Shown here piece by piece: positions 1 through 42,084 of a stretch of DNA of 42,084 bases (its first letter is position 1; the number at the start of each line of letters is the position of its first letter). The stretch covers positions 1 through 42,084 of the forward strand of contig JBGSWY010000345.1 of NCBI GenBank assembly GCA_041751715.1. Direction: 5' to 3'. The DNA is from Burkholderiaceae bacterium. Its GTDB lineage: Bacteria > Pseudomonadota > Gammaproteobacteria > Burkholderiales > Burkholderiaceae_F. The notes beneath the pieces are model-generated. The model was not told the origin of the DNA and made no database searches. It saw only the letters and a program-made list of their open reading frames with translations. Both the position numbers and the translations under genes were made by a program.

Positions 1-1
1 G

Positions 2-514
2 GCGGCGAGCTCCGACTATCGCTATGTGATCGGTCCGCTCGATACCCTCAACATCGTCGTCTGGCGTAATCCGGAGTTGTCTGGCACGGTATCGGTGCGT
101 CCGGACGGCCGAATCTCGACGCCGCTGGCGCAGGATATTCCCGCACTGGGCCGCAATCCGGCCGAATTGGCAAGCGATCTTGAAAAGGTGCTGTCGAAGT
201 ACATACGCGACCCGGTAGTGACCGTGATCGTGACCAATTTCGCCGGGTCCACTGAACAGGTTCGCATCATTGGCGAAGCTGCGAAACCGCAGGCAGTCCC
301 GTATCGGCAGAACATGACGGTGCTGGATGTGATCATTCTGGCCGGCGGCCTGACCGAGTTCGCCGACGGCAACCGGGCCGTGCTAGTGCGTGGTTCGGAA
401 CAGGGCAAGCAATACAGCGTGCGTCTGGGGGACTTGGTGCGGCGCGGCGACGTTTCGGCCAATGTCGACGTGCGGCCGGGCGACGTTCTGATCATTCCGC
501 AGAGCTGGTTCTGA
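2..514 (+). CDS. Polysaccharide export protein, Wza/EpsE-like (XrtA/PEP-CTERM-locus type); 5' end cut by window edge
   Basis: The frame is open from nt 2 (AASSDYRYVIGPLDTL...), so the Met at 26 is internal. Y-x-IGPxD export-protein motif, followed by an SLBB-like segment (VRIIGEAAKPQAVPY, LDVIILAGGLTEFA, VRPGDVLIIP). Lies directly upstream of the chain-length determinant and kinase genes. Confidence 0.85.
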   Translation, partial: AASSDYRYVIGPLDTLNIVVWRNPELSGTVSVRPDGRISTPLAQDIPALGRNPAELASDLEKVLSKYIRDPVVTVIVTNFAGSTEQVRIIGEAAKPQAVPYRQNMTVLDVIILAGGLTEFADGNRAVLVRGSEQGKQYSVRLGDLVRRGDVSANVDVRPGDVLIIPQSWF

Positions 515-527
515 TTTACTCACATCG

Positions 528-2084
528 ATGGATCAAATTCTGCGCCAGTTTTCGGCCATCGCCGGTGAAACGTGGCGCCGGCGCTGGATCGGGCTAGCGG
601 TCGCTTGGCTGGTCGCCATCGCGGGCGCAGTAGCGTTATGGCGCACGCCCGATCGCTACGAGGCAACCGCGCGCGTGTACGTCGATACGCAAACCGTTTT
701 AAAGCCGCTGATGGAAGGGCTTGCCGTGCAGCCGAATATCGACCAACAAATCGGCATGCTGGCGCGAACCATCATCGCGCGGCCGAACATCGAGAAGATC
801 ATGCATAGCGCCAATATGGATGTCTCGACGATGTCGCAGGTCGAACGCGATCGCATCGTCGATCAACTGACCAAGCGCATCAGCTTCACCGGTAGCGGAC
901 GTGACAACATTTACACGATCTCCTATCAGGATACGAGCGCGGACCGCTCGAAGCTCGTGGTTCAGGACCTGTTGTCGCTATTCGTCGAATCCGGGCTTGG
1001 CAATAAAAGGCGCGACAGTGAGGCCGCGCGCCGATTCATCGACGAACAGATCAAGGCGTACGAAGAGAAGCTGGCCGAAGCCGAGAATCGGTTGAAGGAT
1101 TTCAAGCTCAAGAATCTTGAGTTCACGAGCGGCCCCGGGCAGGACTACTTCACGCGCATGAACCTGCTCTCCGAGGAGGCCGCCAAAGTGCGCGGCGAGT
1201 TGCGCGCCGCCGAACAAACGCGAGACGCGTATCGCCGTGAGCTCTCGGGTGAAGACCCGGTGATGCTGCCCGATCCCGGTGCGGCGCCGACGGCCGCCGG
1301 GAATATTTCCGAATACGACGCTCGTATCGATACGCAACGCAAGCAACTCGACGAACTGTTGCGCCGCTTTACCGACCAGCATCCGGATGTCGTGGCAACG
1401 CGCCGGTTGCTCGCTCAACTCGAGGAACAGAAAAAGGTGGAGACCGAAGCGCGTCGTAAAGCAGCTGCATCTTCGACGCCGCGACTTTCGGCTTCGACCA
1501 ATCCGGTCTTTCAGCGCATCAAGATTTCATTGGCAGAAGCCGAAGCGAATGTCGCTTCGCTGCGCGCGCGCGCCGGGGAAGCCGATGCGCGTCTGGCGAC
1601 ACTGCGCGCCAAGGCCGGCAAGGCGCCCCAGATCGAAGCCGACCTGGCACAGTTAAACCGCGACTACGACGTTCTGAGAAAGAACTACGAGCAACTGGTC
1701 ACGCGCAGAGAATCGGCGTCGCTGTCCGAGGACGTCGATTCGGCCGGGCTGGCCGAATTCCGAATCATCGACCCGCCGCGAATTTCGCCGACGCCGGTGT
1801 TTCCGAACCGGGTCGTACTGGTTCCTCTGATCATGCTTGCAGCGCTCGGCGCCGGGCTCGCCGCCAGCTTCGCGATGGCGCGCGCATTTCCGACGTTTCA
1901 CGGCGTGGCAGCACTGCGGCAGTTAACCCAGCGGCCGGTGCTCGGCAGCATATCGATGGTGGAAAGCGCCGGCCGCATCTGGCGCCGCAGATTTTCAAAT
2001 GCGGCTTTTGCCGGCGGATTCGCATCGCTGATTGTGACTTACGGCATCTGGGTGTCGTGGTTGTCGCTGAGCGCTCGGGTCTGA
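528..2084 (+). CDS. Polysaccharide chain-length determinant (PCP/Wzz family, EpsF-like)
   Basis: Classic PCP topology: N-terminal TM (WIGLAVAWLVAIAGAVALW), a long E/R/A/L-rich coiled-coil periplasmic region, and a C-terminal TM (VVLVPLIMLAALGAGLAASFAMA). Positioned between the exporter and the kinase-like ATPase. Confidence 0.85.
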   Translation: MDQILRQFSAIAGETWRRRWIGLAVAWLVAIAGAVALWRTPDRYEATARVYVDTQTVLKPLMEGLAVQPNIDQQIGMLARTIIARPNIEKIMHSANMDVSTMSQVERDRIVDQLTKRISFTGSGRDNIYTISYQDTSADRSKLVVQDLLSLFVESGLGNKRRDSEAARRFIDEQIKAYEEKLAEAENRLKDFKLKNLEFTSGPGQDYFTRMNLLSEEAAKVRGELRAAEQTRDAYRRELSGEDPVMLPDPGAAPTAAGNISEYDARIDTQRKQLDELLRRFTDQHPDVVATRRLLAQLEEQKKVETEARRKAAASSTPRLSASTNPVFQRIKISLAEAEANVASLRARAGEADARLATLRAKAGKAPQIEADLAQLNRDYDVLRKNYEQLVTRRESASLSEDVDSAGLAEFRIIDPPRISPTPVFPNRVVLVPLIMLAALGAGLAASFAMARAFPTFHGVAALRQLTQRPVLGSISMVESAGRIWRRRFSNAAFAGGFASLIVTYGIWVSWLSLSARV

Positions 2085-2086
2085 GT

Positions 2087-3016
2087 ATGAACACTATCGA
2101 ACAAGCGGCGCGCCGCCTGGCACAACTGCGAAGTGCAGGGGTCGATGCGCCGCTCGAAGACGCAGTCAAGCCGGTCAGCCCGACGCCGGAAATTCAGCGC
2201 GGACCGATGTCGATCCGCACCGCTGTCGAGCGCGAGCCATTCAAGCGCGCTGCTGCAAGTGACGGAGGCACGGCCGCGCATCGAGCCCTGGCCTCGCCGC
2301 TGGTCGAGATCGACCTGCAGCGACTGGCCGAGATGGGCTATGTCACGCCGCAAGCGCCGGCGTCGCAGCGCGCCGAAGAATTTCGCATGGTTAAACGGCC
2401 ACTGCTGACGAATGCGCGCGGCAATTCGGCGGCGCCGGTATTGCACGCCAGCCGCATTATGGTGACGAGCGCCCTGCCGCGAGAGGGCAAGACGTTCGTA
2501 TCGATCAATCTGGCGTTGAGCATCGCAATGGAGCGCGACACGACCGTGCTGTTAATCGACGCGGATGCGACGCGTCCGGCCGTTCTCGAGCGGCTAGGGT
2601 TGCCGCCATCGAGAGGCCTGCTCGACGCCTTAAGCGACCCGACCGTGGACGTTCAATCACTGCTGCTTCGCACCAACGTCGAGCGGCTTTCGATACTTCC
2701 GGCCGGCACGCTGCAGCAACAGGCGACCGAGTTACTGGCGAGCGAGAGCATGAGTATGCTGGTCGAACAACTGGCGGCGCCTTTTTCAGACCGCATTTTG
2801 GTGTTCGATGCGCCGCCGTTGCTCGGCTCGACCGAATCGCGCGTACTGGCCGCGCTGATGGGTCAGGTCGTGCTGGTGATAGAAGCCGATCGAACGCCGC
2901 AAGGCCAGGTGATGGACGCGCTGACAACGCTCGAAAGCTGCCCGGTAGTGATGACCCTGTTGAACAAGGCGTCGTCTTCAGAGGCCGGTTCGTATTATGG
3001 CTCGCGCAGCGGCTGA
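2087..3016 (+). CDS. Chain-length-determinant-associated tyrosine autokinase-like P-loop ATPase (EpsG-like)
   Basis: MinD/ParA-type deviant P-loop SALPREGKTFVSINLA, then LLIDAD and ILVFDAPP motifs. Short C-terminal Tyr pair (GSYYGS). The ATG at 2087 follows the upstream stop at 2084. The listed ORF from 2057 would overlap the upstream gene. Confidence 0.8.
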   Translation: MNTIEQAARRLAQLRSAGVDAPLEDAVKPVSPTPEIQRGPMSIRTAVEREPFKRAAASDGGTAAHRALASPLVEIDLQRLAEMGYVTPQAPASQRAEEFRMVKRPLLTNARGNSAAPVLHASRIMVTSALPREGKTFVSINLALSIAMERDTTVLLIDADATRPAVLERLGLPPSRGLLDALSDPTVDVQSLLLRTNVERLSILPAGTLQQQATELLASESMSMLVEQLAAPFSDRILVFDAPPLLGSTESRVLAALMGQVVLVIEADRTPQGQVMDALTTLESCPVVMTLLNKASSSEAGSYYGSRSG

Positions 3017-3062
3017 AACCGCTGTGCAAGCGTTAACAACCACAGCCACAAGAAAGCCGCGT

Positions 3063-4601
3063 ATGACAGCACTCGAACGTATCGGCGGGCGGACGCCCCG
3101 GTTATTTCTATCGTTCTGTGTTGCGCTCGGCTGCACCAGCCCGGCGCTTGCGCAGCGCTGGACCATCGAGCCCCGCATCGGAGGACGCGCCACGCTGACC
3201 AATAACGCCAACTATCAGAACGGGTCGGAACGCGAACCCGATCTTGTGTTCAATATTCTGCCCGGGGTTGATTTCCTGCGCGAGGGACCGCGCCTGCGCG
3301 TCAATGGCTCGGCGTCGCTGGACATCATCGGCTACGCCGACGGCACCCAAACCAACCGCATATTCCCGCAGGCAAATATCCTTGCCAATTATGAGGCGGT
3401 CGAGCGCTTCTTCTTCATCGAGGGCGAACTGCTCGCCAATCAGGAGATTCTGAATCCGTTCTTGCCGCAGTCGGAAACAGACTCGACATTTAACCGGTAC
3501 ACGTATGTGCAGGCACGTGTCGCGCCTTACTTTCAGGGCAACTTCGGCGATAACACCTGGCGCTATCTGGTCCGCAGCGACAATTCGTATACCTACACCA
3601 CGCAGGCGGATGCGTCGCTCGACAACGCTTACTACGGCCGGCACCTGGCTGAAGTCGTGCGTGCAGCCACGCCGTTTGGCGGATCGTTACGCGTTCAAAG
3701 CGATATCACCCGCTTCGACGACGAGCGACAGCCCGATCAGCATCTCGAGATCGCGCTGGCGACGGTTAACTATGCGTTTACGCCGCAATTTGTCGCCGGC
3801 CTGCGGGGCGGCTACGAACGTACCAATTACACGGCGAACGACGACTCGGGTCCGGTTTACGGCGCAGAACTGACCTGGACACCGAATCCGCGCACGCGCG
3901 TCGGGGGTTTCTGGGAAAGCCGGTTTTTCGGGCCGAGCTATCTGTTTGAAGCATCAAACCGGCAACGCGCACTTGCGGCCAATCTTTCGGCTTCGCGTTC
4001 GATCACAACCTACCCGCAGTTGATACTGCAGCTGCCCTCGACTGGCAACGTATCCGGTCTAGTCAATGCAATCCTGGTCGCACGCTTTCCCGATCCGGTC
4101 GAGCGGGCGCGCCAGGTACAGGATCTGATCGACCGCCAGGCGCTGCCGGCATCCCTTCCGAGCGGCATCAACATTTTTTCACAGGGCGTCAACATAGTGA
4201 CTTCGGGCACCGGTACCCTTGCCTGGATGGGTGTGCGCAACACGTTGGCGCTTACCTTGTATTACCTGAAGACCGCTCCTCTGCCCGAGTCGGCGATCCC
4301 ACCAACGTTCATTGCCTTCAACAACAATATCCAGAAGGGCGCATCGCTGTCGTTCAGCCATCGATTGAGCCCGGTGATGTTGTTAAATGCAGGCATCAGC
4401 CGGAGCGAGACGCGCGGCTTCGATCAGACGGCCGGCCAGAACACCGATGAGAACGTGCTCGAAGTGCAGGCAACTCGCCAGCTGACACCGCGCAGCAGCG
4501 GTTTTGTCGGCGCTCGGTATCGGCAATGGGATTCGACGTCTACTTTCCTCGGCAATAGCGACGAAGCCGCCATCTTCGTTGGGCTGTTTTACCGACTGTA
4601 G
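3063..4601 (+). CDS. PEP-CTERM-system-associated outer-membrane beta-barrel protein (TIGR03016-like)
   Basis: The Met at 3063 gives a signal peptide (RTPRLFLSFCVALGCTSPALAQ). The rest shows alternating aromatic/polar beta-strand patterning (YTYVQARVAPYF, WRYLVRSDNSYTY, VGARYRQW, IFVGLFYRL at the C-terminus). Conserved position after the kinase gene. Confidence 0.7.
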   Translation: MTALERIGGRTPRLFLSFCVALGCTSPALAQRWTIEPRIGGRATLTNNANYQNGSEREPDLVFNILPGVDFLREGPRLRVNGSASLDIIGYADGTQTNRIFPQANILANYEAVERFFFIEGELLANQEILNPFLPQSETDSTFNRYTYVQARVAPYFQGNFGDNTWRYLVRSDNSYTYTTQADASLDNAYYGRHLAEVVRAATPFGGSLRVQSDITRFDDERQPDQHLEIALATVNYAFTPQFVAGLRGGYERTNYTANDDSGPVYGAELTWTPNPRTRVGGFWESRFFGPSYLFEASNRQRALAANLSASRSITTYPQLILQLPSTGNVSGLVNAILVARFPDPVERARQVQDLIDRQALPASLPSGINIFSQGVNIVTSGTGTLAWMGVRNTLALTLYYLKTAPLPESAIPPTFIAFNNNIQKGASLSFSHRLSPVMLLNAGISRSETRGFDQTAGQNTDENVLEVQATRQLTPRSSGFVGARYRQWDSTSTFLGNSDEAAIFVGLFYRL

Positions 4602-4608
4602 TTGCGCT

Positions 4609-5676
4609 ATGTACGAAGACTTTTATGGACTAACCGGAAAACCGTTCCAGCTAAGTCCGGACCCGGCATTTTACTTCGGCAGTAAGGGGCACTCCAGCGC
4701 CTTTTCGTATCTAAAGTACGGCGTCTATCAGGGCGAAGGATTTCTGGTCGTCACCGGTGATATCGGCACCGGCAAGACGACGCTCGTGCGCGCGCTGCTC
4801 GATGAACTGGACACGCGCCAAGTGGTGGCGGCGCAGATTGTCAACACGCAACTGGATGCCGACGATCTGCTGCGTTCGGTTGCCACGGCCTTCGGTATCA
4901 ACGTGCGAACCGACGGCAAGGCGCAGCTACTGGCTTCGATCGAGGCTTTTTTGCTGACGACGTTTCAGAAGAAAAAACGCGCGCTTCTGATCGTTGACGA
5001 GGCGCAAAACCTCGGCGCGCGATCGCTCGAAGAATTACGCATGCTTTCCAACTTCCAATGCGGCGATCACGCTCTGCTGCAAAGCTTTCTGATCGGCCAG
5101 CCCGAGTTGCGCATGCTGATGCGTTCGCCGTTAATGGAGCAGTTCCGGCAGCGGGTGATCGCCTCGTACCACCTTGGTCCACTCGATCAGGCGGATACGC
5201 GCGCATATGTCGAACATCGACTCCGCTATGTCGGCTGGAAGGACGATCCCCAGTTCGAAGGCGATGCGTTTTCGGAGATTCACCTGGCCACCGGAGGGAT
5301 ACCGCGCAAAATCAACTCGCTCGTCAATCGCGTTTTACTGGCGGGGTATCTGGGCGAGAAGCATATGCTGACGCGGCCAGACGTGGCCGCCGCGGTAACT
5401 GAAATCGCGAACGAGATCGGGTCAGGTATTGACGTATCGCCGTCGCCGTCGCCGTCGCCGTCGCCGCGGCTGCGGCCGCCGAGTGCGAAACGCGAAGCAT
5501 CGGGCAACGGCAGCCAGGTCAACGCGCGGCCGCTCGCCGCCATCACCCAGCGGATCGAGCAACTTGAACACAATGTCGATGGATTGCTAAGCGTCGTGCG
5601 AGGCATCGTTGAGCCTGAGCGCGCGCAGCCGGACGAAGAGGCTCGGGGCACAGGTCGATCGCAAAAGGGCAGGTGA
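4609..5676 (+). CDS. ExeA/GspA-like AAA ATPase (XrtA/PEP-CTERM system-associated ATPase type)
   Basis: The ATG at 4609 gives MYEDFYGLTGKPFQLSPDP, a typical ExeA-like N-terminus. Walker A GDIGTGKT, Walker B LLIVDEAQNL. C-terminal low-complexity tail containing (SP)5. Confidence 0.85.
   Translation: MYEDFYGLTGKPFQLSPDPAFYFGSKGHSSAFSYLKYGVYQGEGFLVVTGDIGTGKTTLVRALLDELDTRQVVAAQIVNTQLDADDLLRSVATAFGINVRTDGKAQLLASIEAFLLTTFQKKKRALLIVDEAQNLGARSLEELRMLSNFQCGDHALLQSFLIGQPELRMLMRSPLMEQFRQRVIASYHLGPLDQADTRAYVEHRLRYVGWKDDPQFEGDAFSEIHLATGGIPRKINSLVNRVLLAGYLGEKHMLTRPDVAAAVTEIANEIGSGIDVSPSPSPSPSPRLRPPSAKREASGNGSQVNARPLAAITQRIEQLEHNVDGLLSVVRGIVEPERAQPDEEARGTGRSQKGR
5437..5466 (+). repeat. Perfect (TCGCCG)x5 hexanucleotide tandem repeat encoding (SP)5
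   Basis: Read directly from the sequence. Lies in the C-terminal linker of the ExeA-like ATPase. Confidence 0.95.
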
Positions 5677-5677
5677 T

Positions 5678-6787
5678 ATGCGGCCCGGCGGTCACGGTCC
5701 GTTGTTATGCGTAGTCGGTGCGCGGCCCAATTACATGAAAATTGCACCGTTGCTGCGCGCGTTTGAAGCGCGAGCCGATCTGCCGCTGTCACTGCTGGTG
5801 CACACCGGGCAGCACTACGATTTTGAGTTAAACGGTCGTTTGTTCAGCGACCTTGGTTTGCCGGCGCCGGACATGAACCTGGAAGTCGGTTCCGGCACGC
5901 ATGCTGTGCAGACCGCCGAAGTGATGAAGCGGTTCGAGCCAGTGATTGATGAATACCAGCCTTCGTGTGTGATCGTCGCCGGCGATGTGAACTCGACCCT
6001 CGCGTGCAGCCTCGTGGCTTCGAAGAAGCAGGTTCCGGTGGCGCACATCGAGGCGGGCTTGCGCAGCTTCGACCGCTCGATGCCGGAGGAGGTGAACCGG
6101 GTGCTGACCGATCAGCTCGCGATGCTGTTGTACACGACAGAACGCAGTGCGCACGCAAACCTCGCGCGCGAAGGAATCGTCAAAGACCGTGTGCACTTCG
6201 TCGGCAACCTGATGATCGATTCATTACTCGCGTCGCTGCCGAAGGCGGTTTCGCCCAGCGAGTGGACCGCCGTGAAGCCCGGCTATGCAGCCGTCACGCT
6301 GCATCGTCCGTCGAATGTCGACGATGCGAAGGTACTGTCGAGCATCGTGGACATGCTGCTTGAAGTTGCGCAGCGTGTGCCGGTCATCTGGCCGCTGCAT
6401 CCGCGCACTCAGGCAAACCTCGACAGATTCGGACTTGCGACCCGACTGCAGGAACAGCGCGTCGCCATTTTGCCGCCGCAAGGTTATCTGCAGATGATCG
6501 GCTTGCTGCGCGATGCGCTTCTGGTTCTTACGGATTCGGGTGGTGTGCAGGAAGAAACAACCGCACTCGGCGTGCCTTGCTTAACGATGCGCGCGAATAC
6601 CGAGCGTCCCATTACTGTTGATGAAGGCACCAACACACTGGTCGGCATCGATCGCGACCGTCTGCTTGCAGCGGTAGACGACGTGATTCGTACCGGCGGC
6701 AAGCGAGGCCGTGTTCCGGAGTATTGGGATGGAAAATCGGCGCCGCGTATTGCCGAACACATGGCGCAGTGGCTGGCCAAACAATGA
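5678..6787 (+). CDS. wecB: UDP-N-acetylglucosamine 2-epimerase (non-hydrolysing)
   Basis: VVGARPNYMKIAPL, VAGDVNSTLA, HIEAGLRSFD, HRPSNVD and DSGGVQEE motifs. The ATG at 5678 lies 2 nt after the upstream stop. Confidence 0.9.
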   Translation: MRPGGHGPLLCVVGARPNYMKIAPLLRAFEARADLPLSLLVHTGQHYDFELNGRLFSDLGLPAPDMNLEVGSGTHAVQTAEVMKRFEPVIDEYQPSCVIVAGDVNSTLACSLVASKKQVPVAHIEAGLRSFDRSMPEEVNRVLTDQLAMLLYTTERSAHANLAREGIVKDRVHFVGNLMIDSLLASLPKAVSPSEWTAVKPGYAAVTLHRPSNVDDAKVLSSIVDMLLEVAQRVPVIWPLHPRTQANLDRFGLATRLQEQRVAILPPQGYLQMIGLLRDALLVLTDSGGVQEETTALGVPCLTMRANTERPITVDEGTNTLVGIDRDRLLAAVDDVIRTGGKRGRVPEYWDGKSAPRIAEHMAQWLAKQ

Positions 6788-7626
6788 ACGACCGAATTTC
6801 GAACGCGCTGACGATCGACGTTGAGGATTACTTTCAGGTGTCGGCGTTCGCCCCGCATATCGAGCGCACCGCGTGGGAAACCACGCCGTGCCGCATCGAA
6901 CGCAACATCGACCGCGTGCTCGACATCCTTGCCGAGCGCGGCGCCAAGGCGACGTTCTTCACGCTCGGCTGGCTGGCGCAACGCTATCCGCGCATCGTGC
7001 GCGATATCAACGCTCACGGACATGAAATCGCAAGCCACGGCCAGGCGCATCTGCGCGCATCCGATCAAACGCCGGCGGAGTTCGACAACGACATCCGCGA
7101 TGCGAAGCATCTGCTGGAAGACACCGCCGGCGTGGCCGTGCACGGCTATCGCGCACCGAGCTTTTCGATCGGCCAACGAAACCTGTGGGCGTTCGACCGC
7201 ATCGCCGCGGCCGGCTATCGCTACAGCTCGAGCGTGTATCCGGTGCAGCACGATCACTACGGGTGGCCGGCGGCGCCGCGTTTTCCGTTTCGCACCGACG
7301 CTGGCGTGCTCGAGATCCCGGTCAGCACCGCTCGCGTTTTCGGGCGCAACCTGCCGGCCGGCGGCGGTGGCTACTTCCGGCTGATGCCGTACGCGGTATC
7401 GCGCTGGGCGATCGATCGTGTGAACCGGGTCGATCGCCGGCCGGCGATTTTCTATTTTCATCCGTGGGAGATCGATCCTGGACAACCGCGCGTTGACGGC
7501 ATCGGGTTGAAGACTCGCTTCCGGCATTACCTCAATCTCGGCCGGACCGAGCCCAGGTTGGGACGACTGCTCAACGACTTCCGCTGGAATCGGGTCGATC
7601 GTGTCTTCGATCTCGATGCAAAGTGA
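6784..7626 (+). CDS. Polysaccharide deacetylase, CE4/NodB fold (XrtA-system deacetylase type)
   Basis: N-terminus NALTIDVEDYFQV, plus TFFTLGW and HEIASHG motifs. The start ATG at 6784 overlaps the wecB stop (ATGA). Confidence 0.85.
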   Translation: MNDRISNALTIDVEDYFQVSAFAPHIERTAWETTPCRIERNIDRVLDILAERGAKATFFTLGWLAQRYPRIVRDINAHGHEIASHGQAHLRASDQTPAEFDNDIRDAKHLLEDTAGVAVHGYRAPSFSIGQRNLWAFDRIAAAGYRYSSSVYPVQHDHYGWPAAPRFPFRTDAGVLEIPVSTARVFGRNLPAGGGGYFRLMPYAVSRWAIDRVNRVDRRPAIFYFHPWEIDPGQPRVDGIGLKTRFRHYLNLGRTEPRLGRLLNDFRWNRVDRVFDLDAK

Positions 7627-8653
7627 AATTGCAGTGCGCGCGTTCGCAGAGCGCGACCGCGGGGCCTGGGCCGCGTTCGTGCAGAGCTGCCCGGATGCGA
7701 CGTTTTTTCATCGCATCGAATGGCGCGACATCATCGAGCGGACATTTGGGCACCGCACGCACTATCTGCTCGCTGAGCGCGCCGGCGAGGTCGTCGGCGT
7801 GTTGCCGCTGGCGCAGGTGAAGAGCCTGCTGTTCGGGCACTCGCTGGTTTCGCTTCCTTTCGCCGTCTACGGCGGAGCGGCGGTGACCGACGAACGCGCG
7901 CGCGGACTGCTGCACGCTTCGGCAGCCGAACTCGCGGGGCAGTTGCAAGTCGACCATCTCGAGCTGCGCAACCGCGCGTCCAGCGAGCCAGGATGGCCGC
8001 GCCAGGATCTGTTCGTCACGTTTCGCAAGCCGCTCGCGCCGAGCGTCGAGACGAATATGCAGGCGATTCCGCGCAAGCAGCGCGCGATGGTTCGCAAGGG
8101 CATGCAACGCGGTCTTAGAAGCGAAATCGATTCGAGCGTCCACCGTTTTTTCGAGCTGTATGCCGACAACGCGCATCGGCACGGAACACCGCCGTTTCCA
8201 AAGCGGTACTTCGAATCGCTGCGGCAGGCCTTCGGCGATGCGTGCGAAGTGTTGACAGTGGTCAGCGCCGAAGGCCGGCCCGTATCTGGCGTGCTGTCGT
8301 TTTACTTTCGCGATGAAGTATTGCCGTACTACGCCGGTGACGTGCCCGACGCGCGCGAACTGGCTGCCAACGATTTCAAATACTGGGAGCTGATGCGGCG
8401 TGCCTGCGAGCGCGGTTGCCGCGTCTACGACTACGGTCGCTCGAAATGCGGCACCGGCTCGTTCGATTTCAAGAAGAACTGGGGATTCGAGCCGCAGCCT
8501 CTGCACTACGAATACCAGCTTCTGAAGCGCGACGCTGTTCCGCAAAACAATCCATCGAATCCGAAGTACCAGGCCGCGATAAGACTGTGGCGCCGCCTCC
8601 CACGGCCGGTCGTCAACGCGCTCGGGCCTTCGATCGTGCGAAACCTCGGCTAG
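7601..8653 (+). CDS. FemAB-family protein (XrtA/PEP-CTERM system-associated type)
   Basis: WAAFVQSCPDATFFHRIEWRDIIERTFGH...GVLPLAQVKSLLFGHSLVSLPFAVYGG and ANDFKYWELMRRACERGCRVYDYGRS follow the FemAB/GNAT-like pattern. Conserved position after the deacetylase. The start could instead be the ATG at 7616. Confidence 0.8.
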   Translation: MSSISMQSEIAVRAFAERDRGAWAAFVQSCPDATFFHRIEWRDIIERTFGHRTHYLLAERAGEVVGVLPLAQVKSLLFGHSLVSLPFAVYGGAAVTDERARGLLHASAAELAGQLQVDHLELRNRASSEPGWPRQDLFVTFRKPLAPSVETNMQAIPRKQRAMVRKGMQRGLRSEIDSSVHRFFELYADNAHRHGTPPFPKRYFESLRQAFGDACEVLTVVSAEGRPVSGVLSFYFRDEVLPYYAGDVPDARELAANDFKYWELMRRACERGCRVYDYGRSKCGTGSFDFKKNWGFEPQPLHYEYQLLKRDAVPQNNPSNPKYQAAIRLWRRLPRPVVNALGPSIVRNLG

Positions 8654-8663
8654 AGGCAGAGCG

Positions 8664-9917
8664 ATGGAGCCGATTCTGTTTCTGGTTCACCGTATCCCGT
8701 TTCCGCCGAACAAGGGCGACAAGATTCGGTCGCATCATTTATTGCGCCACTTGGCGCAGCGCTATCGAGTGCACGCAGGAACGTTCATCGATAACCCGGG
8801 GGACGCCGTGCACATTCCTGCGCTCGACGCGCTTTGCGCTTCACACTGCGTGGTCAAGCTGAACCGACGCGTGGCGACCTTACGCAGCACCGTTGGCTTT
8901 CTAACCGGAGAGCCGCTGACGCGGCCCTACTACCGCAGCTCTGAGCTGAGTCGTTGGGTCGAGCGCACGATCCGGCAGAACAATATTCGCAAGGCCGTCG
9001 TTTTCTCGAGCGCGATGGCGCAGTATGTCGAGCGGCTGCCGGGTCTTCACGTGGTGCTCGATCTGGTCGATGTCGATTCCGCCAAGTGGATGCAGTATGC
9101 CGAGCGACGCCGCTGGCCTGCCTCATTCATCTATCGGCGCGAGGGCGAAAAATTGCTCGAGGTTGAGCGGCGTGCGACTGCTCGGGCAGCAGCCAGCGTA
9201 TTCGTCACACGTAGCGAAGCTGACTTGTTCGTTCGACTGGCGCCCGAGTGCAGCAGCAAGGTGCACGTGATCGAAATGGGTGTCGATACCGGCTACCTTG
9301 CGCCCCGTGACGACCGCTCGTCACCCTACTCGGCAAACGAAGCGGCAATCGTGTTTACCGGCGCGATGGACTATTGGCCGAACATCGACGCCGTGACGTG
9401 GTTCGCGCGTGAAGTGCTGCCAAGTGTAGTGCGGCAACGCCCCGACGCGCGCTTCTATATCGTCGGCATGAATCCGCCAAAGAGCGTCCGCGCGCTCGCC
9501 AGCGACGACAGCATCGTCGTGACCGGCAAGGTGCCGGATGTCAGGCCGTACCTGCAGTACGCGGCCGCAGTGGTTGCTCCGCTACAGATTGCGCGCGGGA
9601 TACAAAACAAAATCCTGGAAGCGATGGCAATGGCAAGACCGGTGGTGGTGTCATCGGTGGCAGCCGGTGGGGTGAGGGGATTGCCCGGCATCGAATTGGA
9701 GACAGCCGGCGATGCCGAAGAATTCAGCCGCAAATTATTGGCGGTGATGCGTGCCGAGCGAGGCGGGCCGATGGGCGAGCGCGCGCGCGCCCGGATCGTG
9801 GCCGACTATCGTTGGCCGCGCAATTTGGCGGTGTTCGATGCACTGCTCGGTCGTGAGTCCGTCGTGCTGCGGCCAACGTCAACCGAGCGCGCGCTGCAAC
9901 CAACCCTGGTGCGCTGA
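8664..9917 (+). CDS. Group-1 (GT4) glycosyltransferase, PEP-CTERM/XrtA-associated 'stp1'-like
   Basis: ILFLVHRIPFPPNKGDKIRSHH N-terminus. IVFTGAMDYWPNIDAVTWF and GIQNKILEAMAMARPVV (E-x7-E region). GAGG Shine-Dalgarno upstream of the ATG. Confidence 0.8.
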   Translation: MEPILFLVHRIPFPPNKGDKIRSHHLLRHLAQRYRVHAGTFIDNPGDAVHIPALDALCASHCVVKLNRRVATLRSTVGFLTGEPLTRPYYRSSELSRWVERTIRQNNIRKAVVFSSAMAQYVERLPGLHVVLDLVDVDSAKWMQYAERRRWPASFIYRREGEKLLEVERRATARAAASVFVTRSEADLFVRLAPECSSKVHVIEMGVDTGYLAPRDDRSSPYSANEAAIVFTGAMDYWPNIDAVTWFAREVLPSVVRQRPDARFYIVGMNPPKSVRALASDDSIVVTGKVPDVRPYLQYAAAVVAPLQIARGIQNKILEAMAMARPVVVSSVAAGGVRGLPGIELETAGDAEEFSRKLLAVMRAERGGPMGERARARIVADYRWPRNLAVFDALLGRESVVLRPTSTERALQPTLVR

Positions 9918-9986
9918 CATGCAAGCTGACGCTCAGCCGCTGACCCATGCTCGCCACCCGGTTGCGCTCGAGACGACTGCCAGGCA

Positions 9987-11192
9987 ATGAGCGACCGCTA
10001 TCACGCAAATCGTCCACCGTTGATAGCCCACGTCGTCTATCGCTTCGACGTTGGAGGGCTTGAAAACGGTGTGGTCAATTTGATCAATCGATTGCCGGTG
10101 TCAAGCTGGCGGCATGCGGTGATAGCGCTGACCGAAATCTCACCCACATTCGCAAAGCGCGTGCATAGGCAGGATGTGCAGTATCTGTCGCTGAACAAGT
10201 CTGCCGGCCATTTGTGGAAGCTTTACCCGCGTTTGCTGCGAATGTTTCGGGAACTGCAGCCGGCCGTCGTGCACACACGCAACCTGGCAGCGCTGGAGGC
10301 GGTGGTGCCGGCCTGGGTGGCTGGTGTGCAGACGCGTCTTCATGGAGAACACGGGCGCGACGCGCTTGACCCCGATGGCGCACGACGCCGCTACCAATGG
10401 GTGCGGCGCGCCTATGCTCCGTTCGTATCGCGTTACGTTGCCATGTCGAAGGACCTCGAGCGCTACTTGGTTGATCGTGTAGGCATTGGGGCGGACCGTG
10501 TGGTGCAGCTGTACAACGGCGTCGATTCGAATCGGTTTCATCCCGTCATTGGGGCACGTACGGCGATCGATGGCTGCCCGTTCCGCGATCCCGAGCACTG
10601 GCTGGTTGGCACGGTCGGCCGCCTGGATCACGTGAAAGACCAAGTCACGCTGGCCCGCGCATTCGTACTCGCGCTGCAGATGAATCCGAGCGCGGGAAAC
10701 CGAATGCGCCTCGTTATCGTCGGGGAAGGGGCGCTGCGCGGCGAAGTCGAGCGCATCCTGAATGAAGGCGGCATACGTGAGCTGGCATGGCTCGCCGGTG
10801 AGCGAAGCGACATTCCGGACGTGATGCGCAATCTCGACTGTTTCGTGCTGTCGTCGCTGGGGGAGGGGGTATCCAACACCATCCTCGAAGCTATGGCGTG
10901 TGCGCTTCCGGTGGTCGCGACACAGGTTGGTGGCAATGCGGAGCTGATCAAAGATGGCGTTACCGGCCGCCTGGTGCCTGCTGCGGACCCACGCGCGCTG
11001 GCGCGGGCCATCGTCGATTACTTTGATCGACCGGCGCTGGCGGGGCAACATGGTGACGCCGGTCGCACTCGAGTAAAAGAGAGCTTCAGTCTTGACCGCA
11101 TGGTCGACAGCTACCATCAGTTATATCTCACCGAGTTGCGTCAGCGCAGCAGTGCGGCGCGTTCGGCATCCAATTTACGGTCGGAGCTTTGA
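9987..11192 (+). CDS. Group-1 (GT4) glycosyltransferase, PEP-CTERM/XrtA-associated 'stp2'-like
   Basis: IAHVVYRFDVGGLENGVVNLIN, LYNGVD, and LSSLGEGVSNTILEAMACALPVVATQVGGNAELI (GT4 E-x7-E). Confidence 0.8.
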   Translation: MSDRYHANRPPLIAHVVYRFDVGGLENGVVNLINRLPVSSWRHAVIALTEISPTFAKRVHRQDVQYLSLNKSAGHLWKLYPRLLRMFRELQPAVVHTRNLAALEAVVPAWVAGVQTRLHGEHGRDALDPDGARRRYQWVRRAYAPFVSRYVAMSKDLERYLVDRVGIGADRVVQLYNGVDSNRFHPVIGARTAIDGCPFRDPEHWLVGTVGRLDHVKDQVTLARAFVLALQMNPSAGNRMRLVIVGEGALRGEVERILNEGGIRELAWLAGERSDIPDVMRNLDCFVLSSLGEGVSNTILEAMACALPVVATQVGGNAELIKDGVTGRLVPAADPRALARAIVDYFDRPALAGQHGDAGRTRVKESFSLDRMVDSYHQLYLTELRQRSSAARSASNLRSEL

Positions 11193-11197
11193 GTCCC

Positions 11198-13126
11198 ATG
11201 TGCGGCATCGTCGCCATCATTGATCTGCGTTCGCGCCGGCCTGTCGACCGCGACACGCTGGTTCGCATGAACGAATCACAACACCATCGCGGTCCGGATG
11301 AAGGCGGACTTCACCTGGCCCCCGGCATCGGCCTCGGACACCGTCGGCTTTCGATCATCGATCTCGCCACCGGCCAGCAGCCGCTGTACAACGCCGACCG
11401 CTCAGTAGTCGTGATCTTCAACGGCGAGATCTACAACTATGGGGAGTTGATCACCGAGTTGAGCACGCTCGGCTACGTGTTCAGCACCCGCAGCGATACC
11501 GAAGTCATCGTGCATGCGTGGGAAGCGTGGGGCGAGCGATGCGTCGATCGCTTGCGCGGCATGTTTGCGTTCGTGCTGTGGGACGAGAAACAGCAGACAG
11601 CGTTTCTTGCGCGCGATCGATTGGGAGTGAAGCCGCTGTTTTACGCCGAGCTACCTGACGGCTACTTGATCGTCGGCTCCGAGCTGAAGTCACTGCTCGC
11701 ACATGGCGCACTCCGGCGCGAGATCGATCCGCTGGCGGTCGAAGATTATTTCGCGTTCGGTTACGTGCCCGAGCCGCGGACGATTTTCGGCGCTGCGCTG
11801 AAGCTGCCGCCGGCCCATACGCTGACGGTCCGGCGCAGTGCGCCGGTACCGGCGCCGCGCGAGTACTGGGATGTGGTGTTTACCGGCTCGAGCACGTTGA
11901 CGGCCGAGCAGGCCGGCGCCGAGCTGATCGATCGCCTGCGAGAAAGCGTCCGGCTGCGCATGATCTCCGAAGTACCGCTGGGCGCGTTTCTTTCCGGCGG
12001 TGTCGATTCGAGCGCAGTCGTGGCGATGATGGCGGAGACATCGGCGGCGCCGGTGAACACGTGCTCGATTTCGTTTTCCGATGCGCAGTACGACGAGTCG
12101 AAATATGCGCAGCAGGTGGCGCAGCGCTACCGCACCCGGCACACCGTCGAGCGCGTCGAAAGCGATGATTTCGATTTGATCGACCTGCTCGCACGTCTGT
12201 ACGACGAACCGTATGCGGACAGCTCGGCAATCCCCACCTACCGCGTGTGCGAGCTGGCGCGCAAGCACGTGACGGTCGCACTATCCGGCGATGGCGGCGA
12301 CGAAAGCTTCGGCGGTTATCGTCGTTACCGGCTGCACATGCTGGAGGAGCGGATGCGGCAACCGCTGCCGCTGGCATTGCGCCGGCCGGTGTTCGGCCTG
12401 CTCGGCCGCGTGTATCCAAAAGCCGATTGGGCGCCGCGCGTACTTCGCGGCAAGACCACTTTGCAGGCGCTCGCGCGCGATTCGGTGCAGGCGTACTTTC
12501 ACAGCATGTCGATTCTGCGCGACGATATGCGCAGCCGTTTGTATTCGAACTCGTTCAAGGCCGAGCTTGCCGGCTACAACGCGATCGAGGTGTTCCAGCG
12601 TCACGCGGCAAAGACCAGCCAGGACGATCCGCTGGCGCTGATTCAGTACCTGGACATCAAGACCTACCTGGTCGGCGATATCAATACGAAGGTCGACCGT
12701 GCCAGCATGGCGCATTCGCTCGAAGTACGTGAGCCGTTAATGGATCACCTGCTGGTGGAATGGATTGCCAGCCTGCCATCGTCGTTCAAGCTGCGCGGCG
12801 GCGAAGGAAAGTGGTTGTTCAAAAAGGCGATGCAACCGTATTTGCCGAACGAGGTGCTGTACCGACCGAAGATGGGCTTCGCGGTGCCGCTCGCATCGTG
12901 GCTGCGCGGGCCGCTGCGTGAGCGAGTGCGCGCAGCCGTGCTCGGCGATGCCCTGGCCGGCACCGGACTGTTCGACCCGAGTTATCTGCGCCAACTGCTC
13001 GATCAACATCAATCGGGCCGGCGCGATCACAGCGATCCGCTCTGGTCGTTACTGATGTTCGAGGCTTTCGTCCGCCAGGGGGGAGAGCAGCAACCGAGCG
13101 CCCATCTGAGCAGGCTATCGGCGTGA
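11198..13126 (+). CDS. asnB: Asparagine synthase-family glutamine amidotransferase (XrtA-system amidotransferase type)
   Basis: The start at 11198 gives an MCGI Ntn nucleophile. Also HHRGPD, HRRLSIIDL, FNGEIYNY, SDTEV, PP-loop FLSGGVDSS and LSGDGGDESFGGYRRY. Confidence 0.9.
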   Translation: MCGIVAIIDLRSRRPVDRDTLVRMNESQHHRGPDEGGLHLAPGIGLGHRRLSIIDLATGQQPLYNADRSVVVIFNGEIYNYGELITELSTLGYVFSTRSDTEVIVHAWEAWGERCVDRLRGMFAFVLWDEKQQTAFLARDRLGVKPLFYAELPDGYLIVGSELKSLLAHGALRREIDPLAVEDYFAFGYVPEPRTIFGAALKLPPAHTLTVRRSAPVPAPREYWDVVFTGSSTLTAEQAGAELIDRLRESVRLRMISEVPLGAFLSGGVDSSAVVAMMAETSAAPVNTCSISFSDAQYDESKYAQQVAQRYRTRHTVERVESDDFDLIDLLARLYDEPYADSSAIPTYRVCELARKHVTVALSGDGGDESFGGYRRYRLHMLEERMRQPLPLALRRPVFGLLGRVYPKADWAPRVLRGKTTLQALARDSVQAYFHSMSILRDDMRSRLYSNSFKAELAGYNAIEVFQRHAAKTSQDDPLALIQYLDIKTYLVGDINTKVDRASMAHSLEVREPLMDHLLVEWIASLPSSFKLRGGEGKWLFKKAMQPYLPNEVLYRPKMGFAVPLASWLRGPLRERVRAAVLGDALAGTGLFDPSYLRQLLDQHQSGRRDHSDPLWSLLMFEAFVRQGGEQQPSAHLSRLSA

Positions 13127-14376
13127 GCGGTGAATCGAGTCCGCGTTTGTTGGTGCTTTCTTCGCTGTTTCCGAGCGCGGCGCAGCCGAATGCCGGCGTG
13201 TTCATTCGCGAGCGGATGTTCCGCGTCGGAAAATATGTGCCCATTGTGGTGGTCGCTCCGCAGGCCTGGTTTCCGGGACAGTCGCTGATCCGACGGTTTC
13301 GTCCTCACTTTCGCCCACCGGCAGCGACGCACGAAGTCATGGACGGCATCGATGTGCACCGGCCGCGCTTCTTTTGCATCCCCGGCATGCTGAAACGGAC
13401 CGATGGCGTGTTCATGGCTTTGTCATCGTTTTTCGCCGTGCGCGCAGTGGCGCGCGATCATCGCGCCAACATCATCGACGCGCACTTCGGCTATCCCGAC
13501 GGCTATGCTGCGGCTCTGCTTGGGCGCTGGCTGAAGCTGCCGGTGATGCTGACGTTGCGCGGCAATGAAGAGAGCCAGGCGCGTAGCGGCGTTGCCGCTG
13601 CGCTCAAGCGTGCGATCAACGGCGCCGATCGATTGATTACGGTGTCCGCTGCCTTGCAGACGCTTGCCATCGAACAAGGAGCAAGCCCAACGCGTGTACA
13701 GGTGGTCGGCAACGGCGTCGATCTTTCGAAGTTCACCCCGGTTTCGCGCGCAGACGCGCGCCGGCAGTTTGGACTGCCGGCCGATGCGACAGTGCTGATC
13801 TCGGTCGGGGCGCTGAGCGAGCGCAAGGGCTTTCATCGCGTGATCGAATGCCTGCCCGGGTTGCTGGCGTCACACCCAACACTGCACTTGATGCTGATCG
13901 GCGGCCCCGGCCCCGAGGGTGATATGGACAGGCGTCTAAAGAGCATGGCCGACTCGCTCGGCCTTGATAGTCGGGTTCACTTTCTCGGCGCGCTCCCGCA
14001 CGCACAGTTGCCTGTCGCGCTCTCGGCCGCCGATGTGTTCGTGCTGGCGACTTCGTACGAAGGCTGGGCCAATGTGTTTCTTGAAGCGATGGCGTGTGGC
14101 CTGCCGGTGGTGACGACCGATGTCGGAGGCAACTCTCAGGTCGTGAACGATCGGTCGCTCGGCCGCATCGTTCCGTTCGGCGACGCGCATCGTCTGCAAC
14201 AAGCGATCGACGAAGCGCTTCGCACGAATTGGGACCGCGAGTCGATCCGCGCGTATGCCGAGTCGAATTCATGGGAGCGGCGCATGCAGCCGCTGCTCGA
14301 TGCGTATCGTCAACTGTTGTTGAGCGGTCGAACCGAACGTGAGCATGCAAGTACCGAGGTCGGCCATGCTGGATAG
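13123..14376 (+). CDS. Group-1 (GT4) glycosyltransferase
   Basis: RLLVLSSLFPSAAQPNAGVFIRE, VVGNGVD, and ATSYEGWANVFLEAMACGLPVVTTDVGGNSQVV. A GTG start overlaps the asnB stop. Confidence 0.8.
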   Translation: MSGESSPRLLVLSSLFPSAAQPNAGVFIRERMFRVGKYVPIVVVAPQAWFPGQSLIRRFRPHFRPPAATHEVMDGIDVHRPRFFCIPGMLKRTDGVFMALSSFFAVRAVARDHRANIIDAHFGYPDGYAAALLGRWLKLPVMLTLRGNEESQARSGVAAALKRAINGADRLITVSAALQTLAIEQGASPTRVQVVGNGVDLSKFTPVSRADARRQFGLPADATVLISVGALSERKGFHRVIECLPGLLASHPTLHLMLIGGPGPEGDMDRRLKSMADSLGLDSRVHFLGALPHAQLPVALSAADVFVLATSYEGWANVFLEAMACGLPVVTTDVGGNSQVVNDRSLGRIVPFGDAHRLQQAIDEALRTNWDRESIRAYAESNSWERRMQPLLDAYRQLLLSGRTEREHASTEVGHAG

Positions 14377-15331
14377 CGCGCTGCGGGCGATCTATTCAAC
14401 CCTGGCGCCGGCCGGTGATCGTGCGCGCCATTCCACCTTGATCTTTCATCGCGTACTTAGCGCCCCCGATCCGTTGCTGCCCGATGAGCCGAGCGCTGCC
14501 GAATTCGAGCAACGGATGCGCTGGGTGCGCGAGCACTTCAACGTCATCCCGTTGGCCGACGCAGTCGAGAAGCTGAAGCGCGGTGCGCTTCCGACACGAT
14601 CCCTGGCGATCACGTTCGACGACGGCTATGCAGACAACGAGCAGATCGCAGCGCCGATTCTGCGCAAGCTCGGCTTGCCGGCAACCTTCTTTATCGCGAC
14701 CGGTTATCTCGACGGCGGCCGCATGTTCAACGATTCAGTCATCGCTGCAGTGCGCGGCTGCCGACGTGACAGTCTCGATCTCACCGAGCTCGGCCTTCAG
14801 GTACACCCGCTTGAATCGATCGATCAGCGCAGGCGTGCGATCTCGGTGCTGTTGCCGGAGGTAAAGAGCCTCGAGCCGGAGCGTCGCACGGCGACCGCAG
14901 AGCGTATTTGCCGGCTTGCAGAAGTGGTTCCGCCGGATGACTTGATGATGACCTCATCGCAAGTAGCGGCGCTCGCGCGGACGGGCTTCGGCATCGGCGG
15001 ACACACGGTGAATCACCCGATCCTCGCGGGTATGGATTCGGCGGCCGCGCGCGATGAAATTCAGCACGGCCGGCAGCGGCTGGAAGAGATTACGCAGCAC
15101 GCGGTTCGTCTATTCGCCTATCCGAACGGCCGGCCCGGCGAGGATTACACGATTCACACGACCGAGCTGGTACGGGAACTGGGCTTTGCGGCGGCCTTCA
15201 GCACTGCGAACGGAGTTGCCGACCGCAACGCGGATTTGTTTCAGTTGCCGCGCTTCACTCCTTGGGACAAAGGCAAACTGAAATTCGGCTTGAGAATGGG
15301 GCGCAATTTGCTGAGTACTCAGCCACAATGA
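14366..15331 (+). CDS. Polysaccharide deacetylase family protein (CE4/NodB)
   Basis: LAITFDDGYADN, ATFFIATGY, GIGGHTVNHPIL and FAYPNG motifs. The start is uncertain (GTG 14339, ATG 14345 or ATG 14366). I chose 14366 as the shortest overlap with the upstream GT. Confidence 0.8.
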   Translation: MLDSALRAIYSTLAPAGDRARHSTLIFHRVLSAPDPLLPDEPSAAEFEQRMRWVREHFNVIPLADAVEKLKRGALPTRSLAITFDDGYADNEQIAAPILRKLGLPATFFIATGYLDGGRMFNDSVIAAVRGCRRDSLDLTELGLQVHPLESIDQRRRAISVLLPEVKSLEPERRTATAERICRLAEVVPPDDLMMTSSQVAALARTGFGIGGHTVNHPILAGMDSAAARDEIQHGRQRLEEITQHAVRLFAYPNGRPGEDYTIHTTELVRELGFAAAFSTANGVADRNADLFQLPRFTPWDKGKLKFGLRMGRNLLSTQPQ

Positions 15332-16644
15332 AAATCAGCATCTTCGGCCTCGGATATGTGGGCAGCGTTTCGGCGGCCTGCCTGGCGCGTGACGGCCACG
15401 ATGTACTGGGCGTGGATCTGAATCCGCAAAAGCTCGCATTGCTGCGGTCGGGCAAGGCGCCGATCGTCGAAGATGGAATTCAGGAGCTCACGCGCGCTGC
15501 GGTGCAGTCGGGCCGTCTGCAAGTGACCGACGATGCTGCTGGCGCGATTGCCGAGACCGACCTGTCGTTCATCTGCGTCGGCACGCCATCGTCGTCGAAC
15601 GGTTCGCAGGATCTGTCGGCAGTCGTGCGCGTGGCCGAAGCGATCGGCGCTGCGCTCGCGCGCAAGCGAGCGTTTCACACGGTGGTGCTGCGCTCGACCG
15701 TCGCACCGGGGACTGCGCTCGACCTAGTGCGTCCGGCGCTCGAATCCACGAGCGGCAAGCGCTCCGGCGCTGACTTCGGGCTGTGCTTTCAGCCCGAGTT
15801 TTTGCGCGAAGGCAGTTCGATCAAGGACTATGACCATCCGCCGTTCACGCTGGTCGGTGGAGATTCACCCGATTCGATCGAAGTGTTGCGAAAAATTTTC
15901 GGGCATTTGCCGTGCGACTTCATCGCGACCGACATTCGCACGGCGGAAGCGCTAAAGCTGGTATGCAATGCCTTTCACGCACTGAAAATCACCTTCGCCA
16001 ATGAAGTGGGCCGCATTGCCGGTGCGCTCGAGATCGACGGTCGGCAGATCATGTCTTTGGTATGCCGCGACACGCGACTGAATATCTCACCCGCCTACAT
16101 GAAGCCGGGCTTTGCGTTCGGCGGGTCGTGCCTCCCTAAAGACCTGCGCGCGCTGACGTACCTCGGTCGAGCGCGCGATGTGGAAACTCCGGTGCTGAGC
16201 AGCATTCTGCCGAGCAATCAGATTCATATCGACAAAGTGGTCGAGCGCGTGCTGGCCGACAAGCGCCGGCGCGTCGGAATGTTGGGGCTGAGCTTCAAGC
16301 CGGGCACCGACGATCTGCGTGAAAGCCCGCTCGTGACGTTGGCTGAGCGCCTGTTGGGTAAGGGCTTGCGGCTGTCGATCTACGACGCCGACGTCAGTTT
16401 GTCGCGACTGATCGGAGCCAACAAGCAGTACATCGATGATGCTATTCCGCACCTGGGCGAATTGTTGACCGCGAGCGCTGAAGAAACGATCGAGGACGCG
16501 GACACCGTGATCGTCGGGCACTCCCTTCCCTCGGTCTGGGAAAGTCTGTACGCGCATGGCACGCGCGCGCAACTTGTGATCGACCTGGCCGGCAATGGCG
16601 ATCGCACGCGCATTTCATCGGACTACTGGGGCGTGTGTTGGTAA
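15328..16644 (+). CDS. Nucleotide-sugar 6-dehydrogenase, best resembling GDP-mannose 6-dehydrogenase (AlgD-like)
   Basis: MKISIFGLGYVGSV NAD fold, FICVGTP, NPEFLREGS-like QPEFLREGSSIKDY, catalytic-Cys motif GFAFGGSCLPKDLRALTY, LGLSFKPGTDDLRESP. The C-terminus ...GVCW parallels my recollection of AlgD end to end. The start ATG overlaps the upstream stop (ATGA). Confidence 0.75.
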   Translation: MKISIFGLGYVGSVSAACLARDGHDVLGVDLNPQKLALLRSGKAPIVEDGIQELTRAAVQSGRLQVTDDAAGAIAETDLSFICVGTPSSSNGSQDLSAVVRVAEAIGAALARKRAFHTVVLRSTVAPGTALDLVRPALESTSGKRSGADFGLCFQPEFLREGSSIKDYDHPPFTLVGGDSPDSIEVLRKIFGHLPCDFIATDIRTAEALKLVCNAFHALKITFANEVGRIAGALEIDGRQIMSLVCRDTRLNISPAYMKPGFAFGGSCLPKDLRALTYLGRARDVETPVLSSILPSNQIHIDKVVERVLADKRRRVGMLGLSFKPGTDDLRESPLVTLAERLLGKGLRLSIYDADVSLSRLIGANKQYIDDAIPHLGELLTASAEETIEDADTVIVGHSLPSVWESLYAHGTRAQLVIDLAGNGDRTRISSDYWGVCW

Positions 16645-17834
16645 CAAGGCGGGTAACGCGGCCGGAGCTGGTCTTCGTCTCGCCGCGTTTCTTGTTCCCG
16701 GCCGATTCGGGGGGTGCCATCCGAACCACCGAAATATTGCGCAACATGCGCGGCGGAAAATTTCGAATTCGCTTGTTGAGCCCGGCGGCCGACGATCAGG
16801 AAAAGCGGTATGCGGCGCAGTTAGCCTCCATTGCCGATCAATGGCAATGCTGGCCGGCGCCGCAAAGAACTGCGCGACGCTGGCCGCTATTGGCGTCGAG
16901 TTTGCCGCTATCAATAGCTTCCGACCGCTCGGCAGCGGGAGTGCAGTTGGTGAAAGAAGCGTTTGCCCAAGGGCCGCAGGTAGCAGTGTTCGATTTCCTT
17001 CACTCGGCCGTGCTCGCCCCATCGCCGCGCGAGGTTCCCGCGGTGCTGTTCACGCACAACGTGGAGGCCGAGATCGTCGAGCGGCACTCGCTGCATGCGT
17101 CACGGTGGTGGACAAAATTGATGTGGCGCAATCAACTCGGCAAGATGCGCCGTTTCGAGCGCGACGCCTTGCGCCGCTTCGATCGAGTCGTCGCAGTGTC
17201 GGCGCGCGATGCAGAGCATTTCCGCCAAAATTACGCTGTGGATCAGGTCGATGTCATTCCGACCGGGGTCAACCTCGATTACTTTCACTATGCGCCGAGC
17301 GAACCGAACAATCGGATTGTTTTTACCGGGTCGATGGACTGGCTCGCGAATATCGATGCGATACGCTGGTTCCGCGCGAACATCTGGCCGCAGATCAAGG
17401 CGCAGCATCCGGCTGCGACGATGACGGTGGTGGGGCGCAATCCGCCGCCGGACCTTTCGCGCGCGGCGCTGCCCGGCTGGATCATGACCGGCCGCGTGGA
17501 CGACATTCGGCCGCACGTGCACGGTGCGGCTGTGTATGTGATTCCAATGCGCATCGGCGGCGGCACGCGCATCAAGGCGTTCGAAGCAATGGCGATGGGT
17601 GTTCCGGTCGTGGCCACATCGGTCGGTATGGAAGGTCTGGATGTCGAAGCCGGACGCCACTATCTGCAGGCCGATACAGAGCAAAAGTTTGTGCAGGCTG
17701 TCGGGTCTCTGCTGGAAAGTTCCGAGCGGGGTCGTACATTGGCTGAGGAAGCCCGCCGGCACGTCGAACAGCATTACTCGAATGCGACCGTCGCGCGCGT
17801 GTTCGAGAACATCTGCGAGAAAGCCATGCGATGA
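16635..17834 (+). CDS. Group-1 (GT4) glycosyltransferase, paralog of the stp1-like gene
   Basis: LVFVSPRFLFPADSGGAIRTTE, IVFTGSMDWLANIDAIRWF, and GGGTRIKAFEAMAMGVPVVATSVG. These run motif for motif parallel to 8664-9917. The GTG start overlaps the dehydrogenase stop. Confidence 0.8.
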   Translation: MLVTRRVTRPELVFVSPRFLFPADSGGAIRTTEILRNMRGGKFRIRLLSPAADDQEKRYAAQLASIADQWQCWPAPQRTARRWPLLASSLPLSIASDRSAAGVQLVKEAFAQGPQVAVFDFLHSAVLAPSPREVPAVLFTHNVEAEIVERHSLHASRWWTKLMWRNQLGKMRRFERDALRRFDRVVAVSARDAEHFRQNYAVDQVDVIPTGVNLDYFHYAPSEPNNRIVFTGSMDWLANIDAIRWFRANIWPQIKAQHPAATMTVVGRNPPPDLSRAALPGWIMTGRVDDIRPHVHGAAVYVIPMRIGGGTRIKAFEAMAMGVPVVATSVGMEGLDVEAGRHYLQADTEQKFVQAVGSLLESSERGRTLAEEARRHVEQHYSNATVARVFENICEKAMR

Positions 17835-18652
17835 GTTCGAACGAATCGCGCGAGCGCTCAGCCCCTCTCGACCATCGGTCGGATCCAAACTTTCTCGCCT
17901 ATTACGAGGAAGCGAGCCGTTCCGATGCCACGGTTCAGCGCTTCCGCACGATTCGCGACAAGTCTCTAAATCTGCTTGCGGCGCGCGGCCGCGCCACTTC
18001 GCACCTGCGAGTTGCCGATATCGGCTGCGGTGCCGGCACGCAGTCGCTGCTCTGGGCCGAGCTCGGCCACTCGGTGTTCGGTCTCGATGTCAGCGGCCCG
18101 TTGATCGAAGTGGCGCAAAAGCGCGCCGCGGAACGCGCGCTGATGATCGACTTCAACATCGGCACCGCGACTGCCCTGCCGCTACAAGACGGTGCCGTTG
18201 ATGTGTGCTTGCTGCCCGAGCTGCTCGAACACGTTTCCGATTGGCAAACGTGTTTGCGCGAGGCGGTGCGCGTGCTCGATGCAGGCGGCCTGTTGTATCT
18301 CAGCACAACCAACACGCTGTGCCCGGTTCAAAGCGAGTTCAATCTGCCCTGTTACAGCTGGTACCCGGGCTTCATCAAGCGATACTGCGAGCGGCTGGCG
18401 GTCACGACGCGGCCTGCCCTCGCCAATTACGCGACGTACCCGGCCGTCAACTGGTTCAATTTTTATCGCCTGCGCGATTTTCTCGCGCCGTTCGGCCTCG
18501 AATGCCTCGATCGCTTCGACATGATCGATCCGAGCCGTGTGCGAGCGCCGCAGCGCGCGGTCGTGAAACTGGCGCGCGCCGTAAGGCCGGTGCGCTTCCT
18601 GGGACATGTGCTGACGCCGGGTGTCGCAGTGTTTGCCGTCAAGACGAGATAA
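17831..18652 (+). CDS. Class I SAM-dependent methyltransferase
   Basis: Motif I VADIGCGAGTQS, then VFGLDVS and LLPELLEHV. The start overlaps the upstream stop (ATGA). Confidence 0.8.
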   Translation: MSSNESRERSAPLDHRSDPNFLAYYEEASRSDATVQRFRTIRDKSLNLLAARGRATSHLRVADIGCGAGTQSLLWAELGHSVFGLDVSGPLIEVAQKRAAERALMIDFNIGTATALPLQDGAVDVCLLPELLEHVSDWQTCLREAVRVLDAGGLLYLSTTNTLCPVQSEFNLPCYSWYPGFIKRYCERLAVTTRPALANYATYPAVNWFNFYRLRDFLAPFGLECLDRFDMIDPSRVRAPQRAVVKLARAVRPVRFLGHVLTPGVAVFAVKTR

Positions 18653-19952
18653 CGGGCGAGCGCGTCGGGGCGCGCCCCGGCACCTGGTCTTGAACCGGTG
18701 CTGGGCTCTCGCTGCGAACGACATGCCACGTGACGACCAGCGCGATCATCAGGAAGTACGGCATGTCCCAGTAGGCAAGGTTGAGAAACATGCCGCCGAC
18801 GAAGTACCCCACTAAGCTCACCTGAATCATCACCGCCAGCCAGTACGCCCACTTGGACTCCGGAACATCGCGCGTGCGTTTGATGATGCGACGGCTCAAC
18901 TGCCACGTCAGTATCCAGAAGATCAGGAACAATGCGAGCCCGACGAACCCATGCTCGCCCAGCACCTGAAAGTAAATGCTGTGGGCCGAGTGGGTCAGGT
19001 CATAGTCCGGAAAGTAGCGGCGGAAGACTTCCTGCGTATACGGCTCGAAACCGCCGCCTACCAGCGGCCGGTCGACCGCCAGGTTGTACAACATCGTCCA
19101 CGTATTGAGGCGGCCCAGGGCCGAGGCGTCCTGCTCATATTCGCCGATCGAGCTCATTCGCTCTCCCCATTCCGGCGGGATGAACGGGTAAAAAGCGATA
19201 CCGAACAAGAGCACGGCCAGCCCCAGCCAGATCTTGTGTTTCGACTTGAGCCATAAGAAGCCGAACATCGCGATGATCGCGAGGAAGCCCCCCCTCGAGT
19301 AACTGCCGATCACGCATACCACGCACAACACGATCGACACGACGATCGCGGCACGCATCCAGCGCCTGGTGGACATGATGTAAAGGTAGGCGAACAGCGG
19401 GATCGTCATGATCACCGCGAGCGCAAGTGCATTGTTATCGGAGATGAACGATTCGGGCGGCCCCCAGACCAGGAACTCGCCGCCGCTCGCCAGCGTAAAC
19501 GCGCCGCCCTTGACGCCGAAAAAGCCGACCGAAAAAACGATGATCAATATCAGCCACATCACGTGCCCGCGCTTGTACAGCGTAATTAATGCGAGGAATG
19601 TGACGAACAGAATTTTTACCACCCGCTCGAGCATTTCGACAGCTCGCTCGGGCTCGAGCGCGAAAAGTGTGGTCAAGCACATCCAGCCAACGAACGCGAG
19701 CAACACCCAGGTTGCTGCGCCGCCTTTCAATTGACGCGGCTCCCGCGTGAGAAAAAGCGCTATGACTGTGGTGACCGCGACGACGAACGCGAACGGAAAC
19801 GTGTAAGCGAATCCCCAAGCGGCGCGATGTGGGTTCATCAGGCTTAACCAGACCCAGAAGAAGATACCGACCGCAGGGTTACGCAGGATGAACGGAATCC
19901 CGCCGGCTACGATCAGAAACATTGCGATGTCGCGCATGCCGTCGATTATCAA
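18639..19952 (-). CDS. O-antigen ligase/Wzy-like polytopic membrane protein (exosortase-A-associated putative O-glycosylation ligase type)
   Basis: About 10 predicted TM segments. GSYSRGGFLAI and AHSIYFQVLGEHGFVGL follow the Wzy_C/O-antigen-ligase pattern, with a large loop (EYEQDASALGRLNTW). Confidence 0.75.
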   Translation of the reverse strand: MIIDGMRDIAMFLIVAGGIPFILRNPAVGIFFWVWLSLMNPHRAAWGFAYTFPFAFVVAVTTVIALFLTREPRQLKGGAATWVLLAFVGWMCLTTLFALEPERAVEMLERVVKILFVTFLALITLYKRGHVMWLILIIVFSVGFFGVKGGAFTLASGGEFLVWGPPESFISDNNALALAVIMTIPLFAYLYIMSTRRWMRAAIVVSIVLCVVCVIGSYSRGGFLAIIAMFGFLWLKSKHKIWLGLAVLLFGIAFYPFIPPEWGERMSSIGEYEQDASALGRLNTWTMLYNLAVDRPLVGGGFEPYTQEVFRRYFPDYDLTHSAHSIYFQVLGEHGFVGLALFLIFWILTWQLSRRIIKRTRDVPESKWAYWLAVMIQVSLVGYFVGGMFLNLAYWDMPYFLMIALVVTWHVVRSESPAPVQDQVPGRAPTRSPVISS

Positions 19953-21787
19953 TCCATCTTGAACGTGGGAGCGTGCCGCTCAAGCCAGTGTTCTAGCATC
20001 ATCAACACCCACACCATCTCGCCGTAAAAGCCCGAATGTTCGCGCAGGCGATTTGAAAATAGATCGTGCACCAGCTCACGACGAATGATTCCACGCTCGG
20101 CCAGCCGCGCGAGTGAATCGGAGGCAAACCGGGCCAGCGCTTCGTCCCGCACAAGCCACGGTCCGAATGGCAGTCCGAAGCCGTGTTTTTTCTTGCGAAT
20201 GACTTGCTCCGGAAGAAAATCACGCAGCGCGTCCTTGAAGAAATATCTCAGCGTGAGGCCGCGAACCTTCATCGATGCCGGAAGGCTAAGGGAAAAGTCG
20301 AGCAGTTTGTCATCGAGAAACGGGAATCCGACCGCCTGTTTTGCCAGTTGCGCGGTGAGCCTGACCTTCGGCAAATCGCTGTCGGTCAGCGTAAAGCGCC
20401 AGTCGTAAGCGAGCATTCGGTTGACGATCGATTGTGCTCGGTTCACGTGGTAGACCTCGCGCTGCAGCGTGCGCGGCTCGGTGCTGTCAACTCGGCCCAG
20501 GAGCGTCGACGTGAACACTGAACTGGCGCCAAAGCGATCGAGCAGGTTATAAGACTCCATACGCTCGGGCATCGGCATGCGAGCCTGCTCGACATACCGG
20601 CCCAGCTTCCTGATCCCCGGAATATCGCGTGCGCCGTCGGGTCCGAGCAGCCAAGGTTCGACCGCGCGCCTGCGGAGCAGGGGGGGGATTGCATCATAGG
20701 CACCGAACACTTTCTGGCGTGCATATCGGGTGTTGCCACCGAACAGCTCGTCCCCGCCGTCGCCGGCCAGAAGCTTTTCAACGCCATGCTCGTGCGCAAG
20801 GCGAGCACAGTAGTAAGCCGGAAGTGCCGATGAATTGCCGAACGGTTGATCGTAGTGCGAGGCGACGCGTGGAATCGCGCGCACCAGCTCGTCCGGAGTC
20901 AAGTAGTGTTCGTGCAGCTTGGCGTTGAAATGCTTGGCTGCGAGGCGTGCATAAGACATTTCATCGTATCCGCTCGCCTCGAAGCCGATCGAGAAGGCGT
21001 CGACGGGCTTGTCCGTCGCGAGCGCCAGGTGCCCGACCACGGTCGAACTATCGGTGCCGCCGCTCAAGAACGCCCCGATGCGCGGCGTCGTTGTTTCCCT
21101 TTCAACCGATTGTCGAAGCAGTGTGCGAAATCGCTCGCGTTCGACTCTGAGGTTGAATGTTTTCTTCTCACTGAACGCCGGCTGCCAGGTCGGGCTCAAG
21201 TGCAAGCCGCGTGAGTTGAACGAAAGCTGTGTGGCCGCCTGCAGCCGCTGAACCCCGCGAAAGATCGTGCGCGGCGCCGGGACGACGTGAAAGTAAACGT
21301 AGTTAAAGATCGCCTGCAGGTCGATCTCGCGCCGGGCTGCGTGCCCCACGGCGTCGGCCCGATCGGAAAACTCGAACCTTGAACCTTGGACCGACCAGCA
21401 GAGGGGAATTACTGCAAAGCGATCGGTTACCAGCGTAACGCTGCCCTGCGTCAAGTCGATGTGAACAACTGCAAAGCGGCCGCGCAGCGGCTCGAAATTC
21501 GGAACGCCGCTGCCGCCCTGTGCAAGGCGCACGACCTCTTCGGCCGTTAGCGCGCGCATATCCTCGTCACGCGGCTCACCGAACACTGCCGTGACGCTGC
21601 GGTCGGCAACGTGAACCTGGCCGCAATTCGATTGCAGCTTCATCGAGAACGCGGGCGCGGATACGACGCTGTGTCCTGCCGCCGTTTCATGCACCGGCGC
21701 GCTTGCCGGATGTCTCGATGCAAGTCCGTGATCGAACCAGCCACAGACTGCCGGCGCCGCGCGGTCATCCGACAAGAGCGACACCAC
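19949..21787 (-). CDS. Asparagine synthase-family protein with a degenerate N-terminal glutaminase domain
   Basis: The synthetase half is intact (FLSGGTDSS PP-loop, LAGDGGDELFGGNTRY). The N-terminal half lacks the M-C start and the RGPD, RRLSI and NGEIYN motifs found in the two paralogs. The ORF opens with GTG at 21787. Confidence 0.75.
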   Translation of the reverse strand: MVSLLSDDRAAPAVCGWFDHGLASRHPASAPVHETAAGHSVVSAPAFSMKLQSNCGQVHVADRSVTAVFGEPRDEDMRALTAEEVVRLAQGGSGVPNFEPLRGRFAVVHIDLTQGSVTLVTDRFAVIPLCWSVQGSRFEFSDRADAVGHAARREIDLQAIFNYVYFHVVPAPRTIFRGVQRLQAATQLSFNSRGLHLSPTWQPAFSEKKTFNLRVERERFRTLLRQSVERETTTPRIGAFLSGGTDSSTVVGHLALATDKPVDAFSIGFEASGYDEMSYARLAAKHFNAKLHEHYLTPDELVRAIPRVASHYDQPFGNSSALPAYYCARLAHEHGVEKLLAGDGGDELFGGNTRYARQKVFGAYDAIPPLLRRRAVEPWLLGPDGARDIPGIRKLGRYVEQARMPMPERMESYNLLDRFGASSVFTSTLLGRVDSTEPRTLQREVYHVNRAQSIVNRMLAYDWRFTLTDSDLPKVRLTAQLAKQAVGFPFLDDKLLDFSLSLPASMKVRGLTLRYFFKDALRDFLPEQVIRKKKHGFGLPFGPWLVRDEALARFASDSLARLAERGIIRRELVHDLFSNRLREHSGFYGEMVWVLMMLEHWLERHAPTFKMD

Positions 21788-21797
21788 CTTTGCAGCG

Positions 21798-22961
21798 TTA
21801 CCGGGCGAGGCGTTGAAACGCGCCGGGACTTAACGGTGTCAATTGCGTCAATCCGGGCAACTCGACCGAAGCGGCCGCGTGTCGATACTCGCGCGTTGGT
21901 AGATCGTTCTTCTTGAAGGTGCTGACGGCGCCCGAAGAGCCGGCGAGCTTGCTGCCGGGGTGAAGCCGATAGTCGAACTGCGCCGGATTGACGAAGTCAT
22001 CCAAGCGTGCCTGAACATTGTTCTTGACCACCGCCGGCGCCTTCATATCGAGTTCGCCGCGCCCGACCATGATGTTATTGGTGATTACCGCCTCGGCCGG
22101 GCCGGAACGAACCGAAATGAAGGCGCCACCCTGCGATCGATCGTTGACGAGCGTGTTGAAAGCGATGTGCGCATGATTGACCGGCCAGCGATAACCTTCG
22201 GCGCCAAAGGAAACCAGCACCGGGTTTTCGGTCTGGTTACCCTGCTGAATCAGGTTGCCGATTGCTCTTAAGGCGCCTCCGTTCGGAAGATCCAGCTCGT
22301 AGCTCGACGAGCCGCCTTCGCCGGTCAGGCGGCTGTATAAAACCGATGTTGCCTTGGCGCGGCTTTTCAGCAAGTGGCCGGTGCGAGAGCGCGCGAAGTA
22401 GCTGCCGGTGACTTCGAGCACGGCGATCGTTCCGGCATACAAATTGTGACTCTGCCCATCTCCTGCGCCGTTGTTCACAAACGTCGAGTCGGCGACGCGC
22501 AGTTCGATGCTCGAATCGTTCGACGTGAGAATGCCGTTCTCGTTGTCTTCGAACAGGCATTTAATAATCGTCAGCCGGCCACCTTCGAGCCGAATCCCCG
22601 CGCCGTTGAGATCCGGCACGCGCGCGCCGGAAAAGGCGAGATTCTCGATCGTTGTGTTACTGCCGCGGACGACGAAAATTCCTTTTCCTTCTGCCATCGC
22701 TACGCCGTCGGCTACGACCCGCGGGCGTTCGCCGATGCCACGAATCACCAGATTGTTTTGTGTCCATACGGCAACGTCGCGCCGATAGTCGCCCGCCTCG
22801 ACTTCGACGACGTCACCGTCGCGCGCAATCTCGGCGGCCTTTTGGAGCGTGCGAATCTCGTGTGAAGGGCCGACGCGGATGATGTTCGACGCCGCGGCGG
22901 CAAGCGGCACGCTCGAGACAACGAAAGCGATCAGCGAAACAAATCGGCGCATGTGTTGCAT
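21798..22961 (-). CDS. Secreted right-handed parallel beta-helix protein (candidate polysaccharide lyase/epimerase)
   Basis: Signal peptide MQHMRRFVSLIAFVVSSVPLAAAAS. Repetitive beta-helix coils (IENLAFSG, IIKCLFEDNENGILTSN, VADSTFVNNGAGDGQSHNLYAG, AIGNLIQQGN, ITNNIMVG). Confidence 0.65.
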   Translation of the reverse strand: MQHMRRFVSLIAFVVSSVPLAAAASNIIRVGPSHEIRTLQKAAEIARDGDVVEVEAGDYRRDVAVWTQNNLVIRGIGERPRVVADGVAMAEGKGIFVVRGSNTTIENLAFSGARVPDLNGAGIRLEGGRLTIIKCLFEDNENGILTSNDSSIELRVADSTFVNNGAGDGQSHNLYAGTIAVLEVTGSYFARSRTGHLLKSRAKATSVLYSRLTGEGGSSSYELDLPNGGALRAIGNLIQQGNQTENPVLVSFGAEGYRWPVNHAHIAFNTLVNDRSQGGAFISVRSGPAEAVITNNIMVGRGELDMKAPAVVKNNVQARLDDFVNPAQFDYRLHPGSKLAGSSGAVSTFKKNDLPTREYRHAAASVELPGLTQLTPLSPGAFQRLAR

Positions 22962-22994
22962 GTTAACGTTGTTTGAAAGCGGCTCTGTCGATAG

Positions 22995-24137
22995 ATGCGG
23001 CGCGGTCGATGCAGCTCAGGATTCGTATTGTCACCATTGGTCATTCTCGGCGCTTCGATTACCGGCCTTGCTGTAGCAAGAGACGCGCGCGCGCGGGGGC
23101 TAAATCCGGTCGTTGTCGATTCGGACGACGGGCCAGCGTTCCATAGCCGATGGGTAACGGCGGTCAACGTCGTTTCGATGACCCAGGCAGCGATGCGTGA
23201 CCGCATTCTGAGCCTCGGCGGCGCGGAAGCCGCATTGATTGCGACGTCCGATCATTGGATTCGTTTTGTGATCGATCATCGGGCGAACCTGACTTCGGCG
23301 TACAAAACCATCGTGCATCCCGACAACGCCACGCTCGAAGTTTGCCTAGACAAGATGGCGTTTGCGCAATGGTGCAATGAAGCGGTGCTGCCGTGTCCGC
23401 AAGCCTGGGTGCCGGGCCGTCAGGCGCGTCCGGCATCCATGCGCTTTCCGTTTTTGTTACGGCCTGTGCGAACGCTGCACGGCCGCCGCGAGCTTGATTT
23501 GCCCAAGGCGGTAGAGGCACAGGACGAGGCGGAGCTTGCGCACTGGCTGTCTCAATTCGAGGTTAATGGTGTGGTCGCGCTGGTCAGCGAATCGCTGCTG
23601 GGGCGGGCACTCGAGCAATACTCGGTGCCGTTTGCCCGGTGCGATGGCCAAACGCTGATGTTTACCGCGCGCAAAGTCCGTCCTGCCGCGCGGCTTTGTC
23701 AGACCGGCACCTGCGTCGAACTGTGCGTCGACGAGCGCGCCGAGCAGTTAGGCAGGGCTGCTATTGAACGCCTGGCCTACTTCGGAATTGGCGAAGTCGA
23801 GATACTGCGCGACACGCACAGCGGACGCGACTACCTGATAGAGATTAACGCCAGACCCTGGTTGCAATATGCGCTGGCACCGGCGTCGAACCACGATTTC
23901 CTGGGGCTCGTGTTGGGGCTTTTGCCGTCCAGCAGGAAACCTGCGGTGCGTGCAGGAAAGACCTGGATCGATCTGTATCAGGATCTTTTCGTCGCCTTTT
24001 CCCGCTCGATCGGCGTGGTTCGCCACGGGCGTCTCGGACTCTTTGCGTATCTTCGATCGCTTGTTCGCTGCAATGTGTTCGCGCTGTTCGATTGGCGCGA
24101 TCCGCGTCCGTTTCTGCAGTCCTTGCGGCATCGATGA
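22995..24137 (+). CDS. ATP-grasp family carboxylate-amine ligase-like protein
   Basis: Pre-ATP-grasp N-terminus LVILGASITGLAVARDARARGLNPVVVD. C-terminal GIGEVEILRDTHSGRDYLIEINARPW (E-x-N metal-binding motif). The start may instead be the in-frame TTG at 23028. Confidence 0.7.
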   Translation: MRRGRCSSGFVLSPLVILGASITGLAVARDARARGLNPVVVDSDDGPAFHSRWVTAVNVVSMTQAAMRDRILSLGGAEAALIATSDHWIRFVIDHRANLTSAYKTIVHPDNATLEVCLDKMAFAQWCNEAVLPCPQAWVPGRQARPASMRFPFLLRPVRTLHGRRELDLPKAVEAQDEAELAHWLSQFEVNGVVALVSESLLGRALEQYSVPFARCDGQTLMFTARKVRPAARLCQTGTCVELCVDERAEQLGRAAIERLAYFGIGEVEILRDTHSGRDYLIEINARPWLQYALAPASNHDFLGLVLGLLPSSRKPAVRAGKTWIDLYQDLFVAFSRSIGVVRHGRLGLFAYLRSLVRCNVFALFDWRDPRPFLQSLRHR

Positions 24138-25387
24138 TGCGTAAAGTGTTGATGCTCGCTTTTCACTTTCCGCCATTCGCGCAAAGCAGCGGCAGCATTC
24201 GAACGCTCAGCTTTGTGCGCCATCTGCCCGAATACCACTGGCAACCGATTGTCCTGACTGCACGCTCGCACGTTTATCCGGAAGTCGATGACCGCAGTCT
24301 GGAAAGGGTGCCGCAACGAGCGCGCATCGTGCGTGCGGCAGGTTTGGATATTGCCCGCCATGTTGCCATCGCCGGGCGTTATCCGACGTGGCTCGCGACA
24401 CCCGACCGCTGGAATACGTGGGCCGCGGCCGCAATCATTGCGGGACTCACTTGCATTCGGCGCCACAAGCCTGCGGTTCTTTGGGCCACGTTTCCGATTG
24501 CGAGTGCGCTGGTGGCCGCGGTGGTGCTGCACAGATTGACCAGGATCCCGCTGGTTCTGGACCTGCGCGATCCTATGGTGTACGAGGGCTGGCCTGAAGA
24601 GCGGTGGATGCGGAGCACGTACCGCTGGATCGAGAAGCGGGCGGTCCGCATGGCTGCGGCTGTCGTCGTCACAACGCCAAGCGCGCGGCGTCTTTATGTC
24701 GAACGGTATGTCGATGTGCCGGCGGCGCGCTTCAGCATCATGGCGAACGGCGTTGACTGTGCGATGGATATCGACCCCCCGCTCCATCCTCGCGAGCGTA
24801 GCGAGCCGATCGTATTGGTTCACAGCGGACTGATGGAGATACCGGACAGGGATCCAACGGCGTTTTTCGAAGCGATCGCGCAAATGCGCAAACGAGGCGA
24901 TATCACGGACGGTTCATTGCGCGTGATACTGCGTGCAACCGGCCGCGATGAAGAATATCGTAGGCAGATCGCCTTGGTTGGAATCGATCGCATTGTTTTT
25001 GTGGAAAAGCGAATCTCGCATTCCGAAGCCATGGCCGAGATGCAGCGCGCCGATGGTCTGCTGTTATTTCAGGGAGCCCAGTGCAATCGGCAAATTCCCG
25101 CCAAGGCTTATGAGTATCTGGCCTGCCGGCGTCCGATCATCGGCCTGCTCGATGCGGCGGGCGATACGCATCAGCTGGTCGCGGATCAATGGAAAGCACC
25201 GTATGTCGCCGACATGAGTTCGGCGGCGGCAATCGCCGACGTGCTTCGAACATTCCTGGGTGATTTTCGCAGGCGCGATGTGTCGATTCCGGACGCAAGC
25301 TTGATTGAACGACACTCGCGAGCACTTGGCGCCCGCGAGCTCGCGGCATTGCTCGACGAAGTGGTGGGCAAGGTTGCGCGTGTTTAG
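24134..25387 (+). CDS. GT-B-fold glycosyltransferase-like protein (divergent GT4/WcaI-like)
   Basis: KVLMLAFHFPPFAQSSGSIRTLSF, PLVLDLRDP, ANGVD, and QIPAKAYEYLACRRPIIGL. The ATG at 24134 overlaps the upstream stop (ATGA). Confidence 0.6.
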   Translation: MMRKVLMLAFHFPPFAQSSGSIRTLSFVRHLPEYHWQPIVLTARSHVYPEVDDRSLERVPQRARIVRAAGLDIARHVAIAGRYPTWLATPDRWNTWAAAAIIAGLTCIRRHKPAVLWATFPIASALVAAVVLHRLTRIPLVLDLRDPMVYEGWPEERWMRSTYRWIEKRAVRMAAAVVVTTPSARRLYVERYVDVPAARFSIMANGVDCAMDIDPPLHPRERSEPIVLVHSGLMEIPDRDPTAFFEAIAQMRKRGDITDGSLRVILRATGRDEEYRRQIALVGIDRIVFVEKRISHSEAMAEMQRADGLLLFQGAQCNRQIPAKAYEYLACRRPIIGLLDAAGDTHQLVADQWKAPYVADMSSAAAIADVLRTFLGDFRRRDVSIPDASLIERHSRALGARELAALLDEVVGKVARV

Positions 25388-26777
25388 TTCCGCGAAGCGC
25401 TTCGCCAAGAAACTGGCGGTCGACGCTGTGCATGCGCGCAACGAGCGTGAGCGCGCCCGATTGGAGCAGACCCACGGCATCGCTCCCTCTGAATGGGGCG
25501 CGACCATCGGCGATGCAGGCAACCTGGTGATCGATGGGGTCGACATTGCGCAACTTGCCGGCGACTACGGTACGCCGCTGCATGTGGTCAGCCGGTCACG
25601 GTTGCTTGCGGACTACGAGCGCTTCGAGAGCAGCTTCAAGCGCCTGTATCCGAACATCGCGGTCGGGTATTCGTACAAGACGAATCCCCTGCCCGGCGTG
25701 ATCAAAGTACTGCACGGCGCCGGCGCGCTGGCTGAGGTCATTTCCCACTTCGAGCTGTGGCTCGCGCTCGAGCTTGGCGTGCCCGCGGAACAAATCATCT
25801 TCAACGGTCCGGCCAAAACCCGCGACGCGATCGAGCTAGCCGTGAATCGCGGCGTCGGCATGATCAACGTCGATGGTCTGAGCGAGATCGACGAGATCGC
25901 ACAGGCCGCGCGCACTGCGCAGCGTGCTCAGAGCGTCGGAGTACGCGTGATCACTTCCGTCGGCTGGTCGTCGCAATTCGGCCTCGGCATTGCATCGGGC
26001 CAGGCGATGGAGGCTTTCCGCCGGATTCGACAGCACGATCGTCTGGCTCCAACCGGACTGCACTTTCACCTCGGCACCGGTATCAGGGATGTGGCGATCT
26101 ACCTGCAGGCAGTGCGCGAGATGCTCGAATTCGCGCGCGCGGTGCGGGCGGAACTGGGAGTCGAGATCACGCAGCTGGATCTCGGCGGTGGCTTTGGCGT
26201 GCCCACCGTGCGCCCGTTCACCGAATGGGAAATGCGATTGATGCAAAACGGCCGCCCGCCGGGCCCGGTCGATGTCGCGGCTGCGGCACGGCCAGATGAT
26301 TACGCGCGCGAAATCGTCGCGCTGCTACGACGATATTACTCAGACGTCGCCCCCCCTATGGTGATCTTCGAACCGGGCCGGGCTCTTACAAGCAGCGCGC
26401 AATGCCTGGTACTGCGAGTGCTCGCCATCAAGGAAAACCGCAGCGTCATTCTCGACGGCGGAAAAAATATCGCGATGCCGACCGGCTATGAAATGCATGA
26501 GTTGCTTGCCGTGACGGGCGCGGCGGACCCGCGCGACAGCCGCTACGACTTCTACGGCCCGCTGTGCCATCCGGGCGATCTTCACTTTCAATCGAAAGCG
26601 TTCCGCGCGCTGCAACCGGGCGATCTGGTGGCAATCATGGACGCCGGCGCGTACTTCATTCCCAATCAGATGAATTTCTCTAATCCGCGACCCGCTGCTG
26701 TGCTGGTGAACGACGGCGAGATCTCACTGTTGCGGCAGCGCGAGTCGTTTGAAGATATAGTTCGGCTTGACCAATAA
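25380..26777 (+). CDS. PLP-dependent decarboxylase, Orn/DAP/Arg decarboxylase fold (exosortase-A-associated decarboxylase type)
   Basis: PLP-Lys motif GYSYKTNP, HFHLGT, LDLGGGFGVP, IFEPGRALTS, and YGPLCHPGD. The start is uncertain (GTG 25380 chosen; the ORF is open from 25305). Confidence 0.85.
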   Translation: MFSSAKRFAKKLAVDAVHARNERERARLEQTHGIAPSEWGATIGDAGNLVIDGVDIAQLAGDYGTPLHVVSRSRLLADYERFESSFKRLYPNIAVGYSYKTNPLPGVIKVLHGAGALAEVISHFELWLALELGVPAEQIIFNGPAKTRDAIELAVNRGVGMINVDGLSEIDEIAQAARTAQRAQSVGVRVITSVGWSSQFGLGIASGQAMEAFRRIRQHDRLAPTGLHFHLGTGIRDVAIYLQAVREMLEFARAVRAELGVEITQLDLGGGFGVPTVRPFTEWEMRLMQNGRPPGPVDVAAAARPDDYAREIVALLRRYYSDVAPPMVIFEPGRALTSSAQCLVLRVLAIKENRSVILDGGKNIAMPTGYEMHELLAVTGAADPRDSRYDFYGPLCHPGDLHFQSKAFRALQPGDLVAIMDAGAYFIPNQMNFSNPRPAAVLVNDGEISLLRQRESFEDIVRLDQ

Positions 26778-26815
26778 GACAAGATAAACGGTCAACTCCC
26801 GAGGGTCCCATACAT

Positions 26816-26832
26816 TTGGTATGCACGTTGCG
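26816..26832 (+). promoter_or_regulatory. Candidate sigma54 (-24/-12) promoter element
   Basis: TTGGTATGCACGTTGCG has GG (26818-19) and GC (26830-31) separated by exactly 10 nt, within TGG...TTGC. It lies about 170 nt upstream of the ATG at 27004, in the only large non-coding gap. Several non-core positions differ from the consensus. Confidence 0.3.
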
Positions 26833-27003
26833 CTTCGGGCCGAGCGTAGAAGTTCCCCACCATCCGCATCACGTCATGCATTAGGCCGATTGCGTAATTG
26901 CTCGCTTCTCTTCTATGGCGTTAAATGCAGCGCAGCAAAGGGCAGGCGGTTACGCGCTGCTAAAAATATGCAAACAAATGTGCCGCTGTAAAAAAGGGAG
27001 TGC

Positions 27004-27381
27004 ATGAAACAGGTGGGGCGCCGTACAGTTTTGCGTTTCGGGTTCGGGGCGGGAGCGCTATTGCTCCTAGGCTGCGATGTTAGTGAACAAGATCCGTCTG
27101 CAGCAGAGGCTCCGGCACCACCTCCGCCTGCGCTATCACCACCTCCGGCGTCAGCCGCCTGGGTGGTCAATCCTCCGTCGTTCGCCGTCGGTAGTGGCTC
27201 GACATTCAATCTGGCCACCACGTTGCCGGCGGGCGTTGCTCGAGGAGGAGCTTTCGGCGTCAGTTCCGCCGGGGCCACTCTTCCCACCGGAATGACGTTG
27301 ACGAAGCCGGGAATACTGTCGGTGGGATCTGCCACAGTGGGCAGCGTCACCGGCGTCGTCTTCACTTACGCATCTCCCTGA
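27004..27381 (+). CDS. Small Tat-signal lipoprotein with Pro-rich linker and Ig-like (putative He_PIG-type) domain
   Basis: GGGAG Shine-Dalgarno 5 nt upstream. GRRTVLRFGFGAGALLLLGC combines a twin-Arg motif, an h-region and a lipobox Cys. Then APAPPPPALSPPPA, then FNLATTLPAGVARGGAFGVSSAGATLPTGMTLTKPGILSVGSAT. Confidence 0.65.
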   Translation: MKQVGRRTVLRFGFGAGALLLLGCDVSEQDPSAAEAPAPPPPALSPPPASAAWVVNPPSFAVGSGSTFNLATTLPAGVARGGAFGVSSAGATLPTGMTLTKPGILSVGSATVGSVTGVVFTYASP

Positions 27382-27472
27382 GCACCGCTGGTGTTCCTTC
27401 GCATGCCGATCAGTTCAGACTGGACGGTGCCGTTGATCTACGCGAACTAACGCGAACAAGCGGACTCTTGAA

Positions 27473-29551
27473 ATGCAGCGACGTCAGTTTTTAAAGGGTA
27501 CATCCGTTGCGCTTGCCGCAACCTTGACAGGTTGCGGTGGTGGTGGCGGTGAAAGTGCTGCGGCATCCAGTGCGCCGCCTCCGGCGCCGCCCGTCCCCGC
27601 TCCAGCCCCGGCGCCCGGCGCCGGACCTGCTGCGGGAGGCCTGCCGACGCTGACCCTGCATCCAACGCAAACCGGCACCGGGCCCTACATTGCGGCCGTG
27701 CTGCCACTGGAGGGTTTGGTTCCGGCGGCCCAGAGCCTCGACTCGCCAGACGATCCAAATGTGCGTTCCACCGTCGTCTCCAGATGGCCCGACGGCTCGG
27801 CATCGGTGGTCGTAGTGGCGGGTGAAACAAGCGTGACGCTCGGCACGTCCAGACAAATCCGCTTGCGCGCTGCCGCTGTCAACGCAACGCCGTTGAACGC
27901 GGCGCGAGTCGGTCAGCTCGTCTCGAATGTGACGGTCAACTGCGGCGCCCTCGGCTCGGCGGTCTTGAACGACTTCGCAACGCCGTCGAAAATCTGGTGG
28001 GCCAACGAGCGTGTCATCTGCTGCCGATATCGCGCCCCGGTCGGAGCGCACCCGACCCTGGAAGCAGTGGTCGACATTCACGCGTTTTCGTCGAATCGAG
28101 CGCTGGTCGAGGTGGTGGTCGAGAACTGCAAGATGGTAACTGCGACACCGACGCAGCCGGCCGCGGCTGCTTACACGGCAGCAGTGACGGTTAACGGCGC
28201 GGCGGTGACGAATGTTCAGTCCGCAAACGCTCCTGGCGGAACGCACCAAGCATTTCGTGCCTGGTACGCATCGAGCTGGGTCGGTGGCGACCCCGGCATT
28301 GACGTCACGCAGGACACTGGCTCGATGCAGGCGCATCCGCTGTTTTTCCGCGTGTGGCAAGGCGGCGGCAGTATGGCGGCGTACGCGGCCGATACCTATC
28401 AGCCATGGAGTGTCGGTCGCCACCCCGCAAGCAATATGGGCGGCGGCGGTGACTCCGCGTTCATCGGCCCGTTGCCCAAATGGGAAGTCCAGTATCTGCA
28501 AACGGGCGACAACCAAGCTCGACGCGCGGTGATTGCCTCAGCGCTGTCAGTGTTGAGCTTTAACGTCAACTATCGAGACGCGGGCACCGGACTTGTGCCG
28601 ACGTTCGATCAATTGACAAACAAGAATCAGCAGCAATTCGGATCCGACGCAGCCAGAGCGTGGCCGCACAGCACAGGCGCCGAGCCCTCGTGGGAGGTTG
28701 CACATCATCCGGCAGCAGGTTTGATGGCGTTCATGTGCCGCCCGTCGCCGGTATTCATCGAGATCGCGCAGAAAATCGCCGTGTGGAACGGAACCTGGTC
28801 GAGCGACAACGGCACCTTCGGGACCTACTATGAGACGCGCGGCAAGGCATGGGGCGTGCGGAGTCTGACGCATGCCATTTTTTTGACGCCGGATAGCGAC
28901 AACTGGAAGCAGCCGGCGCGTTCCGCGCTGTTTCGCAATTCGCAGTTGCTGAAAAGCTTTCAGGACGACCCCAAGTCCGTGCTCGGATTTGTGTGGGACT
29001 TCTCGCCTTCATTCGTGCAGAACTACGGCGGCTCCGGATTTACTCAACCGCTGTGGGAGCACCATTATCTAGTCACCGAGCTGCACAAGGCGGCGAGCGC
29101 AAGGGTACTTAGCGGTGCGGAGCAATCGGCCCTGACTGCGCTTGCCGACTGGGCAGCGGCCCAACCGGTTCGATACATCAACGAATCCACCGGCGGTGAA
29201 TGGCGAATTTTTTACTACGTGACGCCGGCCGGCCGCAGTGGGACAACGATAGATTCGTTGCCCACCTGGGGCCAACAGTTCGCGTGGAGCTACAGCGACG
29301 CACCGCCGCCGGTGTCGGGCCCGTGGATGAACGGCAGCGGGACATCTTATGCGTCCGCCAGTGTGGAAAACAACGCAGGCGCTTATTACCCGTCGTACTT
29401 CTGGGCGGCACTCGTGGCCGCAGTTGAGCGCGGCGTGGCCGGCGCGGATGCGGCCTGGAGCAAGGTCACGACCAACGTAACTAATCTGTCAGCGTGGAGC
29501 GCGGGGTTCGGTCCCGAGCCGCGCTGGGGTGCATATCCAAGGAATAAATAA
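27473..29551 (+). CDS. Large Tat-signal lipoprotein of unknown function (candidate polysaccharide-active enzyme)
   Basis: MQRRQFLKGTSVALAATLTGC is a near-consensus Tat motif (RRxFLK) plus a lipobox, followed by a Gly/Pro/Ala linker. The N-terminal beta-rich part (VVSRWPDGSASVVVVAG) is followed by a W/H-rich, helix-like C-terminal part. I recognise no named family with confidence. Confidence 0.6.
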   Translation: MQRRQFLKGTSVALAATLTGCGGGGGESAAASSAPPPAPPVPAPAPAPGAGPAAGGLPTLTLHPTQTGTGPYIAAVLPLEGLVPAAQSLDSPDDPNVRSTVVSRWPDGSASVVVVAGETSVTLGTSRQIRLRAAAVNATPLNAARVGQLVSNVTVNCGALGSAVLNDFATPSKIWWANERVICCRYRAPVGAHPTLEAVVDIHAFSSNRALVEVVVENCKMVTATPTQPAAAAYTAAVTVNGAAVTNVQSANAPGGTHQAFRAWYASSWVGGDPGIDVTQDTGSMQAHPLFFRVWQGGGSMAAYAADTYQPWSVGRHPASNMGGGGDSAFIGPLPKWEVQYLQTGDNQARRAVIASALSVLSFNVNYRDAGTGLVPTFDQLTNKNQQQFGSDAARAWPHSTGAEPSWEVAHHPAAGLMAFMCRPSPVFIEIAQKIAVWNGTWSSDNGTFGTYYETRGKAWGVRSLTHAIFLTPDSDNWKQPARSALFRNSQLLKSFQDDPKSVLGFVWDFSPSFVQNYGGSGFTQPLWEHHYLVTELHKAASARVLSGAEQSALTALADWAAAQPVRYINESTGGEWRIFYYVTPAGRSGTTIDSLPTWGQQFAWSYSDAPPPVSGPWMNGSGTSYASASVENNAGAYYPSYFWAALVAAVERGVAGADAAWSKVTTNVTNLSAWSAGFGPEPRWGAYPRNK

Positions 29552-30730
29552 ATGGCACTTCTTACTTCTTCGCCAGCGACGCTTTCGGTCACATCGTTTC
29601 CGTATTCATTGCCTCCGCCCGGTCAAGCGATGTTGATTGGCGCCAACTCGCCGGACAGCGTCAGGCCGTCGACGCACACGACGTACGAGTGGAACTATGC
29701 GCTGTTCTTCTTCTATGGCGGTGGCACCTTCGTCGACGATTATTCGGCCGGCGGAGCCTACGTAATCGCCGGCTCGGGAGGGCATGCCGTGCCGCCCAAC
29801 TTTGGTGGCTGCTTATTCGACTTCGCTGATGCGACGTGGAAGCGGGTGGATAACGCCAATGGCATGCCGTGGATAAACCGGGATTTGAACGCTCCCGGGT
29901 TTTCGGGAGAAATCAATAGCGTCGGCGAGATCAACTGGCCTGGCGTATCCGCCGGCATCCCGGCTCCGTCGCACCTGTACGGCAACGTGTTGGCGCTGTC
30001 GGCAGCCAACGGAGGCGGCAGCCGAGGGTCGGCACTGATCCTGCGCTCAATGGCGGCCGGATATAGCTCGAACTACGGTTCCGGATACGCGCATCGGTTC
30101 GATGTTGCCACCGGCCTGTGGACTCGCCAATCGACCAATGCATCGATTGGAAACAGCGGCTTTCGCACCGCGTGCTACGACGGGGTAACGAATCGCTACT
30201 ACATGATCCGTTATGAGTTGCACGAAAGCTCCAACCTGGACTATCTGGATGGTGCCGACTGGACCTGGAAAACAGTCAGCATCGCGACTCCGGCCGCTGT
30301 CGGCAATAACAAGTCAGCGTTCATCGATGACTCGCGGCGGCTGCTGATCGTACAGACGTCGGCCGGAAGGCTGCGCGCGCTTGACTTGAACAACATGGGT
30401 GCAGGGTTCGTAACCCTCAGAACGGTTGGCAATCTTCCGCCCGATAATCAGTCGCAGTGGCACTTGTATCCGGCCGATGGCTGCTGGTACACGTACATAG
30501 GCAACGGCGGCAACAGCTTGCACAAGATTCAGCCGCCCGCGGCGAACCCGCTCACGGAAACATGGACGGTAAGCACCGTTTCGATCGGCGGGGCGGCTCT
30601 GGCGTCGCAGCCAACCGAAGCGATTCAGAACGGCTCGGTTCATAACACAAGATTTTTTTATGTCCGGCCGATCGGATGCTTTGCATGGATCGCCGGCGAA
30701 GGCAATAAGGTCGCCATCCTTAAGCCTTGA
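29552..30730 (+). CDS. Hypothetical protein, beta-propeller/Kelch-like by sequence texture, no signal peptide
   Basis: The ATG abuts the upstream TAA with zero spacer. Repeated G-G...W/Y strand-like segments (FFFYGGGTFVDDY, YVIAGSGGH, ATGLWTRQ, RYYMIRY, CWYTYIGNGGNS, FFYVRPIGCFAWIAG). The N-terminus MALLTSSPATLSV is not signal-like. Confidence 0.5.
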   Translation: MALLTSSPATLSVTSFPYSLPPPGQAMLIGANSPDSVRPSTHTTYEWNYALFFFYGGGTFVDDYSAGGAYVIAGSGGHAVPPNFGGCLFDFADATWKRVDNANGMPWINRDLNAPGFSGEINSVGEINWPGVSAGIPAPSHLYGNVLALSAANGGGSRGSALILRSMAAGYSSNYGSGYAHRFDVATGLWTRQSTNASIGNSGFRTACYDGVTNRYYMIRYELHESSNLDYLDGADWTWKTVSIATPAAVGNNKSAFIDDSRRLLIVQTSAGRLRALDLNNMGAGFVTLRTVGNLPPDNQSQWHLYPADGCWYTYIGNGGNSLHKIQPPAANPLTETWTVSTVSIGGAALASQPTEAIQNGSVHNTRFFYVRPIGCFAWIAGEGNKVAILKP

Positions 30731-30830
30731 CGGCGTCGGTGGGTCGATCCGCCCCAGTGGAGCCGGCGTAAAAAAGTCATAATCCACGCCCTCCGCATCC
30801 CCCCGGGTTGCTCTCGACAGTTGCCCGTGT

Positions 30831-32189
30831 TTGATGGCCTCGTCCCCGCTCGGCGGTAAACGCCTTCCTAGCTCCGGTGATCGCTTCGTCGAACGCCTCA
30901 TGACAGGCGTTGAACTGACGGGCATTCGACTGCGCGAGTTCATAGTCCGAAGTCGCAGCCTGTGGCATGGCATATATCTCGCGGGGCTGCTGCTGGACCG
31001 CCTTGGCAGAAAAGTGCTCGCCGCGCGCGTGTTTGCTGCCGGCCAGCGTACAGCGCCTCAAGATTGTCGTGCTGACCTAGGACGGGCAGCTGCCGCGAAA
31101 CTCGACGTCATCATCGCGACTGGTGTTGAGGGAGCGAAAGCAGAGTCGTTCGAGCAGGGCAGAGTCCGCGTAATCAAGCCTTTCATAGGGCCAGAAGAAA
31201 GGGGCGCGCTACATGTCATGTATTCGGAGGTCATTCATGCACTGCCGCAGGTAGTAGATCTCAAAACTCTGAACGCCTACTTTCGTCTGGTGCTCGAAAC
31301 ATCCTGGACCGGCTTATGCGATCCAAGCATCCTTCAGTATGCCCATGCAGACTGCAAGAACGTTGTCATGGCGCCTGACGTGATGGACTTCCAGTTCATC
31401 GAGGTTCTGGGCAGCCAGCTTGTACCCGTGTCGCTCGGGTCCTGCGACTGGGTCGATCCGCGGGTCGCGGAGCCGTTTCTGGGTGCCGCCAAGGAGTTCG
31501 ACATCGTGATGAATGCTATCTGGGCGCCCTGGAAGCGGCACCACGTTCTCTTCTCGGCGATGCGTCAGATGCAAAGCAAGCCCAAGGTGGCGTTGATCGG
31601 CGCCAGCTTTGACGGAGGAGATCTGGACAGGATTGCGAGACTCGCCAGGTTCTATGGCGTAGCCGACTGCATTACTGTATTCGAACGCATTCCGTTTCAG
31701 AAGGTGATGGAGGTCGTATGCAGCTCACGATGCTGTGTCCTGTTGAGCCTGAAGGAGGGCGCTAACAGAGCCTTGGCGGAGAGCATGTTCTGTGACGTCC
31801 CTGTGGTATTGCTGGCTGAGTACATTGGCGGCGCTGAGAAGAACGTGGGGCCGCAGACAGGGTTAGTCGTCCCCGAGCGCCAGTTAGCTCAAAGTTTGGA
31901 ACGAGTCATCGCTGGCAAGTTGCCATTCAAACCGCGACAGTGGGCTCTGGAGAACATTTCCTGCGTTGTTTCGACCGCCGCGCTCAATCGCCGGCTGCGC
32001 AACGTCGCGGAACACGAAGGCGAGACGTGGACGCAAGACATCGTAGTGAGGTCAAACAGCCCCGAGTCCAAGTACTTCGAACCGAGTGACGACGCGGCAC
32101 TCGCTGAGGCCAACGCCGCTGTCACGGCGTTTTTTCAGCGCAAGGGGTCAATCCCGGTTCCGAGTGCCGACGAGCATCAGCGCCACTGA
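30831..32189 (+). CDS. Glycosyltransferase-like protein (GT-B C-terminal domain recognisable); start uncertain
   Basis: PKVALIGASFDGGDLDRIARLARFYGVADCITVFERIPFQKVMEVVCSSRCCVLLSLKEGANRALAESMFCDVPVVLL resembles a GT4 C-terminal domain. The N-terminal 200 aa are unrecognisable. Rare codons (AGA, AGG, ATA, TTA, GTA) are frequent compared with the core genes. Confidence 0.5.
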   Translation: MMASSPLGGKRLPSSGDRFVERLMTGVELTGIRLREFIVRSRSLWHGIYLAGLLLDRLGRKVLAARVFAAGQRTAPQDCRADLGRAAAAKLDVIIATGVEGAKAESFEQGRVRVIKPFIGPEERGALHVMYSEVIHALPQVVDLKTLNAYFRLVLETSWTGLCDPSILQYAHADCKNVVMAPDVMDFQFIEVLGSQLVPVSLGSCDWVDPRVAEPFLGAAKEFDIVMNAIWAPWKRHHVLFSAMRQMQSKPKVALIGASFDGGDLDRIARLARFYGVADCITVFERIPFQKVMEVVCSSRCCVLLSLKEGANRALAESMFCDVPVVLLAEYIGGAEKNVGPQTGLVVPERQLAQSLERVIAGKLPFKPRQWALENISCVVSTAALNRRLRNVAEHEGETWTQDIVVRSNSPESKYFEPSDDAALAEANAAVTAFFQRKGSIPVPSADEHQRH

Positions 32190-32824
32190 CCCTGCCGGGC
32201 AAGCCTGTCGCGCAAGCCAGGAAACTCGATTCCGCCCGCGTACGCTTTCTTCGCATATGCCCGAGCTCGCTCGAAGTCGCGCTGTTCGGTCAGCAAGAGT
32301 CCCATGTTGTACGCGATCACCGGGTCGTTCGGCGACAGCTTTTCGGCCTGCCCGAATGTTGCCAAAGCTTCTGAGTTTCTATTGAGCCGCGCCAGGTACG
32401 TCGCGTAAATCTTGTGCACTTCCGGGTCCGACGGCTTGAATTCGAGAGCCCGCAGGAGATAACACTCGACCGGGATTTGCACGCCGCTTGGCTTGGGGGT
32501 CTTGTCTTTCAGCGCCAGTCGGACGAGCGCGGCCAGCCCGCGATGGTGGTTCGGCGCATAGCGCACCAGAAAATCGATGTCGGCGCCGATCGAGCCGGTC
32601 ATGCCGCGAATCAGATTCTCGGTGTCTGCATCAAAATGATGGCCTTCGATCTGAGAAATCCGCAATTGGTCGTTGGCCGCGGTAACGTCCAGTCGCTCTT
32701 CCTGCCACTTGAACGGTTCGCAATCTACCGCCGCGTGCGCCTCCAGCGCCACCAATGTGATCAAGACGGCCAATACCAGCGGCCAACGGACAGCAGAACG
32801 AGCATTGGATGAAGCAGTATTCAT
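32177..32824 (-). CDS. Secreted TPR-repeat protein
   Basis: The Met at 32824 gives a signal peptide (RWPLVLAVLITLVALEAHA). C-terminal TPR-like helices (VHKIYATYLARLNRNSEALATFGQAEKLSPNDPVIAYNMGLLLTEQRDFERARAYAKKAY). The 3' end overlaps the convergent gene by 13 nt. Confidence 0.6.
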   Translation of the reverse strand: MNTASSNARSAVRWPLVLAVLITLVALEAHAAVDCEPFKWQEERLDVTAANDQLRISQIEGHHFDADTENLIRGMTGSIGADIDFLVRYAPNHHRGLAALVRLALKDKTPKPSGVQIPVECYLLRALEFKPSDPEVHKIYATYLARLNRNSEALATFGQAEKLSPNDPVIAYNMGLLLTEQRDFERARAYAKKAYAGGIEFPGLRDRLARQGQWR

Positions 32825-32935
32825 ATTCCATGCGAGCCGAAGGCGGATGCGCGATATTGTAGTGTTCATGGACAACGTTTCCGGGTGTGCCTTCGTTTAC
32901 GAAATACTCGTAGCACGAGTCGGACCAGCTATCTG

Positions 32936-34891
32936 ATGTGCGGTTTCACTGGATTTCTGACTTTCGACGGGACTGAACACAGCACGCTTGTGCACATCGC
33001 CGGCGCAATGGCGCAAACGCTGGTGCACCGCGGCCCGGACGATTCAGGGACGTGGGTCGACCCGGCGTGCGGCATCGCGCTCGCCTTTCGCCGTCTGTCG
33101 ATCATCGACCTGTCACCCGCCGGCCATCAGCCGATGCGCTCGGCCGACGGCCGCTACGTGATCGTATTCAATGGTGAGATTTACAACTTTCTCGAGTTGC
33201 GCAGGGAACTGGAGCAGAGCGGCGAGGCGCCGGCGTGGCGCGGCCATTCCGACACAGAAGTCTTGTTGGCTTTGATTACGTCGCGCGGGCTCGATAGAGC
33301 GCTCGAGCAGTCGATCGGGATGTTCGGGTTTGCGCTATGGGATACGCACAGTCGCACATTGCACCTCGCCCGCGACCGGATAGGCGAGAAGCCGCTGTAT
33401 TACGGATGGGCAGGCCGCACTTTTCTATTCGGGTCCGAGCTGAAAGCGCTGCGAGCGCATCCGCACTGGAGCGCTGAGATCGATCGCGGCGCATTGGCGC
33501 TGTTCATGCGATACAACTACGTTCCAGCGCCGCATTCGATCTACCGCGGAGTATCGAAGGTGCTGCCCGGGAATACCCTGACGCTGCCGTGGCTGTCACG
33601 TGAACCCATCATCAAATGTTATTGGTCGGCGCGCACTGTGGCAGAGCGCGGCTTTTCCGATCCTTTCCGAGATGGCGAGGCGGCCATTGGCACTGCGCTT
33701 GACGCGCTCCTGCGCGACGCGATCGGCAAGCAAATGGTGGCCGATGTTCCGCTCGGCGCATTTCTATCGGGCGGTATAGACAGCTCCACCGTGGTGGCTT
33801 TGATGCAGGCGCAGAGCATGCGGCCGGTCAAGACGTTCACGATCGGTTTTCACGAGCAGGAGTACAACGAGGCGGTGAACGCCGCCGAAGTGGCGCGGCA
33901 CCTCGGCACCGATCACACCGAGCTCTATGTAACGCCGAGCGAGGCAAGGGAAGTCATACCCAGACTGCCCACGATCTACGATGAGCCGTTTTCAGACTCT
34001 TCGCAAATCCCCACGTTTCTGGTGGCGCAGTTGGCCCGCTCGCAAGTGACGGTTGCTTTGTCCGGCGATGGCGGCGATGAATTGTTTGCCGGCTATACAC
34101 GTTATGCGTTCGGGCAGCGGCTATGGAACAAGCTGTCGCGCTTGCCTCCTGCCGTTCGACGTGCGCTCGCCACCTCCGTCAAGAAGGTGTCGGTCGAGCG
34201 CTGGAGCATGATTGCCAAGCCGATGCTCGCTGTTGCCCCGCGGCGCTACCGGATTGGACTGGCGGGTGACAAGATTCACAAGCTGGCGGACGTGCTGGCG
34301 CACGAGACTCTCGATTCGCTTTATCGCGATCTGGTCTCGCACTGGAAGCCGCCACTGGACATCGTACTGGCCGACAACGAGCCGACGACGATGCTCGATT
34401 CGGCCGGCGATCTTGCAATCCGCGATCCGGTGGCCAGGATGATGCTGCTCGACCTCGTGACTTATCTGCCCGATGACATTCTGGCGAAGGTCGATCGTGC
34501 GGCGATGGCGGTGAGCCTGGAAACCCGCATTCCGCTGCTCGATCATCGAGTGGTCGAATTCGCAGCGAGAATTCCACTCGCGGCCAACCTGAATCGCGAT
34601 GGTGCCAAGGGGATTCTGCGCAACGTGTTGTACCGGTATGTGCCCAGGGCGTTGGTCGATCGTCCGAAAATGGGCTTCGCGGTGCCGATCGACAGTTGGC
34701 TGCGTGGGCCGCTGCGCGAGTGGGCCGACGATCTGCTTGATCCGGCTCGCCTGCGCCGCGAAGGATATCTGAAGCCGGAACTCATTCAACAGCGGTGGCA
34801 GGAGCACAAGAGCGGGCAGCGCAACTGGCACTATCCGTTGTGGGATGTACTGATGTTTCAATCGTGGCTGCAAAGCACGCACGGACGGTAA
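32936..34891 (+). CDS. asnB: Asparagine synthase (glutamine-hydrolysing) family amidotransferase
   Basis: The ATG at 32936 gives an MCGF Ntn nucleophile. Also HRGPDDSG, FRRLSIIDL, FNGEIYNF, SDTEV, FLSGGIDSS and LSGDGGDELFAGYTRY. Confidence 0.9.
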   Translation: MCGFTGFLTFDGTEHSTLVHIAGAMAQTLVHRGPDDSGTWVDPACGIALAFRRLSIIDLSPAGHQPMRSADGRYVIVFNGEIYNFLELRRELEQSGEAPAWRGHSDTEVLLALITSRGLDRALEQSIGMFGFALWDTHSRTLHLARDRIGEKPLYYGWAGRTFLFGSELKALRAHPHWSAEIDRGALALFMRYNYVPAPHSIYRGVSKVLPGNTLTLPWLSREPIIKCYWSARTVAERGFSDPFRDGEAAIGTALDALLRDAIGKQMVADVPLGAFLSGGIDSSTVVALMQAQSMRPVKTFTIGFHEQEYNEAVNAAEVARHLGTDHTELYVTPSEAREVIPRLPTIYDEPFSDSSQIPTFLVAQLARSQVTVALSGDGGDELFAGYTRYAFGQRLWNKLSRLPPAVRRALATSVKKVSVERWSMIAKPMLAVAPRRYRIGLAGDKIHKLADVLAHETLDSLYRDLVSHWKPPLDIVLADNEPTTMLDSAGDLAIRDPVARMMLLDLVTYLPDDILAKVDRAAMAVSLETRIPLLDHRVVEFAARIPLAANLNRDGAKGILRNVLYRYVPRALVDRPKMGFAVPIDSWLRGPLREWADDLLDPARLRREGYLKPELIQQRWQEHKSGQRNWHYPLWDVLMFQSWLQSTHGR

Positions 34892-34979
34892 CCAGTCGCG
34901 AGGTGCGTTCTGCGCACTGACCCGAAAGCTAGGTTGCTCGAACCGTCCCGCTGCTCGGCTGACTAGCCGGATCCCGCAA

Positions 34980-35420
34980 GAAAGACAGCAACCTCGAAGC
35001 TGCTGTCCTCCACGATCAGGATCGGATGGTCTCTTTCCAAACTGCTTCATTCCGCGCAGAACGGGCAACTCATGTCCTTCGGCGTCGATCTCGACGAAAG
35101 CCAGCGCCCAGGCTCCGGGGTTACCGTTCCGGTGAGCATTTCAAATTCAACTTCATCTGTGCGAAGAGTGTGGTTTCGCACCTTAATCCCGAGATAGCGG
35201 CGCTTCACTCTTGTTGCCATCGCTTCGGCAATGTCCAGCCAGCCTTTTCATGTTCGTTTCATGAGTACACGGGCTCAAAGACCATAACGTGACTATGGCG
35301 CACCTTGTGCTGATCGCCAGTGAAGGCAGTCATAATCGCGAATGTCATAGTTCGCATGAGGTTGGGAAATCCGAATCGTGAGGCCGCGAAGAGCGTTTGC
35401 GCTGGAACCAACGCCTTCGG
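34980..35420 (-). pseudogene. Possible decayed FkbM-family methyltransferase remnant (frameshifted, internally deleted)
   Basis: My minus-strand translations give fragments in three frames: ...HVMVFEPVYS*, ...DEVEFEM..., and ...ALAFVEIDAEGHELPVLRGMK. These resemble the VxxFEP, GExxF and lKiDvEGaElxVLxG blocks seen in the intact FkbM-like gene at 36755-37591. No intact ORF, and the sequence is less GC-rich by eye. Confidence 0.3.
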
Positions 35421-35559
35421 TCAAGCGGCGCCCGATGCACGGCGCGACCTATGCTACATAGGCAGACGCTGGTGGCACTCGATACAGGACTCATGGTTGA
35501 AGTTCTCGCTGGTGAAAACTTGCACACTTGAGCGGCAATGACATGAAGCCGCATACCTC

Positions 35560-36744
35560 ATGAATCCTGCACGTCCCGGCGGCGGCACATGGCTGTTCGT
35601 TTTGCCATGGGATCTGCATCATCCGGGAGGCGTGAATCAAGTCGTCGAGAGTTTGTTCGATGCGAATGTGCGGGTTCTGGGTAACCGCTCGCTACTGTTG
35701 ATCAAGGCGTGGAAAGCTCGTCGGGCGGACGTCGTTGAAATCGAAGGCAGGCGGACCAGCTACGGACACTTGCGCGGCCCCTGGGACGCGAGCCGTCCGG
35801 TGCAAAATGGTCTGGCGTTTCTGCTTGAGTGTCCCGCGATCCTGGCTCACCTGCGTCGTCTGTTGATACGTGAAGGCGTAGTGCGTATCAATGTTCACTT
35901 TCCGGACCTCGATGACTTGAATTGGCTCGTCGTAAGAGCCGTCCTGCCGGTGCGCCCGAAGTTGATTTTGTCGTTCCACGGCGCCGATTTGCAGCTGGCA
36001 GCAGCGACGACCGGTCTGAGCCGGCGTTTGTGGGTCAAACTGCTGACGAATGCCGACGAACTTATTTTTTGTTCTGAACAACTGCGCCAGGAGTTCGAGC
36101 AGGAATTTGGGCCGATGCCGAATTTGCGCGTGATTGATAACGGTGTCGATCCGGATTTGATTGAGCGCAAGACAGCCGAGCCTCCATCTATACAAGTTCC
36201 ACCAAAATGCATCGTTAGCCTTGCCACCTTCGAATACAAAAAGGGGCTTGACGTCTTGTTACGGGCTTTCGATCTGCTTGCACATCGCGACCCGGACGTG
36301 CATCTGGTCATCGCAGGCCGCGTGACCAGCGCCGATATGTTCGACAGCGTCGAAAGTCAGAGGCGGCAATTGCGTCACGCCGATCGTGTGCGGTTGCTTA
36401 AGGATGTGGACCACGGAGAGGCAATGCGATTGCTGCGGCACGCGCGCATTCTTGTATTGCCTTCGCGGCGGGAGCCGTTTGGAATCGTGGTGCTTGAGGC
36501 TGGAGCGCTCGGCCGGCCGGTGGTCGCCACCTCGGCCTGCGGCGTGTCACGCCGCCTGAGCAACGGTAGCGAGTTGCTGGTGGTACCGCCCGACGACGTG
36601 CCGGCGCTTGCGAATGCTATTGAGTGTGTCCTTAAGGACGGCGCACTGGCCGAGTCACTTGCCGCGTCCCTGCGGCAACGCGTCTATTCCGAGTTTACCT
36701 GGGCACGTATCGTGCATCGTTACGCGGCCATCGGTGCCGCATAA
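35560..36744 (+). CDS. Group-1 (GT4) glycosyltransferase
   Basis: LHHPGGVNQVVESL, IDNGVD, YKKGLDVLLRAF, and LPSRREPFGIVVLEAGALGRPVVAT (E-x7-E). Confidence 0.8.
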   Translation: MNPARPGGGTWLFVLPWDLHHPGGVNQVVESLFDANVRVLGNRSLLLIKAWKARRADVVEIEGRRTSYGHLRGPWDASRPVQNGLAFLLECPAILAHLRRLLIREGVVRINVHFPDLDDLNWLVVRAVLPVRPKLILSFHGADLQLAAATTGLSRRLWVKLLTNADELIFCSEQLRQEFEQEFGPMPNLRVIDNGVDPDLIERKTAEPPSIQVPPKCIVSLATFEYKKGLDVLLRAFDLLAHRDPDVHLVIAGRVTSADMFDSVESQRRQLRHADRVRLLKDVDHGEAMRLLRHARILVLPSRREPFGIVVLEAGALGRPVVATSACGVSRRLSNGSELLVVPPDDVPALANAIECVLKDGALAESLAASLRQRVYSEFTWARIVHRYAAIGAA

Positions 36745-36754
36745 TGGGGTCACG

Positions 36755-37591
36755 ATGGCGGATATACCTCAAACAGTTATTTGCGATCGGGCCGCGGCCC
36801 AGGCACCCTACGGATACGCGCCGCTGAAGCGGGTTGTGCGCCGTGCACTGGAGGCTTTGGCGTACTCGCGCGACTACACCTTCTTTCCCAACTGGGAGTT
36901 CGAAGAGAAGATTGTCTGTCGTCATTTGCGTCCACTGTTTCTGACATATGAAATCGGGTGTGTGCTGGATGTAGGCGGAAACCTCGGGCAGTTTGGCGAT
37001 TTCGTTCGAAACAAGCTCGGCTTTCGCGGGGTGATCCACTCGTTCGAGCCGGTGGCTCACCTGGCACAGCACCTGAAGCGTAAAAGCAGTCGTGACGATG
37101 CCTGGCACATCCATCAGATGGCGCTCGGCAGTAGCCAAGATGAAATCGAGATCAACGTGACCGAGTCCCCCGGACTGAGCTCGTTTCTGTCTCCGACCAG
37201 CGACGCCGTTAAAAACATCTGGGACAAGAGCGCGATCCTGGAGCGACAGCGAGTTGCGGTCGACACGGTCGACAACTTTGTACAGCGGCTCGACCGGGCA
37301 GTGCTGCCGGCCCCGACTTTCCTCAAGGTAGACACGCAAGGCTACGACCTGGAGGTTCTGAAAGGTGCCGAGAAGACGCTTGAAACAGTGCGTGCGGTGC
37401 AGCTGGAAGCGTCGGTCAGGCCCATTTATCAGGGCATGCCGGATTACCGCGAAGTGCTCGACTACCTTATCAATCGGGGATTCGCGCTGAGTACCATGAT
37501 CCCGCTTAACCACGATCAATCGCAGCGATTGATCGAGTTCGACTGCGTTCTGGTCAATGACCGCTATGCGAAGGATGCTCGCATCGCGTGA
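36755..37591 (+). CDS. FkbM-family SAM-dependent methyltransferase
   Basis: LDVGGNLGQFGDF, VIHSFEPV, DEIEINV, and TFLKVDTQGYDLEVLKGAEKTL. The ATG at 36755 follows the upstream stop at 36744. The longer ORF from 36608 overlaps the GT. Confidence 0.85.
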   Translation: MADIPQTVICDRAAAQAPYGYAPLKRVVRRALEALAYSRDYTFFPNWEFEEKIVCRHLRPLFLTYEIGCVLDVGGNLGQFGDFVRNKLGFRGVIHSFEPVAHLAQHLKRKSSRDDAWHIHQMALGSSQDEIEINVTESPGLSSFLSPTSDAVKNIWDKSAILERQRVAVDTVDNFVQRLDRAVLPAPTFLKVDTQGYDLEVLKGAEKTLETVRAVQLEASVRPIYQGMPDYREVLDYLINRGFALSTMIPLNHDQSQRLIEFDCVLVNDRYAKDARIA

Positions 37592-37595
37592 ATGC

Positions 37596-39077
37596 TCAGC
37601 GCGCGAATCTGATGGCGGCTCGAGCCAACAAGGCTTGTATCCGACCGACGACCACCTGCTCGGCGCCCGCAGGACGACCCGAAGCAATCCAGAGAGTGGC
37701 GAGCGCGGCCGGGTAAGTCACCACGCCGGCGCCAATGCCGGCCAACAGCAAGAGCCATGATTCCCCGAAGGATCGGTTGGCACCGGCAGCTAACACGCCG
37801 CCGACCACCGCGCTCATTGCGATCGTCGCCATCACCGGGCGCCACGCCACACCCAGCAGCTGGATAAAGCGCATTTCAGTGGTGCGCACCGTCATGATCG
37901 TGGTAATCACCACTGCTACTGCGGATGCAAGGAGTTCTGCGAGCGCCATCCCCAGGACCCCGAACTGAGGCAGCAAAGCAAACGCGAATCCAATCAGAAC
38001 CGCGAGCTTGAGCGCGGTCCAAACGGCCAAGGTTCGAGTGTTGCCGAGCGCCAGATACACGATACTGTTGTTGGCGGCAATCAGCTCCACCGCGCCGGCA
38101 ATCGCCAGCACGGCCAGTATCGGCCCTGCCTCCTGCCAGCGCGCTCCGAGCGCGACGTCCACCAGCGGCACTGCTATCAAAGCCAGCCCCACACTGGCGG
38201 GCAATGTGATCGTGATCGTGAAACCCACCACATCGAGGAATACCTGGCGCAGATGTGCCAGGTCGTGCGACAGGCGCGCCAGTCCGGGAAATACTGCGCG
38301 GTTAATTGGAGCGCTCACTTCGGTGGACGGCAGCCGCGCGATTTCCGAAGCCACCGCGTACAGGCCCAGCGGTTCTGCTCCGAGGCTGCGGCCAATGACG
38401 AAATGCGACAGTCGTGCCAGGCCGAAAGCCATCACATTACTCACCATCAGCCAGCCGGAAAAAGAAAACAGCTCGCGCCGTGCGGCCACGCTCAGGCGCG
38501 GACGATAAGGTTCGAGCAGGTAGCTGAGCAGCACGCCCGTGGCTCTGATGGCTAGCTGTCCGATCACAAGCGCCCAATAGTTGCGAAGCACGTATGCGAG
38601 GATCAGCGTGACAACGAACCCGGCCAGCCGCTTGCCGAACATGAAGGTGAATTCGCGCGAGAAATCCATGTTTCGGCGAAAGTTCACGACGCCGATATTC
38701 TCTGCGCCTTGAAGTGCCCAGCCGGCGGCGAGGACCGCCATTACGGTGACAAGTCGCGGCTCGTTGTAAAAATCTGCCGCCAGCGGCGCCAGCGCCAGCA
38801 TCAGCAGTGCACAGGCGAGCGCAAAACCGAGGTTCAAAGTCCATGCGGTGTCGTAATGAACACGCGTCGGGTTGGCGCGCTGGATCAGCACCACCTCAAA
38901 GCTGAAGGCTCCGGCCAGCTCGATCAGTGCGATGAACGACAGCGCCATCGCGATCAAGCCGAAGTCGGCCGGCATCAGCAGGCGAGCCAGCACCAGCATG
39001 CTGATCAGACCGAGCGAGCGGTCTGCCAAGCGCATCAGGATCATCCACGCCGCACCGTGCGCGATCTCGCTTCTCAT
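37596..39077 (-). CDS. wzx: Polysaccharide flippase (MOP/PST family, Wzx-like)
   Basis: About 12-14 TM segments. The N-terminus AAWMILMRLADRSLGLISMLVLARLLMPADFGLIAM is typical of the Polysacc_synt family. Confidence 0.8.
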   Translation of the reverse strand: MRSEIAHGAAWMILMRLADRSLGLISMLVLARLLMPADFGLIAMALSFIALIELAGAFSFEVVLIQRANPTRVHYDTAWTLNLGFALACALLMLALAPLAADFYNEPRLVTVMAVLAAGWALQGAENIGVVNFRRNMDFSREFTFMFGKRLAGFVVTLILAYVLRNYWALVIGQLAIRATGVLLSYLLEPYRPRLSVAARRELFSFSGWLMVSNVMAFGLARLSHFVIGRSLGAEPLGLYAVASEIARLPSTEVSAPINRAVFPGLARLSHDLAHLRQVFLDVVGFTITITLPASVGLALIAVPLVDVALGARWQEAGPILAVLAIAGAVELIAANNSIVYLALGNTRTLAVWTALKLAVLIGFAFALLPQFGVLGMALAELLASAVAVVITTIMTVRTTEMRFIQLLGVAWRPVMATIAMSAVVGGVLAAGANRSFGESWLLLLAGIGAGVVTYPAALATLWIASGRPAGAEQVVVGRIQALLARAAIRFAR

Positions 39078-39245
39078 GGATGCCCTATGTCGGCGAAATC
39101 ACCGTACTTTGCGCCGCTTATCTCGGGCGACCGCGGTTCGTTCATGTTTGATCTAATGGTCCGGTCCAATCCGCAAGAGCATCTCGATGCAGAAACAATG
39201 CGCATCTCCGCCTGAAGCCGCGCGCTGCGCCAAGTGCGGGCCATC

Positions 39246-40022
39246 ATGAAGGTTGTCCTGTTTTGCGGCGGCCTCGGGACGCGCCTGCGCGAGCACTCGG
39301 ACACGATTCCGAAGCCGCTCGTCGGCGTTGGCATCCGGCCCATCATCTGGCACCTGATGCGGTATTACGCGTATTTCGGACACAAGGAATTCATTCTTTG
39401 CCTCGGGTACCGCGGAGATTTGATTCGCGAGTATTTCCTGAATTACAAGGAATGCATGTCGAATGACTTCACCCTTTCGGAAGGCGGGCGTCGGATCGAG
39501 CTGCATTCAACCGATATACAGGATTGGCGCATCACCTTCGTGGATACCGGGTTGCATGCGAACATCGCACAACGATTGGTGAAGGTGCGCAGGCATCTCG
39601 ATGGCGAATCGGTATTTCTGGCCAACTACACAGACGGCCTGTCCGACATACCGCTCGATCAAATGATTGCGGATTTCCATTCGAAGGATGCGGTCGCCAG
39701 TTTCGCCGGCGTAGTCAACTGGCACAGCTTCCATAACGTGGCGGCGACCGACGATGGTTGGGCAACGCATATCGCCGCTCGCGCGCAAGGCGACTTCCTG
39801 ATCAACGGCGGTTTCTTTGTTCTGCGGAACGAAATTTTCGATTACATCGAGGAGGGTGATGAACTGGTGGAACAACCCTTCGCACGGCTGATAGACAAGC
39901 GTCTGTTAGCCGTTTATCGACACTTCGGGTTCTGGCGCGCGATGGACACATTCAAAGACAAAATTACCCTTGATCGGATGGAAGCCAGGGCAGATTGTCC
40001 GTGGATGGTATGGAAGTCATGA
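39246..40022 (+). CDS. rfbF: Glucose-1-phosphate cytidylyltransferase
   Basis: MKVVLFCGGLGTRLREHSDTIPKPLVGVGIRPIIWHLMRYYAYFGHKEFILCLGY, plus WRAMDTFKDK near the C-terminus. Confidence 0.85.
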   Translation: MKVVLFCGGLGTRLREHSDTIPKPLVGVGIRPIIWHLMRYYAYFGHKEFILCLGYRGDLIREYFLNYKECMSNDFTLSEGGRRIELHSTDIQDWRITFVDTGLHANIAQRLVKVRRHLDGESVFLANYTDGLSDIPLDQMIADFHSKDAVASFAGVVNWHSFHNVAATDDGWATHIAARAQGDFLINGGFFVLRNEIFDYIEEGDELVEQPFARLIDKRLLAVYRHFGFWRAMDTFKDKITLDRMEARADCPWMVWKS

Positions 40023-40031
40023 CGAGGGGCC

Positions 40032-40697
40032 ATGCTGGCGCTGACTCTCGATAGCCGAAGCAGGGCGGCGCTCGAGGTGCTGTGCATCGGAGCGCACTGC
40101 GACGACATCGAAATCGGATGCGGCGGCACGATAATGGCGATCCAGAAGCGTTACCCGCGCTGCAAAGTGCATCTGCTGGTGCTGACTTCCACGCCGGCGC
40201 GTCGAGCAGAAGCGGCGGCTGCGGCGAAAGCGTTGATCAGAGGTACGGCGCGCGGCGAAACACGCATCTGCGCGTTGCCGGACGGGTTGCTTCCGGCCCA
40301 CCTGCCGGAGGTCAAGGCCGAGTTCGAGCGCATGAAGAAGGCAGTCGACCCGGATCTCGTGTTGACGCACCACTGGCAGGATCGGCACCAGGACCACAGT
40401 CTGATCAGTCACGTCACCTGGCAGACGTTTCGAGATCACATGATCTGGGAGTATGAGATCCCGAAGTTCGACGGTGATCTGGTCACGCCGAACATGTATG
40501 TGCCGCTGCCCGCTGCGCTCGCCAATCGAAAGATTTCGCATGTAATGCGCACGTTTCGTTCGCAGCGTGACAAGTCCTGGTTCAAGCCGGAGAACCTGGC
40601 AGCGCTGATGCGTATTCGCGGACTGGAAAGCCGGTCCGTCAGCGGATACGCAGAAGCCTTTCATTGCAGAAAGCTGGTGAGCGGTATTTCGGACTAG
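40032..40697 (+). CDS. PIG-L/LmbE-family deacetylase
   Basis: VLCIGAHCDDIEIGCGGT (AHPDD-type motif) and HHWQDRHQDH (H-x-D-H zinc motif). Confidence 0.8.
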   Translation: MLALTLDSRSRAALEVLCIGAHCDDIEIGCGGTIMAIQKRYPRCKVHLLVLTSTPARRAEAAAAAKALIRGTARGETRICALPDGLLPAHLPEVKAEFERMKKAVDPDLVLTHHWQDRHQDHSLISHVTWQTFRDHMIWEYEIPKFDGDLVTPNMYVPLPAALANRKISHVMRTFRSQRDKSWFKPENLAALMRIRGLESRSVSGYAEAFHCRKLVSGISD

Positions 40698-42084
40698 GTT
40701 CCGGATTCCATCACCAGAACCCAGTCGCTAAAGCCTCCAACGTTGTTTCCAACAGGGTTAAACGCTCTGGAGCCGCTCGCCGCGAATGTGCCGATTTCCT
40801 GATACGCGGCATTGACCGGGTCATACCACCGGCATCGCACGTTGGGTCCGGCAAGCCGGCCCAGATCAATGGTCAGGCCGCTCGGCGCGCTGCTGAGGTA
40901 AGCAATCCCGAACGAACGATCGGCCGCCAGCGCCGCAAAGTTGAAATCGGGATCCGCACCCCAGCCATTCGTCATGAACGTTCGCGTGTCGTAATCAGGC
41001 ACCAGTTGAGTCCAGTTGCGAGTCGTGAAGACTACTGCGAAGTGCGTCATCGAGTGTGCACAGGCTGAATCCATCGCCTCGCGCCAGGTCAGCGGCGAGA
41101 AAACCAGGAAGAAACCACCGAAAGGCCACACCGCAACATGGCCGTAGACCGCGCCCGTTCCTCCTTGCAGGACCGAACCGTAAGCAAGCATCCGGATGAT
41201 CCTTTCGGAGACATCCGGTCGTTCATACGTGTCCTCGATTCTGAAAAATGGCTTCCAGTTCGGAGAGGTGTAGGCATTGTTCGCAAGGCTCGCCGAGACG
41301 TTCAGGCGGTCGTACAGTGAATTGACCTCGAACCAGTCGAGGTCTCCGGACCACCAGGCCAGCGCGTCTGTTTCGCGGCCTCCATGATGCGAGTGCAGCG
41401 CGTTCGGGACCACGCTGTCGATCCCATCGACCACGGCTTTCAACAAGGCCTTGTCCGGAGCGTCATAGTCGCCGCCGCTCATCCAGAGGATGTTTCTGAA
41501 GGCTGCGTATCGAGTTCCGAGAAATTGACCGTACGAATACAGCTTCGATACGCCGGTCGATCTCATTTCCTGATACCAGCCTTCGACTCCGCCCTCGTAC
41601 CCGTTGTAGGAGTGAAAGGCCAGGACCAGCATATTGCGTGATGAAGCCTGCTGAAAAATGAAATCGATCAGCTCCCAGTAGTCGCCGTTGGGCGTCGAAA
41701 AGTCCCCCGGCGTATTGAACGGCGGGTGGCCATAGGTGTTGATCCACGCCGGCGTCTGCTTCGAGTAGAAGTGCTCGACCAGGTTGACGGAGAAGGCATT
41801 GAATCCCTTCGCCTGTCGATTGTTGAGGTACTCGACCACCTCTTCGCGGGACAGATTGCATGCCAGCGACCATGCGGTATCACCGAGCAGGAAAAAGGGC
41901 CGGCCCGCTGCATCGGTGAGGTAGCGATTGCCGGGCACTGCCTGCAACGGAAAGACCGCCGGCGGTGGTGGCGGCGATGGCGACGGCGATGGCGATGGCG
42001 ATGGAGGCGGTGGTGCCGGAGGCGATGGTGTTGGAGGCGATGGTGTCGGAGGCGATGGTGCCGGCGGCGATGGTGCCGGCGGCG
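40694..42084 (-). CDS. Glycoside hydrolase-like protein (DUF4038/GH140-like TIM barrel plus C-terminal beta domain) preceded by a Pro/Ser/Thr linker; N-terminus outside the window
   Basis: The minus frame is open to the window edge. It reads ...PPAPSPPAPSPPTPSPPTPSPPAPPPPSPSPSPSPSPPPPPAVFPLQAVPGNRYLTDAAGRPFFLLGDTAWSL...NNRQAKGFNAFSVNLV. The C-terminus is RCRWYDPVNAAYQEIG...FSDWVLVMES. The listed 'Met' at 41947 is an internal TTG Leu. Confidence 0.65.
   Translation of the reverse strand, partial: PPAPSPPAPSPPTPSPPTPSPPAPPPPSPSPSPSPSPPPPPAVFPLQAVPGNRYLTDAAGRPFFLLGDTAWSLACNLSREEVVEYLNNRQAKGFNAFSVNLVEHFYSKQTPAWINTYGHPPFNTPGDFSTPNGDYWELIDFIFQQASSRNMLVLAFHSYNGYEGGVEGWYQEMRSTGVSKLYSYGQFLGTRYAAFRNILWMSGGDYDAPDKALLKAVVDGIDSVVPNALHSHHGGRETDALAWWSGDLDWFEVNSLYDRLNVSASLANNAYTSPNWKPFFRIEDTYERPDVSERIIRMLAYGSVLQGGTGAVYGHVAVWPFGGFFLVFSPLTWREAMDSACAHSMTHFAVVFTTRNWTQLVPDYDTRTFMTNGWGADPDFNFAALAADRSFGIAYLSSAPSGLTIDLGRLAGPNVRCRWYDPVNAAYQEIGTFAASGSRAFNPVGNNVGGFSDWVLVMESGT
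41973..42002 (-). repeat. GGCGAT/GGCGAC hexanucleotide tandem repeat x5, encoding (SP)5 on the minus strand
   Basis: Read directly: ggcgat ggcgac ggcgat ggcgat ggcgat. Confidence 0.9.
42006..42084 (-). repeat. 15-bp tandem repeat (GGCGATGGTGNNGGN), at least 5 copies, running off the window edge; encodes PSPP(A/T) pentapeptides on the minus strand
   Basis: Units start at 42006 (variant), 42021, 42036, 42051 and 42066. A partial unit starts at 42081. Confidence 0.9.

Follow-up and report, generated by a model that had tools for sequence, protein, structure and literature searches.

The question raised by this locus is what an ATP-grasp enzyme, a glycosyltransferase (GT)-like protein and a PLP-dependent decarboxylase, encoded by successive overlapping genes, contribute to an XrtA-type exopolysaccharide (EPS) cluster, the setting identified (many TIGR marker genes scored) within the 42,084-nucleotide stretch of DNA analysed here (the window). 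No curated family covers the three proteins and no paper covering them was found in the literature searched; their domain assignments are far beyond chance. Because the ATP-grasp enzyme and the decarboxylase co-travel in dozens of genomes, the pair probably places an amide-linked amine on a sugar.

The three open reading frames (Table 1) overlap as the initial annotation had described: the ATG of the GT-like gene and the TGA ending the ATP-grasp gene share an ATGA at 24134–24137, and the GTG at 25380 begins an 8-nt overlap between decarboxylase start and GT-like gene stop (GTGTTTAG, 25380–25387), such that the cassette is translationally coupled. The GTG start is that of the public gene call (P0121, likewise 465 aa) and aligns with the N-termini of decarboxylase orthologues; the mechanical reading frame of the GT-like gene begins at TTG 24092, as opposed to ATG 24134. 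For the ATP-grasp gene, a start at 22995 (the long form) or at a TTG ∼33 nt further on is to be preferred over the public call (P0002, 314 aa), which drops N-terminal residues found unchanged in 18 homologues. The motifs YLIEINARPW, YSYKTN, GGGFGV, EPGR and CHPGD all occur in the translations, and the enzyme classes first proposed (ATP-grasp, GT-B and PLP decarboxylase) are borne out by Pfam/HMM scores and structure models.

Table 1. Positions of the cassette genes and of neighbouring genes discussed in the text
Feature	Coordinates	Strand	Family match or remark
ATP-grasp enzyme, 380 aa	22995..24137	+	uncurated family; predicted amide-bond former
GT4-like GT-B glycosyltransferase homologue, 417 aa from ATG	24134..25387	+	PF13579, PF13439; AF2 model
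Fold-type III PLP decarboxylase, Orn/DAP/Arg family, 465 aa from GTG	25380..26777	+	PF02784, PF00278
AsnB-like synthetase with degenerate glutaminase domain	19949..21787	-	PF00733, 246 bits
CE4 polysaccharide deacetylase homologue	14339..15331	+	PF01522, 77 bits
NDP-sugar 6-dehydrogenase, possible uronic acid source	15262..16644	+	TIGR03026, 378 bits
Right-handed beta-helix protein, signal-peptide-like N-terminus	21798..22961	-	PF13229, 31.8 bits

The ATP-grasp enzyme reaches no family cut-off in Pfam (its ATP-grasp families included) or NCBIfam, and membership of the TupA-like family, the type used by Campylobacter, was rejected. Its AlphaFold (AF2) model (pLDDT 87.8) was matched by Foldseek to biotin carboxylase, PurK, PurT and PylC (probability 1.0, TM about 0.6), a generic set of structural neighbours, with its Mg/ATP motif E-x-N-x-R aligning with its counterpart in a carboxylase. 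Residues K120, K171, K227, E267/E269 and E283-N285-R287 are invariant in an alignment of 18 homologues, and the modelled fold and Mg/ATP residues are intact; an amide-bond-forming activity is predicted. Some of the 227 homologues found carry the JGI labels ‘predicted ATP-grasp carboligase’ or ‘D-aspartate ligase’, the latter an automatic annotation. The GT-like protein scores above gathering thresholds for PF13579 (44 bits) and PF13439 (36.7 bits), with only 24.9 bits for the C-terminal domain, and its AF2 model (pLDDT 90.5) matched MshA (3c4q, TM 0.71/0.75), BshA (about 0.70), GlgM and PimA; the EX7E position is taken in this family by the motif QIPAKAYEY.

The decarboxylase (PF02784, 1.2e-39; PF00278, 3.5e-11) shares its two-domain fold with LysA (TIGR01048) and the relatives FslC, BtrK and DokD, and has the LysA PLP lysine, HxHxG, GGG, EPGR and C-x-x-x-D motifs. 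Its best PDB match is LysA from M. jannaschii (177 bits, full length); BtrK, annotated as ‘L-glutamyl-[BtrI acyl-carrier protein] decarboxylase’, is among the PDB matches at only 96–97 bits. YSYKTNP, HxHLGTG, GGGFG, EPGR and GPLCH[PST]GD are kept in 23 orthologues, in all of which R307 (the Arg of RPxxY) is replaced by M/I and E343 (the Glu of CES) by an invariant His. Y378 is changed to F (E. coli LysA numbering, these changes being invariant or near-invariant in the clade), and a ∼17-residue insertion follows GGGFGVP relative to LysA. The catalytic scaffold is kept, with two DAP-specific contacts lost in every orthologue. Since scores to the FslC (125), DokD (166) and TIGR03099 models all fall far below cut-offs, the enzyme falls in a clade of its own that is nearest to LysA and belongs to neither LysA nor TIGR03099.

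Of 42 related loci, about 26 carry orthologues of both the decarboxylase (46–77% identity) and the ATP-grasp enzyme; seen from the ATP-grasp gene, the two lie at most 10 kb apart in 25 of ∼42 non-redundant loci and 11 kb apart in one more. The pairing takes at least seven gene orders, some with 4-nt overlaps, including ATP-grasp–GT–decarboxylase, direct adjacency in either order, convergent genes, and an ATP-grasp gene on one strand with decarboxylase and AsnB-like genes on the other; a GT-like gene lies directly downstream of the ATP-grasp gene in about 14–17 loci. Sampling from the decarboxylase side recovered an ATP-grasp orthologue within 6 kb in two of three contexts, the genes overlapping by 4 nt in one of them; the third context has a 407-aa protein without a Pfam match, adjoining a GT-like gene, that is probably the ATP-grasp enzyme. 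The pair forms a stand-alone two-gene unit amid housekeeping genes in locus L037, probably likewise in L039, and ends a compact cluster in L034 (dehydrogenase–GT4–GT4–Wzx–decarboxylase–ATP-grasp). No decarboxylase was found within 10 kb in ∼16 ATP-grasp loci, among them six of the seven in a marine gammaproteobacterial arrangement group that keeps the ATP-grasp, GT-like and AsnB-like genes. Such co-occurrence across many gene orders and lineages supports a functional link, and with it the original proposal that the two enzymes act together.

Two other readings of the decarboxylase were considered. That it is a housekeeping lysA beside an ATP-grasp gene by accident draws on its top-scoring named family and on the ‘diaminopimelate decarboxylase’ label that JGI gives its homologues; we rejected this as highly improbable, given a TIGR01048 score (241.4 bits) under the equivalog cut-off (297.9), the contact residues replaced in 23 of 23 orthologues, a linkage held across Proteobacteria orders in shuffled arrangements, and a position within an EPS operon whose genes overlap at their start and stop codons. 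Scarcely more probable is a TIGR03099 system in which the ATP-grasp enzyme replaces an acyl-CoA ligase, ACP and hydrolases, as the initial annotation had it. The XrtA-type setting agrees with this substitution, as does the absence of a TIGR03098-type ligase, ACP and hydrolases among the window ORFs scanned. The TIGR03099/TIGR03098 module likewise sets a LysA-like decarboxylase beside a carboxylate-activating enzyme in XrtA-type EPS loci; its ligase adenylates and works with a carrier protein, the partner here being an ATP-grasp enzyme with acyl-phosphate chemistry. The proposed substitution proved wrong: the decarboxylase scores 118.7 bits against a TIGR03099 cut-off of 478.45, and the two decarboxylase types are ∼28% identical, no closer than either is to E. 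coli LysA. In locus L033 an orthologous decarboxylase–ATP-grasp pair has, 2.5 kb away, a genuine TIGR03099 decarboxylase (559 bits) with a TIGR03098 ligase (679 bits), hence two separate systems and not one with exchanged partners, and in L046 the pair adjoins an AMP-binding/PP-binding protein and a hydrolase.

Comparison of loci extends the module beyond the three genes first singled out to two that had been missed, one for an AsnB-like enzyme with a dead glutaminase domain, the other for a CE4 deacetylase; Cognatazoarcus halotolerans HKLI-1 (locus L043) is one strain with the module. The AsnB-like gene is present in about 24 of 42 loci; its GATase domains score below cut-off, and across the orthologues the N-terminal Cys varies, RLSIIDL and NGEIYN are missing from every one, and the PP-loop SGGTDSS is retained; the enzyme is a second candidate amide former. 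The CE4 protein has intact TFDD, HTVNH and AYP catalytic motifs. Its gene lies 7.7 kb from the ATP-grasp gene in the window, in a different operon; in other lineages it is immediately upstream, abutting or overlapping the ATP-grasp start in about 10–12 loci (12 locus entries, L002, L004, L012–L017, L020, L035, L043; about 10 without the L004/L013 duplicate and two 830-nt gaps). The neighbouring dehydrogenase had been called AlgD-like, which is too specific: it meets only the generic NDP-sugar dehydrogenase model, its best partial equivalogs being the UDP-glucose dehydrogenases AglM/TuaD, below cut-off. Its orthologues lie near the pair in few loci overall (L001, L002, L034, L089), and we infer its tie to the cassette.

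Our preferred, still tentative reading, held at somewhat under even confidence, is that the cassette may be this locus's version of a tailoring module conserved in XrtA/PEP-CTERM-type EPS loci, attaching an amide-linked amine, preferably to a uronate. At its core, the ATP-grasp enzyme would convert a carboxylate to an acyl-phosphate and join it to an amine, and the LysA-like decarboxylase would strip the alpha-carboxylate from an amino acid, so that the sugar substituent would be an amide-linked amine, that is, a decarboxylated amino acid. The preferred acceptor would be the uronic acid produced by the NDP-sugar dehydrogenase, its C6 carboxylate being amidated on the lipid-linked repeat unit at the cytoplasmic side, after which the coupled GT4-like enzyme would add or extend the neighbouring sugar. 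The free amine may be made first, or the amino acid may be ligated and then decarboxylated, as by other non-LysA members of the family; we infer the substrates, acceptor and step order alike.

Uronic-acid amidation of this kind is plausible by analogy with Campylobacter glucuronamide. The precedent, invoked at the outset, holds in that the C. jejuni glycosyltransferase Cj1438 is fused to an ATP-grasp domain (Cj1438C) that amidates GlcA, the glycosyltransferase requiring the amidated acceptor (PMC11800379), but not in that Cj1438C is TupA-like and the window enzyme of another lineage. In the HS:2 pathway (Cj1435–Cj1438), Cj1438C amidates the GlcA C6 carboxylate with a small amine during polysaccharide assembly, and the physical coupling of ATP-grasp to glycosyltransferase parallels the ATGA-coupled pair here; in Campylobacter a GT2 and the ligase form one protein, unlike the separate GT4-like gene, and the system serves an ABC-transporter capsule in place of an XrtA/PEP-CTERM EPS. 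One of the Campylobacter amines is made by the PLP-dependent decarboxylase Cj1436, of aminotransferase-like fold, as opposed to the fold-type III LysA relative in the window.

Equally ordinary chemistry, albeit a less probable reading than uronate amidation and on balance unlikely, would be decarboxylation after N-acylation of an amino sugar that has lost its N-acetyl group. Here the GT4-like enzyme would install an N-acetyl-hexosamine, whose amine would be freed by a deacetylase of CE4 (or PIG-L) type. The ATP-grasp enzyme would then join this amine to an amino acid, for instance via a side-chain carboxylate as in D-aspartate ligase; the LysA-like enzyme would decarboxylate the alpha-amino-acid head left exposed, giving for instance a beta-alanyl or 4-aminobutyryl group, and the AsnB-like enzyme would cap another carboxylate. 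The model is the mycothiol/bacillithiol logic (MshA/MshB/MshC; BshA/BshB/BshC), in which a deacetylase exposes a sugar amine that then receives an amino acid by ATP-dependent ligation, and whose GT4 enzymes come closest in structure to the GT-like protein; those pathways yield small thiols, not a polysaccharide, without a decarboxylase, use a PIG-L instead of a CE4 deacetylase and, to our knowledge, ligases that are not ATP-grasp enzymes. The CE4–ATP-grasp adjacency and the ‘D-aspartate ligase’ label fit N-acylation as well as uronate amidation, and the window holds three deacetylases and a FemAB-like protein. Conjugated amino acids are also decarboxylated by the non-LysA relatives FslC (N-citrylornithine) and BtrK (glutamyl-ACP); in butirosin biosynthesis the ATP-grasp ligase BtrJ is paired with BtrK, which acts after ligation, but that aminoglycoside pathway needs a carrier protein, and the scan of window ORFs turned up no gene for one. 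Against N-acylation, at least 12 loci with the pair (including L034, L089 and L037) have no CE4 orthologue within 10 kb, the window deacetylase is distant and in a separate operon, and the ligase label is automatic. Less probable again, the decarboxylase could supply its product to the AsnB-like enzyme, which would adenylate a sugar (uronic) carboxylate and couple the amine, leaving the ATP-grasp enzyme a separate ligation. A uronamide-forming role is commonly proposed for AsnB homologues of polysaccharide loci, the loss of glutaminase motifs with a kept PP-loop fits a nitrogen nucleophile other than glutamine-derived ammonia, and the two genes adjoin or overlap in one operon in L002, L012, L014, L043, L086 and L088. 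However, the pair lacks an AsnB-like orthologue within 10 kb in L025, L032–L034, L037, L039, L046 and L089, and decarboxylase with AsnB-like genes but no nearby ATP-grasp gene was not seen in the contexts sampled.

The beta-helix gene, divergent from the ATP-grasp gene, co-travels in some loci, its orthologues adjoining the AsnB-like gene in L001, L006–L010, L031, L042 and L044.

The ATP-grasp, GT-like and PLP-decarboxylase genes form an overlapping plus-strand cassette, in which the first two are coupled by ATGA at 24134-24137 and the last two by GTGTTTAG at 25380-25387. Both overlaps had been described in the initial annotation, including the GTG at 25380 within the upstream 3' end, and both are present in the sequence; every peptide motif quoted there is likewise found in the translations of window ORFs. 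The public call for the decarboxylase (P0121) is also 465 aa, and orthologue N-termini align with the same start. The public call for the ATP-grasp protein (P0002) is only 314 aa and drops an N-terminal Rossmann-like segment; the 380-aa form is preferred, since this segment is invariant across 18 homologues. NCBIfam scans identify the surroundings as an XrtA/PEP-CTERM-type exopolysaccharide locus, with, in order, a chain-length determinant (TIGR03007), tyrosine kinase (TIGR03018), outer-membrane protein (TIGR03016) and ATPase (TIGR03015); WecB, a deacetylase (TIGR03006) and a FemAB-like protein (TIGR03019); then glycosyltransferases TIGR03087 and TIGR03088, an amidotransferase (TIGR03108) and, farther down, an O-antigen-ligase-like protein (TIGR03097). 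Interspersed among these are a GT4 protein, a CE4 deacetylase, an NDP-sugar dehydrogenase, a second glycosyltransferase and a methyltransferase.

Coordinates of the cassette and of other features in the window and in related loci (L numbers)
Feature	Sequence	Position	Strand	Remark
ATP-grasp enzyme	Window	22995-24137	+	380-aa ORF
GT-like middle protein	Window	24134-25387	+	417 aa counted from ATG
PLP decarboxylase	Window	25380-26777	+	465 aa counted from GTG
AsnB-like protein	Window	19949-21787	-	asparagine-synthetase paralogue
Beta-helix protein	Window	21798-22961	-	divergent from cassette
CE4 deacetylase	Window	14339-15331	+	
Asparagine-synthetase paralogue	Window	11189-13126		
Asparagine-synthetase paralogue	Window	32885-34891		
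Candidate ORF	Window	27004-27381	+	125 aa
Candidate ORF	Window	26913-27365	-	150 aa
Large conserved protein	Window	27473-29551		692 aa, Tat-like signal
Large conserved protein	Window	29552-30730		392 aa
Sugar-related genes, right end	Window	39234-41947		
PaaK/CapK-like ligase	L002	11145-12497		
PaaK/CapK-like ligase	L017	11201-12571		
PaaK/CapK-like ligase	L086	11481-12863		
Squalene-hopene-cyclase/GH127-like and formyltransferase-like proteins	L004	6164-8235		
Same	L017	12537-14628		
Same	L088	18643-19878		
Same	L086	1-1027		
Split or frame-shifted-looking copies	L006	11131-12350		
Same	L031	8553-9966		
Same	L088	8154-10004		

The decarboxylase matches PF02784 (136.6 bits, 1.2e-39) and PF00278 (43.7 bits, 3.5e-11) in Pfam and has the barrel and sheet domains, PLP lysine, Gly-rich loop and EPGR of fold-type III PLP decarboxylases (Orn/DAP/Arg family), in agreement with the Orn/DAP-type class first proposed; its catalytic motifs are intact, with YSYKTNP, GGGFG and EPGR invariant in the orthologues. 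The best PDB match is Methanocaldococcus jannaschii LysA (1twi, 177 bits), aligned end to end over the full length. The cut-off of every curated equivalog compared is nevertheless missed, namely LysA (TIGR01048; 241.4 bits vs a cut-off of 297.9), TIGR03099 (118.7 vs 478.45), DokD (166 vs 700) and FslC (125 vs 500). When 23 orthologues are aligned with Escherichia coli LysA and one true TIGR03099 protein, the PLP lysine, HxHxG, GGG, EPGR and Tyr311 of E. coli LysA are seen to be retained, with an insertion of ~17 residues relative to LysA and Tyr378 replaced by Phe in the clade. The window protein, like the orthologues displayed, has Met/Ile in place of Arg307 and His in place of Glu343; this His falls within GPLCH[PST]GD, of which CH[PST]GD is kept in 23/23 orthologues. 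In E. coli LysA, R307 (RPxxY) and E343 (CES) grip the distal carboxylate/amino end of DAP; because these distal contacts are replaced, DAP is predicted to be an unlikely substrate. A housekeeping lysA identity was rejected on HMM score, residues and genomic context.

The cassette had also been read as a modified form of the exosortase-A-associated decarboxylase system, a view supported neither by the TIGR03099 score nor by the gene content of related locus L033. There, genuine members of TIGR03098 (a ligase, 679 bits) and TIGR03099 (a decarboxylase, 559.2 bits) are found 2.5 kb upstream of an orthologous decarboxylase-ATP-grasp pair whose own decarboxylase scores 115.7 bits on TIGR03099. The two decarboxylase types are ~28% identical, each no nearer to the other than to E. 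coli LysA, and the window-type and TIGR03099 modules are separate and coexisting. The reported lack of an acyl-CoA ligase, ACP and hydrolases holds for the ~33 window ORFs scanned, none of which falls in these families. A 406-aa ORF in L046 was considered as a further TIGR03099 decarboxylase, but its alignment does not bear this out.

No Pfam or NCBIfam family matches the ATP-grasp protein above cut-off, and PDB sequence searches were unusable both for this protein (best E=0.58, a carboxylase) and for the GT-like protein (best E=0.025, trigger factor), so that structure prediction and Foldseek were required. An AlphaFold model built from 18 homologues (pLDDT 87.8) retrieves biotin carboxylase, PurK, PurT and PylC with probability 1.0 and TM ~0.6, and E283-N285-R287, invariant in the 18 homologues, aligns to E-M-N-T-R of methylcrotonyl-CoA carboxylase. 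The three-domain fold, conserved Lys residues and E-x-N Mg-binding motif are those of the ATP-grasp superfamily, and the class originally assigned is borne out by predicted fold and E-x-N-x-R Mg/ATP motif alike. A carboxylase-type (carboxyphosphate) reaction was set aside as the leading idea because biotin carboxylase/PurK fold matches are generic among three-domain ATP-grasp enzymes and the gene context gives no hint of carboxylation. JGI automatic names for homologues include 'predicted ATP-grasp superfamily ATP-dependent carboligase' and 'D-aspartate ligase', labels that hint at a possible D-aspartate ligase-type enzyme (COG3919).

The middle protein exceeds the cut-offs of two GT4 N-terminal models (PF13579, 44 bits; PF13439, 36.7 bits), and its predicted structure (pLDDT 90.5) matches MshA (TM 0.71/0.75) as well as GlgM, BshA and PimA. 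With two Rossmann-like domains and the GT4 N-terminal signature, its GT-B fold is certain, and the earlier description as a divergent GT-B protein is apt. Glycosyl transfer is only likely and not assured, because the EX7E position is occupied by an invariant QIPAKAYEY (Q320-x-P322-x-K324-x-Y326-E327-Y328), in which the second Glu alone is retained, and the C-terminal Pfam domain reaches 24.9 bits against a cut-off of 27.

Searching a single genome of each species with an alignment of the ATP-grasp proteins yielded 80 loci, onto which all window proteins were mapped; counts cover the ~42 non-redundant loci with an ATP-grasp protein at least 34% identical, from Burkholderiales, Steroidobacteraceae, Zoogloeaceae (including the isolate Cognatazoarcus halotolerans), Chromatiales, Ectothiorhodospiraceae and others. 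A decarboxylase orthologue (46-77% identity) lies within 10 kb of the ATP-grasp gene in 25 of these, and at 11 kb in one more; an AsnB-like orthologue is as close in ~24, the GT-like gene is directly 3' in ~14-17, and the CE4 deacetylase gene is directly 5', often overlapping, in ~10-12. Gene order varies between ATP-grasp-GT-decarboxylase, decarboxylase to ATP-grasp, ATP-grasp to decarboxylase, convergent arrangements, and ATP-grasp with AsnB-like to decarboxylase on the opposite strand; such repeated reshuffling is the signature of a functional rather than accidental linkage. Approached from the decarboxylase side, an ATP-grasp orthologue is confirmed within 6 kb in two of three sampled contexts, one with a 4-nt overlap; the probable ATP-grasp enzyme of the remaining context is a protein of 407 aa that lacks a Pfam match and lies beside a GT-like gene. 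The pair ends a compact dehydrogenase, transglutaminase-like, GT4, GT4, unknown, Wzx cluster in L034, stands alone amid housekeeping genes in L037, and in L039 has no further matches around it among the mapped window proteins. Two Arg-rich plus-strand ORFs first taken as neighbours in L037 are spurious, the real neighbours being the housekeeping genes on the other strand.

In Steroidobacteraceae-type loci, the position of the GT-like gene is occupied by a PaaK/CapK-like adenylating ligase; these proteins (450-460 aa; SGGSTG, YETGD), considered as diverged GT-like proteins, are instead adenylate-forming ligases, which adjoin the ATP-grasp or decarboxylase gene there and in some Burkholderiales loci, and of which the window holds no homologue. 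In one sub-clade, the deacetylase-ATP-grasp pair is joined by squalene-hopene-cyclase/GH127-like and formyltransferase-like proteins, with formyltransferase and CE4 deacetylase fused (530 aa) in L086. Split or frame-shifted-looking GT-like, decarboxylase or AsnB-like copies occur in several related loci from MAGs, where they could be assembly errors or module decay in those lineages.

The co-travelling AsnB-like protein retains the PP-loop SGGTDSS; its N-terminal Cys is not conserved, RLSIIDL and NGEIYN are missing in all orthologues, and it scores 228.8 bits on TIGR03108 against a cut-off of 816.9, and it does not classify as a glutamine-dependent AsnB-type amidotransferase. It thus becomes a further ATP-dependent enzyme that might form an amide, and for this reason the module may form more than one amide bond. 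The three asparagine-synthetase paralogues in the window comprise one true TIGR03108 protein (1088 bits), one full-length below cut-off (557 bits) and one glutaminase-degenerate (229 bits).

In the proposed mechanism, the ATP-grasp enzyme would form an amide, and the amine moiety of the amide-linked substituent would be made from an amino acid by the decarboxylase; with a uronate as acceptor, this is put forward tentatively, as plausible but somewhat short of probable. In the version first proposed, it is a free amine that would be joined to the carboxylate of a uronic acid. The decarboxylase Cj1436 is part of the Campylobacter glucuronamide precedent. An ATP-grasp ligase coupled to a glycosyltransferase in Campylobacter provides the precedent for a uronate acceptor (PMC11800379), and the proximity of a dehydrogenase to the pair in L001, L002, L034 and L089 also counts in its favour. 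Against it counts that the ligase of Campylobacter comes from a different ATP-grasp family: Cj1438C is a TupA-like ATP-grasp, whereas a Pfam scan of the window protein (E<=0.01) finds no TupA-like match, only a sub-threshold DAO at the N-terminus. The CE4-ATP-grasp coupling, the MshA-like glycosyltransferase and the 'D-aspartate ligase' labels fit equally well with N-acylation, whereby a sugar amine freed by de-N-acetylation would receive an amino acid that is decarboxylated afterwards, and the related decarboxylases FslC and BtrK do act on conjugated substrates; we regard this route as doubtful, and the absence of the deacetylase from at least 12 loci that retain the pair tilts the balance slightly towards the uronate.

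Ligation might also come first, the LysA-like enzyme decarboxylating an amino acid already amide-linked to a lipid-bound repeat-unit sugar, with the ATP-grasp enzyme and the glutaminase-dead AsnB homologue contributing one amide each to a short side chain of cationic or zwitterionic character (for example, a uronoyl-diamine or a beta-alanyl/4-aminobutyryl amino sugar) on the XrtA-type exopolysaccharide of floc- and biofilm-forming Proteobacteria; this is unlikely, and if true would represent a polysaccharide substrate class new to the DAP-decarboxylase family. That the decarboxylase serves the AsnB-like enzyme, whose gene often overlaps its own in related loci, is very unlikely, and other or unassigned functions of the module make up the remainder.

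Bacteria of wastewater, soil and sediment flocculate and form biofilms by means of XrtA/PEP-CTERM exopolysaccharides, whose chemical structures are, to our knowledge, almost unknown. From the widely conserved ligase-decarboxylase module one can predict a charged substituent in amide linkage, which would alter polymer charge, metal binding and floc cohesion, and which offers structural chemists a specific feature to seek and a testable prediction of exopolysaccharide chemistry. Amide decoration of bacterial polysaccharides is a well-known kind of chemistry; the enzyme combination and the decarboxylase clade appear not to have been characterised. A literature search on the cassette, including exosortase/PEP-CTERM loci, found no paper describing it in the library searched, and the related PEP-CTERM cluster given in the Rubrivivax EmbRS paper includes neither decarboxylase nor ATP-grasp. 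None of the three protein families, now defined, is covered by a curated HMM; the decarboxylases are routinely mislabelled 'diaminopimelate decarboxylase' by automatic annotation, a label that can now be corrected, and two LysA-like families from the same kind of locus are told apart.

No exosortase (XrtA/EpsH) gene is found in the window by tblastn, yet at least ten XrtA/PEP-CTERM marker genes are present (1-42,084, especially 8664-13126). The TIGR03087 and TIGR03088 genes directly adjoin in the window; the exosortase sits between them in L015 and L016, and immediately ahead of the amidotransferase in L004. Two overlapping candidate ORFs occupy a 700-nt gap 3' of the decarboxylase, the 125-aa one having an N-terminus of twin-arginine/lipoprotein-like type and a linker rich in Pro and Ala, and neither matches any family. 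The large conserved proteins that follow match neither Pfam nor NCBIfam; their order after the cassette is kept in L001, L006 and L010, and the 692-aa protein is also found in L029 and L041 (48% identity). At its right end, the window includes a gene resembling glucose-1-phosphate cytidylyltransferase (225 bits, under the cut-off), a deacetylase of the PIG-L/BshB1-like type, and an apiosidase-like glycoside hydrolase that carries a collagen-binding-like domain, hinting at a further sugar pathway at the locus edge.

Follow-up and report, generated by a model that had tools for sequence, protein, structure and literature searches.

A candidate envelope module of two predicted Tat lipoproteins and a signal-less propeller protein in XrtA-type EPS loci of Burkholderiales

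Three adjoining genes in an XrtA-type EPS locus of a Burkholderiaceae bacterium encode proteins, here termed A, B and C, which may act together as one envelope machine of the locus, with A docking C and with co-export through Tat; we give this reading an even chance of being right. A is a small protein with an Ig-like domain and B a larger protein with a beta-rich and a helical part, both starting with a twin-arginine signal and a lipobox, while C is a beta-propeller protein with neither signal peptide nor lipobox and with a short conserved tag at its N-terminus. The title 'Tat-lipoprotein module', under which a preliminary description of this DNA had grouped the three genes, thus suits A and B and does not suit C. 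That description had also overlooked the missing signal of C, the A-B and B-C gene fusions found among relatives, and the copies borne by phages.

Gene layout and surroundings

The window, by which we mean the whole stretch of 42,084 nucleotides that was analysed, carries the trio as three genuine co-directional ORFs, exactly at the coordinates first reported (Table 1). The ATG of C abuts the TAA stop codon of B in the same frame, so that a hidden N-terminal extension of C is impossible. The GC content of the trio (0.61-0.64 vs ~0.60) is unremarkable. None of the three proteins has a Pfam or NCBIfam match over the curated threshold, the scan returning only sub-threshold matches to TAT_signal (B) and Kelch_4 (C), which bears out the earlier placement of the trio outside any named family; nor does any of them match a characterised family unrelated to polysaccharides. 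The recognisable sugar and EPS genes that had been described around the trio belong to an XrtA/PEP-CTERM EPS locus, in which ten NCBIfam/TIGRFAM models score over their cut-offs. A, B and C themselves match no curated XrtA-associated NCBIfam/TIGRFAM family and are not members of this set by that standard.

The 226-bp region upstream of gene A had been called the only large non-coding gap, which is wrong, as positions 34892-35559 (668 bp) are also without a credible ORF. The 226-bp region is probably a promoter or operator region. In an alignment with the loci L001, L003 and L005 the invariant columns are confined to a block of ~45 nt at ~26862-26905, around CGTCATGCATTAGG, which is common to three related loci and which in the relatives contains the palindrome TAATGCATTA. 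The region has no Rfam match. A sigma54-like TGG-N8-TTGC at 26817 was dropped as a candidate, being unconserved and not rare (12 found vs 5.8 expected).

Table 1. Features of the trio and its surroundings (nucleotide positions refer to the window, aa positions to the respective protein)
Feature	Position	Strand	Remarks
Intergenic region, 226 bp	26778-27003	+	upstream of gene A; probable promoter or operator region
Gene A	27004-27381	+	125 aa ORF
A signal	aa 1-24		GRRTVLR...LLGC
A Pro/Ala linker	aa 25-52		
A He_PIG-type Ig-like domain	aa 53-125		
Gene B	27473-29551	+	692 aa ORF
B signal peptide	27473-27535	+	MQRRQFLKGTSVALAATLTGC; near-consensus Tat motif RRxFLK and lipobox LTGC
B disordered Gly/Pro/Ala tether	after signal, to ~aa 57		pLDDT <50 at residues 1-54
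B beta-sandwich region	~aa 58-300		model strands at residues 59-280
B 12-helix alpha/alpha toroid	~aa 336-692		model helices at 336-679
Gene C	29552-30730	+	392 aa ORF
C N-terminal tag	29552-29593	+	MALLTSSPATLSVT; conserved, proposed docking motif
XrtA-associated models in neighbours			TIGR03007, 03018, 03016, 03015, 03006, 03019, 03087, 03088, 03108, 03097

The Ig-like protein A and the putative glycan-active protein B

The N-terminus of A in the window, MKQVGRRTVLRFGFGAGALLLLGC, shows the twin-arginine signal and lipobox ascribed to it: the Tat motif GRRTVLRFGFGAGALLLLG places the arginine pair in the n-region, and the lipobox LLGC ends at Cys24, the Leu at -2 of L-L-G-C24 being a slight deviation from [LVI][ASTVI][GAS]C. 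Of 30 unique separate copies of A, 28 have the arginine pair, and at least 25 have the pair together with the lipobox. By its signal motif A is a lipoprotein, lipidation being predicted. Its Ig-like domain finds support at the level of the family, as 12 of 14 A orthologs match He_PIG (PF05345; best E 5.6e-5), although the copy in the window stays unmatched even at E<=10.

B begins with MQRRQFLKGTSVALAATLTGCGGGGG, in which RRxFLK is followed by the lipobox LTGC with Cys21, and its Tat motif, MQRRQFLKGTSVALAATLTG, likewise holds the arginine pair in the n-region; A and B both fit the Tat pattern S/T-R-R-x-F-L-K with a moderately hydrophobic h-region behind it. The match of B to Pfam TAT_signal (E 0.0011, 19.2 bits) stays under the 22.7 cut-off, which counts against the preferred reading. 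Across the B family the N-terminal consensus is MxRRxFL...LxGCGG, with RR in nearly all complete cellular N-termini and a lipobox in most copies. In the AlphaFold model of B (pLDDT 90.2, pTM 0.89) the Gly/Pro linker that had been noticed behind the signal is disordered, and the division into a beta-rich N-terminal and a helical C-terminal half, read beforehand from the sequence, is confirmed.

The top eight Foldseek matches of B in the PDB are all chains of PcRGLX, the PL26 exo-rhamnogalacturonan lyase (5xq3, 5xqg, 5xqj, 5xqo), with E-values of 9e-5 to 4e-3 and probabilities of 0.60-0.99, but with low TM-scores (0.23-0.34) and ~10% identity. PcRGLX is built of beta-sheet domains with an alpha/alpha toroid behind them, an order that B may share according to its model. 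The initial guess of a PL26/PcRGLX-like protein appears to hold at the level of the fold and does not hold at that of sequence: a 36-sequence B profile linked to no PDB chain (hmmsearch) or Pfam family, phmmer against PDB sequences gave no PcRGLX match for B, and a scan of the 36 B-family members at E<=10 gave no PcRGLX-type Pfam domain. CAZy families being defined by sequence, B falls outside PL26. It differs from PcRGLX, moreover, in being ~200 residues shorter, a predicted bacterial Tat lipoprotein, and the proposed partner of the propeller C and the Ig-type adaptor A. Next in the ranking come other alpha/alpha toroid enzymes, GH105/YteR, the GH88 unsaturated glucuronyl hydrolase and PL27 (5noa), which match the helical domain of B locally (probability ~0.5-0.98, 160-293 aligned columns); these are single-domain proteins of ~350 aa, cytoplasmic or periplasmic, without the beta domain of B and without sequence similarity to it. 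The family of B, comprising 1,893 clusters, is large and undescribed. Among 36 of its sequences, of 45-86% identity, 54 columns are invariant, and Arg, His, Tyr, Trp, Glu and Asp are prominent in them.

The low TM-scores to PL26 and the missing CAZy-type sequence link mean that B could be non-catalytic. B and C might then be lectin-like proteins on the outside of the envelope that bind or anchor EPS, or else PEP-CTERM glycoproteins, serving as a scaffold or tether and, in phages, as nothing but a receptor-binding protein; we consider this unlikely while according it some weight. In keeping with this, neither a catalytic motif nor a CAZy sequence family was detected in B, its TM-scores to enzymes are low, relatives carry Ig-like, PKD and PG-binding accessory domains, and the propellers matched by C are generic interaction scaffolds. 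However, invariant columns dominated by the residues named above are typical of an active site or of sugar subsites, and the best structural matches of B are all enzymes acting on uronate-containing glycans. Many EPS loci also encode a dedicated glycanase: AlgL, PslG, BcsZ and the PelA hydrolase domain are periplasmic or envelope glycan cleavers encoded in the cluster of their own polymer, as proposed here for B, although their folds and families are unrelated to it, their export is by Sec, and each works as one protein without adaptor, tag or propeller. In the reading preferred here, B would be a lipid-anchored carbohydrate-active protein, and its likeliest role is that of a glycanase, either a lyase or a hydrolase, by which EPS is trimmed, released or brought to size; alternatively the complex may bind EPS at the envelope. 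Going by the modelled fold, B may be a lyase with a uronate substrate.

The propeller protein C and its docking tag

The model of C (pLDDT 92.3) is a Kelch-like six-blade beta-propeller, in agreement with its first description as propeller-like. Foldseek matched it to generic propellers with a probability of 1.00, the best TM-scores (0.55-0.67) being to the Kelch domain of LZTR1, and in its sequence the Kelch motif appears only as a sub-threshold Kelch_4 match at E 0.011. Long proteins of the B family carry a C-terminal extension whose homology to C is supported by hhalign at 97-98%, with E-values of 1e-10 to 4e-13. Every separate C-like partner lacks a signal and starts with the tag, the consensus of which is ~L-x-S-x-P-x-T-[IV]-x-V, also written ~[RL][IL][ST]SxPxT[IV]xV, whereas fused B-C proteins and C homologs with a signal of their own lack it. 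In the isolated model of C the tag is disordered, with a pLDDT of 42 for residues 1-10.

The conservation expected of a module was found, the trio being kept as a unit in many genomes, usually in XrtA-type EPS loci, and being conserved in such loci of Burkholderiales. In most cellular loci B is immediately preceded by A, and its stop codon is where a C-like gene begins. A and B are fused in frame in 12 unique cases, and B and C in L010, L038, L040, L044 (first copy), L047, L051, L052, L054, L072 and L073. The tag is accompanied by an A domain, separate or fused, in ~35 non-redundant loci vs 0 without A, a rule with zero exceptions once the loci were checked manually, even though the co-occurrence partly reflects shared ancestry and not in every case an independent event. 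Conversely, A is absent from six loci with a B-C fusion, from L026 and L046, where the C adjoining B has its own signal, from two or three loci without C (L015, L016, possibly L007), and from L027-L031, five loci that have a C gene and lack B. From the two kinds of fusion and from the co-occurrence of A and tag we infer a physical association of A, B and C. Binding of the tag by A is predicted from their co-occurrence; the Ig-like domain of A would be the docking socket for the N-terminal beta-strand tag of C.

The receptor of the tag might instead be B or the A-B interface, with C hitchhiking on the signal of B and with A otherwise employed, for example as a polysaccharide-binding Ig module. 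This arrangement, to which we assign a small but real chance, would agree with the in-frame start of C at the stop codon of B, with the frequent B-C fusions, and with the common presence of He_PIG and other Ig-like domains in glycan-active surface proteins. It sits poorly with a tag that occurs only together with the A domain and with B-C fusions that lack both. In L009, B (MKIISKPVQITIS) is itself tagged, as is C (MKILSKPTTISIT), both are signal-less, and the sole signal is on A (MKTSRRGFLGF). In L029-L031, C bears an A-like RR signal in place of the tag, the A domain and B having been deleted from the same slot, so that Ig domain, B and tag are gone at once.

Export through Tat

Outside the tagged separate form, export of C is predicted for all arrangements. 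Besides the RR signal of C in L029-L031, the fusion of C to B in L010 and L040 places it behind an RR-lipobox signal, the stand-alone C of L027 and L028 has a Sec lipoprotein signal, and in L046 a Sec-type B is found with a C that has a Sec lipoprotein signal. Since C-family proteins can also use Sec (L026, L027, L028, L046), Tat is not intrinsically needed by C, a point against the preferred reading. In the favoured reading, A and C would dock in the cytoplasm, folded signal-less C would be taken across the inner membrane via Tat by A, by B or by both, A and B would be lipidated after crossing, and the propeller would work beside B. Assembly of the complex in the cytoplasm with C as a passenger would account for the use of Tat by a cofactor-less polysaccharide module. 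The rationale originally offered, folding or cofactor loading, probably needs replacing. Sequence searches gave no cofactor-binding family for the trio, and the comparison of loci speaks for cytoplasmic assembly of a protein complex as the reason for Tat.

It is improbable that C stays in the cytoplasm, whether to take part in a step there or to chaperone assembly, with the tag only helping B to fold or assemble for a short time or having another use, and with an unrelated reason for Tat such as fast folding or a metal. C does lack a signal, the tag also occurs in phage versions, for which export is needless, and chaperone genes often come after phage tail-fibre genes. Yet in all other architectures the homologous C domains have a predicted location outside the cytoplasm, be it through fusion to an RR-lipobox B, an RR signal or a Sec lipoprotein signal, and the stable B-C fusion of ~1150 aa speaks for a permanent partnership, not for a transient chaperone.

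Tat hitchhiking is an established mechanism, known from HybO/HybC, DmsA/DmsB and PaoABC, in which a signal-less subunit travels with a signal-bearing partner (PMC4273604, PMC10924467), as proposed here for C. C is a signal-less subunit encoded beside signal-bearing partners with which it probably associates. Known hitchhikers are cofactor redox enzymes, whereas the cargo here would be of carbohydrate type, with a lipoprotein as carrier and with docking apparently by a portable pair of Ig domain and N-terminal tag that a covalent fusion can replace. Counted against the preferred reading are the lack of tat genes within the window, the location of three long cellular loci (L009, L015, L018) outside recognisable EPS clusters, and the split form found in cells, in which A and B are separate lipoproteins and the A:C pair would still have to meet B.

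Phage-borne copies

Relatives of B occur on 11 IMG/VR contigs, 6 of which (L073, L074, L075, L077, L080, L081) also carry phage genes such as terminase, portal, adaptor, amidase or tail fibre/spike genes, and on the metagenome contig L063 an A-B fusion adjoins virion structural genes. Deposited phage genomes yielded no homolog. The phage copies are signal-less and consist either of an A-B fusion with a tagged C or of a B-C fusion. In L073 the module directly follows a tail fibre/spike-type gene; in L074 and L081 their place is between the terminase and portal genes or immediately behind terminase, and a location of the phage module in the virion is thus putative. It is presumably an EPS-binding or EPS-degrading component. 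The presence of B-family genes on tailed-phage contigs recalls tail-spike and tail-fibre depolymerases, most of which are beta-helix trimers, unlike the B-family module. As the tag is kept in phages, where there is no export, it would serve assembly, and to propose that C is exported in cells goes one step beyond this.

The homologs found on phage contigs beside genes for terminase, portal and tail spike might suggest that the trio is a prophage tail-fibre cassette, domesticated or in decay, which entered the EPS locus accidentally and plays no part in EPS biology, but this is very improbable given the conserved RR-lipoprotein signals acquired by the cellular versions, the syntenic slot PLP decarboxylase - trio - TPR shared by relatives down to 46% identity, the XrtA-type EPS genes beside the trio in 15 of ~18 long cellular loci, the unremarkable GC content and a window free of phage genes.

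Implications

A further reading, which we put forward tentatively, is that a He_PIG-type Ig domain and a ~12-residue N-terminal beta-strand tag form a portable connector linking B, as a new glycan-active enzyme, to a propeller. The connector would be swappable with a covalent fusion, bacteria would place Tat lipoprotein signals on the Ig adaptor and so bring passengers without a signal through Tat, phages would assemble an EPS-targeting component with the same connector, and B would found a PL- or GH-like family of ~1,900 clusters. If true, the trio would be the first example of Tat hitchhiking that is both cofactor-free and polysaccharide-related.

Genomic setting of the three genes

The three co-directional open reading frames of the preliminary description, here A, B and C, are present in the window at exactly the coordinates given there and sit within an XrtA/PEP-CTERM EPS locus that resumes downstream of them (see table). 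Their neighbours encode a chain-length determinant (TIGR03007), a tyrosine kinase (TIGR03018), an outer-membrane protein (TIGR03016), an ATPase (TIGR03015), a deacetylase (TIGR03006), a FemAB protein (TIGR03019), stp1 and stp2, an amidotransferase (TIGR03108), an O-ligase (TIGR03097), glycosyltransferases, a PLP decarboxylase, a flippase and others. Three asparagine-synthase-like amidotransferase paralogues are present, of which the first alone passes the TIGR03108 cut-off and the second gives only weak glutamine-amidotransferase domain matches; taken with FemAB, a weak ATP-grasp-like match and the PLP decarboxylase, they suggest that the EPS carries an amino acid or amide decoration. The locus also encodes a beta-helix protein of the right-handed type, which matches Pfam Beta_helix (E 1.3e-7) and nothing in NCBIfam. 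It may be an epimerase or another glycanase, and it accompanies the trio in many related loci (L001, L002, L005, L019-L022, L026 and L031; L handles denote related loci from genomes, metagenomes, viral contigs and a plasmid).

Features of the window discussed in the text
Feature	Position (nt)	Strand or direction	Size	Remark
XrtA/PEP-CTERM EPS locus	528 to about 26777			resumes downstream of the trio
Amidotransferase paralogue 1	11189-13126			asparagine-synthase-like
Amidotransferase paralogue 2	19949-21787	-		asparagine-synthase-like
Beta-helix protein	21798-22961	-	387 aa	right-handed
ATP-grasp-like match	22995-24137			weak
Conserved block upstream of A	~26862-26905		~45 nt	palindrome
A	27004-27381	co-directional with B, C	125 aa
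B	27473-29551	co-directional with A, C	692 aa
B/C junction	29549-29554			single TAA, B and C in the same frame
C	29552-30730	co-directional with A, B	392 aa
Amidotransferase paralogue 3	32885-34891			asparagine-synthase-like
Stretch without credible ORF	34892-35559		668 bp	before the next GT4 gene

The 226-bp spacer upstream of A had been taken for the only large non-coding gap, a description that does not hold, as another region, lying between the last of the three amidotransferase genes (AsnB-like) and the GT4 gene that follows, also lacks a credible open reading frame. The spacer contains a block, found also in L001, L003 and L005, that centres on a TAATGCATTA-type palindrome (window version: GTCATGCATTAGG) and could be an operator for a regulator; the remainder shows no conservation. 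An Rfam scan of the gap returned chance-level matches only, and sigma70 and terminator scans stayed at background level. PEP-CTERM systems are RpoN-dependent, which made a sigma54-type promoter worth considering, but the candidate (TGG-N8-TTGC at 26817) was dropped: the window has 12 such sites against 5.8 expected, and this one is not kept in relatives.

Conservation as a unit

Loci were mapped with HMMs for A, B, C and the fused C-like extension (23 from genomes, 40 from metagenomes and 11 from viral contigs, plus direct contig look-ups). Most cellular loci have A immediately before B, and in almost all a gene begins at the stop codon of B. Burkholderiales, together with other Betaproteobacteria, supply nearly all the source organisms (MAGs, Roseateles oligotrophus and strain AAP65), with one Myxococcaceae MAG and one Bdellovibrionaceae MAG as outliers. 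XrtA-type EPS genes accompany 15 of the roughly 18 non-redundant long cellular loci, and the slot occupied in the window, between the PLP decarboxylase and a TPR gene, is syntenic in closer relatives.

The trio also occurs as fusions. Eighteen of the 120 listed B-family proteins exceed 1000 aa, with an extension of ~380-450 aa following the B domain. This extension is homologous to C, for which only profile-profile comparison is convincing (hhalign 97-98%, E 1e-10 to 4e-13), a simple BLAST comparison of C with one long B-family protein being marginal (E 0.025) and hhalign against a single sequence giving 9.9% probability. In-frame B-C fusions were found in L010, L038, L040, L044 (first copy), L047, L051, L052, L054, L072 and L073, and the Ig domain of A is fused in frame onto the B N-terminus (…FTYxEP-GALPTLTLHP…) in 12 unique cases. 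All three parts are thus covalently joined somewhere, the classic signature of physically interacting partners, and the trio almost certainly forms one functional unit.

Gene order varies further in individual contigs. One metagenome contig (Ga0209490_10000084, loci L044/L045) carries tandem paralogous modules, a tagless B-C fusion followed by separate A, B and tagged C. The JGI contig of the C homologue P0169 has several B-sized genes (749, 708 and 703 aa), with propeller-sized genes of 414, 414 and 422 aa between the first two; two of these give faint Kelch matches and the third is P0169 itself, which has a Sec-type signal despite coming after the 708-aa gene. Frameshifts that break A, B or C in several long-read MAG contigs (L001/L008, L022, L023 and L031; 'MFD' and similar) are probably assembly errors and not pseudogenes.

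Protein architecture and the likely role of B

None of the three proteins has a match above the curated threshold in Pfam or NCBIfam. The N-terminus of A is MKQVGRRTVLRFGFGAGALLLLGC, and its family (alignment A3) conserves RRxxL and a lipobox, followed by a variable Pro/Ala linker and a C-terminal domain of ~75 aa that matches Pfam He_PIG ('putative Ig domain') in 12 of 14 orthologues (best E 5.6e-5), with no such match in the window copy. C leaves a below-threshold Kelch_4 trace in Pfam (E 0.011) and is confidently modelled (pLDDT 92.3) as a generic Kelch-like propeller, its best structural match being the LZTR1 Kelch domain (TM 0.55-0.67) and its first 11 residues being disordered in the model.

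B begins with MQRRQFLKGTSVALAATLTGCGGGGG and a Pro/Ala/Gly-rich stretch, its Pfam TAT_signal score (19.2 bits) lying below the 22.7 cut-off. Its model, likewise confident (pLDDT 90.2, pTM 0.89), places a disordered signal and tether at residues 1-54, beta strands at 59-280 and twelve helices at 336-679, the number expected for six helical hairpins. Among PDB structures the top eight matches are chains of PcRGLX, the PL26 exo-rhamnogalacturonan lyase (E 9e-5 to 4e-3, probability 0.60-0.99), followed by GH38 beta domains and then by GH105, GH88 and PL27 alpha/alpha toroids. TM-scores to PcRGLX are just 0.23-0.34 at about 10% identity, and the modelled likeness is confined to the level of fold and architecture. 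Nothing was found for B among PDB sequences with the single sequence or a 36-sequence profile, nor in Pfam with that profile. The PL26-like reading of B holds as a resemblance in fold, whereas by sequence B can be placed neither in PL26 nor in any other named family.

The B family is large, with 1,893 clusters at 50% identity at E<=1e-3 and 478 at E<=1e-30, and every member listed with a source name is labelled 'hypothetical protein'. Accessory domains of its multidomain relatives (Ig-like, PG-binding, Kelch) are uninformative. A plasmid search for B returned only a distant RTX 'calcium-binding protein' of 868 aa in Skermanella (L083, S. rosea plasmid pSR-1, 86292-88898, and a plasmid of Skermanella sp. 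TT6), whose B-like region shows 24% identity over residues 255-613 and which may be a secreted relative.

B is probably a carbohydrate-active protein acting on the EPS of its locus. Whether it cleaves the polymer or just binds it appears evenly balanced, and one rival is that the trio is a non-catalytic scaffold. The generic propeller C, the accessory domains of B relatives and the low TM-scores to PcRGLX sit comfortably with a scaffold; the lyase and toroid folds that B recalls, and the 54 invariant columns of its family, rich in Arg, His, Tyr, Trp, Glu and Asp, count against it. The invariant residues include H258, R262, H288, R368, H411, R456, E571, R578, Y639 and R653. As a cleaving enzyme, B would make the trio work in like manner to the dedicated glycanases of other EPS loci.

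A proposed docking tag linked to A

All separate C-like partners lack a signal peptide and start with a conserved motif, about L-x-S-x-P-x-T-[IV]-x-V, referred to here as the tag. It reads MALLTSSPATLSV in the window, MARLLSTPTTMWV, MATLLSKPINLVV and MASRITSLATTITV in cellular relatives and MANYSGPRRATSTGTTITV in a phage contig. The tag is kept even in partners whose remaining sequence has diverged past HMM detection. For these partners the match to the C profile is still at 95% across roughly its first 90 columns.

Not every locus counted below is a separate event in evolution, although split and fused forms do occur within the same C subtype. A tagged separate partner accompanies A, whether A stands alone or is joined to B, in about 35 non-redundant loci. 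Six loci have a B-C fusion without A and without tag, and in two (L026, L046) C has its own signal beside B, again without A or tag. The two or three loci that have no C lack A too, and the C genes that stand alone (L027, L028, L029-L031) have neither A domain nor tag. A tag without A was not found in any mapped locus after manual resolution of the apparent exceptions (L077, L011, L079, L058, L002 and L001), all of which were HMM, regex, start-codon or frameshift artefacts.

The Ig domain of A has a little better than an even chance of being the socket for the tag. The rival receptor is B, the immediate neighbour of C and its partner in fusions. In L009, however, the only signal is on a small A-like protein (MKTSRRGFLGF…, a textbook Tat motif), and neither B (MKIISKPVQITIS…) nor C (MKILSKPTTISIT…) has one, each of the two bearing the tag, an arrangement of which the A Ig domain as socket is the simplest reading. 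Phage-type and A-B-fused loci (L060, L062, L063, L080-L082 and others) have a conserved P-R-R ahead of the tag (…PRRxTSTxTTIxV), a twin arginine without any hydrophobic region.

Tat routing and the proposed export of C

The twin arginine is kept in 28 of 30 unique separate A copies, at least 25 of which also have the lipobox, and in nearly all complete cellular B N-termini. C, which had been counted among the Tat lipoproteins, turns out to be without any signal: its ATG comes straight after the TAA of B in the same reading frame (…YPRNK*MALLTSS…), leaving no room for a hidden one. Loss of this single in-frame stop, by one codon change or by read-through, would yield the B-C fusion of other lineages.

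A rival reading, in line with the missing signal, keeps C in the cytoplasm. C-family domains are nonetheless predicted to be extracytoplasmic in every arrangement with an unambiguous prediction: C is fused behind an RR-lipobox signal in L010 and L040, and carries a Sec lipoprotein signal when alone (L027, L028), before B (L026) or beside a B that is itself Sec-type (L046). In L029-L031, in the same syntenic slot, an A-like RR signal without lipobox Cys (MKEVGRRTVLCFGLASGTLSLLG…) is joined straight to the C body, and the Ig domain, B and tag are all missing, a natural deletion variant that is abundant (clusters of 11-22 member sequences). These arrangements make export as a passenger the most plausible fate of the tagged window C, and we infer with moderate confidence that Tat is its route. 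Tagged C would dock in the cytoplasm and then be carried through Tat as a hitchhiker, that is, bound to a signal-bearing partner. Such a mechanism is known for HybOC, DmsAB and PaoABC (PMC4273604, PMC10924467), and the trio would work in like manner. The cofactor loading earlier offered as the reason for Tat use thereby gives way, we infer, to pre-assembly of the complex.

Phage versions

Eleven IMG/VR contigs carry B relatives with 35-49% identity, the similarity starting at residue 25-57, and hence signal-less. Two layouts occur in them: [N-terminal adaptor]-A-B fused into one signal-less protein with a tagged C gene next to it, or B fused to C. Genes nearby include those for terminase large subunit, portal, head-tail adaptor and lysis amidase. 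A tail fibre/spike-type protein lies directly upstream in L073, and in the metagenome contig L063 the genes ahead of an A-B fusion encode a head protein and a virion structural protein (phrog_684, E 1.5e-209). A viral structure library gave two uncharacterised Caudovirales matches (probability 1.00), and deposited phage genomes contained no homologue of cellular or phage-type B. In L074/L076 and L081 the A-B and C genes stand just after the terminase or between terminase and portal, unlike the usual tail-fibre site, so that a virion role is not certain.

The retention of the tag in phages, whose proteins assemble in the cytoplasm, shows that it is an assembly device and not a secretion signal. 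Acquisition by phages of enzymes or binders aimed at host surface polysaccharide is common and fits B, with or without C, binding or cleaving EPS. That the trio is a prophage remnant is the weakest rival, suggested by these phage versions and at odds with the recurrent place of the cellular trio among EPS genes.

Significance

In Burkholderiales of soil and wastewater, flocs and biofilms form through XrtA/PEP-CTERM EPS systems, whose polymers and processing enzymes are, to our knowledge, largely uncharacterised. The literature searched holds no description of the trio genes in floc-forming Burkholderiales, and there appears to be no earlier account of the B family, of the Ig/tag connector or, within polysaccharide biology, of a Tat hitchhiker that lacks a cofactor. 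A docking tag of 12 residues with an Ig adaptor would account for the use of Tat by an envelope module without cofactors, would widen the scope of Tat hitchhiking past redox enzymes and would represent a small natural 'plug and socket' for the co-export of folded proteins. If B is a dedicated glycanase, it would found a new carbohydrate-active enzyme family, common to phages, and offer a handle on the structure of the polymer and on floc control.
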